A stretch of 64,000 nt of DNA from a virus (Duplodnaviria > Caudoviricetes): IMG/VR virus record IMGVR_UViG_3300025087_000689. The stretch is one strand, 5' to 3'. The translations under genes and the position numbers were made by a program. Positions 1 to 64,000 of the stretch are shown here, piece after piece (the first letter of the stretch is position 1; each line of letters starts with the position of its first letter). Under the pieces are notes generated by a model, which saw only the letters and a program-made list of their open reading frames with translations, made no database searches and was not told the DNA's origin.

Positions 1-2
1 CT

Positions 3-458
3 ACTGGTGCAACAACTGTTGATCCTATAGCAGTTGGTACATCTGGTAAACTTGGTGCATCTGCTTGGGTAAATACACTCAATGCTCTTGGTGCAACAAT
101 GAACATTGCTCCTAAGTTCCTTCCTGGTCCTCTGCAGGTCCTTGTAACACCATACGTGGTTTACACTCCTCCTGCTACTGCGGCTGCGACACCTTATAGT
201 GGTCGTACTACAATCACAATGGTTGATTCCAGCCGTTGCGGTGTGTTAGTTACCCGCGATCCTGTGTCGACAGAGGAATTCGACGACCCGGCTCGTGATA
301 TCAGAGCACTGAAGATTAAAGAGAGATATGGTTTTGCTGCTCTCGAACAAGGTAAGTCTGTCGTTCTTGCGAGAAATGTCGCAATTGCGAAGAACTACGT
401 GTTCGAAAACGCGAACAATGTTACTCTTGGCAATCTCAATCCTGCTACTGCGTACTAA
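3..458 (+). CDS. Major capsid protein, C-terminal part (5'-truncated by window edge)
   Basis: The frame of ORF 99..458 stays open back to position 3 (TGATTVDPIAVG...). C-terminal EEFDDPARDIRALKIKERYG resembles HK97-fold capsid C-termini of large myophages. Followed by a strong terminator and then head/neck genes. Confidence 0.7.
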   Translation, partial: TGATTVDPIAVGTSGKLGASAWVNTLNALGATMNIAPKFLPGPLQVLVTPYVVYTPPATAAATPYSGRTTITMVDSSRCGVLVTRDPVSTEEFDDPARDIRALKIKERYGFAALEQGKSVVLARNVAIAKNYVFENANNVTLGNLNPATAY

Positions 459-473
459 GAGTGATTCTAATGT

Positions 474-507
474 GGCAGGGGGAGGATTTTCTCCTCCTGC
501 CTTTTTT
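474..507 (+). terminator. Rho-independent terminator after capsid gene
   Basis: Stem GGCAGGGGGAG (474-484) / CTCCTCCTGCC (491-501) with one G-U pair, loop GATTTT, then T6. Confidence 0.9.
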
Positions 508-532
508 GTTCTTTAAATAACGGAGGTTTTGA

Positions 533-1165
533 ATGGTTGAGAAAATTGAAAAGGAAACTGCGTCTAGAGAAAAACGCCTGGCTAAACCAGGTGACGTAGT
601 TGAATTAATTGTCGGTGAACAATGGGTTGATGATTTAAGTGGGATCTCACTATATAGAGGTTTCTATCGTCTTGCTTCAAATGCAGAATTGCAAAAGGAT
701 AAAATCGCTAAAGAATTTGGTTACATTCGCGAAGATGAAATTCAACCAACTTGTGTTATTCCAGAGGGTCGCGATCTTTCAAGAGTCGAAAAAGGATTAC
801 GTCTTGGAATCCTAAAGATCTACGATCCCAAACATCCTACTGAATATAAAGAACGCATTCCACCACAACATCGTAGAGTTAATGATGCAACTCAAGATAG
901 TGGTTCACGATATTCGTCTCCTGACGATGAAAAGATCGCCACTATTCTTAAGATGAAGTATGGGGATTTTCTAATCGAACTAAAGAGATACAAATCTTAT
1001 CCCATGCTCGAGAAAATATACGAGGCTGAATGCGAAGGTAGAAACCTCACAGCGGGTCCTCGTAAAATGATAGTTGAAGCGATTCGTTCTCGCATGAAAG
1101 ATTCAGATGTTGGTGGAGTATCTAAAATTACATCCAAAGTTAGTGAGATTATAAAGATCGAGTAA
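533..1165 (+). CDS. Hypothetical protein downstream of capsid gene
   Basis: 210-aa ORF with GGAGG SD. C-terminal small helical motif EAECEGRN...RKMIVEAIRSRM. Confidence 0.7.
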   Translation: MVEKIEKETASREKRLAKPGDVVELIVGEQWVDDLSGISLYRGFYRLASNAELQKDKIAKEFGYIREDEIQPTCVIPEGRDLSRVEKGLRLGILKIYDPKHPTEYKERIPPQHRRVNDATQDSGSRYSSPDDEKIATILKMKYGDFLIELKRYKSYPMLEKIYEAECEGRNLTAGPRKMIVEAIRSRMKDSDVGGVSKITSKVSEIIKIE

Positions 1166-1168
1166 ATA

Positions 1169-1765
1169 ATGGCAAAACTATATATAGTTGATCGGTATCC
1201 TGCAGAATACGCGTCTGGTGTATATATTAATGACATGGTGTGGGCACAGTTTTCTGTGCCTATTTCATCTGGAACCGCTACATATTACAACTTCACAGTT
1301 AATGAGAAAAACACATACGATCCAGTAGATGGATCTGTAGAAGTTCGTGGTATTTCTGGTGGACTAAATAATGCTGTTATCGTCTTCATGACGACTAATG
1401 GTTTTAAAAGAAATACAGAATACGCTGTTTTGGCGTCTACAGGATTAAAAGCCAAAGATACTAATGATTATCTAATTGATGATAGCGTGTGGTATTTTAC
1501 CACTGGTACAGGAGTCTATTCTGGATTAATAGGTGGTGTTGACGCTATTGTTCCAAGTGGTATTACAGAAGATAGTACTTCTGGTGTCATTGGTGCTGAT
1601 CCCAGCGGAGCCGCACTTGAAGTAATTGAAACCATTCCAGAAGATTTTGAATCTAACGTTTCACTTTCTCTCCCCTATATTGGTATAAGATTCACTGGAG
1701 TAATTCCAAGTGGGGTTAATTTATACGACCATATTTCTTTAACATCCAAGAAAGTTTTAGGATAA
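1169..1765 (+). CDS. Ig-like (beta-rich) virion protein
   Basis: Beta-rich pattern with 'NTEYAVLASTGLKA...WYFTTG' and 'LEVIETIPEDFESNVSLS...IGIRF', typical of bacterial Ig-like (Big) domains. Confidence 0.55.
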   Translation: MAKLYIVDRYPAEYASGVYINDMVWAQFSVPISSGTATYYNFTVNEKNTYDPVDGSVEVRGISGGLNNAVIVFMTTNGFKRNTEYAVLASTGLKAKDTNDYLIDDSVWYFTTGTGVYSGLIGGVDAIVPSGITEDSTSGVIGADPSGAALEVIETIPEDFESNVSLSLPYIGIRFTGVIPSGVNLYDHISLTSKKVLG

Positions 1766-1766
1766 G

Positions 1767-2804
1767 ATGGCTGTAACACTTACATTTACAAGACCTGTTA
1801 ATTATAACTTATCTTTCTACGAGGTAGGTCAAGCTAGTAGCGAAACGACAGCTTTAACAGTTGTTGCTTCAGGAACTGATATTGGTAGTTTTCCAAGTTG
1901 GATAACACAAGTTAGTTATTCTGGTGCTAATACGTTCTGGTATAGTGTTCGTTTTGGAACTGATGATGGTTCTTATACTGCTTGGTCTTCCAGAATGTAT
2001 GGTAGATATGGTGCTGGTGGTGGATATTTCTTAGTCCAACCATCCGGTTCAGATTGGGTTTATCTTGTACCTCCACAAATTTCTGGTGTTGTGCCCACTT
2101 GGTTAGAATATAATAGTGAATATACAGTTACAATAGATTGTTCTGGACTTTATGCATCCGGCACCAATTATATGCTATCTGATTATGAATTTACTTTTAC
2201 ATCTGAATATTGTCCTCTTTGGTCTACAATGGAATCTGTTAGATTAACAGTGGGACCTCTTATAGATAATATTCCTGATGATACTATTAATCGTATGATT
2301 CATAAAGCGTCTCATCAGGCTATTACAAGATTTCTTATTGGCACCAATGACTTCGGATGTAGTTATACAGATGTACCAGAACCGCTCTATCGATGGGTAA
2401 CATGTGCGGCGGGTACAATGGCTTTAAATGCCGCAATATCATCATCGACTGGATTTGGAAATACAAGTAAAAAACTTGGTCAGTTTGCAGTAACCTATGA
2501 TGCACTAGCCGGGACTAAACCAGCCGAAATTAGAAAGAACTTAAGTGATTGTATGGAAGAAGCTTCGATTTCTATTCAAGCTCTTCAAGGCACTCTTTCT
2601 ATGTATGCTGTAAAATCTCTAGAAAATTCTTACCTACGTCATCCAATGAGAGATCCTCAATGGGGTAGACATCCTCGCAAAGTTGATCAGAGTGTACAGG
2701 GTCCTTGGAGAGGTGCTACTAATGATATTCAAACTTATGAAGCCACGGATGTAATCACATCAGACGAGGTGACCGTACCTTCCGGTGCCATCATATTAAT
2801 TTAA
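1767..2804 (+). CDS. Putative head-tail adaptor (neck) protein with N-terminal beta-rich extension
   Basis: C-terminal half ESVRLTVGPLIDNIPDDTINRMIHKAS...WVTCAA...TSKKLGQFAVTY fits the helical-bundle plus beta-hairpin pattern of head-tail adaptors. Synteny after capsid. Confidence 0.55.
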   Translation: MAVTLTFTRPVNYNLSFYEVGQASSETTALTVVASGTDIGSFPSWITQVSYSGANTFWYSVRFGTDDGSYTAWSSRMYGRYGAGGGYFLVQPSGSDWVYLVPPQISGVVPTWLEYNSEYTVTIDCSGLYASGTNYMLSDYEFTFTSEYCPLWSTMESVRLTVGPLIDNIPDDTINRMIHKASHQAITRFLIGTNDFGCSYTDVPEPLYRWVTCAAGTMALNAAISSSTGFGNTSKKLGQFAVTYDALAGTKPAEIRKNLSDCMEEASISIQALQGTLSMYAVKSLENSYLRHPMRDPQWGRHPRKVDQSVQGPWRGATNDIQTYEATDVITSDEVTVPSGAIILI

Positions 2805-2814
2805 GTGAGGTACC

Positions 2815-5800
2815 ATGGCCGCTGTTACCATAAACGTTGACACTAACATAGACGATATAATTGCAATGCAACATGTTACTGTTGCTAGTGGCGTAGCTAC
2901 ATCTCAATCTTCAGTTGATGGTATAACATGGGTTTCCAGAACTATGCCATCTTCTTCTACCTGGCAGAGTGTTGTGTTTGGAAGTGGTATGGCTGTCGCT
3001 GTTTCTAGTACTAACGGCACTGTTGCCGCTTCTTCTCCAGATGGTATAACATGGACGGCTAGAACTCTTCCTTCGACGAGCGTGTGGTATGATATTGCAT
3101 ATGGTAGTGGTTTATTCGTCGCTGTTTCTACAAATAATAGTAATAAAACAGCCTATTCTTCTGATGGTATAACGTGGACTTCTGGTAATATATCTTCAAC
3201 TGGTAACTGGCGGAGTGTAATTTATGGTAGTGGTCAGTTCATCGCATTATCTTATAATTCGAATATATTTGCTAGATCCGCTGATGGCATAACATGGACT
3301 TCCGGTAGTCTCCCCTCCACTGTTAATTGGAATGATGTTGCCTATGACTGGACTCTTGGAAGATATGTTGCGGTGGCATATGATTCGGATATAACTGCTT
3401 ATTCAGACGATGGTGTTAATTGGACCAGTGGTAATATACACAGTTCATCTAATTGGAATTGGGTTACTAGTAACAATCTTGGAAGATTCGTTGCTGTTTC
3501 AGCCGTAGCTGGAGTGGTCGGTGGTTATTCAAACGATGGTATAACTTGGTCTTCTGGAACGATGCCTGTCACAACAACTTGGCAAGCTGTTACATACGCA
3601 CCTCTTGGACCTAATGGTCCTCTTTGGACAGCTAATGGATTAACAACTTTTGCGGCGTCGTCAACAAATGGTATTAACTGGGTTCAGAGAGCCCAGATTA
3701 CAATGAGTTGTACTGCGTCTTGTTATGCTCCATTCTCTTGGAGATCCAATGACACTCTTACTATTGATAAACGTGCGATTGTAACTGTCAATACAGACCA
3801 AAAGAAATTCTGGTCTGGATCATTGACAGTTACAAACGGTCGATTAAAAGTAATTAATACATCTATTACAGACGCTATACGATTTATCATGGGTCGTACC
3901 ACTGGTATACTTGTACATAGTATTATTCCTACAAATGGACAAGGCATTATTGATATCTCTGGTAGTATGATTACTATTGGACAGAGTAGTGGAGTAGCCA
4001 ATCAAGTATTTACTGCACCATATACAGATTATATTCCTACAGTATGGGTAGAGACAGGTCCTGCTTCTGGTGTATATGAGATGTGGAATAACACACGAGC
4101 AGAGTATGGAAACACTCTGCCAGGTTTTGATAATGGTTTAAATGCTACGTGTAGTGGCAGGCGTGGCATGTTCTTTGAACAAGGAGTAAATACCAATTAC
4201 GATGAATCCTTTGTATTATTAAATAGTACCACGGTAGTTGGTTTACGAATTATTACTGTATCTTCAACGACTGGTATTATGACCGGTGCGTCGATATCAG
4301 GGACAAACATTCAAACCGGAACCGTTGTGGAAGCAATTTTAAGTGCTACGGAACTTGAAGTAAATCTTGCTCCTACTGGGTCAGCAACTACAACTACTGT
4401 TACTTTATTTAATCCTCTTAAATCGCAGTTAACTAATCAAATAACATTTGGTGATGGGACTTATGGAACTATACCTCCATCTGGTTCATATATTAAAATT
4501 CCAAATATCATGGTGACCTCAGAGACGGCCGCTAACGTTGGTAACGCTCAGTACGCAACAACTGGCTTATCGATTAATTTAAGTTTTGGTGGTTCGGCTT
4601 ATCTTCAGAATTGTCTCTTCGATGAATCCTATAATAATTTCACCCAAGGACAAAATCTAACTATTAAAAATGTCGGTATGGTCATAATGCCATTGTTGGT
4701 TGAGATTTATAATTTAATTATTGATGGTTTTGCGATAACGCAAGGTGGAACTTATCGGCGTTTTTATAGTACGTTTTGGTTTACAAGAGACAGTAGATCC
4801 AATATAGGTGGATTAGTTCTTTCTTACTGCAATAATGCCGTGATGAATGATCTTTATTTAAGTTCACAGAGTTTTCATGTAGCTTCACCGGCATTTCCAC
4901 TTAAATTAGATTTTTGCAAGGATGTCACTTTAACGAATTATCGTGCGGTAAATATTACGCCATTATATAACGCAATTAATTCGTGTGCACTATATCTCTA
5001 TAGTAGTAATAATTGCACTATTACAGGTATTGAAGCATACGGAATAGGTGCCGTATTCTTATCATTTTCCAGTAATAATACAATTAGTAATATTACGTGG
5101 GCTGAACACGTTCAGTTTAATAGTGCTGGATATACTATGACAGGAGATAGATTGGGATATGATCCAGTTACAGGAAGTGATTTAATTGAGGGTCAAAAAT
5201 ACTATATTAAATTACGAACTTATCATGATAGGAAAAGAGAAATATACTGGGATAGTAAGACTTACTCATTTACACCTTTTTTAGGTGCACAGTTATTCCC
5301 AGATTATTTTGCTTGTAACTGTACAGTATCACAAACTGTCGTATTAGGATGGACTAATAGATCACCTGTTTATTTATATGAAGTATTCAGAAGTACTGCA
5401 TTAGGATTTGGTACTAGAGATTTAACTACTCTCATGTACGCGAGTACAGTCGCAGCTACCGTGGCTTTTACGAATGGTCCTGTAACTCAGGCTATTCCAA
5501 CGGCAGTTACTGATACATGGACGTGGAATGCAGCTGGAAAAACATTAACAAGATCAGCCGGTACTGGAACATCATTTCTGACACTTGGCTTTATACTTGG
5601 TATGGTGGTGGATGTCACCGAAACAGCTAGTAATAACGGCACTTTTATTCTATCAGCGTGCACTGCTACTGTAATGACGTTTGCAAATGTTGGGCCTTAT
5701 ACCCAAACTATAGTAGCTGAAGCGGCTGCAGTCATAGGTAAAATTAATGGCCGTACACCAGCAAATGACACTACTTATTATTACGTCCTGCGAAAATGGG

Positions 5801-8019
5801 ACGATGCGGCAACTTCTAATGAAAGTGCGGAAACGGAAGTTACACCAACGGCTAATATCAGTTCTCAAAACCTTATAATACAGTCAGATGCATTTAATAC
5901 AACTTGGGTAGCTGCCAGAATTACAGTTACTGCAAATCAAACCTCTCCTTTTACAACTCCTTTAGAAGTACTTCCAAATACGGCAGCGACACAACTGGCT
6001 GATAAGTTAGCTGCAACTGGAGCCAGTGGACATATATCACAGGGATTTACCTCTGTTAGTGGAACTACATACACCTTCTCAGTATTTAACCGTTGCGATA
6101 ATATAGTTGGCACTCCAGTTGTATCAGGGTGGGTTGGACTAAGCGGTTCAGCAACAAATTACACTGTAACTCACTTCGTGGCTTCCGGTTCATGGCAGAG
6201 ATCATCAGTGACGTTTACAGCGGTTGATACCACGACGACAGCTTTTATAGGAGTTGATACAAACACACAATACATATACACATGTTCAGCAATGTTAAAT
6301 AGTGGCGTAGTAGCCGAACCACCAATCAAGACCACAACAGTGGCCGTGACAAACACTAATACAATTTCGCGAGATATATCTGCACTACAATCATGGTGTA
6401 GAAGTTACGGTAATGAAACTAGATTTTCTGGTCTTCAATATATTGTTGCACCTGCTAATAATACCGGTGATTTATTTACAGAAACATACCTAGGTACTTC
6501 TGGAACATTCGTCCCGTCGTTATTAAATAGAATTAGAATAATAGGTGATACTACGGCATGGTCATTTTCGTTAGTAATATCGATCAGTTATCAGTCAAAT
6601 GATAATATAATTAGTAACTTTACACAACTTGGTCGTGGGGCACCTTATGCCTTTTTATATTTTACACTTATGTCTAATAATAATATAGTGAGAAACATAA
6701 CTTTGGATTGTGGGTTTCGAGCACAGGGATCTGTGATCCAGTTTGCAACTGGATCATCTAATAATAGATGTCAGAATTTTGAATTCCGAGGGATTAAAAA
6801 TTATACTACATTCACCCCTTATCTATTTACAAATTTAGCATTTGATTCTTTTCTTGAAAATATTAGATGTGATGTTACGGATTTTTCTGTTCCCTTGTTA
6901 TTACCTAATAATAGTGTTTTTAAAGGTGTCGCTGGTGGAAATGCAACACCTGCCAATGGTGCCATTACCTGGGTTCATGGTTCGACTACGGATGGAATGC
7001 CAATAGCACCCGTCGCTGTATACGACACTAATTTCTTTGAGATGTATCATACCCCTACTTCCGGTGCGTTATATCTATTGTTTAATGATAGTATAAAAGA
7101 TACACCACCCTATACTATATTATCTGGCGTTCCTGTATTTGGTAATAACGGCAAATTATACTTTCAATCACCTGAAGATAGTATAGAATGGGAGTGGCCG
7201 CATAAAATTATTGGTGTTAGTGGTTTTGCAAATAGAGAACCTAAAATCAGCACAGTGGATCTTGGTACTTCAACGGATGTATTTGAAGGTTTATATGGTG
7301 AGTATTGCGTTAAAGCTGGAACATTTGGTGCTACTTATGGCAGTTATAAACAAATGACTGCGGCTAACCTATCATCTGAAACGATATCGGTTTCTGGTTT
7401 CTATATTAAAATTAAGTTAACAGCAAAACAGTTCATGAAATATGGAGCTCAAACTAATCCTTTTGTAATTGGGGAGTGGATAAAAGGAAATGTATCACAA
7501 GCCAGTGGTATGGTTACTAATGATTTTGATTTAGGATCAACTGGAACTGTTTGGGTATCTGGTGTTGTAGGAACATTTAATCCAACTGAAGCAATAGTTA
7601 AACATTCAACTGGAACTACAAGGGCAACGAACGTTGCAACTAATACATTATATGCTTTAGGTCCATCATATCTATCTTGCATTAATGGGTTGCAGATATA
7701 TACTCAGATAGACCAGACGGTTCACTATCCGTTAACTACTGTTAATGCAACCCTTACTATTACAGGTCTTCAAGCTGATACTGAAGTTAGAGTTTATCGA
7801 ACATCAGATGATGTTGAACTTGCCGGTTCAGAGAGTGTAATGACTGGTACATTCACATACGATTATGAATGGAATAGTACAGATGGAGATACTAGCGTTT
7901 ATATTAGAATCATGTCATTAACTTATAAATGGATGACATATACAGATCAATTACTTGGAGAAGATGGACTTGATATATTAGTCCAACAAGTTTATGATCG
8001 TAACTTCGAAAATCCGTAA
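2815..8019 (+). CDS. Large modular fibre/adhesin-like virion protein (propeller repeats plus beta-helix-like regions)
   Basis: 1734 aa, T/S/G/N-rich. Seven S-x-DG(I/V)(T/N)W repeats near the N-terminus. Asn-rich beta-solenoid-like stretches. Confidence 0.7.
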   Translation: MAAVTINVDTNIDDIIAMQHVTVASGVATSQSSVDGITWVSRTMPSSSTWQSVVFGSGMAVAVSSTNGTVAASSPDGITWTARTLPSTSVWYDIAYGSGLFVAVSTNNSNKTAYSSDGITWTSGNISSTGNWRSVIYGSGQFIALSYNSNIFARSADGITWTSGSLPSTVNWNDVAYDWTLGRYVAVAYDSDITAYSDDGVNWTSGNIHSSSNWNWVTSNNLGRFVAVSAVAGVVGGYSNDGITWSSGTMPVTTTWQAVTYAPLGPNGPLWTANGLTTFAASSTNGINWVQRAQITMSCTASCYAPFSWRSNDTLTIDKRAIVTVNTDQKKFWSGSLTVTNGRLKVINTSITDAIRFIMGRTTGILVHSIIPTNGQGIIDISGSMITIGQSSGVANQVFTAPYTDYIPTVWVETGPASGVYEMWNNTRAEYGNTLPGFDNGLNATCSGRRGMFFEQGVNTNYDESFVLLNSTTVVGLRIITVSSTTGIMTGASISGTNIQTGTVVEAILSATELEVNLAPTGSATTTTVTLFNPLKSQLTNQITFGDGTYGTIPPSGSYIKIPNIMVTSETAANVGNAQYATTGLSINLSFGGSAYLQNCLFDESYNNFTQGQNLTIKNVGMVIMPLLVEIYNLIIDGFAITQGGTYRRFYSTFWFTRDSRSNIGGLVLSYCNNAVMNDLYLSSQSFHVASPAFPLKLDFCKDVTLTNYRAVNITPLYNAINSCALYLYSSNNCTITGIEAYGIGAVFLSFSSNNTISNITWAEHVQFNSAGYTMTGDRLGYDPVTGSDLIEGQKYYIKLRTYHDRKREIYWDSKTYSFTPFLGAQLFPDYFACNCTVSQTVVLGWTNRSPVYLYEVFRSTALGFGTRDLTTLMYASTVAATVAFTNGPVTQAIPTAVTDTWTWNAAGKTLTRSAGTGTSFLTLGFILGMVVDVTETASNNGTFILSACTATVMTFANVGPYTQTIVAEAAAVIGKINGRTPANDTTYYYVLRKWDDAATSNESAETEVTPTANISSQNLIIQSDAFNTTWVAARITVTANQTSPFTTPLEVLPNTAATQLADKLAATGASGHISQGFTSVSGTTYTFSVFNRCDNIVGTPVVSGWVGLSGSATNYTVTHFVASGSWQRSSVTFTAVDTTTTAFIGVDTNTQYIYTCSAMLNSGVVAEPPIKTTTVAVTNTNTISRDISALQSWCRSYGNETRFSGLQYIVAPANNTGDLFTETYLGTSGTFVPSLLNRIRIIGDTTAWSFSLVISISYQSNDNIISNFTQLGRGAPYAFLYFTLMSNNNIVRNITLDCGFRAQGSVIQFATGSSNNRCQNFEFRGIKNYTTFTPYLFTNLAFDSFLENIRCDVTDFSVPLLLPNNSVFKGVAGGNATPANGAITWVHGSTTDGMPIAPVAVYDTNFFEMYHTPTSGALYLLFNDSIKDTPPYTILSGVPVFGNNGKLYFQSPEDSIEWEWPHKIIGVSGFANREPKISTVDLGTSTDVFEGLYGEYCVKAGTFGATYGSYKQMTAANLSSETISVSGFYIKIKLTAKQFMKYGAQTNPFVIGEWIKGNVSQASGMVTNDFDLGSTGTVWVSGVVGTFNPTEAIVKHSTGTTRATNVATNTLYALGPSYLSCINGLQIYTQIDQTVHYPLTTVNATLTITGLQADTEVRVYRTSDDVELAGSESVMTGTFTYDYEWNSTDGDTSVYIRIMSLTYKWMTYTDQLLGEDGLDILVQQVYDRNFENP
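2908..3690 (+). repeat. Seven 40-44-codon Asp-box-like repeats (probable 7-bladed beta-propeller)
   Basis: GATGG(T/C)ATAAC-TGG-like cores at 2917, 3040, 3163, 3283, 3409, 3535 and 3667 (spacings 123, 123, 120, 126, 126, 132 nt). Confidence 0.85.
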
Positions 8020-8066
8020 AGGAATAAAATGAAGTATAAGTATTGTCAAAAAAGAGGTGTTATAAC

Positions 8067-8246
8067 ATGTACCGCATCATAACTACGACAGATCATAAAT
8101 ACATTGGAATGATTATCGACGATATTGTAAATGATATTGTATTTCCCGATGGATTTATTATGGAAGTTAAATTTACGAAGACAACAAAAACCAGTGTAAT
8201 TATCAGTAATTATAATTACATTATTACACTTAGGAAGGAAAAATAA
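8067..8246 (+). CDS. Small hypothetical protein (59 aa)
   Basis: Same frame as listed ORF 8043..8246. ATG at 8067 has GAGGTG SD at 8054-8059 and is the more likely start. Confidence 0.55.
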   Translation: MYRIITTTDHKYIGMIIDDIVNDIVFPDGFIMEVKFTKTTKTSVIISNYNYIITLRKEK

Positions 8247-8248
8247 CT

Positions 8249-9574
8249 ATGGCTATTTTAACTGATCCCGATGACCTTGTTGACGCAGCGTCAATAATTA
8301 TCGACACAGCTGCAAAAACCGTACAATTGGTAGTTAATGGACTTTTAACTACTGAAGGTGTTACGATTAAATGTGTTTATTCAAAACTTAAAGAATTATG
8401 GCGTACCAATAACACATACATTAAATTCTTATTTCCGATGGGACCTATTACAGATGAACAGTTTGAAATGATTAATGGTTGGAATTGGTTAGACGCTACA
8501 ACCAGACTTTTATTGCGAACTGGTGGTTGGGCTGTGAAAGATACTTTAGGTGTATCGCAAGAAGAATGGGCGGGAGTTATAACACTGGGTTCTCTCGATG
8601 CAGCAGAACAAGTCTACTATCAACAGGAAGATGATGGCACAACTACAAACTTTAATTTGTTAGGTACTGTCAATCAAGCTGTTCAAGTATATGATGCTGG
8701 AGTATATGATTATCGAGATCATTTGAATCTCTATTGTCGAACATATGCTAGAACTTATGACATGGCAACTCTCAGTGATATTGGGGTAACAACACTATCA
8801 TATCAAGCGTATCGTTTTCCATTAACAACTTCTGTTGATACTAAAATAACACATAACGATGTTACTGTATCTGGAACTGCTCCTTATTCTGGTATGAGTA
8901 TTTGGTGGGGAAATCACACAGTTAATATTGGCGGAACTTTAGTTTCTTTCTCAATCACTATAGAAGGTCAAGGTGGGACAGCGGAAGAAATATACGAATT
9001 TTCACAATATAAATTAAGATGGGATTCAAATATAGATGCTAGTGGTGGAACACATATAGGAAAAATCACAAGTCCATTCCTAAGATTTACTGGAGACACT
9101 CTTTATACATTAGCTGTTGATGCCAGTGGTACATGTATAAGTGGTTATTTAAGTGCTGATACGAATAGATTAGTATTTACTGATGATTCTGGAGTCGAAT
9201 GGACTTTTCCTTATACCGCTGTCTTAGGTGTTACTTTTGGAGAAAATTTAACTAATGATATTTCTGGTACTTATTGGATCTATTTTACATCTGTTCCAAG
9301 TGGTCAGTACGGGACGTCAAGTGGAGTAATAGTTAATGATGCAAGTAACCTTCCCATGAGTGGAATAGTTAATGGTGCAACCTCATTATCCTTAAGTTTC
9401 GCTTACGATTCAAATAACCAAGGTGGAAGAACTCCATCTGGTAATGCTCCTATTACAGCAGTAGCAATCGGATTGAGTGGATCTCAGTTTGTTAAAGCTT
9501 CTGGTGTTATAACAAGAAGTACAGGAAATAGTATATCTCTAATTGCACCTCTTGAAAGAAATTATAGTAATTAA
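8249..9574 (+). CDS. Putative virion structural protein
   Basis: 441-aa ORF (MAILTDPDDL...), beta-rich, SG-rich C-terminus, embedded in the structural operon. Confidence 0.65.
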   Translation: MAILTDPDDLVDAASIIIDTAAKTVQLVVNGLLTTEGVTIKCVYSKLKELWRTNNTYIKFLFPMGPITDEQFEMINGWNWLDATTRLLLRTGGWAVKDTLGVSQEEWAGVITLGSLDAAEQVYYQQEDDGTTTNFNLLGTVNQAVQVYDAGVYDYRDHLNLYCRTYARTYDMATLSDIGVTTLSYQAYRFPLTTSVDTKITHNDVTVSGTAPYSGMSIWWGNHTVNIGGTLVSFSITIEGQGGTAEEIYEFSQYKLRWDSNIDASGGTHIGKITSPFLRFTGDTLYTLAVDASGTCISGYLSADTNRLVFTDDSGVEWTFPYTAVLGVTFGENLTNDISGTYWIYFTSVPSGQYGTSSGVIVNDASNLPMSGIVNGATSLSLSFAYDSNNQGGRTPSGNAPITAVAIGLSGSQFVKASGVITRSTGNSISLIAPLERNYSN

Positions 9575-9582
9575 GGAATCTA

Positions 9583-10203
9583 ATGGTTTGTAAATATTGT
9601 AATATTAGTTTTACACCATATCACAAAATGCAAATTACTTGTGGTTCTAAAGAATGTTTAAATAAATATCATAAAGAATATCGCAAAACACATACAAACC
9701 AAATACGAGAATATAAGAATAAAAATAAGTGTTATCTGAATGAATACAATAAAAAATATTATAAGAAAAATAGAATACATATTAATGAATCTGACAAAGA
9801 ATATAATATTCAACATAGACAACAAATTAAAGAACGCAAGAAAGAATATTATATTAAATATAAAGATAAGATTAATAAATATGGAAAAGAATATCAAAAG
9901 AATAGAAAACAAACCGACCCTATATTTGTTATGCGATTAAGAATAAGAGATAGATTTAGAAAAGTTATTAAAAAGAATAAATATACTGAATTGTATGGTA
10001 TTAGGATTCAAGATATAATTAACCATATTGGACCTTGTCCAGGTAATCTATCTGAGTATCATATAGATCATATTAAACCACTGAGTTCATTTGATTTAAC
10101 TAAAGAGATTGAGATTCAAAAAGCCTTTGCACCTGAAAATCATCAATGGTTAACTAAAGAAGATAACTTACGGAAAGGTGATAGATATGGGTTACGTATT
10201 TGA
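9583..10203 (+). CDS. HNH homing endonuclease
   Basis: N-terminal CxxC...CxxxxC, then K/Y/N-rich helical repeats, then YHIDHIKPLSSFDL...ENHQWLTKEDNLRKG (HNH). Visibly more AT-rich than flanks. Confidence 0.85.
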   Translation: MVCKYCNISFTPYHKMQITCGSKECLNKYHKEYRKTHTNQIREYKNKNKCYLNEYNKKYYKKNRIHINESDKEYNIQHRQQIKERKKEYYIKYKDKINKYGKEYQKNRKQTDPIFVMRLRIRDRFRKVIKKNKYTELYGIRIQDIINHIGPCPGNLSEYHIDHIKPLSSFDLTKEIEIQKAFAPENHQWLTKEDNLRKGDRYGLRI

Positions 10204-11533
10204 TGGTAACACTTCTATTATTACTTTAACTCCAGGTACAGCTGTTCTGGATTTACGAAATTTGTATACAAATTGGAAAGAATGGATAATCGCTTCTGGT
10301 TCTATGTATACACAGGCGTTCTCTACTATTGGTGGAGAACCAATTGATGTAGTCGAAGGTATTTATATTACCAGTTATTTCTTTTTAGAAAATGGTTGGA
10401 AAATTCGACCACAAGAAGCAAGTCATAAGTTAAAAGTAACCAATGGTGTATTAGTTGTAGCTGATGGTTCTGATCCGTTCTTACAAACACTGGGGGTTTT
10501 TAATGTTCTTGTCCAGTACTCACAACCTATTAAGTCTGAGACTATAGCAACAGGTGGGGGAGGCGGTGGAATAGTTACTTCAATTCAAGAAGCAGCGTTA
10601 ACTCAGATTGTTGATGCTGGTAACTTGGCTGGTTGGAGTGGCGGAGCATCGTCCATAGTAACTGTATCTGGTATAACTCCACAAGCCCTATCGCAGATAG
10701 TGGCTTCTGGTAATGCCGCTGGTTGGGCGTCAGGAGGATCTACTTCCGGCGATTTCATTAATACTATAGATGCCATTTCGGGTATAGTTCAGAATATCTT
10801 AGGTACAACCAGTCAGTTTAGATTTACTGATAATGATGTATGGTGTACTCTTAATGGTGAAAAAGTAGTCGTATTCCGCAACGAGGATAAGACAGGGTAT
10901 ACGATTTTAACAAGTAATCTGGAAGCATTGCTTACTTCTGGTGGTTCACCAACTGCTGAAGCATTGGCTCAGAATACTGGAGGAAGTAGAATGTTTAATA
11001 GAAGAACAGGTAGTAAATTATTCTCTGGTAGATCATCTGGTAGTTCAGGTGCCTCTCAAGGTGAAATAGATCTTCGAGTTGAATTTGCTGAAACTATGTT
11101 TGGCCGAAATGGTAAACCTCAACGTGGTCATTGGGTTGTATATCGTAGATTTGATCTTACAACTAAGAGTGCGAACTTTGATGAAGTCTATAATACAGGT
11201 GTTAATGGACCAGCGTATGCTTTTGCTGATGAACTCGTTATTACAAGACAAGATCCTGTATTCTCTCCAGAGATGGCTGAATCTGCAATGCCAGCTGGAT
11301 TACTAAAAGGTGGGCAGTCCATCTTCTACTTTGAATATGACTTCAGACCAACTCAGAATGATCAGATATATGAATTAGATTGGGATAATCATATGATTAA
11401 ACCACCGACAAGTATATTGAATGGTGTATACACTAAGAGATATAATATTAAAGAGGTCTTCCCCTATAGATTGGACGGAGGAAGAGTAGAATATTATATG
11501 GCTTTTTGCAATACTGACTTAATTAACTATTAA
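10187..11533 (+). CDS. Virion protein with C-terminal head-closure/neck-like domain
   Basis: ATG at 10187 (SD AAAGGTG) is preferred over GTG 10178. C-terminal GHWVVYRRFD...IFYFEYDFRPTQNDQIYELDW...YNIKEVFPYRLDGGRVEYY is a beta-barrel pattern like head-closure proteins. Confidence 0.55.
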   Translation: MGYVFDGNTSIITLTPGTAVLDLRNLYTNWKEWIIASGSMYTQAFSTIGGEPIDVVEGIYITSYFFLENGWKIRPQEASHKLKVTNGVLVVADGSDPFLQTLGVFNVLVQYSQPIKSETIATGGGGGGIVTSIQEAALTQIVDAGNLAGWSGGASSIVTVSGITPQALSQIVASGNAAGWASGGSTSGDFINTIDAISGIVQNILGTTSQFRFTDNDVWCTLNGEKVVVFRNEDKTGYTILTSNLEALLTSGGSPTAEALAQNTGGSRMFNRRTGSKLFSGRSSGSSGASQGEIDLRVEFAETMFGRNGKPQRGHWVVYRRFDLTTKSANFDEVYNTGVNGPAYAFADELVITRQDPVFSPEMAESAMPAGLLKGGQSIFYFEYDFRPTQNDQIYELDWDNHMIKPPTSILNGVYTKRYNIKEVFPYRLDGGRVEYYMAFCNTDLINY

Positions 11534-11539
11534 GAATTT

Positions 11540-11680
11540 ATGATAATATATAAAATAACTAATCTTATAAATGACAAGATTTATGTTGGTAAAGATTCCA
11601 ACGATAACCCTAGTTATTTAAGTTCTGGTCTTCTTATTCAAAAGCAATCAAAAAATATAATAAAGAAAATTTTAAACTAA
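11540..11680 (+). pseudogene. GIY-YIG homing endonuclease remnant 1 (frameshifted, truncated)
   Basis: MIIYKITNLINDKIYVGKDSNDNPSYLSSGLLIQ. Adding one A to the run at 11640-11643 restores KAIKKYNKENFK, the usual continuation in Seg-like GIY-YIG enzymes. Confidence 0.8.
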
Positions 11681-11681
11681 C

Positions 11682-13403
11682 ATGAATGATAATATTATAA
11701 ATCTTTATAGTCCAGATGGTTCTGGAGCTTCAACGGCTGATTTGTTTGCTTTATCTGGTACTCTGCAAACATCTATTTATAACACATCTGGAACCCTAGT
11801 CACTTTAATAGCTAATACTTCTGGAACACTTGATACTGCTATTTATAATGCTTCGGGGTTATTTCTACGGCAAGATGGTACTACTCCTTTAACCGGAGAT
11901 TGGAATGCAGGTGGATATAATATAACTAACAGTGGTAATCTTAGTGTTCGTGATTATATTAGGGTTGGCAATATTACAGACGACGTAGCAAAGGAATGTA
12001 ATGTACTTGGACAAAACTTCGACTCTGGAACAGAGACCGAAGGTTTTAGCATGATTCATGGATGGAATGCTGCATCCAACGCAAACCTATTAGATATTGG
12101 TGGTGGTTCTGCATCATATAATGCAGTGTCATATGTCACCTTTTATACAGCGGCAAATGCTTCAACACGTATTGGAACAGCACGAGGAAGATTTGATGCT
12201 AATGGTTTATTAGATGTTTACTATGGACTAAATGTGCAAGGCGAAGTGACTGCTAGTGGTCTAACGTGTCCACAATATAATTCAGATCTTAATACATTTA
12301 GTGGTCATGTTGGGGTCGGTAGTACTGCCCTAACTAATGCGTCTTTACTCGTCAAAAATATTAGTGTAGTACAGGGTAGTGAAAACTTTTATGGTATATA
12401 TAATTATCATGATAGAGGATCAGGTACTGGTACTTACGCTAACGACATATTAAATCACTATAATTTTTTAAACCTAAGTCAAGTCAATGGAGAGTATGGT
12501 ACAGTTTATGGTATATATAATGAAACTCAATTAGCAGCAGGTACAGTTGGTAGAGTTGGTTTTAATCAAAATTTTTATGGTCAATATACTCTCATGGATA
12601 TGAATGGTGGTACCGTTTGTGGTGTTACTATGGGTACTTATATTAATATGGATATAGAACCCGCAGTATTTTGTTCTGGTCAAATACTAGCTTTACAAGC
12701 TAGAGTAGGACCTGATGGAGATGTGCTTGGTAACGTAACCGGTATTAGAGGTACTGTAGATCAAGCAGCTGGTAAAACTATCACTGGTGATGCATATGCG
12801 ATCCACGCTGATATGGATATAGATGGTACTGTTACTGGTAATACTGTTATGGTTTATATAGAAGAACATTCAAATGTTGACTATGCTATATATCACACCG
12901 GTACAGCACCCAGTGTATTAGGTGGAGATATTAGTGTTAGTGGTAGTCTTCAACTTGGTATTTATACAATAGAAAGAACTTTTAGTGTTGCACTTAGTGA
13001 TTCAGTGGCCGCTACTATATGCACTATAACAACTCCTGATAACCCGTCATACGATGGTGGAGGATATTCAGTATTTATAGATGGACAGGTATTTCATGGG
13101 GGTAATAGTTCAGCAACAAATGCCGCTAAGTGGTTTCAGGTAAAATATTCACATATAAATGACACTACTGGAAACACAGGAGATTCAACACCTGAGATTT
13201 CTTACTCCGCTACATCAGCGGCGGATGCTTCGGCTACGCGTGATATTGGTGTAATTAGTTTTGCTGCGGGTGCAGCTGGTGGTAATTATGTGAGAACTAT
13301 GGATATTACAGCTGATTTTACAGGAACCACAATAATGACAGGTCGAGTAGTAGCACACGTTAAAGTTGTTTACTATGGTTATAGTACTATAACTGTAACG
13401 TAG
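11682..13403 (+). CDS. Tail fibre/spike-like protein
   Basis: 573 aa. N-terminal SGTL coiled-coil repeats, FLRQDGTTPLTGDWNAG motif common in phage fibres, central G/N-rich beta-solenoid-like region. Confidence 0.6.
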   Translation: MNDNIINLYSPDGSGASTADLFALSGTLQTSIYNTSGTLVTLIANTSGTLDTAIYNASGLFLRQDGTTPLTGDWNAGGYNITNSGNLSVRDYIRVGNITDDVAKECNVLGQNFDSGTETEGFSMIHGWNAASNANLLDIGGGSASYNAVSYVTFYTAANASTRIGTARGRFDANGLLDVYYGLNVQGEVTASGLTCPQYNSDLNTFSGHVGVGSTALTNASLLVKNISVVQGSENFYGIYNYHDRGSGTGTYANDILNHYNFLNLSQVNGEYGTVYGIYNETQLAAGTVGRVGFNQNFYGQYTLMDMNGGTVCGVTMGTYINMDIEPAVFCSGQILALQARVGPDGDVLGNVTGIRGTVDQAAGKTITGDAYAIHADMDIDGTVTGNTVMVYIEEHSNVDYAIYHTGTAPSVLGGDISVSGSLQLGIYTIERTFSVALSDSVAATICTITTPDNPSYDGGGYSVFIDGQVFHGGNSSATNAAKWFQVKYSHINDTTGNTGDSTPEISYSATSAADASATRDIGVISFAAGAAGGNYVRTMDITADFTGTTIMTGRVVAHVKVVYYGYSTITVT

Positions 13404-13443
13404 GATGTATTATGACTAGGGGTGGTTATATAAAGGATAAACT

Positions 13444-13603
13444 ATGCTTATCTATAAAAACAACAAATCTAATAAACAATAAGATTTATATCGGTAAAGA
13501 TTCCAATGATAATCCAAATTACGGTAAACGATATAAACATACAAAGGAAACCAAGTTAAAAATATCTAACTCATTGAAAGGTAGATCTAAATGCCTAGTT
13601 TAG
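13444..13603 (+). pseudogene. GIY-YIG/NUMOD3 homing endonuclease remnant 2
   Basis: ATG 13444 with AGGA SD. Removing one A from 13456-13460 gives MLIYKTTNLINNKIYIGKDSNDNPNY joined directly to NUMOD3-like HTKETKLKISNSLKG, so the catalytic middle is deleted. The listed ORF 13412..13603 reads the downstream part. Confidence 0.8.
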
Positions 13604-14004
13604 GTGAAGCTGTAATTGAAGACAATCCGCTACCTTTATGGAAGTCTATACTTCTAAATGGTATAGGTATTACTGGATTAATAATGCAGATAACTATTCA
13701 AAGGGATTCAGATAGTTACTATTGGCAAAATACAACATGGGGTGTATCAGATTATATAATGCCTATGACTGAAGTTAGCCCTGTAAATAATCCTGGTTTA
13801 TACACTTGGGATACAGATACGTCTGGATTTCTAGGTACTTGGACTAGAACAGGATTTAATGTTAAATATTATGCTTCAGGAGTTATTAACTTCACCCAAT
13901 CATATTTTTCAGTAGCTTCTTATGATGATGAGTCAGACGCCCAAGATTTAAGACGTTTATTAAAGATAACTAGGAATACACTTAAAAACGTTAAAAATAA
14001 GTAA
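13591..14004 (+). CDS. Hypothetical virion protein
   Basis: 137-aa ORF within the operon, overlapping the remnant's stop. Confidence 0.6.
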   Translation: MPSLGEAVIEDNPLPLWKSILLNGIGITGLIMQITIQRDSDSYYWQNTTWGVSDYIMPMTEVSPVNNPGLYTWDTDTSGFLGTWTRTGFNVKYYASGVINFTQSYFSVASYDDESDAQDLRRLLKITRNTLKNVKNK

Positions 14005-14008
14005 CATA

Positions 14009-14037
14009 TTGAATTTAATGAAGAAATAAGGTATAAT
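14009..14037 (+). promoter_or_regulatory. sigma70-like promoter
   Basis: TTGAAT-N17-TATAAT in the intergenic gap upstream of the tail terminator/sheath/tube genes. Confidence 0.7.
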
Positions 14038-14052
14038 ATTACAGGGTGGTGC

Positions 14053-14907
14053 ATGGCGGATCAACTAATAAAACAGATAGTCTTTGACATTGAAAATCCT
14101 ATCCGCCGCATGTGGATTAAGGAACAAGGCTCTGATAGATTAATTAGTCTCGGTCAGATCCAGACTATCAACGAATTAGTCAGGGTTATGTGGCAAGCCC
14201 TTCAAATACATAGACCTACATTAGTTTTCGAACCAGCATATCCAACCTACATTTTGGATAAAGCGGATGCTGATATCAAGTTAGCTGGTGCTCCAGCTCC
14301 TGCTATTCCAGATGAGATAATTACATGGAATGTAATTAGACGAGCTCCAGGTAGTATAGATCATACCGCTTTTGCTAAATCGCGGGAAATAAGACCCCGG
14401 ATGCGTGAAGAGATGGTTTACGATATAGTTAAGAATATAGATAATGGCGAACCTGAAATGCAAGAAGGGCCAGGTCAAGTAGGTCCAGATAAAGAATTAT
14501 CGCGGGTTGTAGGAAGACAAATTGAAGGACAATGGTTTGATAACCTAATCCAGTTTGACATTTGGAGCAGGGATAATCATAAAGCTGAAATGTTATGTGA
14601 TTATCTAGAAAACTTTATGCATGACTTCCATGGCATGTTCATAGAGTTAGGTGTTAATAAGATGCATTTCCATTCTAGGTTAAGGGACGAATTTCTCTTA
14701 AAATGGAGAAATGGCTTATGTAATCGCAGTATCATATTTTACGTGAGAACTGAAACTGTAAGATCTGGTGCTGTGAGAGAAATAAGGAAAATTCACGTTA
14801 ACGCTGAGATAAGAACCTATCTCGAAGATATTGGTAAGACCGGACTTGGTGCGTTTATAGAGTCTGGTCGTAACATGATCATCGATAAATGGGTCAAACC
14901 TCAGTAA
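14053..14907 (+). CDS. Putative tail terminator/completion protein
   Basis: WFDNLIQFDIWSRDNHKAEMLCDYLENFM pattern. Immediately upstream of the sheath. Confidence 0.6.
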   Translation: MADQLIKQIVFDIENPIRRMWIKEQGSDRLISLGQIQTINELVRVMWQALQIHRPTLVFEPAYPTYILDKADADIKLAGAPAPAIPDEIITWNVIRRAPGSIDHTAFAKSREIRPRMREEMVYDIVKNIDNGEPEMQEGPGQVGPDKELSRVVGRQIEGQWFDNLIQFDIWSRDNHKAEMLCDYLENFMHDFHGMFIELGVNKMHFHSRLRDEFLLKWRNGLCNRSIIFYVRTETVRSGAVREIRKIHVNAEIRTYLEDIGKTGLGAFIESGRNMIIDKWVKPQ

Positions 14908-14924
14908 AATTAAGGAGGTTCTAG

Positions 14925-17795
14925 ATGGCTCTTCCTGGAGTAACATCAGACATTAGAGATTATGGTCTGCAGGTGTCACCTGAGCCCCAAGTAAGAAATG
15001 ATAGTATTCTAATCATCGGCACAGCCGCTGACGGCCCGATGTACGAACCAATCCCACTTTCGAGCAAAGACGTTGCTCAAAAGGTTTTCGGTTCTTTTAA
15101 CGCCGGTACTCTTGTTCGTGGAGTGTTCGAAGCAATCGACGCTACCCTAGAGGGAACCCCAGACGTTAGAGGTATGCGAATTGGTGATGGAAAGAAAGCG
15201 AAACTCGAAATCGCGGAAAGACTATCAACTTCAGCTTACTGGGACGCGGTAACAACTGGAACTACATCTCTTAAATTAGAAGCTGTTTATGCTGGTTCTA
15301 AGTATAACGCTGTCTCTGTCTTCATAGATGAAGAAAAGATGATCAACGTTTATAACCCAAAAACCGGTCTTTATAGCCGTTTTAGTTATGACGACACAAA
15401 TCCTTATAATTCATTAGTTGATGCTCGTAACGTTCGTGAACTTGCAGAAGTGATCAATAGTGATCCTAATATAAGTTCTGTCGTGGTAGCATCCACTTCT
15501 GGAGTACAGGCTACTTTCGAAGTTCTAGTAAATTCAGCGAGTAACGGCGTTTCAAACGCTGGTGGTACTAAAGCACAGTTTGATCTAAAAAAGATGCTTT
15601 CTGGTTATGCTATTGCCACCCCTGGTGACGTTCTTCCTACTGGTTATATCTTCGAAGCAGAAGTATCGAATACAGCTGGCAATCTTATCGATAATCTAGA
15701 GGAGGTTTTCTCTATTTCTGTATCGACTCCAACACTCTTCGAAGTGAAAGGAACAACGACCGCAGAATTACTATTGACTCCTTTTGATGGTAAGGGTGAT
15801 TCCCGTTTTGATACAATACAAGCTATGGAAGATTACGACGATGATAACTTCTACTTCGTAACACCTTCTGGTAGTAATGTAGTATCTGAATATATGAATC
15901 TGTTAGATAGAGAAGTATTGCCGGATGTTACAACAGCTGTCAGTATTACTGGTTGGGTTGGTGAATTTGCTGCAAAAGGTTTTCAACTTCCACCTGATGA
16001 CAGTCAAGAAACACTTGTTAGTGGACACGCCAATTATAGCCAGACTGTCACTACAGCTTATGGAACAGGTAATACAGCTGATGTAAGTGGTAATCATGCA
16101 TGTATGGCTCTTGCCGCTGCTAGAGCTGTAAGTGGTTATTATGTTCCTAGAGGATACGTCTATACGGATGTATCAGGAATACCTGCTACAATCGCAGATT
16201 ATGTTAGAATAACGGCCAGTGGTATTGAGTCTTATCTTGATTATCCTGGCAAGGTTATTATAGCTGTATCAAGTACTGGTGGCACATCTGATTCTGAGTG
16301 GACTACACTTCTTTATCATACTGTCTCTGGTATTTATTGCAGTGGTTTTGTATATGATACTGTAACAGGTACTGGCACATTAAGTCTTGCAATCGGTAAT
16401 CAAGCTCTTAATTATTCTGGAAGTAACAGTCTAATTAGTGCTGGTCTTATTACTGCTTCTGGTATGGTTGTGGCTGATAAGTATCTACGTATTAGTTGTA
16501 ATACGATTAAAGGTTTCTTAAGTGAAGCTGAAACATTACCTAACCTACAAGCTGCTAATTCGGATTGGACAACTTACTTTGTAAGAGGGCAACAACTTTT
16601 ATTCTCGGATACAGTTCCTTTTGATATTATTGTCAATTATGGCACTAAAGTCAATTACGAACCAAATTCAGATATTGTTGTTACAGATCCTACACTCGGT
16701 ATTCTGAAAATCGTTAGTGATACTCAACCTGGACCTGGTGGAGAAGTTTTAGATGGTACAAAGAAATCAGTTATTGGTTTTAAGTACAAATATCTGCCTC
16801 AGTTTCCTGCAATCACTACAGCTGCTCAGTCTCTTGAAGGTGGAACAGATGGAACAAAGTTGAATAATGCTAAGTTGTATGATGAATTCGCAACAACTTA
16901 TGACGCTCTTGAGAACTATGAAGCTCGGGTTGTGGTACCTATGGGTGCTTTTATCGATTCTGAGAAAGATAGTTATAATTCCATCACAGGTTTACCTGAG
17001 AGAGTTAATGCCCAGTTCCAAGTACAACTGAAAAATTACTTGAAGAAAGTATCAGTTAATACTAGAGAAACTATCGGTGTTATGGGTTCTGTCCCTGCTC
17101 CAGGAACAACACTACTTGAAGTTAAACGGTTTGTAGATCGTCTATCGGTTCAGGATCTTAATGATCCAAATCGCGGTGCGAATATTATGCCTCTTCTGGA
17201 TGCGTTTCATATTAACGTATGTACGTTTGAACCTGTATTTGATAACCTTGGTGGGTTACCTTATACAGCTAATGGACAAGCTTCGTATGCTGGTATGATT
17301 TCAAGTCTTGATGCTCATCAGTCACCAACAAACAAGTCTATACCAAATGCTCTACGTATGCGGTATGATCTGTCTAATGCCCAACTGGAAGCTCTCCAGG
17401 GTATGCGTATGGTTGCTATGAGAAAGAAACCTGGGCGTAATCCTGTTGTATGTGATGCTATGACAGCTGCAGCGGCTGGTTCTGATTTTGTTCGTCTAAC
17501 TACTGTTCGTATTACTTTCGAGGCGATGGATGTCGTTCGTAAAGTATGTGATCCGTTTATTGGACAACCTAATACAGCGGCTAAGAGAAATGCGATGGAA
17601 GCTGCGATCACGAAGGGATTGTCTGCATTGGTTGATCTTGGTGCACTAAGAAAGTATGCGTTCACTGTATCTTCATCTGTTACACAACAGGTGCTTGGTA
17701 TTGTCGATATTGAACTGGTATTAGTACCTGTGTTCGAGATTAGAACAATTAGAACAGTCGTTAAACTTCGGACTGAAATTCCGTCAAACGGATAA
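14925..17795 (+). CDS. Tail sheath protein
   Basis: N-terminal LPGV..I.D and ILIIGTAADGP. C-terminal RLTTVRI...DPFIGQPN...IDIELVLVPVFEIRTIRTVV is the sheath C-terminal signature. AGGAGG SD. Confidence 0.9.
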   Translation: MALPGVTSDIRDYGLQVSPEPQVRNDSILIIGTAADGPMYEPIPLSSKDVAQKVFGSFNAGTLVRGVFEAIDATLEGTPDVRGMRIGDGKKAKLEIAERLSTSAYWDAVTTGTTSLKLEAVYAGSKYNAVSVFIDEEKMINVYNPKTGLYSRFSYDDTNPYNSLVDARNVRELAEVINSDPNISSVVVASTSGVQATFEVLVNSASNGVSNAGGTKAQFDLKKMLSGYAIATPGDVLPTGYIFEAEVSNTAGNLIDNLEEVFSISVSTPTLFEVKGTTTAELLLTPFDGKGDSRFDTIQAMEDYDDDNFYFVTPSGSNVVSEYMNLLDREVLPDVTTAVSITGWVGEFAAKGFQLPPDDSQETLVSGHANYSQTVTTAYGTGNTADVSGNHACMALAAARAVSGYYVPRGYVYTDVSGIPATIADYVRITASGIESYLDYPGKVIIAVSSTGGTSDSEWTTLLYHTVSGIYCSGFVYDTVTGTGTLSLAIGNQALNYSGSNSLISAGLITASGMVVADKYLRISCNTIKGFLSEAETLPNLQAANSDWTTYFVRGQQLLFSDTVPFDIIVNYGTKVNYEPNSDIVVTDPTLGILKIVSDTQPGPGGEVLDGTKKSVIGFKYKYLPQFPAITTAAQSLEGGTDGTKLNNAKLYDEFATTYDALENYEARVVVPMGAFIDSEKDSYNSITGLPERVNAQFQVQLKNYLKKVSVNTRETIGVMGSVPAPGTTLLEVKRFVDRLSVQDLNDPNRGANIMPLLDAFHINVCTFEPVFDNLGGLPYTANGQASYAGMISSLDAHQSPTNKSIPNALRMRYDLSNAQLEALQGMRMVAMRKKPGRNPVVCDAMTAAAAGSDFVRLTTVRITFEAMDVVRKVCDPFIGQPNTAAKRNAMEAAITKGLSALVDLGALRKYAFTVSSSVTQQVLGIVDIELVLVPVFEIRTIRTVVKLRTEIPSNG

Positions 17796-17806
17796 GGGAG
17801 GTATAA

Positions 17807-18487
17807 ATGGCTATTCTAAGTGAAAAAGTAACACAAACATATACTTCAATGTCGGGTTGTGATATTCAAGCTTTCATAGAGAGTGCCCTGCTTGGAAACA
17901 TCCAGGGTGTCTCTTTCTCTATAACAAGAGAAAAGGCTCCTATCTATGTTATGGGTCATGCTGATCCTGTATCATTCTCACGCGGTAAGCGTGGTATCGC
18001 AGGTTCTCTGATCTTTACTAACTTTGATAGAGAAGCACTCTACGATGTAAAGAAAAGTAGCACACTTGATCTGATGTATTATAAGAAAAACTTTGATATT
18101 GCAGCTGGTGGAAGATCTTACGATCTTCTAAATACATCTGGTATTGAAGCTTCCAAATCTCTTGAGGGTGCAAGAGCTGTAGCAAACTACAGTGATCAGC
18201 TCCCTCCTTTCTCAATCGTGCTTACCGGTGCGAATGAGTATGGTTCGACTATGTGGATGGCGATCCTTGGATGCGAACTTCTGAATGAAGGTGCAGGTCT
18301 TTCAATTGACGATATCGTTAATGAAACACAGATGACCTTCGTTGCAAGAGGTGTCATTCCTTGGCAACCTAAGACAACGAATCAGGATTGGAATCAGCTT
18401 ACTGAATCAGCACTGAATAAGTTTGCAAATACAGAAGCGTCGAGATCTATCGACAACTTCGAGTTAGTAAATGCACAGAATGCGTAA
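17807..18487 (+). CDS. Tail tube protein
   Basis: Directly after sheath. SGCDI...SFSITREKAPIYVMG...SRGKRGIAGSLIF motifs. Followed by a terminator. Confidence 0.8.
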   Translation: MAILSEKVTQTYTSMSGCDIQAFIESALLGNIQGVSFSITREKAPIYVMGHADPVSFSRGKRGIAGSLIFTNFDREALYDVKKSSTLDLMYYKKNFDIAAGGRSYDLLNTSGIEASKSLEGARAVANYSDQLPPFSIVLTGANEYGSTMWMAILGCELLNEGAGLSIDDIVNETQMTFVARGVIPWQPKTTNQDWNQLTESALNKFANTEASRSIDNFELVNAQNA

Positions 18488-18496
18488 TTAAGGGTT

Positions 18497-18533
18497 AGTA
18501 GAGGGGTATTACAACCCCTCTACTCTCTTTTTC
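18497..18533 (+). terminator. Rho-independent terminator after tail tube gene
   Basis: AGTAGAGGGGT (18497-18507) / ACCCCTCTACT (18514-18524), then CTCTTTTTCT. Confidence 0.85.
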
Positions 18534-18534
18534 T

Positions 18535-19929
18535 ATGGCTAGTACTATCTATAAGACTAATCCGACACCTGAAGAAATTGAGCGTATTACAGCTGAACAC
18601 GAAGCAGCTAAAGCAAAACAAGAAAAAGCTTCTTACGGGGATGATGGTGCTGGTCTTTTTAATTTAGCTGATGAACCCACACCATTTTATGGGTTTACTG
18701 AAAATGAATGGTTAGGATTCTCCGAAACATATAGACGTGGAGTTAGAGACTGGGCTCATGAACAAGCTAGTGTATCTATAACTGCACATGAAGCACAAGC
18801 GTGGACTGATTATATATCTGGTGTGGATTCACCAGCTGTTTTAGACGCGATTTTTGGTCGTTCTTATAAATATAAAGCATTCTTTCAGAATGTTAGAGAT
18901 GCGGGTAATAGAGATCACTTCCAAGTCGCAGAAAATGAACGTAATGCTATAACAGGTGCCAAAGGTTATATTAATCCGGGCAGTATAGCCAATCTAAGTG
19001 ATCTTCAAACCAAACTAGTAAGAGACAGTAATTCATATTCTGGTTGTGATATCACTGCGTCTCTTACAATCGGTGGAAAGACCTTTGTACTAGGTAATCT
19101 TAGTACTATCACATATAGTATTCATAGAGACAAAGTTCCTGTTAGAACACTAGGTAGAACATATGCCAAATCGTATGTATCTGGTGCAGCTACCATCGCC
19201 GGTACTTTAATCTTTACTGTCTTTGATACTCATGTTCTTGATGCTGTAAGACAAGAAGTAGTATCAGAAGTTCAAGCTGCGAGAGGACAAAGTTCTCCAT
19301 TAACACAACAATTACCACCATTTGATGTTACTATTTTCTATCGGAATGAGTATGGTCATGCATCATACATGAGAATCTATGGTATAGAAATTACAGATGA
19401 GGCACAAGGTCATAGTATAAATGATATCTATACTGAGAATCAAATGCAATATGTTGCGAGGGATATCGATCTAATGTGTAAAGTAGGTTCTCAGTTTACA
19501 CCTCAAGCATTAGCTGCTGGTAATAATACTATGTTTACTCAGAGGAATCTATCTACCCCAGCATTTAAATTACAACATCTACAATACAATGAGAATCGTA
19601 TCGGTGAGTTACAGATCGATCTCGCCAGAATGAATAATGAAATTAATGTCCTGGGTTCTAGACTTGCAGAATTGGCGAAGTCCACTCCATCAGCTGAAGT
19701 AACTAATTTAACTGCCGCGTATACAATACAGAAGGCAAATCTGACGAGTGAAGCAGCAAAAAAATTATCAGAGATAACCAATCTACAAAAAGATAATTCA
19801 AAACTAACTTCAAGTGAATCTGATATAGATGAAGCTGCTGTTAGATATGGTTCTAATTTCTCATCTGGAAGAGATGATCCATATGCTCTCTCTAGAGGAC
19901 CTCTATTACAAGTTAAACCAGGGAACTAA
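18535..19929 (+). CDS. Tail-tube paralogue 2 with N- and C-terminal extensions
   Basis: The central domain aligns by eye with the tube: SGCDI, YSIHRDKVP, IAGTLIFTVFD, QLPPF, NEYG, YVARDI. C-terminal coiled coil. Confidence 0.75.
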   Translation: MASTIYKTNPTPEEIERITAEHEAAKAKQEKASYGDDGAGLFNLADEPTPFYGFTENEWLGFSETYRRGVRDWAHEQASVSITAHEAQAWTDYISGVDSPAVLDAIFGRSYKYKAFFQNVRDAGNRDHFQVAENERNAITGAKGYINPGSIANLSDLQTKLVRDSNSYSGCDITASLTIGGKTFVLGNLSTITYSIHRDKVPVRTLGRTYAKSYVSGAATIAGTLIFTVFDTHVLDAVRQEVVSEVQAARGQSSPLTQQLPPFDVTIFYRNEYGHASYMRIYGIEITDEAQGHSINDIYTENQMQYVARDIDLMCKVGSQFTPQALAAGNNTMFTQRNLSTPAFKLQHLQYNENRIGELQIDLARMNNEINVLGSRLAELAKSTPSAEVTNLTAAYTIQKANLTSEAAKKLSEITNLQKDNSKLTSSESDIDEAAVRYGSNFSSGRDDPYALSRGPLLQVKPGN

Positions 19930-19951
19930 TAACTTATTGATATCTCAGTAG

Positions 19952-19978
19952 ATAGACACTATATAGGTGTCTATTTTT
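19952..19978 (+). terminator. Probable Rho-independent terminator
   Basis: ATAGACAC / GTGTCTAT inverted repeat followed by a T-run. Confidence 0.7.
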
Positions 19979-19981
19979 GTT

Positions 19982-20010
19982 TGGAATGATATACGATAAT
20001 AAAGTATAAT
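19982..20010 (+). promoter_or_regulatory. sigma70-like promoter
   Basis: TGGAAT-N17-TATAAT immediately after the terminator. Confidence 0.6.
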
Positions 20011-20017
20011 ATAGTAT

Positions 20018-30092: not shown

Positions 30093-33000
30093 TGGCTGAT
30101 AATTTAAGCGACGATATACTTGGTAATGATAACGATGTGAGTCCTCTATCAAGAGGAGTTTCTGTTGCAGGTTTGGTTACAGCTGGATTAGGTTTTCCAA
30201 GTTTATGGAAAACTTTTAAAGAGAAATATCCCAAAGGTATTGATATATTTGCTAATAGATTTACTAAAAATCAACCAACTGAGATTGAATTACAACATGC
30301 TATAAGTAAAACTATTTTTGAAAAATCTCTAGATTCTTCGCATTTGATTAAAAGTATAATGGATAAACCAGTTCTTTTTGATGAAAGATATGACAAAACT
30401 AATACTTCAACATGGGCACAGATGCAACGTAAGAGAAGACGTTTTGAACTTATAACATCTCCAGAGGGTAATCAAATAGAACAACTAGAGAACATGATTC
30501 AGAAAGCATCGAAGGATTTAGATATTATCGCTAATGATGAGGCATTACAGGTATACAGAAAAGAAGCAGTTGCTTTATATATACGTGAAATAGGAGAGAA
30601 AGAATTTCTTGGTAAGTTTCCATTAATGACCGGTTTTGTCAATGGATTAAAATCCGGTGCCATGATGAACACAGCCGATGTTAATAAAATATTTACAGAA
30701 GTTCTATCCCAAGGTAATTCTAATCTTTTAAATAGTTTATATAGAGATTTATTAAAATATGGACGCTCTGATAATGCTACTCTTTTAGCGTCCAGAAGTA
30801 AGATTGTTAAGTTACTGGATCGCCCGTCTAAATATCAAGGTCGACTTAATATTAATCAACCAACTAAAATCGACAAGAACTTCTATGAATTTCATGCATC
30901 GAAGTATAAAACAGGTGAATTGTTCGCGGAAGAAGTTATGGGGACGGTTCATCAAAAGATAGAATGGTCGGCGGAAAATAGAGCTAATAAAGTAGATCTT
31001 AAATTTAAAAATGTTTTAAAAGAATTATATAATGAGGTCCACAGTGAAAGATCCAGTCTTAAAGGTCCCGGATCCACATTTTCAGTTAGACTTACTAATT
31101 CCGGTGGAACTAGCAATGCTTTAGATAGACTAGAGATCTATTCTATTGATCCTGGTGGAGAAAAAAGAACATTCTTCTTGGATTTACCTAAAAAAGGTTA
31201 TATTAGAGGTGGACAAAGAGTACCTCAAACTTCAATTTATTCAGGTAAAGGTTTTATACCAAGTAATATAATCGAATCACAAGTTGATGGTTTAGCTTCG
31301 AATGTAAAAACTATTGCACACGCTCTCGTTACAGAAACAGATGGTAAACAAGAAGTGGCAAGAGTGCAAAGATGGTTTGACAAACAATTCAAGACAAGTG
31401 ATTTAGCAACCGGTAATACATATCTTGATACAGCAAAACGCGGAATAGTATCTCGTAATGATATGCCATGGTTAAATGCATCTACAAAAGCACTTAAAAA
31501 TAGAGCTAGTGGATTATTAGAATATAATACTTTAAATTATGTTAAGAAAACAGGACAAGATATATTAATTTATGATACTGAGTTCTATACAGGTAGAGCT
31601 GGAATCCAACCACTAGTTAAAACACCACAAGCGGCTAGGTTATATCAGATATCATATAGAAGGGTATCTTCTACAGGAGAAGCTCTCACTCATGGCAATT
31701 ATTATATAAAAGATGCGTCATTTGAAAGATTATATAAAGCGTATAAGAGTGGAACAACTTGTCTTGAATTAGAAAATCTTAAACATGTTTTAAATCAGAC
31801 AGGTAAAGGTACTCCAGAACATCTAGATTGGCTTATAGAAACGATTCAAAAAGAAGGTGTCACGCCTAAACAAGCTTTATCTAGGGTCTTTAATGAAGCG
31901 GGTAAAGGTGCCGCTATTTTAGATTTCGCTGGCAAAGGAGGTTCCGATAGAGCATTAATTGATTATATATCTCCTGAATTTTTAAAAGATAGAACTATGA
32001 TAGATATGTTAAAATTACAAAAATCGGCGTCATCCCTTGGTTCAGGATTTAGACTAACTCATGTATTTACTCGATTAGTTGAAAACGCCGATGAAATAGA
32101 ATTAAATAAGATAGTAAAAACATTGTCTTCCCATAGTAGTACTATTGCACATAATGATCTTATTCATAAATTAAGTAAGATGACGAATATTAGTAATCGT
32201 AAACAAATGATTATTCAAGCTGTGACAGCTGATAGTCATGATTCTAGTGTTGACGTTGCTGTTACTCACACGGCATTAAATCACGTATTAAGCGATAGGT
32301 CTCAAATGGGCAGCATATTAGGTTTCACTAATATGTTAAATAAAATAATGAATACTGGTTTTATAGATTTTAAAACCAGGGTTAATATGCTTAACTATGC
32401 TAATTTAGCTGTTCATTATACTGGTAAAGATGCCGCTGAAGATGCACTGTTTATGTCTACTATTCCAAATACTGTATCTGCGGGCGGTATGTTAAAGGGT
32501 AAGACACAGATGTTTCCGTATCATAGATTAGATCCTCTTAACGTACAAGATAGTAGTTTGCGTCAAATCCATCAAGTCATGAATGGTGTTCGTCTTGGTT
32601 ATTTAGGGGAACATGGGCATTTTTATGATCCGTACACAACCGCTTTTAGAAAAAATTTAGAAAGACAATCATCCAATATAGCTGAAAACATAGCAATTCA
32701 TGCGGAACCTGTAATGATTCCCACACTGGTGATAGCTAAAGGTTACGGTGTTGCCCCTGATGACTCTATTACAATAGATAGTAGGGTTCTAAATAAAACT
32801 GCAACAACGGTACGTCATAGAGAAAAGATAGTCAATTTTAAAGGTTTAAAACAAGAGGGATCTCTATTCGAACTAATTCATAGACTTACTAAAGATAAAG
32901 GTATTAATATTTTCAATGAAAAAACTACTTTAGATGCAGATGAATTAAATCATTTATTTGATCAGCATTTTAAGAAAGAACAGGGAGAGCTGGGTGAAGC

Positions 33001-36000
33001 TTATCGACATTCTCAAGCTAATGTAAATAATTTAAAAGGAAAATTTTATCAGTTTGAACAAGACACACTCATAGCAAAAGATATATCAGGACAAGAAATT
33101 AGGTCTAAACACACTGGCAACACTCGTTTTTCAAAAATAAGATTCACCAGGGGTCGAAACGGTGAACTCCAATTTGTTTATGAACTAGAAGAACTTATTA
33201 CAGCTGAAAAGGTTAGAGCTGGTTTTGGAAAAGGAATGGTATTTGGAAGTGGTGAACAGGGAATTATGGGTATCCTTGGACACCATAATGATAGTCCGGC
33301 TGTTGTGTCTGACAGATTAACAGCTAGATCTAGAATTAAACCAGAGATGTTGCTTTCAGGTAATCTATTTAGTAGAAGTGACGTAGGAACTACTAAGAAA
33401 TTAGCTTTAAATAGAATTTATGGAACTTATATGGCTGCTGGTGATCATACAGGAGCACAACGTTTCTTGCAAGATTTATTCGCTAGAAGCACCACTTATC
33501 AAACAGGTAATCAATCTCGTGTTTTATTAGATTATACTACTGTGGCTGAAGCATTGGATATAGCTAATGGAGTGAAAGCTGATACGTTATATAAACACAT
33601 GGAAAAAGTTGGACTAACATGGGATACGGCGAATATCAAAGCATTGGCTCAAAGCCATAATGTAACATACACAGCAGATAAAATTGAAATGTCTAAGCGT
33701 TTTGATGACCTAACAGTAAGAATGATTGAAAAAGATAAACTTAATATACTGGATGGTGTTAAAGCTAACTCAACGAAAATTTTAGACGCAGCCATGGATA
33801 ATGAACAAATTAAGTTTATGCGTTCAGTATATAATCCATATTTTAATTTTGTCAGAAATAAGATTGATTTTAATCATGAAACTAATGGCAGATTTATAGA
33901 TTTCACTAAGATTAAACGTGATGGAAAAACTGTTATAGCTCCAGTTTTACTGACATTTAGTGATATATTATCATCGATGTCGTATCAGATGCAACAACAA
34001 CAAGAAAGACAACATACTATCTCAGTGTCATCTGTTATTGAAAAGCAAATGGAGGCTTTACAGTCAAATTATAATAAATCAATGGAAAAGACACTCATAG
34101 ATAGAATGATTGGACAAAAGAAAAGAGGGACAAGAAAAACAATACTATCTATTTTTTCTATGTTGCAAGGGGCCGATAAATTAAGTGGTGTTAGTATAGG
34201 TGAGGTGGATATTAACGCAACTAAACAAATTTTAAGTAGGACGGCGTCTTATCAGCAACTTCATAAGTACTTTCGAGAAAATGGATTAGGATCTGAATTA
34301 CAAACTCCTGCATTTAAGAAATGGTATCATGAAGCTTTTTTAACTACTACTATTTCTGATCTGGAAATAGAAAGACGTGATTTAGAATTAAAGTTAGATA
34401 ATTCTACTCCCACTAATAGAAAAGAAATTATTAATTCTATAAAAGAGGTGGATGATCGACTTAAAGGAATGAAGACATCTTTTAAGATTAGTGAAGAGTC
34501 ACTAGCTATTAAAGATATCGAAAGTATGACTGATACATTGTATAACCATGCTTTTCGTTCTAATGGACAAGGAGAATTCGGAGATAAAAATATTGGAATA
34601 AATGGACCAAAGGTAGCTCCTCCAGACCTAATATTATTTAAATCTAAGAATTTCAGAATGGATAAAGATTTCTTTAAAATGGTTAGAGAACAGTTACAAG
34701 TATTGGATGAAAATTTACGAACCAACGATCCAAAAGCATTTAAAAGAAGAGAATTTATAGATAAAATTATTAACATGACGGAATCACAGGTTAAGAATAA
34801 AGGCGTACATGACGGTATTATTTTACCTAACGCTCATATATTAATGGATGCCATGAACTTATCAGCGAGACAGTTAGCTCTTGGAAGCGAAATACCATTA
34901 ACGCGTGGAAATTTAATGAATAGTATGCAAAATGTTCTATCTTCTATTATGCTTACTACATCTAATGAATTTGAAAATAGTAAGAGTAGTGATTACTTTC
35001 ATAAAAGAACGGCTAAAAAATATGCTGAATTCCTGGGTGATTTAGCTCATAGGGTTGTTGGAAAGAACGGACTTTTCTCAAGAGAATTAGAATTACAAGG
35101 AACATATGGATTGTTAAATTCTCCATTTGCTTTTAAAAAACAAGTAGGTGGAATGGTGAGAGATCACAATAAACTTAAAGAAATAATTAGAGAAAAATAT
35201 AATAAAGCGACCAAAGATAATGGATTTGATGTAAGAAAAGCTAATACTCAGAAAATTATAAATCGTCACGTTGAAAGAGAATTTAATGCATCTCTAGAAT
35301 TAAATGAGAAGATTCAATCCGGTAGATATAACTTTATTGCTCGTAGTGAATTCATGAAACATCAAGTTAATGTTGGAAATGCTACTATGTCAGTTGGTAA
35401 GTTTTTCGAAAAAGAACTTAAAGAAGGACGACTGACAAAGGAAGAAATTAGATTAATGAAGACTGGAGGAAAATCTGTTCCAGTAGGAATTAGCAGATAT
35501 CCTTTAGAATCTAATATGTGGGGTTTGTTTTCTGGTGAAACCTTTGTATACGATCAAAATTGGGCCGTGTTTCAAGATGTAAGAAAAGGTACAGTTCCTT
35601 CTCTAGATACTATGTTAATGTTAAGAGCTGACTCTGATGGCGATAATATAGTAACTAGATTATTAAATGTTAAAAATATGGAAGAACTAAATAAGGTTCT
35701 AACTGAAAGACGAGGTAGAACTAAAGACGTATATGAGGCTATGTTTCAATATCAAAATAATCTTTTTAAGTTTGGAAATACGACTAAAGCTAAAGAGATA
35801 ACCGAGAAGATGTATGGTAAAAAGTTTCAACCAAGTGAGATACGAAGTATAATAACACTGACGACTGAGATGTTAGAAGATTATGGACATAAAGTGAGCA
35901 AAGATCCTATCATTGGACATAAATTAGAGGAGTTGCAGCAATCTGAAATTAATAAACTTGGTAATTTAAAATTTATAGATGCATCTATATCAGATTTAAA

Positions 36001-37159
36001 AAAGTTTGTTGGATCTGAATCAATTCAAGAACTAATAGAAGAGAAAACAAGAAGATTTAGAGCTAGGGTAGTTGGTCAAGCATCTGTGGGTTATCTATCT
36101 TCCGCAGCCAGTAAGTTTAAAGCCAGAAAAGATCTTATAATGGAAAGAATAAGTTTAATTAAAGATCCCAAACTCCAACAAGATATGATAAAATTATTTC
36201 CAGGAATGAATCAAGCAAATGAGAACGCGGTTAAGATTTTTGGCGATACAATGAGTACTATGTTTCAAGATTTAAATAACTCCTATGATGATTTAATAAG
36301 AAGTTTAACACATCAAGGACCGGAACAAAAAGCTATAAGTATGAAGAAACTAACTGAAAATGATGCCATATCACACGTTTTAAATGTCGTTAGTCACGTT
36401 GATGACTTAGATAATGCATCGGTTCAAGGATCTTTTAAACGTCTTAGTATCGATATCAGTAAAGATAATTTAAAAAAATGGAGATTCTTTCAAGATATTC
36501 ACAAAACATTATTAAAATCTGACCCAAACTATGAGAGACAGTATCATGATGCTACTGTAGATTTAACACATAATGGTAAGAATGTAATGGATTTATTAAA
36601 TATGTCTCTATCTGCTAGATTTTCACAAGGGTTCGAACAATTAACTCCTAAAGAACTACAACATGCTATGTCTGCTTATACTGAAAGTACCACACCTAGT
36701 TTTGGAACAAAAGTTAGTACAGCTTGGAGAAATTCGGTTAAACAAGTACTTGAGATGAAACCAGCTAAGTCCGTCTTAGGACTTGGGATAGGACTAAGTA
36801 TATTAAGTCTTGGCAGCCCAGATCAGCTAGCTGGTGGTATTAGTAGTTTTGGTATTGATATCGGTCATCGTCCAGGTTTTAAATCAGACTCAGATATTGG
36901 AATGGAATCGTTATCTGCAGAACCAGGACAAGATGTTTTTACTCAAAAATGGACTTATTTATTGAATAACGACCCTATTTTAAAGGATAATATAAGTGCA
37001 CTAAGTGATAGAAGTTATAAGGATTTAACTATGAATAAGAAGATATATACGCAGTTTAATCCATCTAAGAAATTTAAAAGAAATTATATTGATTATAGAA
37101 AGAATTATAATAGCAGATATCAAACTAACGATATGCGTAGAACTCAAATAGGAATGTAA
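30092..37159 (+). CDS. Putative single-chain two-barrel (DPBB) RNA polymerase with N-terminal DEDDh exonuclease, virion-associated
   Basis: Ordered motifs: DTE (495-497), D619, HxxxxD (716-721); GYGVAPDDSITI (D890/D891), K1040...GK1047G, SR (1094-1095), GKNGLFSREL (1657), RYP (1802), ADSDGD (D1847/D1849/D1851), SVGYL, EQKAISMKK (2078). Confidence 0.8.
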   Translation: MADNLSDDILGNDNDVSPLSRGVSVAGLVTAGLGFPSLWKTFKEKYPKGIDIFANRFTKNQPTEIELQHAISKTIFEKSLDSSHLIKSIMDKPVLFDERYDKTNTSTWAQMQRKRRRFELITSPEGNQIEQLENMIQKASKDLDIIANDEALQVYRKEAVALYIREIGEKEFLGKFPLMTGFVNGLKSGAMMNTADVNKIFTEVLSQGNSNLLNSLYRDLLKYGRSDNATLLASRSKIVKLLDRPSKYQGRLNINQPTKIDKNFYEFHASKYKTGELFAEEVMGTVHQKIEWSAENRANKVDLKFKNVLKELYNEVHSERSSLKGPGSTFSVRLTNSGGTSNALDRLEIYSIDPGGEKRTFFLDLPKKGYIRGGQRVPQTSIYSGKGFIPSNIIESQVDGLASNVKTIAHALVTETDGKQEVARVQRWFDKQFKTSDLATGNTYLDTAKRGIVSRNDMPWLNASTKALKNRASGLLEYNTLNYVKKTGQDILIYDTEFYTGRAGIQPLVKTPQAARLYQISYRRVSSTGEALTHGNYYIKDASFERLYKAYKSGTTCLELENLKHVLNQTGKGTPEHLDWLIETIQKEGVTPKQALSRVFNEAGKGAAILDFAGKGGSDRALIDYISPEFLKDRTMIDMLKLQKSASSLGSGFRLTHVFTRLVENADEIELNKIVKTLSSHSSTIAHNDLIHKLSKMTNISNRKQMIIQAVTADSHDSSVDVAVTHTALNHVLSDRSQMGSILGFTNMLNKIMNTGFIDFKTRVNMLNYANLAVHYTGKDAAEDALFMSTIPNTVSAGGMLKGKTQMFPYHRLDPLNVQDSSLRQIHQVMNGVRLGYLGEHGHFYDPYTTAFRKNLERQSSNIAENIAIHAEPVMIPTLVIAKGYGVAPDDSITIDSRVLNKTATTVRHREKIVNFKGLKQEGSLFELIHRLTKDKGINIFNEKTTLDADELNHLFDQHFKKEQGELGEAYRHSQANVNNLKGKFYQFEQDTLIAKDISGQEIRSKHTGNTRFSKIRFTRGRNGELQFVYELEELITAEKVRAGFGKGMVFGSGEQGIMGILGHHNDSPAVVSDRLTARSRIKPEMLLSGNLFSRSDVGTTKKLALNRIYGTYMAAGDHTGAQRFLQDLFARSTTYQTGNQSRVLLDYTTVAEALDIANGVKADTLYKHMEKVGLTWDTANIKALAQSHNVTYTADKIEMSKRFDDLTVRMIEKDKLNILDGVKANSTKILDAAMDNEQIKFMRSVYNPYFNFVRNKIDFNHETNGRFIDFTKIKRDGKTVIAPVLLTFSDILSSMSYQMQQQQERQHTISVSSVIEKQMEALQSNYNKSMEKTLIDRMIGQKKRGTRKTILSIFSMLQGADKLSGVSIGEVDINATKQILSRTASYQQLHKYFRENGLGSELQTPAFKKWYHEAFLTTTISDLEIERRDLELKLDNSTPTNRKEIINSIKEVDDRLKGMKTSFKISEESLAIKDIESMTDTLYNHAFRSNGQGEFGDKNIGINGPKVAPPDLILFKSKNFRMDKDFFKMVREQLQVLDENLRTNDPKAFKRREFIDKIINMTESQVKNKGVHDGIILPNAHILMDAMNLSARQLALGSEIPLTRGNLMNSMQNVLSSIMLTTSNEFENSKSSDYFHKRTAKKYAEFLGDLAHRVVGKNGLFSRELELQGTYGLLNSPFAFKKQVGGMVRDHNKLKEIIREKYNKATKDNGFDVRKANTQKIINRHVEREFNASLELNEKIQSGRYNFIARSEFMKHQVNVGNATMSVGKFFEKELKEGRLTKEEIRLMKTGGKSVPVGISRYPLESNMWGLFSGETFVYDQNWAVFQDVRKGTVPSLDTMLMLRADSDGDNIVTRLLNVKNMEELNKVLTERRGRTKDVYEAMFQYQNNLFKFGNTTKAKEITEKMYGKKFQPSEIRSIITLTTEMLEDYGHKVSKDPIIGHKLEELQQSEINKLGNLKFIDASISDLKKFVGSESIQELIEEKTRRFRARVVGQASVGYLSSAASKFKARKDLIMERISLIKDPKLQQDMIKLFPGMNQANENAVKIFGDTMSTMFQDLNNSYDDLIRSLTHQGPEQKAISMKKLTENDAISHVLNVVSHVDDLDNASVQGSFKRLSIDISKDNLKKWRFFQDIHKTLLKSDPNYERQYHDATVDLTHNGKNVMDLLNMSLSARFSQGFEQLTPKELQHAMSAYTESTTPSFGTKVSTAWRNSVKQVLEMKPAKSVLGLGIGLSILSLGSPDQLAGGISSFGIDIGHRPGFKSDSDIGMESLSAEPGQDVFTQKWTYLLNNDPILKDNISALSDRSYKDLTMNKKIYTQFNPSKKFKRNYIDYRKNYNSRYQTNDMRRTQIGM

Positions 37160-37356
37160 TGCCACAACTCAATATTAGTATCACGTTAGATAATATAGAC
37201 TCTGAAATAGACGCCAACCAGTTAGCGTCCACCATTGAGAATATTATAAGACAAAATAGCGGAATAGATAATATACAAACTAGTATTTATGATAATGATG
37301 GAAGTAATAGTGGAAATCCTATTATGGCACAGAACATTATGAGGAAGATAAAGTAA
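37159..37356 (+). CDS. Small hypothetical protein (65 aa)
   Basis: TAATG-coupled on both sides. Beta-strand/helix pattern LNISITL...ANQLASTIENII. Confidence 0.6.
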   Translation: MPQLNISITLDNIDSEIDANQLASTIENIIRQNSGIDNIQTSIYDNDGSNSGNPIMAQNIMRKIK

Positions 37357-40300
37357 TGGGAAAACCTACCTTTGAAAATAAATCGCATGATGATGAAAAA
37401 TCTTTTGCGAAAATGAGGAAATATGAACCTCTTAAAGATCTCGTTGATGTTATTGATCTATTATCTAAAAAATATAATATACATATTACATCTTTAGGTA
37501 GAGGTTTTAAACCTGGTTTTACAACTACTACTTCAGTTGCTACTGCACTAGGTCTTAAAGATCCTCTCATTAGTATTGTTAATAAGTTCTTTAATAGAAC
37601 TGATGTTAGTGAGAATGAATTTATATATAAGAAAGTAATTTGGGAATCTTCTGATCCTATTAATGATCATAATTTTGTTAAGTATAGTCCACACTTTTGG
37701 ATTCCTGATCAACCTTTTGGATGTGCGGTAGATATTAGATCAAAGAATTTTACTGAATCTCAAATACAATCAATTGTTAATATAATTAAAGCTCAGAATA
37801 AAGAATTATATGTTTTAGTTCATTCAATTAAAGGTAACTATCCCCATATTCATCTACAACATGATGGAGTTTATAAAGCTGGATTAAACACAATGAAAGA
37901 TCTAGTAGATGAGGCTTGTGGATATACAAAAATACGAAAAACTTATTCGGCATTAAATCCGGCTAAACTTGTAAAAAGAGATCCTGACTACGTGGATACT
38001 TTTAAAAAGCTCGATAACGCAATCTGTGATGGATTTACAGCGGCTGATATCGCAGAAACTCTAGACATAGCTAATCAAAAACCTAATTTAAAAGATAAGA
38101 AAGATACTAGAACTATACTTCCGTCAGATATAGATAATAATGGATTAATGGAAGTTCTTAGAATTGGTGATATTAATTTTAGCGTGTGTCCAGTAACTCA
38201 GATTTCATATTCACAATCAATGCAATATGTTAGATTTTCTACATTGAGAACAGTCGGAGATCCAAAAATAGCTAATGACACCGTCCCAAATAACGTTACC
38301 TTGAATATAATCTTTCCAAATGCTGATGCTATTAATAACCAAATGAGATCCCTCATAGCACAGTTTATGGTAACTCCGATAACTATAGTTCAAAATAGAT
38401 TCATAACTAGAACATTAAAACCATTGATTATCAATCATAAGGGTGAGACCGAGGCTAATCCTTTATTATCACCAGAAGATGAGAGTATCTGGATGATAAT
38501 GACTGATTTAAATGTTAGATCTATTCCAAATTTTCCAGAAGCGTTTGAAGTATATATTACATTAGAGATGTTCGAAGATAGGGTTTTTGGTAATAAACTA
38601 AAGTTTCTTGTTGATTATAAAGATTTACAAGAAAAATATAGGCGGAAACAAGAGATTTTTGGTCATCAATATATAATACCTTCTGAAAAAACTATGTTAA
38701 AATCGGCAGCGGATTTTAAACCAGGGATTATCAATGTTACATCTGATCCTAATAATTCAGAATTATATAAAAACTTTTATCAATCTGTCGCTAATACATT
38801 TGAATTATACTATCCAGAACAGGATACAAAAACTGGTGGAAAATTAACTGTTTTATACAATTCTTATAATTATAGTAGAGAAAATATTCGAAAAGTTAAA
38901 AAGACGATGGAAGAAGAATATAATCAATCGTTATTAGAGACTCAAGATATTATTAAAGAACTTCAACCAGGAGAAATTAAATGGTTCGCTGGTAAGGGAT
39001 TAAATGTTATAAAACCAGATGTAATACAGTTAATAAATAAAACAGGAAGAACTACTATTGATTTACTGGAGTTGACGATATCCAATTTTGAGTCTGTAAA
39101 ATCGTTGCATAATTTTCGTTACTCTGTGATGGATCCGATATTTAGATTTAGACAGTTATCTAAGGATGCTTCGATATATGTTAATAGGATCGGAGATGAA
39201 TTAGGATTAACTTCTTGGGATAAACAACAAGTTTTAAAAATATTTAATAGTGCACTGGGACGAATTGGAACACTAGAAAAATATAGCACCGGACTAGCTA
39301 GTGCATTTAAAACAGACGCCAATGGTAATCCATTGAGCAATCAATTAACTAATCCTACACCCGCTCAAGATATTGGTCGGACTGATGGTTTAATAGGTGG
39401 ATTAGAAGCTCTAATAGGTGAAATGTTATTTACGGTCGAAGGTGGAAAAAACGAAGCTTTATCGAAACGAGCAGCTAAAATCAACACCGCATTAAAAAAG
39501 ATAACTGAATTATGTCTTGGTGATATTAATGAAGAAAAACCAGGATCAAATCTCGATCAGGACGGGTTACCAACATTTATTGCACGTTATAGTAGTGTAG
39601 ATTTAATAGATGGAAAAGATAGTATATCTACAGGTGTATCATTTTCTATTAGTAATAAGGTTATTCCACAGCAGGTTATTGGATGGAAACAACCTACATT
39701 TCAACATCTAGGTCGAAGTGATTGGTCTATTAACATGAATATTATTTGTAAGAATGATGAAGCTATTCGTAATATAATGTTCATACTTAATAAAATGGGA
39801 GTTTTATCTAAACAAATACAGTTTACATCACCTGCCAAATTTATTAATCTTGATACAACATTACATATTCAAGAAGGCGATCCAATCTTTGGAGTATTAG
39901 GAATAAATAGTTTTGTTTTAAATACGGTTGAGGTATCTAGTATTCCTGGTCAACCAGGAGAATATCAGATTAATTTAGGTTTAGAACAAGCAGATTTATC
40001 TATTCACACGGCTGAAAAAATCGAAGAATCGTCAGCAAAACAAAAAAACAAAGAGTCGTCTCAGTTAATTCTTAAAGATATATTACCCGTCTTAAAGGCT
40101 ATAGTTATTAATAAAGATCGTAAAGATTATGGACAGATATTGGATTTCGAAAAAATAAAAGACGCAATTGATAATCCTAATCTAAATGAATACTGGAAAG
40201 CTTATGGTGTTGATTCTTACGATTATATGGATAAATATAATTTTTATAAATTAATGCTTGGAACTAAAAAAGTAACAGACCCAGATAAAGATTGGGATCT

Positions 40301-43300
40301 TTTGGTAATGGATCTATTTCCAACGGATACTAATTTTTCATCCAATAAGTACTTTTCATCTAATAAGTCAGGACATGCATTTATAACAAGTATAATTAAA
40401 TTAAATAATTTAATTATAACTGAAACGGCTGGTAATTTGATCTGGCCTAAAGGTTCTGTAAAAACTTCACTTGGTTTAGTTGAATCTCTACAATTTTATT
40501 TTGAAAGTATTGGTCATTTGGCGAATGCTTCCAAAAATCATGTCGCTACCCAAACTGTGGATAAAAATAGTGCTCTGTGGCGAGCACTTGGTGTTAGTGC
40601 TGGTGGCACAGCTTTAGTTGGAACAGTAGGTACTCTAATAGGTATAGGGCCTGTTGGATGGGGTATTTTGATGGGTGTTACAGCCATTGCTCTTGGTGGT
40701 GGTGCTATAGGTTATGTTTTTTCTGAAGATACATTATTAGCCATTAAAGATAAATTACCAGAGATTTTACCTGCCGCATTTAATATAACTGTTAATAATA
40801 GAATTATAGAATTAGCAAAAGAATTCTTATTAGATGATACGTCGCTTGATGTTTTTTCTTCTGACTTTGAAATTGGAAATGGAGTAATTTTACAGGATAG
40901 AATGAGATCTATAAGAGAAGATATTGCAACTTCTCTAAAAGGTTGTTATAATGATTTTGAAAGTCAGATACAATTAGCATCAAAGAAAACTGGAATATCT
41001 TCATCCTTTCTGGATCCTGCTTTTTATCTGTATTCGGACGATTTCATTACGGTCGATTTAATTAGAGAGTTACGTATTGATATTCAAAATCGACTAAGTA
41101 TGTTGGCTACAAGGGCCAATATTAATGCACTACAACTGGGGACAGTTGTAGCAGATAAATACTTTCCTAAAACAGGATCAAATAAATATAATGTCGAATT
41201 AGATAAATTGCTTATTCCGCTTCCAAAAGATAGTTTAATTACTCAACAAGACTTACAATGGGTGGTTGATGTTCGTAATAAAATTGTCCAAATTAATAAG
41301 AATGCTTTTGATGATGCCAATAAAGAAAATATTCAAAAATTAATGGGACTTCAAAATAATACAAAAGAATTTGAAGAAGTATTTCTTAATGATTATTGGC
41401 CAGAACGCGTTAAAGGTGAAAGAACATCAGTTGTAATGGAAGCTGCATTTGCCAGATTACAATTAATTAATTCTGCTTTAAGATTTGAAACTATTAAAAG
41501 TTCTCTTGATAAAGCAACCGAACAAGTTAGTAGAGGCAGATCATCCTTTAGAAAAGATATGGCGAGTCAGATACAATTAAGAGAATATAATAAACTCTTT
41601 AAAGATGTCGAATATCCAAAAGTTGTGGCACGTAACCCCACTATGACATGGTATGAAGCGATTATAGATGCAGGTGGAATAGGTAATCCATATATTGGTG
41701 CTACATCAGTCGATAAAGTTTTTTCTGAGATCAATGGTAAGAGTATGTATACTTACTTTACTAACGACGGCATGAGAGAATTACTTTATCAAATAGAAAC
41801 AATAGCTAAATGTAAGAAAGCAATGAATAATAATACATCTGCTGAATTAATGGCAGCTTACAATGCATTGGAAGCCGATCCTAGAATGCTTCAAAAACGA
41901 ATTGATCAAATACAAAGTTTACAAGATATCTTATTTAAAGCCACGCTAAATGATAATACTGGTAATCCAATTCGTATTTTTCCTACTTTTAAGATATATT
42001 TTATCGAAGAGGATGCACCCGAGTGGGGTATCTTTAATGACTTCTATGACTATAGTGCGGTTCAAGAGATTACCGTGGTCAAAGATAGAAAGTCTGCTTC
42101 AGATACATGTGTTATTAAATTATCGAATGTGGCTGGTAAATTAACTGATTCTTTTGCTGAAAATATACCAGAAATCGGGACAGACAATTTACCATTAACT
42201 TCTATGATGTTAAAACCAGGTATGTCCATACTTGTAAAAATGGGATATAGCAATAGTCAGGTAGAATTACCTGTTGTATTTTATGGTATTATAATTGAGG
42301 TTGCACCGGGACCTATTGTTGAGATTATATGCCAGGGTTATGGGGCTGAATTAAATGAGATTATTGCTCCTGGAGAAGGAGTACATCATGGTGTATTTGG
42401 AGATGTCAAAGCATTAGGCGATGTTGCAACCTGGGCTATTCAGCAAGCTACTGGTCTTAATCATTTTGGTAAATTAGGTTATACAAGTTTTGGTATTAAA
42501 GATACACTAAGATTGTCCGGCACCGCTACCACAGGATTACAAGGTCAGATGAAAATAGGTTCTTTTATAACGGGGTTGCCGGGTTTAAATATTAACGACC
42601 CAAGAGACGATAATATTTTCTTGTCTTATAATATTGGAAATATTAAGAAAGAAAAACAAATCACAGGATCTTTAAATTTAGCACTAGAATGGTTAATTTC
42701 AAAATGGGAATTATCAGGTAATCTTCATTTTGATTGGTATATCAGAGATCAAAGTATATGGGATGTGTTATCAGAACTAGTATACTTTAGTCCAGATTTT
42801 CTTAAGATAGTATTACCATATAATGATAATTTATTTCCATTTATACCTAAGATTCGAAATACGTTGTATGTAGGGCCTAGACGTGGTTACTATAAGTACA
42901 CTGATATGTTTTCTATGATATCCGTTGATAACAATATTGAATTTTCTAATGCTAATAAAGTGGCTGATATTTTATTTCGTATGGCTGAAGATATTACTTA
43001 TAACGATGAAATTCCACATACCGATATTATTGATAAACTGGTGGCCGATTTCAAATCATTGACTGATAATGACACCTTATTTAAAACAGCTATTTTCTAT
43101 TATTTCGGTATTGCTGAAACTGGTTCTACAACAGTACAGGCATTTAACGCACAAGAAATTGGTAAAAGAGATCAGATAATAAAACTGTCAAAAGCATTTA
43201 GAAAAGAATTTACTAATTATGAAACAATACTCACAGATTATAAGACAATACAAAAGGGTTCTAAGCTTGAACATATCAATCGAAATTTTGAAGAGAATTT

Positions 43301-44651
43301 AAAAAAGTTAGTTGTGAATAATATAGGTTTTAATGGCATCTATTATAATATATATGGTAATAATCATCAATATAAAAAAGTACAACAACATCATATAGCC
43401 ACTGCTTATACTAATATTCTAAATAATAATATAATAGCTTCTGCCGACGGGTGGGCTAATCAGATTAAATTAGTTTGTCCGGTAGATCCGACAAATGCAA
43501 ATGATATAAACGATGTTCCTATCGAAGATAAGGGAGAATTGGTAACAACTATATTTAATTTAGATGATAATATACTTGATGATCAGATTCGTTCAAAACA
43601 AATGTTTATAAATAATATCGATCCTAGTATGTGGGATGATTCCATATGGGCTAAAAAAATATTACAGGGAGAAGGAACTTGGTGTAATATCGATGGTGAA
43701 CAATATACTGGATTGGAACAAAATGGAGAACCTAAAGTTAAAGAGCGACAATCTACTAAAGATGAGGATGTACAATATAGATTAAGCAGAAATGCATGGG
43801 AGTTATTACCATCAAGGTGGAGAGTAGGTATTAGTATTTTAGCTGAAGAAGCTAGAGATATGTATAATGGCGAATTAACTATTATTGGTGATAGCACTAT
43901 TAGACCATATGATGTTATTCATTTGATCGACTATGTTAATGACATGCATGGTTCATTTGAAGTCGGAAGGGTAATTCATTCTCTATCACCTCAGACTGGA
44001 TTTATTACTAGAATCAAACCCGATCTCATAGTTAATCAAAAGAATAAATTTAATACAGATGAATTATATGTGGCGTCAAATCTTATGTCTCAATCTTATA
44101 GTAGATCTATATTGATTGGTGTTGGTACTGTCGCTGGAATGGGATTAACTAGTTTGAGTGTATTTAATTTAGTGAATTCTGCTGTTAAATCTAGTGCCTT
44201 ACTTGCTGGAGTTTCCTCTACTTTAGGTATACTTGGGATTACAGCTGGTGTCGGATTAGTTGCGTTTGCTGGTTATAAAGCTATTAAATATCATCATGAG
44301 CGTATTATAATGATCATGAATAATATTATAGGTAGAGATTCATTAGAAATTTTACCTTTAACGTATCGTAATATTCCCTATGTTGCTGGTATTGAAGGAT
44401 ACAAGAAGGATAGTTATTTACGCCATATGATAAGTTCTTCTTTAGATGAAACTGGTAAGTATAGTGTTTTTGAAAGAATGGGATATATGAACGCTCCACT
44501 AGAGTTTGAATTTTATAGAAATGTGGTTGGTGATAGTCCAGTATGGTCATGGATACAGACAAATATATTGTCTAATAAAGAAGGCGTTAGTGGTCTAGAT
44601 AGCTTTGTGGCGGCTAAACGTGCGTTCTTTAATTTAGGAGAAACGAGATAA
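37356..44651 (+). CDS. Giant baseplate hub protein (gp27-like C-terminus) with N-terminal M15-like peptidase domain
   Basis: C-terminal LKPGMSILVKMGYSN...VEIICQGYGAEL and MYNGELTIIGDSTIRPYD...FEVGRVIHSLSPQTGFITRIKPD are hub-like. N-terminal ITS..R, CAVDIR and HIH motifs. Confidence 0.7.
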   Translation: MGKPTFENKSHDDEKSFAKMRKYEPLKDLVDVIDLLSKKYNIHITSLGRGFKPGFTTTTSVATALGLKDPLISIVNKFFNRTDVSENEFIYKKVIWESSDPINDHNFVKYSPHFWIPDQPFGCAVDIRSKNFTESQIQSIVNIIKAQNKELYVLVHSIKGNYPHIHLQHDGVYKAGLNTMKDLVDEACGYTKIRKTYSALNPAKLVKRDPDYVDTFKKLDNAICDGFTAADIAETLDIANQKPNLKDKKDTRTILPSDIDNNGLMEVLRIGDINFSVCPVTQISYSQSMQYVRFSTLRTVGDPKIANDTVPNNVTLNIIFPNADAINNQMRSLIAQFMVTPITIVQNRFITRTLKPLIINHKGETEANPLLSPEDESIWMIMTDLNVRSIPNFPEAFEVYITLEMFEDRVFGNKLKFLVDYKDLQEKYRRKQEIFGHQYIIPSEKTMLKSAADFKPGIINVTSDPNNSELYKNFYQSVANTFELYYPEQDTKTGGKLTVLYNSYNYSRENIRKVKKTMEEEYNQSLLETQDIIKELQPGEIKWFAGKGLNVIKPDVIQLINKTGRTTIDLLELTISNFESVKSLHNFRYSVMDPIFRFRQLSKDASIYVNRIGDELGLTSWDKQQVLKIFNSALGRIGTLEKYSTGLASAFKTDANGNPLSNQLTNPTPAQDIGRTDGLIGGLEALIGEMLFTVEGGKNEALSKRAAKINTALKKITELCLGDINEEKPGSNLDQDGLPTFIARYSSVDLIDGKDSISTGVSFSISNKVIPQQVIGWKQPTFQHLGRSDWSINMNIICKNDEAIRNIMFILNKMGVLSKQIQFTSPAKFINLDTTLHIQEGDPIFGVLGINSFVLNTVEVSSIPGQPGEYQINLGLEQADLSIHTAEKIEESSAKQKNKESSQLILKDILPVLKAIVINKDRKDYGQILDFEKIKDAIDNPNLNEYWKAYGVDSYDYMDKYNFYKLMLGTKKVTDPDKDWDLLVMDLFPTDTNFSSNKYFSSNKSGHAFITSIIKLNNLIITETAGNLIWPKGSVKTSLGLVESLQFYFESIGHLANASKNHVATQTVDKNSALWRALGVSAGGTALVGTVGTLIGIGPVGWGILMGVTAIALGGGAIGYVFSEDTLLAIKDKLPEILPAAFNITVNNRIIELAKEFLLDDTSLDVFSSDFEIGNGVILQDRMRSIREDIATSLKGCYNDFESQIQLASKKTGISSSFLDPAFYLYSDDFITVDLIRELRIDIQNRLSMLATRANINALQLGTVVADKYFPKTGSNKYNVELDKLLIPLPKDSLITQQDLQWVVDVRNKIVQINKNAFDDANKENIQKLMGLQNNTKEFEEVFLNDYWPERVKGERTSVVMEAAFARLQLINSALRFETIKSSLDKATEQVSRGRSSFRKDMASQIQLREYNKLFKDVEYPKVVARNPTMTWYEAIIDAGGIGNPYIGATSVDKVFSEINGKSMYTYFTNDGMRELLYQIETIAKCKKAMNNNTSAELMAAYNALEADPRMLQKRIDQIQSLQDILFKATLNDNTGNPIRIFPTFKIYFIEEDAPEWGIFNDFYDYSAVQEITVVKDRKSASDTCVIKLSNVAGKLTDSFAENIPEIGTDNLPLTSMMLKPGMSILVKMGYSNSQVELPVVFYGIIIEVAPGPIVEIICQGYGAELNEIIAPGEGVHHGVFGDVKALGDVATWAIQQATGLNHFGKLGYTSFGIKDTLRLSGTATTGLQGQMKIGSFITGLPGLNINDPRDDNIFLSYNIGNIKKEKQITGSLNLALEWLISKWELSGNLHFDWYIRDQSIWDVLSELVYFSPDFLKIVLPYNDNLFPFIPKIRNTLYVGPRRGYYKYTDMFSMISVDNNIEFSNANKVADILFRMAEDITYNDEIPHTDIIDKLVADFKSLTDNDTLFKTAIFYYFGIAETGSTTVQAFNAQEIGKRDQIIKLSKAFRKEFTNYETILTDYKTIQKGSKLEHINRNFEENLKKLVVNNIGFNGIYYNIYGNNHQYKKVQQHHIATAYTNILNNNIIASADGWANQIKLVCPVDPTNANDINDVPIEDKGELVTTIFNLDDNILDDQIRSKQMFINNIDPSMWDDSIWAKKILQGEGTWCNIDGEQYTGLEQNGEPKVKERQSTKDEDVQYRLSRNAWELLPSRWRVGISILAEEARDMYNGELTIIGDSTIRPYDVIHLIDYVNDMHGSFEVGRVIHSLSPQTGFITRIKPDLIVNQKNKFNTDELYVASNLMSQSYSRSILIGVGTVAGMGLTSLSVFNLVNSAVKSSALLAGVSSTLGILGITAGVGLVAFAGYKAIKYHHERIIMIMNNIIGRDSLEILPLTYRNIPYVAGIEGYKKDSYLRHMISSSLDETGKYSVFERMGYMNAPLEFEFYRNVVGDSPVWSWIQTNILSNKEGVSGLDSFVAAKRAFFNLGETR

Positions 44652-44652
44652 A

Positions 44653-45546
44653 ATGGAAACTAATATTTTTAGAACCACCCTATTTAAAGATATTATCGGA
44701 GTCAAGGTAGATAGTGGTTATATAAGAGTCAGTGATAAAGGCGTATTATATGACTTAAAATGCTCTAATAAAATGAAACTTCCTCAAGTAGAAAAAGAAC
44801 CAGGTAAATATTTTGTTTTAGTTGGCGAATCCATATCAGAGCTAAGTAGAGCTAGAGTTAGACAAGATAGCAATACTAAAGATTTTCCACCTGTTGGAGA
44901 ACAAAGTGTTGGTGAGGTTTATTGTGAAGTCATGGATACTGGTATATCGACTCCACCTGTTACGCGTAGTGCTGGTGAAATATTTAGTAATCCAACAGCT
45001 ATAGATAGTGTGCCAATTGCATATATAACAGCCTCACAGATTTCTAAGAATGATCCTAATTATGATTCTGGAAATAAAGAAGAATCTATGGCTAGGGCCG
45101 TTCAAGTTCCTGCGATTACAGGTGGTCCATCTACTGGAATTGGAATGAGAGTTGGCACCCATAGTGTTGGTGTTTCACAAAAAGCTGGAATGGTATCTAA
45201 TACTGATTCGATGACACATAGTACACAAGAAACCAATCATGGTGCTGGTATGTTCACAACCAGTTATAATTTTCTGCAGCATTATTTTATTCATTTGGCT
45301 GGTGCCGTTTCTCTTCCAATGAATCACATGGTTAATCTGGCAAAAATGTTGGCTATTGGCAAATTTGTTAAAGGTGTCGTTGGTAGTAAAGGTAAGAGAG
45401 TGGATGACGGGAGTGGCACAACTAAATGGCAGAATGGTACTGGTATCTATGGTCTTGCAGATGAGATTGGAGAAACTAGCGGTATTCATTCTCCAGGTGA
45501 AGGTACTATTATTGGAAAAATTAGGAGAGATCTTAATAATCTCTAG
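44653..45546 (+). CDS. Hypothetical baseplate protein (central-spike position)
   Basis: 297-aa ORF between hub and gp25-like gene. Assignment is by synteny only. Confidence 0.45.
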   Translation: METNIFRTTLFKDIIGVKVDSGYIRVSDKGVLYDLKCSNKMKLPQVEKEPGKYFVLVGESISELSRARVRQDSNTKDFPPVGEQSVGEVYCEVMDTGISTPPVTRSAGEIFSNPTAIDSVPIAYITASQISKNDPNYDSGNKEESMARAVQVPAITGGPSTGIGMRVGTHSVGVSQKAGMVSNTDSMTHSTQETNHGAGMFTTSYNFLQHYFIHLAGAVSLPMNHMVNLAKMLAIGKFVKGVVGSKGKRVDDGSGTTKWQNGTGIYGLADEIGETSGIHSPGEGTIIGKIRRDLNNL

Positions 45547-45556
45547 GAGGTTTTAT

Positions 45557-46030
45557 ATGTCTTTATTTAGTGGTCTTTCAGATATAGCTACGTCCTCGGA
45601 TGGAGATATGCTTGTTGAGGGTTCGGATTTAAAAAAAGTTAATGGTATTGATTGGTTCATTCAAGAGGTAAATAAGATTCTTAGATCTGCGAATGACTGG
45701 TTCTTTGCTCCTAATGCGGGTGCAGCGTTAGATAGATTCTATGGTTCAAATAATACTAGAGAGATAGCAACTGAAATACAAGATATCATTAAAAGTAAGA
45801 TTGAAAGACAAGGTATTAGTTTTCCGGCTACTCTTAATGTGAGAGTAGTCCCTCTATCTCGAGATGAGATAAAGGTTTATATTAACTTAAATTTTAATAA
45901 CGAAAATATTAACATATCGAAATTAATCTTTGATTTGCAGAAAGGTTCTATAAAAGAGACAGAAGAGATTGAAAAACAACAGTCTACAAAGACTCCTAAT
46001 AAACATCCATATGCTGGTAAGTTTCTCTAA
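45557..46030 (+). CDS. Baseplate wedge protein, gp25/GPW-like (157 aa)
   Basis: ATG 45557 with AGGAGG SD (listed ORF start 45356 overlaps the previous gene). DI...GDL...G.D...Q....L......W...P..GA.L..F.G pattern. Confidence 0.75.
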   Translation: MSLFSGLSDIATSSDGDMLVEGSDLKKVNGIDWFIQEVNKILRSANDWFFAPNAGAALDRFYGSNNTREIATEIQDIIKSKIERQGISFPATLNVRVVPLSRDEIKVYINLNFNNENINISKLIFDLQKGSIKETEEIEKQQSTKTPNKHPYAGKFL

Positions 46031-46034
46031 ATCA

Positions 46035-46063
46035 TTGAATTATACTAGAAAATACAATATAAT
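46035..46063 (+). promoter_or_regulatory. sigma70-like promoter with TATACTAGAAAAT spacer
   Basis: TTGAAT-N17-TATAAT upstream of the baseplate J gene. Confidence 0.7.
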
Positions 46064-46087
46064 ATATAGTGAAAGTAAGGATTTAAA

Positions 46088-47365
46088 ATGTCTATAACCC
46101 AAATTTCTCGCTCTCAGTTTGATATACTACGTGACGCTAGGGAAAACTTAGTACAAAATGTAGGCGTCAGTGCTGATAATGAAACATCTACATCGTTGAA
46201 TTTGCTTAAATCTATGTCAAAAGAAGTGGCTTCGATGTGGGATCGTATGAATACACTATTACGTATGGGTTTCATTACGACAGCTTTCGGTGAAGGTCTA
46301 GACGAGATAGGTGTATTTTTACAAGAACCAAGAGCTGGTTTTAAAAGATCAATGGATCTTAGTACAACTAACCTTAAATTTTATCTTGATGAATCATATG
46401 CTAGAGACATAACTGACTTACTTAATAGGTATTTAACTATCAGGGATCGTAATGAGTTACTTGAACAGGGTGTAATAGATAGTGCAACTAATCCATCATT
46501 GATTAATATTCCCGCGAACTTACTGGTAACTAATAATGATGGTACTATTTCATATACTGTCATGAATTCTATGACTTTATCTAATACACAAACATCTGAT
46601 TTTAGTCCTCTTATAGCTACAGGCACTGGTTCTAGTTTTAATGCAGCTCCTGGAACATTAGTTAGACATAATCTAACTTCTATCTATCCTATCTTATCGA
46701 AGGTAAAAGAAGCTATTAAAGTAAAAAATCTTTATGGTATTCGAAATGGTGGTGATATAGAGGGCGATGAAAACTATAGATTTAGACTTTCGAATAAAGT
46801 AGTAGCCGCTGTATCTGGTAATAACGCATCCATTCGCCAAGCTGTTTTATCGGTTCCTGGTGTAGTCGATATGGCTCTCATCCCTCGTACTCATGGTAAT
46901 GGAACATTTACCATCTTTCCTAGGACCTCCGATCCTATTCTGTCAGATGGCGTCATGACTGCGGTTGAAGCAAGTGTGCAGAGTGTTATAGCTGGTGGAA
47001 CTATTGTATATGTAGATGCACCAGATTATCTTGCTGTAGCAATGAGACTAGAACTTCGATTCTTACCTGGGGCCGATAAGAATGCTCTTTTTGCTAATGC
47101 TAGACTTGCGGTTATGGATTATATTAACAATCTAGATTTGGGCGGAGAGATAGTTATTAATGAAATCATCCAGATTGTTATGTCTTTAGATGATAAGATT
47201 ATGGATATGAGTATTCCTCAATTTGGATTTGGTTTTCTCGATAGAGTAACAGGTGCTATTACTTCGTATACTCCACTTAGATTAATGAATCAGGTGGCCG
47301 ACTACAATCAAAAATGGTACACTAATAGTAGCCTCTGTTCCATTTGTCAAGCAGGAACTAGATAA
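46088..47365 (+). CDS. Baseplate J-like wedge protein
   Basis: TAFGEGLDEIG, GGDIEGDENYRFRL and AVLSVPGVVD...HGNGTFTIF are Baseplate_J signatures. Confidence 0.85.
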   Translation: MSITQISRSQFDILRDARENLVQNVGVSADNETSTSLNLLKSMSKEVASMWDRMNTLLRMGFITTAFGEGLDEIGVFLQEPRAGFKRSMDLSTTNLKFYLDESYARDITDLLNRYLTIRDRNELLEQGVIDSATNPSLINIPANLLVTNNDGTISYTVMNSMTLSNTQTSDFSPLIATGTGSSFNAAPGTLVRHNLTSIYPILSKVKEAIKVKNLYGIRNGGDIEGDENYRFRLSNKVVAAVSGNNASIRQAVLSVPGVVDMALIPRTHGNGTFTIFPRTSDPILSDGVMTAVEASVQSVIAGGTIVYVDAPDYLAVAMRLELRFLPGADKNALFANARLAVMDYINNLDLGGEIVINEIIQIVMSLDDKIMDMSIPQFGFGFLDRVTGAITSYTPLRLMNQVADYNQKWYTNSSLCSICQAGTR

Positions 47366-48936
47366 TGCTTCCATCAAGAAGAGCCTTCCATCCTACGATG
47401 TATGCAGCTGGAATCCTATCTAGATTTCCAGCGTGGATGAAACTACATAATAAAGACTCAGTAGGATATAGATTCACTGATGCTATTCTTGGTAATGAAC
47501 TAGAGTTATTCGCCAATACACTACAGATATATAAAGACTATACTTCAATAGTTAGATCACCCATAGATACATTAGAATATCTATCCCAGATAGAGTTACC
47601 TTACTTTCTTAAAGAGAGTACTATTTATACAACAGAAGATATTCCTATTTACGTAGTTCAAAACGAAATGGAGTTTCTTAATAATATACCTACCAGAATT
47701 GCGAACACTTTAAGTAGAATTTCTCCATCTGGTTTAGATGGAGCTAATATAGTTGGATTAGAGTGGCTTGATGGATTTCCAAGTGGTGTTCTTGCGATCA
47801 AAAGAGATGTGGATGATATTACACCTAGTTCTCTTTTATATTATGATATCATTAGTAAAACAAATAGTATTTCTCTAACACCGTCGTCTGGTATTATATT
47901 GGGTGTAGGTTATGTTGGACTTGGTCAAAATGCTTCATGGGATGAAGCGATACCAGAATCAACACAATCATTGAGAAGTAAATATCCAATTAATTCATGG
48001 ATTACTATTAGTGGTGATGTTAGTAGTACTATGCCATCTGGAGTTACTTGGGATAAACAAAGTTTTATATATCCAGAAACTGACATCAAAACATATTTTC
48101 AGAGGTTATTAAATAACCCATATGGGTCAGGAGTATACGATCAGGCTGATATCGAACTAGTATTTGCTCCTATACCTGGAACGATTAAAGTATATGATGT
48201 CTTTAACACTACTGTCTCGGGAACAGCAACTCAAGAACGTACGCCAACTCTTATACCTTCTTCTGGATGGAATGTATATCAATTCACATCTGGTTATTAT
48301 GCTGAAAATGACTATGGTGAATTAGAGTTCAGACAGCATCCGTGGACTTATAAAGGATACGATAATCCCATTCCATGGGAAATAACACCAAAAGATATAC
48401 AAGATGAAATAATTGCAAGGGAAGGTTCTGGAGTCCCAATTGTACCAACTCTAATCGGTAATGTCTCTTGGAGATTACTACCGTCTGGTGGATATGTTGA
48501 TGATGAAGTTTTTCCACATAGTGGTACTTTTAATTGGATTGATGGTACTAGTGGTAGTGGTAATATAATTCGTTTTAGTGGTCATTTCTCCAAATATGAA
48601 GTTCATTATCAATATCGATTATATGAAAATATAACTCAAATATCAGCTGATCCAAAAGAATCATATAAACCAGCCACTCCAAGCGGAGGACCTTTATACT
48701 TTATAACTAATACAGATTTCTTTCAAAATATTCATATTGAGACCAGTTTATCTGATGCTAATGCAATTCGCATTGATCCATACTCAGTTAGACCAGGAGT
48801 TACATTATATTATACTCTAAGAATGAATACTAAATTTGAAGATATATGGGACGACGCAAGAACAACAGATAAGACTGTGCAATTCTATAAACATAATATA
48901 GGTTATACAGATAATCTAGGATTACGTAATGGCTAA
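47365..48936 (+). CDS. Putative baseplate protein
   Basis: 523 aa, TAATG-coupled to baseplate J, SG-rich. Confidence 0.55.
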   Translation: MLPSRRAFHPTMYAAGILSRFPAWMKLHNKDSVGYRFTDAILGNELELFANTLQIYKDYTSIVRSPIDTLEYLSQIELPYFLKESTIYTTEDIPIYVVQNEMEFLNNIPTRIANTLSRISPSGLDGANIVGLEWLDGFPSGVLAIKRDVDDITPSSLLYYDIISKTNSISLTPSSGIILGVGYVGLGQNASWDEAIPESTQSLRSKYPINSWITISGDVSSTMPSGVTWDKQSFIYPETDIKTYFQRLLNNPYGSGVYDQADIELVFAPIPGTIKVYDVFNTTVSGTATQERTPTLIPSSGWNVYQFTSGYYAENDYGELEFRQHPWTYKGYDNPIPWEITPKDIQDEIIAREGSGVPIVPTLIGNVSWRLLPSGGYVDDEVFPHSGTFNWIDGTSGSGNIIRFSGHFSKYEVHYQYRLYENITQISADPKESYKPATPSGGPLYFITNTDFFQNIHIETSLSDANAIRIDPYSVRPGVTLYYTLRMNTKFEDIWDDARTTDKTVQFYKHNIGYTDNLGLRNG

Positions 48937-50953
48937 CATATATATTCTTAATGTACCTACAGATTATGATAGCATTTCTGGTGCTATTGGAGCAATCATC
49001 AATAGCGGATTAACGGATTATGATAGAGGTATAATTAATATTGAGACCAGTGGGTCTTATATAGCATCAGGTGTAGGATGTTATCAAATACCATCCGGTA
49101 CATTAGAAATTGGAAGCACCGAAAATAATGTGCATCTCGATAGTATGTATTTCTTAAATTCAGGTAATATTCAAGTATCTAATGTTCGTATAGATCTTCT
49201 TAGTATTAGTGGTTATGGACAGCTTCAACTATTTGATGTGTCTGGTTCTACTATATCTGCTAGTGGATTAAGTTCAGTTAATATTACTAGCGGGGTTATC
49301 GGAACGTTACTCGATGTTACCGATTCTGATAGTCTAATTCTCAATGATGTTTATTCTTCTGGTAATTGTAAATATAATATAACGCGAGTAAGTTCAGTAA
49401 ATATTTCTTCTGGTGATTATTCAAACTACGATGATACTGGTTTCAAATTAACCTTGGATGTTTGTAGTGGAATATATATTAACAAAATAAAAGGTGCGAA
49501 TATTTCTGGAAATTTACTATTATTTTCTGGTTGTCCTGATATAACTATGAACCATGCGTCTTTGGCCAGTAATATTTCTGGTTATACAATGACTGCTTTT
49601 GTGTCTGGTGGTGGTTTGGCTTGTTCTGGATTAATTGAGTATTCTATTATTGTTGGTAATGCTGGATCTGGTATGGGTCCATTCGATATCTACGATGCAC
49701 AATTTATCACGGTTAGTGGATGTTGCATATATAATTTTATAGATGATGAAACTTATACTGGATTATCTGGATTTTATTTTAATAAAGATCCATTATTTGT
49801 AAATGCATCTGGCGGAGATTTAAGGCCAGATATTAACTCACCTTGTGTTAGTAATGCGGATTCTATTGAAATCGTAGAAGCTTTAAGTGGCGTTACTGTT
49901 GAGACTGTTCAACTTAATAAAGAAGCTATTAAATTTTATCTTCGTGATCAGGATATTAAAGCCGTTATTCCTTCTGGTATCTATGTTGTTGGTAGTGGTC
50001 TAGCCGTCTTTTTTAAAGCTGACCCGAGTCTTGATAATAATATGGATATCTTAATTCATAAACAATATAAGGTTCTTGGTAGCGGAATAACATTTCAGAG
50101 TTTTCAAAATACCGCCGGAATAATTGGATTTGATTCAGACTACAAATTAATACCATATATAGACTACGCATCAAATGCGGTTATGTATTATGTTCAACCG
50201 TTTACTATGTTATCGTTTAGTGATATGGTTAATAGTGCTAGTGCCACATTACAAGATATAGAGGTATCTGGAAAATTTAAATACAATGGGTTTACTAGGG
50301 ATAGATTTCAAGATAGCGATGGAACTCCGTTGTATTGGGTTGGTGAGGAATATAATAACTATTTATATGGATATTCTATTCTTTCAAACGAGAAGGTTAT
50401 GACTTATCCTTTATTTAATAGTTCTGGTGTGTCACCTTCAGTTACTTTATCTGATTTGAATTATCTTAGTAGAACTTCTACGCAAGCTAATATATGGTCT
50501 GATAAGGTATATGTTGATGATCATTATGAATCAAGAAATATATCGATTGATAATCAGGATGGAATATTTAAGTTTAAATCATTTGAAAAAGACACCAGTT
50601 TAGGATTAGAAGCTATCGGTACATTGGGTGATTGGTTAGTAGTATCGGCCCGTCAACAATATAAAGATGATTCAGATGTAGTTTCTACTAAACATAATCT
50701 TTATTTTTATAATAAATATGAGATAAATCCTTTCGAAGAACCAATTAAAGTATTTAGTGGAGTGATAGGATTAGACGATGTAACTATTGGTGATTTGACT
50801 TTTAATGATGTTGGTAATTTATTAATCTCAGTTTCTGGTTATATAAATTTTTATAAATTGTTCTATGATTATGCCTTACTAACCAGATTACCGAATGGAA
50901 CTATTAAAAGCACTCTTCTCTTTAGAGAGGACTATACCGGAGTGAAGTTATAA
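48929..50953 (+). CDS. Virion protein with parallel beta-helix-like N-terminal domain
   Basis: Solenoid-like SG/N/I repeats capped by DPLFVNASGGDLRPDINSPC, a motif common at the end of pectin-lyase-like folds. Confidence 0.55.
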   Translation: MANIYILNVPTDYDSISGAIGAIINSGLTDYDRGIINIETSGSYIASGVGCYQIPSGTLEIGSTENNVHLDSMYFLNSGNIQVSNVRIDLLSISGYGQLQLFDVSGSTISASGLSSVNITSGVIGTLLDVTDSDSLILNDVYSSGNCKYNITRVSSVNISSGDYSNYDDTGFKLTLDVCSGIYINKIKGANISGNLLLFSGCPDITMNHASLASNISGYTMTAFVSGGGLACSGLIEYSIIVGNAGSGMGPFDIYDAQFITVSGCCIYNFIDDETYTGLSGFYFNKDPLFVNASGGDLRPDINSPCVSNADSIEIVEALSGVTVETVQLNKEAIKFYLRDQDIKAVIPSGIYVVGSGLAVFFKADPSLDNNMDILIHKQYKVLGSGITFQSFQNTAGIIGFDSDYKLIPYIDYASNAVMYYVQPFTMLSFSDMVNSASATLQDIEVSGKFKYNGFTRDRFQDSDGTPLYWVGEEYNNYLYGYSILSNEKVMTYPLFNSSGVSPSVTLSDLNYLSRTSTQANIWSDKVYVDDHYESRNISIDNQDGIFKFKSFEKDTSLGLEAIGTLGDWLVVSARQQYKDDSDVVSTKHNLYFYNKYEINPFEEPIKVFSGVIGLDDVTIGDLTFNDVGNLLISVSGYINFYKLFYDYALLTRLPNGTIKSTLLFREDYTGVKL

Positions 50954-53718
50954 TGAGTTATCTTTATTGGCCGTCTGGCTTAGCACCTTATACAGCTTAT
51001 ACACATATTACTGATAGAACTACTCAGTTAAATCATCAGTCTATTATGGATGGTTTAGCTAGAGATATAGGATGGCTCCAACATAATATTAACGCAACTA
51101 ATCTGTTTGCGTCTGGTTATGTTACACCGATCCTATCTGGCTTCTTTAGAAATATTGATACTAACTACCTATATGTGGATAGTGTACAGGTTCGTACTCT
51201 ATATCTATATAATATTATGAATCCCAATATGCCGGATATTGATATACTAGGAACTAATTTAAATGTCGTAGATGCTGCATTTAGAAATAATAATTTAACT
51301 GTATTGAATTCGTTTAGGGGTTTGGAAGAATTTAGTTTAAATTCTAGCGGATTTATATATAATCCTCCTTCTATATCTGGAGGTATATATGATTTCTATC
51401 TCGCGAGAAATGGGAATTCTAAATTACTGGGAGGTAGCGTTGGTAATTTTATTCTTAATAGTGGCAATATCAATGTTGATTCTAACCATAGAATAATCAT
51501 AGAAAACCTAGGTTCTTTTTCTCCTTCTGGTAGTATTAGTGAATCTGGTATATACTGGAATTCAATTACAGGTCACGACCATAGAGATAATAAAATTAAA
51601 GCGAGTACGATAATAGCAACTGATCTAACTTATAATACTGATGTTGAAATTATAACAGATGAAGGATTCATAGAAGTTACTAGTGGTGTATTAGATGCTA
51701 ATAAGTATTTTCTAGAAGTTTACTATGATAGTATAGGATTCCATGAAGTTGATTATTCCGTTAGTGGTGTTTATATATGCGATATACCTGCTTTAACTGG
51801 CAATGTATCTGAATTGGATATTGGTACGTGTCCCATGATATCTTATAATGGTAAAGTATATGCTGCAAGTTTAGCCACTCCAACTGGTAGTATAAACTTA
51901 TCTGATACATACATTTACTCATCGGAAGATTTTTATACATGGAGCGGAGTATTAGTCTCTGGTGATTATAGACCGATAGTATCGGGAATTGCCACGGTTG
52001 ATGGATTTGCTATAAATTCTAATGTCTTGTATTTCTTATGGAATTTACAAGTATCTAGTGGTAACTATTGCGACGCTCGTTCTATTGATAATATAAGTTC
52101 TGCTACGCCTATAAAGTATCATATTAGCGGGTTCGCTCATGGTTCTTCCCGATACGGACTTGGTATTTCATCTGTAGAAAATGCTATATTATTATACGGA
52201 TACGAGTATCCTCATATATACGAATCAGGTATTCCAAAATGGGATAACCATACTATATTGTATAATTACGATTTGGATAGATACGAATCTTATCAAACAT
52301 CTAACGAACATCAACATATATCATTTAGTGGAGTTCCATATAAATATTCGTTTCCTTTTATTCAAGGTTTTGATATGTCTTCTTTTGATTCATCTCTATT
52401 CTGGTTAGATGGAACATATTCTGGTGGTATAAGAGAACCATACTATACTGATGCACAGAATGATGGTGTTTTTAAAAATTTGGTCGCCCCTAGCAATACA
52501 TTTAGTGGGTACTTCGGTGCTTTTTTTGGTAATGGATTTAGTGAAATTAGTTCTATTTTATTAACAGAACTGTCATATCATAATGGACAACGTGGATTAA
52601 ATACAGTGTATATTAACAGTGCATCAGCGAAACAGATGTATGGTGATATTATAGAAAATTTTAGTGAGTCTCCTTTACTTATTTTTGGTAATTCGACCAT
52701 TGCGTGTAACACAACTTCTAGTGGAACTATATTTGGAGGTTGTATCCCACTAGTTATGGATATAGATAAAAGGTTATTATATAATATTGGTATTTCTGGT
52801 ATTCTAATAACTTCTCAAAATGTAGATTATAGTCCTAATATTTTACGTGGTTCGAAGAGTCTACTTGATACGTCTATATTGTTTAGAATTAATGCTTATC
52901 TGTATTTTCCTGGTGTTATTACAGGTGTTGGCAGTCTTATGGTTAGTAATCTTTTTAATTATGAGTTAGGTGAGGCTAGACTTTGGACTGATTATCGTTG
53001 GGTTTCTGGGCAAAGAACAGAATTAATTAATTTGTGTCCATGGGACCCAGGTTTGTTAACTGTACCTTTTGGAGGTGCTAGTGGTTTATACTATAAACAC
53101 GAGCACGATGTAACAACATCAAAAATTAATTATACATCTATGTTGGTCGAATCTAGTGGAATTATAATACCCTCATCTACATTTGTTCATCCTGGTAATT
53201 TTCCAACGTTTTATGATAGACCAACTAAAGATGGTTTCTGGAGTACAAAAACGTTTGATTGGTATTACATTCCTCAATCTGATTATTTTGGTCCTCCTAA
53301 TAGAGCATACACAAAGACTTATCATTATATGCGGCCTCGTTGTCCTGTTCAACATAATGGAGTAGTATATTCTATTCTTGAATTTAATACAGGATTTAAC
53401 TATATTGGTCCTGATGGTTCAGAATATATTGATGATGATATACTTTATAGTGATCTTATTAAATATGGTAATGCTGTATATGGAGTTGGAGTAAAAGTTA
53501 TATTGGATGATAGAGGTAATTATAATTATAGTTTAGTTCTTAGTACAATAAAAAGAAATGTTTCAACTCAAGTTCCATTGTCGCAGGGAATTAGCGGAGA
53601 TAAACAAACACCTAAGTTTTTAATCCATAAAGGTCTATTATATATAGGTATAGGCAATGGTAGATTCTTGGTGAAGAAACCATCACATATTGATTTATGT
53701 ATAACTTCTAATTTATAA
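50953..53718 (+). CDS. Tail fibre/receptor-binding protein-like 1
   Basis: 921 aa. GHDH motif at aa ~208. Aromatic beta-rich C-terminus. Confidence 0.55.
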   Translation: MSYLYWPSGLAPYTAYTHITDRTTQLNHQSIMDGLARDIGWLQHNINATNLFASGYVTPILSGFFRNIDTNYLYVDSVQVRTLYLYNIMNPNMPDIDILGTNLNVVDAAFRNNNLTVLNSFRGLEEFSLNSSGFIYNPPSISGGIYDFYLARNGNSKLLGGSVGNFILNSGNINVDSNHRIIIENLGSFSPSGSISESGIYWNSITGHDHRDNKIKASTIIATDLTYNTDVEIITDEGFIEVTSGVLDANKYFLEVYYDSIGFHEVDYSVSGVYICDIPALTGNVSELDIGTCPMISYNGKVYAASLATPTGSINLSDTYIYSSEDFYTWSGVLVSGDYRPIVSGIATVDGFAINSNVLYFLWNLQVSSGNYCDARSIDNISSATPIKYHISGFAHGSSRYGLGISSVENAILLYGYEYPHIYESGIPKWDNHTILYNYDLDRYESYQTSNEHQHISFSGVPYKYSFPFIQGFDMSSFDSSLFWLDGTYSGGIREPYYTDAQNDGVFKNLVAPSNTFSGYFGAFFGNGFSEISSILLTELSYHNGQRGLNTVYINSASAKQMYGDIIENFSESPLLIFGNSTIACNTTSSGTIFGGCIPLVMDIDKRLLYNIGISGILITSQNVDYSPNILRGSKSLLDTSILFRINAYLYFPGVITGVGSLMVSNLFNYELGEARLWTDYRWVSGQRTELINLCPWDPGLLTVPFGGASGLYYKHEHDVTTSKINYTSMLVESSGIIIPSSTFVHPGNFPTFYDRPTKDGFWSTKTFDWYYIPQSDYFGPPNRAYTKTYHYMRPRCPVQHNGVVYSILEFNTGFNYIGPDGSEYIDDDILYSDLIKYGNAVYGVGVKVILDDRGNYNYSLVLSTIKRNVSTQVPLSQGISGDKQTPKFLIHKGLLYIGIGNGRFLVKKPSHIDLCITSNL

Positions 53719-53726
53719 GGTAAATT

Positions 53727-56700
53727 ATGAATATATATCCAAGATTTATTCCACCTGGTTCTGGTTATGTTGATTATGAATCCATAAAGGATAATAAACA
53801 TATTGGATTATACTACCACATGGATTGGGATACGTCGAAAACAGGTCAACCTATAAGTTATTACCATCCTTATTACCTGCATCATATATACGATAATGTA
53901 TTATCGTTAAGAGATCCTGTTACCGCTGCCAGTATAGAACTCGGTATTGGTAAACATCTTTTAGAAGTTGTTAGATTTGCCAATGGTAATAATCTAGGAT
54001 ATAGTAATGAACGCGTTGGTGTTGGATATTTTCTACAGTTGGGTGTTTCTGGTAATCCTTCTTGGTGGCTTGGCAATAGTGGGTTATATTCAACTACTGT
54101 AAATTCCGGTATAGCTTGTGTTAGCATGAGTACCGATTATTTGATTGTAACTAGTGGTTATTTTAATGAAATGTCTAGATTCGCTATTGATGCATCTAAT
54201 AACGTGTTAGATATTAGTTCTGCTGGTTCCGGTTATATTGATAAGATCGATGATGTATTTGAACGCTGGTCATTTAGTTACGGTAATGTTTATACTATAG
54301 ATAGTATTAATCTTCTTAGTGGTGTACTAACTGTAGATAATTTGGGCAGTGGAAGCATGACAACTAGTAACGATATAACTTTCTTTAATAACCTATTAAT
54401 GAAAGATGTGAATGTTGGTTCTGGTATACTTTCTGGGTTTTTCGATACATATCAGCTAAATGGTGTCGATGATGAGAGTTTAGTTACTTATAATGTTAAT
54501 GGTCACTCACATAATTGTTCAGGTTGGTCGTCTACATCAACTGATACAATCATAGTTGGTAACACAATATTTGATGGAAGATATTTTTATAGTTTAAATA
54601 AAACTCAATTATTAAGATTAGATTCTAGACGTACTAGTATTAATTGGACTCCTATAAAATCATATACTTCTGCCAGAGTTACTTTTAATAGTTCTACTAG
54701 AGTTTATAAAGATAAAACTAATTTAAATGTAGTCAATAGTAATTGGGCTCCGCGAATAGATAATAAAGTTCCTATTGGAATTCCAAATGTTAAACTCGGT
54801 GATAAAGTTGCAACTATAAACGAACTTATAGTATATGGTTTTGTTGGAGATTCGCAATTACGAATCAGTGATGGTAGAACCTTTGCATTATCAGGTCCTA
54901 TACAATCACAAGATGAATTTTACTTTATTAATAATGATTTATATTTTATTCATAGTGTTGTTGGTTATGTTTATATATATCAGTTCAATGGTCTAGTTTG
55001 GAAAAACTGGAGTTACTCGTTAGGTAGAAACATCCTATACAGTTCATGTGTTTCAAATCATGAAGTTTTTTTAATACTTCAAGTTACCAGGTCTGGAGTG
55101 CAGGATGTTATATCTATTATTCGTTTTAATACACTTGGTATCTTTCGTAATTCTGGAAATTTTAAATTATTTGGAGTTTTAAAACAAGTAAGTATTCTTG
55201 ATCACGATATTTTTTGTTTGGTGAAAGATTGGAACGTTAATATTTTTAATGTATATATCTATAATTTTAATAGACCTATAATATATCAGAAGTTATTCTC
55301 AAATATACCAACAGGAACTTTATCAATATATTATAATTCAGTTTATAATATAGTTCAAGTTGGCAAATATAAGAAAAAAATATATAAAAATAAATCAACT
55401 TCACTTCCATTAGATGCGATTGGTGGTGTTTATAACTTAAAAAACAATATTGTAGTTAAAGGAACATTGAAATCTAATTCTACGATAATGGCTTTGTGTG
55501 CAGATTCCTTATTTCGAGAAATGAATCCTATTTATAAACATGTTTTTTTACTAGAACCTGGCAGAAATAACGAAACTAACTATTCATATGGCGGTAACTT
55601 CACCGATACATTTATAAATAGATATCTAATAGATAACTTTATAGTTAGAGCACATACTTATAATGATTTAACTTGTTCGATAGTATATAAGAATAGTTAT
55701 TATTTTGGACATAGAGGTGATATATCCACATTTCTTAAAACAAATAATAAATTTCAAATAGGTGTTCCTGCACCTAATATGAGTAAAAAGATTATTACTA
55801 AATTTTTACCAACTGATCAGTTTTTATATGCTCTTGTTCAAGACTTTGATATTTCTTATAAAGATTTTACCACTAATAAACCAGAGGCTCCTATATCTAA
55901 TGATCCAGAGGATTTGGATTTAGATACTAACTTTATACCATATATTCCTGGTCCATGGTCTATACCTGTAACTAGATTGTATAAAAAGGCAATTGATAAA
56001 AATACATGGATTGAAGATAAGAATTTTTCCCAATTATTTGGATTACGTTTAATAGATGCGATAACTTATGATAATAATTTATATGTTATAGCTCATAATT
56101 CTGCAGGTAGTGGAATTGTAACATCGAAATTTAATATAACAAATAACACAATAACCGAATTAAGTTTTAGTGGTGTATTAAAGTTAAATGAGAGTTTAGT
56201 TGGATCAAGTGAACGTAATACTACTTTATATGAATTCACACCACAGGTAGATGGAACATTCGTTAGAGATCTAACTACAAATGAGTATCCTTATGTGACG
56301 TCTGCCAACTTAAATGGTCATCATGAGTTTTATTTATATAATCATCCGTTTGGTCCTTATGTAGTTCATGATCAAGTAGAAATTCTTTATCAAGATATAC
56401 AACCAAGCAGTATCTATGGTCATAGACAGGCGACATCTTCTTCTGTTAGCAGTTATGACATGAAAAACACATCTAATAAATACCTTTATAGAACTATAGG
56501 TATTACTTTCTTAAGAGAAGAATATCCAAGACAAGGAGGATATCCACTTTCTTATTCTACAACCATGCAAACTCCTTATATGGATCTGAATAATCCAAAT
56601 ATTAAAATTCCTATCCAAAAAGATAATCCAATCATAATTACAACTAATCTAGAAGATGATAAATTTCTATTAAAAGATAAGATAACGCAATCATCAGTTA

Positions 56701-57536
56701 GAAATAATACTCATTTCGTTACTTCTATAACACACAATAAAAATATATATATAATAGTACAAGTAGATCAAAAACTTAAAATTTATTCAGTGAAAGATTT
56801 TAGTAATTATTTTTATAAAACAACACAGAAAACAGGGCCTACTTATTCTTATACAGTAGATGGAGCTGAAACAATATATGGAGATGGTGTAAGTTATGCC
56901 GGAATCATAGCTAACGAAAATTTTATACCTTCTGGTCAATATGGTAATACTGTTTTCTTAGATTTTGTTCCTTGTGAATTAAGCAACACTTTAGTAACCG
57001 AATTAGATTTGAGTATTATAGTAGGTGAAGAATCAACTCCATTGTATATTTTAGGTGATGGTGATGATTTATTTATAACAAAACCAAAATATGAAAACTA
57101 TAAACATAACAAAAGATTTTGTACTCATTCTACTATGGTTGTAGGTTCCAATGTTTACTTACCATTGACATGTCGTATAAAATATCCAACAGGTAAATTA
57201 CTAACATTTCTTTTAGGTTTTTTTAGTGATGGTTCTGTTGGATTAGTTGACAACAATAATATCCCTACTCAAATAGTAAGTAAACCAATAGGTAGGTCAC
57301 AATTCTTATATAAGGATGGTAAGTGGATAATAAGTGCTATGTCTATTGTCGATGGTCAACCAGAATATATATCGTACGAAGACATGAAAAAAGACCCTAT
57401 CTACGGTCCTATTATTCTTAAAAATACACCAGAATCATTTGGAAATATCTTTAATCCAAACACACCAAAGAAATGGATTATAGGAGAATATGATATTCAA
57501 ATAAATGATAACCTAAATGTCAGGGAGACATTCTAA
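53727..57536 (+). CDS. Tail fibre/receptor-binding protein-like 2
   Basis: 1269 aa. GHSH at aa ~260. Propeller-like Y/N/I-rich C-terminus. Confidence 0.55.
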   Translation: MNIYPRFIPPGSGYVDYESIKDNKHIGLYYHMDWDTSKTGQPISYYHPYYLHHIYDNVLSLRDPVTAASIELGIGKHLLEVVRFANGNNLGYSNERVGVGYFLQLGVSGNPSWWLGNSGLYSTTVNSGIACVSMSTDYLIVTSGYFNEMSRFAIDASNNVLDISSAGSGYIDKIDDVFERWSFSYGNVYTIDSINLLSGVLTVDNLGSGSMTTSNDITFFNNLLMKDVNVGSGILSGFFDTYQLNGVDDESLVTYNVNGHSHNCSGWSSTSTDTIIVGNTIFDGRYFYSLNKTQLLRLDSRRTSINWTPIKSYTSARVTFNSSTRVYKDKTNLNVVNSNWAPRIDNKVPIGIPNVKLGDKVATINELIVYGFVGDSQLRISDGRTFALSGPIQSQDEFYFINNDLYFIHSVVGYVYIYQFNGLVWKNWSYSLGRNILYSSCVSNHEVFLILQVTRSGVQDVISIIRFNTLGIFRNSGNFKLFGVLKQVSILDHDIFCLVKDWNVNIFNVYIYNFNRPIIYQKLFSNIPTGTLSIYYNSVYNIVQVGKYKKKIYKNKSTSLPLDAIGGVYNLKNNIVVKGTLKSNSTIMALCADSLFREMNPIYKHVFLLEPGRNNETNYSYGGNFTDTFINRYLIDNFIVRAHTYNDLTCSIVYKNSYYFGHRGDISTFLKTNNKFQIGVPAPNMSKKIITKFLPTDQFLYALVQDFDISYKDFTTNKPEAPISNDPEDLDLDTNFIPYIPGPWSIPVTRLYKKAIDKNTWIEDKNFSQLFGLRLIDAITYDNNLYVIAHNSAGSGIVTSKFNITNNTITELSFSGVLKLNESLVGSSERNTTLYEFTPQVDGTFVRDLTTNEYPYVTSANLNGHHEFYLYNHPFGPYVVHDQVEILYQDIQPSSIYGHRQATSSSVSSYDMKNTSNKYLYRTIGITFLREEYPRQGGYPLSYSTTMQTPYMDLNNPNIKIPIQKDNPIIITTNLEDDKFLLKDKITQSSVRNNTHFVTSITHNKNIYIIVQVDQKLKIYSVKDFSNYFYKTTQKTGPTYSYTVDGAETIYGDGVSYAGIIANENFIPSGQYGNTVFLDFVPCELSNTLVTELDLSIIVGEESTPLYILGDGDDLFITKPKYENYKHNKRFCTHSTMVVGSNVYLPLTCRIKYPTGKLLTFLLGFFSDGSVGLVDNNNIPTQIVSKPIGRSQFLYKDGKWIISAMSIVDGQPEYISYEDMKKDPIYGPIILKNTPESFGNIFNPNTPKKWIIGEYDIQINDNLNVRETF

Positions 57537-59737
57537 TGTTCCAATTTCAAATATATCCTAGTGGTACTCTGGATAATTATAGATTAATGGTTAATAGTGC
57601 GTCTGGAGTATCTGCAATAATAGATAGTAGAATGGGTATTATTGAAGAATCGTTATCAGGGGTCGCTTTCTATATTAAGGCTATCAGCGATTATATAAAT
57701 ATAAATAACGTTGGGACGTCTGGCTATCCGATTACTTCTGGCTATTTTAATCATCTTGGTTATACATCATATGATTATATAGATGGTAGTAATTACCCTT
57801 ACGCTCCATCAGTAGATGGTATTATTTCTGGTGTTAATGTTATTTATACTTCTGGGTTTTATATTCAAACTTCTAATCCATCTATACAAAGTTTGGATGT
57901 TGGATCTGGTTTATTTAATAAAGTGTTCTTCGATGATGGATTTGTTGGTTATGTAACAATAAATAATTTTATTTTTACTGATGTTATTAAAAATTTATAT
58001 TCTGGTTATATTCCTACTGATCAGCAATTAAGATTTACTGATCTTAATAGATTATCATCTATCCAACCAACTATTAAAAACGAGGATGATTATCCTTTCT
58101 TATTGGGTAACACTGGCGTTCTTAATTCTATTGTTACTCGTCCAAGATTAAGATTATCTTTACGTGAATTTGGATTAATAAGCGGAACTTTAATTAACGA
58201 TAAACTTCAAATTAATAATCTTAATGGATTAAATGTATCAGGTAATCTATATATAGATGGTTCGTTAAAATTAGGTTTATCTGCTTATACTACTACATCA
58301 CCTGTAATATCTGAAACTTTATTTCAGATACGGGCTCATACACATGATGGTATTGGTTCTTCTGGTGTTTGTTTTTCAAGTTTTAACTCGATACAATCCA
58401 TTATTGATCATTTTACTTTAGTTCAATCTAGTGGTTCTATTAATATTCAAGGCGATTATAAAGGAAATAGCATTGGGCTAAATAGTAATTGGGAAATAAA
58501 AGATATTATAAATGCGGATAATATTCAGAAAATTCTTACATGTAAAGATAAAATGTATATAGTTGATAATAAAAAACTCTTTGATATCAATGATTCATCT
58601 AATGTAATTATCGCGACTCAGACAAATTTGCCAAGATCCCAAATAATTGCGACACCTACTGGCGATTCACCTGCATTAATAGAGTTAGTAAAAGGATATA
58701 ATCGTTCATTAAGTTCTGATGGAAGTGTAAGAAATGTTAGAATCACTACATTAAATAATAAAAAAACAAATATCATATCTTTTAGTTCTCGTGGAGTTGG
58801 ATATGGATTTAATACTATAATGAATAGAAAAGAGATACCAATCGATCAGGGTGTTAGGATTGGCAGACATTTATATATATCTTTTCTAGAAGTGATAGAT
58901 GGTACTAATTCTTTTAGTGTTTATGCTATAGATACTTTACGGACTCCAATGAATTCTAAATGTGTCGCATGTTTTAGAATTAGTGGAACTGATTGGAGAT
59001 ATTTAAAACCTGTTAAATATAAAAATTCTATACATTATTTTATACTAGATGATGCTGGAAATACTTACTGTTTAGTATATAATGTAATTTATAGACCTGG
59101 TATTAAATCATTTATTCCTATTGGGACTACATCTAGTATAACTGAAAATACATTCGAGTATGCTAGTGGCGATAGAGTTGGATTCAATGTCTTCGTATAT
59201 GATGGTACTATTCCAGCGATTAATGAATCCACCGGACTTGAATATGTTTCACTTAATATAGCTAATCTTAAAAGATATCCAATAGATTATACCTATTTTA
59301 ACGGCAAACCATATGTAAATGGTATTACTGAAACAGGTGCTTTCGCGTTTCAATTTACAACTCTTAAAAGAAATAGAGTTGCAATCTTTCCAAAAACTGG
59401 AAGTGGAACCACTTGTATTTCATATGTGGGTAAAATCTGGAGAGGAAACGCATTACATATAGGTAGAGACCCTACGAATAGAGATATAACATTAGATTAT
59501 CTATTAACTAGATTAGAGACTTTAACGGGATTAGCCAGTCCTTGGTTGATGAATCCTGTAATTTATCGAGGTTGGTTATATGCTGTAGCACCAACACAAA
59601 GTCTTTCTGTATGGCAATCCGCTGGTGGATTCGCAAGATATGATGTTATTGATGAATATCTTCCAGCTGGTTCTGTGATCGTACGCAGAAGAGCATCTGA
59701 AATAGATCTTGTTGAAATGCAAGCTTACAGTTTATAA
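57536..59737 (+). CDS. Tail fibre/receptor-binding protein-like 3
   Basis: 733 aa. AHTHDG at aa ~268. The C-terminus resembles that of the 50953 ORF. Confidence 0.55.
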   Translation: MFQFQIYPSGTLDNYRLMVNSASGVSAIIDSRMGIIEESLSGVAFYIKAISDYININNVGTSGYPITSGYFNHLGYTSYDYIDGSNYPYAPSVDGIISGVNVIYTSGFYIQTSNPSIQSLDVGSGLFNKVFFDDGFVGYVTINNFIFTDVIKNLYSGYIPTDQQLRFTDLNRLSSIQPTIKNEDDYPFLLGNTGVLNSIVTRPRLRLSLREFGLISGTLINDKLQINNLNGLNVSGNLYIDGSLKLGLSAYTTTSPVISETLFQIRAHTHDGIGSSGVCFSSFNSIQSIIDHFTLVQSSGSINIQGDYKGNSIGLNSNWEIKDIINADNIQKILTCKDKMYIVDNKKLFDINDSSNVIIATQTNLPRSQIIATPTGDSPALIELVKGYNRSLSSDGSVRNVRITTLNNKKTNIISFSSRGVGYGFNTIMNRKEIPIDQGVRIGRHLYISFLEVIDGTNSFSVYAIDTLRTPMNSKCVACFRISGTDWRYLKPVKYKNSIHYFILDDAGNTYCLVYNVIYRPGIKSFIPIGTTSSITENTFEYASGDRVGFNVFVYDGTIPAINESTGLEYVSLNIANLKRYPIDYTYFNGKPYVNGITETGAFAFQFTTLKRNRVAIFPKTGSGTTCISYVGKIWRGNALHIGRDPTNRDITLDYLLTRLETLTGLASPWLMNPVIYRGWLYAVAPTQSLSVWQSAGGFARYDVIDEYLPAGSVIVRRRASEIDLVEMQAYSL

Positions 59738-59746
59738 GAGGATAAC

Positions 59747-64000: not shown

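What the first reader, a model, noticed from the sequence alone, without database searches (positions are those of the whole stretch)
32741..36350. Unannotated single-polypeptide two-barrel RNA polymerase hidden in the tail module
Seen versus known E. coli motifs, all in the correct order. Beta-like: GYGVAPDDSITIDSRV vs RpoB GYNFEDSILVSERV; EKVRAGFGKGMV vs GDKMAGRHGNKGV; PEMLLSGNLFSRSDVG vs DIVLNPLGVPSRMNIG. Beta'-like: LAHRVVGKNGLFSREL vs RpoC LADMIKGKQGRFRQNL; ISRYP vs LNRAP; RADSDGD (35624-35644) vs NADFDGD; QASVGYL vs bridge helix TANSGYL; EQKAISMKK in the trigger-loop position. The beta-then-beta' single-chain layout matches crAss-like phi14:2 gp66 and eukaryotic RNAi polymerases (QDE-1). 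The motifs are separated by long divergent insertions, so standard annotation would probably call it hypothetical or tape measure. Inference: an active virion RNAP (DNA- or RNA-templated) of a distinct lineage in a contractile-tailed phage.
Basis: partly seen in the sequence, partly recalled or inferred. Interest (0 to 1): 0.96.

Follow-up and report, generated by a model that had tools for sequence, protein, structure and literature searches.

The report
Divergent RNA-polymerase-like giant tail-module protein
A 2355-residue protein in the tail gene block of an uncultured groundwater jumbo phage very probably carries the catalytic barrel of a cellular-type RNA polymerase, so it may be an enzyme the phage injects to start its own transcription; the second half of the active site and any activity are unproven.

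Summary
Every motif sits at the stated coordinates in one 2355-aa ORF (30092-37159, +), and the E. coli strings are real and in the same order.

No Pfam, PHROG, PDB-sequence, INPHARED or whole-protein hhalign search recognises the protein. Three independent lines still support a beta'-type double-psi barrel (DPBB-A, aa ~1650-1870):
- The family is small: six full-length members at 24-55% identity. Only 8.5% of columns are invariant, yet these include the single DxDxD (D1847/D1849/D1851), R1802/P1804, G1657/K1658, and K1040/K1047/R1095/G1099. Positions identical to E. coli are invariant 13/32 against 3.8 expected (P about 1e-5).
- Domain-restricted hhalign against RpoC is colinear, P=0.019.

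No single match is significant. The beta-like barrel, bridge helix and trigger loop rest on motifs only. Virion delivery is inferred from tail-module position and TAATG coupling.

Verdict: probably a new, very divergent single-chain two-barrel polymerase family in a contractile-tailed phage. Precedents are P23-45 gp96 and crAss gp66. The same stretch was also noted by another first-stage reading of this genome.

The parts
30092..37159 (+). Whole ORF, 2355 aa (P0001). The start overlaps the stop of the upstream 2490-aa ORF (TAATG), and the stop overlaps the start of a 65-aa ORF (TAATG).
   Evidence: full-length homologues at 24-55% identity
31544..32296 (+). DEDDh-like 3'-5' exonuclease-like region (aa ~485-735). 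D495, E497, D619, H716 and D721 are invariant, with H-x4-D spacing.
   Evidence: Invariant columns. No Pfam or PDB-sequence hit. Fold not tested.
32717..33436 (+). Candidate beta-like barrel (DPBB-B), aa ~876-1115: GYG...DDSI block (884-899), EK-x6-KG block (invariant K1040, K1047), FSR-x3-GT-x-K block (invariant R1095, G1099, T1100, K1102).
   Evidence: The hhalign mapping to RpoB is colinear but not significant. No reliable model.
33437..34996 (+). Mostly helical connector of about 520 aa between the two candidate barrels, in the position of the clamp connector of single-chain two-barrel RNAPs.
   Evidence: Secondary structure of the low-confidence model. Layout of known enzymes from PMC10770324. 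Inference.
35039..35701 (+). Beta'-like double-psi barrel (DPBB-A), aa ~1650-1870: GK-x-GL (invariant G1657, K1658, L1661), helical insertion of about 60-80 aa, SGR-YNFI (G1744), SRYP (R1802, P1804), RADSDGD.
35630..35644 (+). DSDGD (D1847, D1849, D1851): putative Mg-binding catalytic triad and the only DxDxD in the protein.
   Evidence: All three Asp are invariant in six homologues; the second position varies S/T/L/N. hhalign places it on NADFDGD.
36023..36151 (+). Long predicted helix (aa ~1978-2020) containing QASVGYL with invariant G2000. It is a candidate bridge helix; alternatively it is the trigger-loop base (family consensus QNIGxxGIG against beta' AAQSIGEPGTQ).
   Evidence: Helix in the low-confidence model. 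hhalign P=0.23, equal to the reversed control. Unresolved.
36320..36349 (+).
   Evidence: Conservation only. Role untested.
36689..37156 (+). C-terminal module (aa ~2200-2355), the most conserved part of the family: a Gly-rich hydrophobic stretch, then GHRPGF...EPGQDV...DPILKDN...KRNYI...TNDMRR. Proposed assembly or anchoring module.
   Evidence: 54 invariant columns in the last ~155 aa, against about 4 per 50 aa elsewhere. Role inferred.
22620..30092 (+). Upstream giant ORF (2490 aa) directly after two small chaperone-position ORFs. It has a LAGLIDADG/Hom_end hit (aa 1695-1768) and a Cas4/PD-(D/E)XK-type nuclease hit (aa 1901-2061).
37356..44651 (+). Downstream giant ORF (2431 aa) with Gly-zipper transmembrane-like segments (aa 1077-1123, 2251-2310) and a PHROG 'endolysin' hit near the C-terminus. 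Probably a tape-measure or hub-type protein.
14925..17795 (+). Tail sheath gene (956 aa), which sets the contractile-tail context.
   Evidence: phrog_16991, E=3e-75
46088..47365 (+). Baseplate J-like wedge gene.
   Evidence: PF04865, E=6e-22; phrog_6

Best explanation
P0001 is a giant late-expressed protein of a contractile-tailed jumbo phage. Its aa ~876-2090 form a very divergent single-chain two-barrel nucleic-acid polymerase, most likely a DNA-dependent RNA polymerase.

Shown:
- A beta'-like double-psi barrel (aa ~1650-1870) presents an invariant Asp triad (DSDGD), presumably for the catalytic Mg.

Inferred from invariant residues only:
- An upstream beta-like barrel (aa ~876-1115) supplies the conserved Lys/Lys/Arg (K1040, K1047, R1095) that in cellular RNAPs contact the RNA 3' end and the NTP.
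- A ~520-aa helical connector plays the clamp-connector role.

Inferred from context:
- The gene lies between the tail-chaperone-position genes and the baseplate. It is translationally coupled to two other giant proteins and ends in an extremely conserved C-terminal module.
- It is therefore probably assembled into the tail or virion and ejected into the host with the DNA, where it would transcribe the first phage genes independently of host RNAP. This is what P23-45 gp96, crAss gp66 and N4 vRNAP do.
- An N-terminal DEDDh-like region may add a nuclease activity.
For: 1. Conservation. Only 199 of 2355 columns (8.5%) are invariant across six homologues at 24-55% identity. The invariant set contains D1847/D1849/D1851 (the only DxDxD), R1802/P1804, G1657/K1658/L1661, G1744, K1040/K1047 and R1095/G1099/T1100/K1102. 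Positions identical to E. coli beta/beta' are invariant 13/32 against 3.8 expected, P=1e-5.

2. Fold. The AF2 model of aa 1636-1885 has pLDDT 65 and pTM 0.59, with the barrel strands in the 80s.
- Foldseek on PDB: 46 of the top 50 are RNAP largest subunits (bacterial beta', Rpb1, ASFV, Pol IV/V, PEP). The best is 7l7b_D, E=0.033, prob 0.89.
- BFVD and AFDB clusters bring RNAP subunits, baculovirus LEF-9 and ASFV RPB1 on the same query residues 110-230.

3. Profile comparison. Family aa 1740-1885 against 77 RpoC sequences (335-500) gives a 122-column colinear alignment (SGR/SGR, RxP/NRAP, ADxDGD/NADFDGD), P=0.019. Cross and reversed controls give 0.14-0.67.

4. Layout. The order DPBB-B then DPBB-A with a connector is that of known single-chain enzymes (PMC10770324).

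5. Context. Sheath upstream and Baseplate_J downstream; TAATG overlaps; synteny kept in a homologue's contig; the C-terminus is the most conserved part. A TMP-fused two-barrel vRNAP has precedent.
Against: - No significant sequence hit to any RNAP family: Pfam, PHROGs, PDB sequences by phmmer or profile, and whole-domain hhalign against gp66, RpoB/RpoC and their MSAs. HMMs of the two regions do not rank RpoC or RpoB correctly among 1860 background ORFs.
- The model's catalytic loop and GK motif have pLDDT below 50.
- The beta-like barrel has no structural support (1200-aa model pLDDT 47.5; Atlas model of fragment P0006 pLDDT 0.40). Its hhalign P is 0.31-0.62.
- The residue after the first Asp is S/T/L/N, not the aromatic residue seen in E. 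coli NADFDGD, gp66 DFDID and gp96 DFDGD.
- A fused DEDDh-like region is not, to my knowledge, a feature of known RNAPs.
- Virion association and activity are untested.
Confidence: 0.55

Rival explanations
1. The protein is a tape-measure or ejection-type structural protein. The RNAP-like motifs are chance or a degenerate relic, the barrel-like domain has no polymerase activity, and the conserved DxDGD binds a metal for another purpose.
For: - No statistically significant sequence or structure match to any RNAP.
- Tape-measure position in the tail module, and a largely helical protein.
- A reader searching 2355 residues for short motifs can find resemblances.
- The beta-like half is unsupported by fold or profile.
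Against: - The E. coli-identical positions, chosen without knowledge of homologues, are strongly enriched among the 8.5% invariant columns (P=1e-5).
- The Asp triad is invariant and unique in the protein.
- Three fold libraries independently return RNAP largest subunits on the same residues.
- The VIA alignment falls on beta' 356-497, exactly where the motifs predict.
- Strict conservation of catalytic-type residues argues against a relic.
Confidence: 0.22
2. It is a genuine two-barrel polymerase but not a DNA-dependent RNA polymerase. It could be a DNA polymerase or primase-like enzyme (as archaeal PolD is a two-barrel DNA polymerase) using the fused DEDDh-like domain for proofreading, or an RNA-templated enzyme like QDE-1.
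For: - The invariant DEDDh-type residues D495, E497, D619, H716 and D721 lie N-terminal to the barrels. From general knowledge, 3'-5' exonucleases of this type typically accompany DNA polymerases.
- PolD and QDE-1 share the two-barrel core (PMC10770324; PMC9508822, abstract).
- The second position of DxDxD is non-aromatic, unlike the RNAPs compared.
Against: - The top-50 listed structural matches are RNAP subunits and none is PolD DP2, though RNAP entries are far more numerous in the PDB.
- The motifs match beta/beta' strings closely.
- The exonuclease fold itself is untested (no Pfam or PDB hit).
Confidence: 0.1
3. It is an active two-barrel RNAP but is not packaged. It would be a non-virion enzyme that merely happens to be encoded in the late structural operon.
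For: Nothing in the sequence proves packaging, and no virion proteome exists for this uncultured phage (sources are groundwater and soil metagenomes).
Against: - Translational coupling inside the chaperone-giant-giant-giant-baseplate block, conserved in a relative.
- The hyper-conserved C-terminal module.
- An RNAP made only late is useful chiefly if it is carried into the next cell, as in the characterised cases gp96 and gp66 (annotated from virion MS/MS).
Confidence: 0.08

Closest known systems
Thermus phage P23-45 gp96, a tape-measure-fused virion two-barrel RNAP (PMC10770324)
   Same: - Giant protein in the tail or tape-measure position.
- Single chain with DPBB-B before DPBB-A.
- One conserved DxDGD.
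- Undetectable by standard sequence searches and first spotted through its DxDxD.
- Proposed here to work the same way, with delivery through the tail to transcribe the earliest genes.
   Different: - gp96 belongs to a siphovirus and is one 5002-aa protein, RNAP at the N-terminus and TMP after it. Here the candidate sits in the middle and C-terminal part of a 2355-aa protein, flanked by two other giants, in a phage with sheath and baseplate genes.
- There is no sequence similarity: tblastn on INPHARED, which holds P23-45, finds nothing, and hhalign gives P 0.31, equal to the reversed control.
- The motif is DSDGD rather than DFDGD.
- gp96 is not reported to have an exonuclease-like domain.
crAss-like phage phi14:2 gp66 virion RNAP
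   Same: - About 2200-aa single-chain protein with the Asp triad far from the N-terminus (DFDID at 1361 of 2180, against DSDGD at 1847 of 2355).
- Encoded in a run of three giant genes of the virion module: g065 4.3 kb, g066 6.5 kb, g067 5.4 kb.
- Ejected cargo.
   Different: - gp66 belongs to a podovirus.
- No detectable similarity: hhalign probability below 1% and P 0.78 at domain level.
- Neither gp66 nor QDE-1 appears among the top 50 listed structural matches, which are cellular-type beta'/Rpb1.
Cellular multisubunit RNAP beta and beta' (E. coli RpoB/RpoC)
   Same: - Motif strings and their order.
- The best structural alignments fall on beta' 356-497.
- A colinear profile alignment runs across the beta' barrel.
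   Different: - One polypeptide instead of two subunits.
- Long lineage-specific insertions.
- No significant Pfam RNA_pol_Rpb1/Rpb2 hit.
- A non-aromatic residue inside the triad.
- No evidence for the other RNAP domains.
phiKZ-type jumbo-phage virion RNAP
   Same: A jumbo contractile-tailed phage that carries its own two-barrel RNAP into the cell (PMC13282480, PMC7598289).
   Different: - phiKZ vRNAP is multisubunit, with split beta and beta'.
- It is packaged in the head.
- It is recognisably related to bacterial RNAP.

Membership tests
Two-barrel (double-psi beta-barrel) RNA polymerase superfamily | DPBB-A (beta'-type) fold | tested here: met
Two-barrel (double-psi beta-barrel) RNA polymerase superfamily | Conserved DxDxD metal-binding triad in DPBB-A | tested here: met
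   D1847, D1849 and D1851 are invariant in six homologues and form the only DxDxD in the protein. hhalign places them on NADFDGD.
Two-barrel (double-psi beta-barrel) RNA polymerase superfamily | DPBB-B (beta-type) barrel with conserved basic residues facing the active site | tested here: inconclusive
   K1040, K1047, R1095 and G1099 are invariant. No usable model exists. hhalign to RpoB is colinear but P is 0.31-0.62.
Two-barrel (double-psi beta-barrel) RNA polymerase superfamily | Bridge helix and trigger loop after DPBB-A | tested here: inconclusive
   A long helix at 1978-2020 appears only in the low-confidence model. G2000 and the PEQ..S.K block are invariant. hhalign P is 0.23, equal to the reversed control, and it prefers a trigger-loop-base alignment.
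Two-barrel (double-psi beta-barrel) RNA polymerase superfamily | Significant sequence-profile match to RNAP families | tested here: not met
   No RNA_pol Pfam hit even at E up to 10. No PDB-sequence hit. Known divergent members (gp96, gp66) also fail this test according to PMC10770324.
Two-barrel (double-psi beta-barrel) RNA polymerase superfamily | Template-dependent NTP polymerisation | not testable with these tools
   This needs biochemistry.
crAss-like gp66 vRNAP family | Detectable homology to gp66 | tested here: not met
   hhalign probability is below 1% and the domain-level P is 0.78. tblastn on INPHARED finds nothing.
P23-45 gp96-type TMP-fused vRNAP | Detectable homology to the gp96 N-terminal 1200 aa | tested here: not met
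   hhalign P is 0.31-0.62, no better than the reversed control. tblastn on INPHARED, which holds P23-45, finds no match.
Virion-delivered (ejected) phage RNAP, a functional class | Presence in virions and entry into the host | not testable with these tools
   Only context is available: tail-module position, TAATG coupling and the conserved C-terminal module.
DEDDh (DnaQ-like) 3'-5' exonuclease | ExoI DxE, ExoII D and ExoIII H-x4-D acidic residues | tested here: inconclusive
   D495/E497, D619 and H716/D721 are invariant. There is no Pfam or PDB-sequence hit and the fold was not modelled.

The most novel reading that the evidence does not exclude
This is a new family of single-chain two-barrel polymerase. 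It would have arisen independently of the gp66/QDE-1 and gp96/gp64 lineages, by fusion of cellular-type beta and beta' cores. It is coupled in one polypeptide to a DEDDh exonuclease and delivered through a contractile tail as one of three giant enzymatic cargo proteins (nuclease, polymerase, hub). The exonuclease fusion would make it either the first two-barrel RNAP with a dedicated proofreading or processing nuclease, or a virion-borne two-barrel DNA polymerase.
Probability: 0.25. Interest if true: 0.88.

Novelty: new variant of a known kind. Interest (0 to 1): 0.7.

Why it matters
Virion-delivered two-barrel RNA polymerases are known from crAss-like podoviruses (gp66) and one Thermus siphovirus (gp96, fused to the tape measure). 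In jumbo myoviruses only the multisubunit, head-packaged phiKZ type is described (PMC13282480).

A single-chain, tail-module enzyme in a contractile-tailed jumbo phage would show that all three tail morphotypes have evolved delivery of such a polymerase. It would add a family with no detectable sequence link to the known ones. Its motifs look closer to cellular beta/beta', which bears on how often RNAP cores were captured and fused by phages.

It would also give a concrete example of giant "tape-measure-position" proteins acting as enzymatic cargo. The caveat is that only one of the two barrels has structural support so far.

Tried and rejected
- **Whole-protein searches found nothing relevant.** These were phmmer against PDB sequences, Pfam, PHROGs and tblastn on INPHARED phages. 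blastn of the sheath gene also found nothing.
- **Profile searches of sub-regions against PDB sequences gave noise only**. This included an artefactual PPR-repeat hit for the exonuclease-like region.
- **Pfam per member at E up to 10 gave no RNAP family**.
- **hhalign of whole regions** against gp66, against single E. coli RpoB and RpoC sequences, and against 67- and 77-sequence proteobacterial MSAs put no barrel alignment on top.
- **hmmsearch --max with the two region HMMs** against 1860 background ORFs picked long proteins of the wrong subunit at E of about 1.
- **AF2 of aa 860-2059** gave pLDDT 47.5. Its Foldseek and VIA searches returned dyneins and helical hairpins, which is meaningless.
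- **Complex prediction of the two candidate barrels** (A9 + A8) gave no verdict (score 0.00, controls not run). This is neither support nor evidence against.
- **ESM Atlas** gave no usable feature hits. The Atlas model of fragment P0006 is too poor, pLDDT 0.40.
- **Attempts to enlarge the family failed.** IMG/VR twice and JGI metagenomes once found no relatives. The word-indexed 5.8-billion protein search found only P0002.
- **No whole genome is held for this window**, so a second (non-virion) RNAP elsewhere in the phage could not be sought.
- **No RNA holder is listed** among the sequencing runs.
- **The three giants do not share a C-terminal module:** BLASTP between them shows nothing.
- **Bridge-helix and trigger-loop hhalign** was no better than the reversed control.
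Full report
**What is there**

The finding lies inside a single open reading frame, 30092-37159 on the + strand, of 2355 aa. It is the middle one of three giant ORFs of 2490, 2355 and 2431 aa. A 65-aa ORF lies between the second and third. The junctions at 30090 and 37157 are TAATG stop/start overlaps.

Upstream are a tail sheath gene (phrog_16991, E=3e-75) and tube-like paralogues. Downstream is a Baseplate_J wedge gene. The setting is therefore the tail module of a contractile-tailed phage.

The cluster record lists a longest contig of 221,625 bp, so this is a jumbo phage. The stretch is held by groundwater and soil metagenome runs.

**Check of the observation**

The E. coli strings are genuine and occur in the same order in RpoB (809, 1063, 1095) and RpoC (327, 423, 458, 790). 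DSDGD (aa 1847-1851, window 35630-35644) is the only DxDxD in the protein.

**Is it more than motif-spotting?**

Standard searches say nothing:
- There is no Pfam, PHROG or PDB-sequence hit.
- tblastn on 50,697 phage records finds nothing. That collection includes phi14:2 and P23-45.
- Profiles of the sub-regions find no RNAP in PDB sequences or Pfam, even at E up to 10.
- Whole-region hhalign against gp66, RpoB/RpoC and 67- and 77-sequence RpoB/RpoC alignments does not put the barrels on top.
- An hmmsearch against 1860 background ORFs is uninformative.

By those criteria the claim fails. However, the characterised divergent enzymes gp96 and gp66 are reported to fail them too (PMC10770324).

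**Conservation test**

An exhaustive HMMER search of 1.84 billion representatives found a small family: four further full-length proteins at 24-27% identity plus three fragments. The word-indexed search added one 55% relative.

In the six-sequence alignment only 199 of 2355 columns (8.5%) are invariant. That small set contains:
- all three Asp of DSDGD;
- R1802 and P1804 of SRYP;
- G1657, K1658 and L1661 of the GK-x-GL block;
- on the beta-like side, K1040, K1047, R1095, G1099, T1100 and K1102.

**Fold test**

A 1200-residue model (aa 860-2059) was too poor to use (pLDDT 47.5).

A model of aa 1636-1885 alone reached pLDDT 65 and pTM 0.59. The barrel strands are in the 80s, but the GK motif and the catalytic loop are below 50. 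The results for this model were:
- **Foldseek on PDB.** No match reaches E of 0.001 or better, but 46 of the top 50 are RNAP largest subunits: bacterial beta', Pol II Rpb1, ASFV, plant Pol IV/V and plastid PEP. The best is 7l7b_D at E=0.033, prob 0.89.
- **BFVD and AlphaFold-DB clusters.** Both again return RNAP subunits, baculovirus LEF-9 and ASFV RPB1, on query residues 110-230.
- **Domain-restricted hhalign.** Family aa 1740-1885 against RpoC 335-500 gives a 122-column colinear alignment (SGR/SGR, RxP/NRAP, ADxDGD/NADFDGD), P=0.019. Cross-paired and reversed controls give 0.14-0.67.

**What remains unproven**

- **Beta-like barrel.** It has the right invariant basic residues.
- **Convergence of the two barrels.** The two-chain prediction gave no verdict, so this is untested.
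- **Bridge helix.** The QASVGYL assignment is no better than a reversed control. The family consensus QNIGxxGIG could equally be the trigger-loop base.
- **Triad composition.** The residue inside the triad is S/T/L/N, not the aromatic residue of NADFDGD, DFDID or DFDGD.

**Mechanism proposed**

- Shown: a conserved beta'-like barrel with an invariant acidic triad, in a giant protein of the tail module.
- Inferred: an upstream beta-like barrel completes a two-barrel active site, and the ~520-aa helical stretch between them acts as the connector or clamp element. That is the DPBB-B, connector, DPBB-A order of single-chain enzymes.
- Inferred from context: the protein is made late, is coupled to its giant neighbours, and carries a hyper-conserved C-terminal module. 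That module has 54 invariant columns in the last ~155 aa and could anchor it in the tail or baseplate. It would be ejected with the DNA to transcribe the first genes, as shown for P23-45 gp96.
- The gene order is the same in a 26-29% identical relative, with ORFs of 102, 224, 2093, 2366 and 65 aa.
- A DEDDh-like set of invariant residues (D495, E497, D619, H716, D721) suggests an N-terminal nuclease. This keeps open the rival that the enzyme is a DNA polymerase rather than an RNAP.

**Comparison with known systems**

- It works most like P23-45 gp96 (tail-delivered two-barrel vRNAP) and crAss gp66 (a ~2200-aa vRNAP in a run of three giant virion genes).
- It is not a member of either family by any sequence test.
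- Its nearest structural matches are cellular-type beta'. The single-chain phage or RNAi enzymes are absent from the 50 listed rows of each search, though the PDB holds far more cellular RNAP entries.
- The 2026 jumbo-phage review describes only multisubunit, head-packaged vRNAPs for jumbo phages.

**Verdict**

- The most likely reading is a new, very divergent single-chain two-barrel polymerase family in a contractile-tailed jumbo phage (confidence about 0.55 for the full statement, and higher for the beta'-like barrel alone).
- Novelty: a new variant of a known kind.
- Interest: 0.7.
- The same stretch had already been flagged by another first-stage reading of this genome (e1-5402253).

Noticed in passing
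window 22620-30092 (+), aa 1695-1768 and 1901-2061 of the 2490-aa ORF: The upstream giant, in the tape-measure position, has a LAGLIDADG/Hom_end hit (PF14528 E=4e-5), which could be an intein or a homing-endonuclease insert. It is followed by a Cas4/PD-(D/E)XK-type nuclease hit (phrog_1706 E=5e-16). This would be a second enzymatic domain among the tail-module giants.
   Followed up: partly
window 37356-44651 (+): The downstream 2431-aa giant has Gly-zipper transmembrane-like segments (aa 1077-1123, 2251-2310) and matches a PHROG labelled 'endolysin' (phrog_20474, E=1e-45, best stretch aa 2156-2235). It may be the true tape-measure or hub protein.
   Followed up: partly
window 31544-32296 (+), aa ~485-735 of P0001: A DEDDh-like pattern (D495-x-E497, D619, H716-x4-D721) is invariant in all six family members. 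No family database recognises the region, and its fold is untested.
   Followed up: partly
window 36689-37156 (+), aa ~2200-2355 of P0001: The C-terminal ~155 aa are by far the most conserved part of the family, with 54 invariant columns. They match nothing known and are not shared with the two neighbouring giants.
   Followed up: partly
window 17807-21621 (+): Three consecutive ORFs after the sheath (226, 464 and 499 aa) all hit phrog_9206, which is labelled 'major head protein'. By position they look like tail-tube paralogues, so the PHROG label may be misleading.
   Followed up: no
Neither alignment beats a reversed control.
   Followed up: partly
whole window: No relatives of this phage's giant protein were found in INPHARED, IMG/VR or the JGI metagenome contigs. 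The DNA is held by groundwater and soil metagenome runs from several studies.
   Followed up: partly
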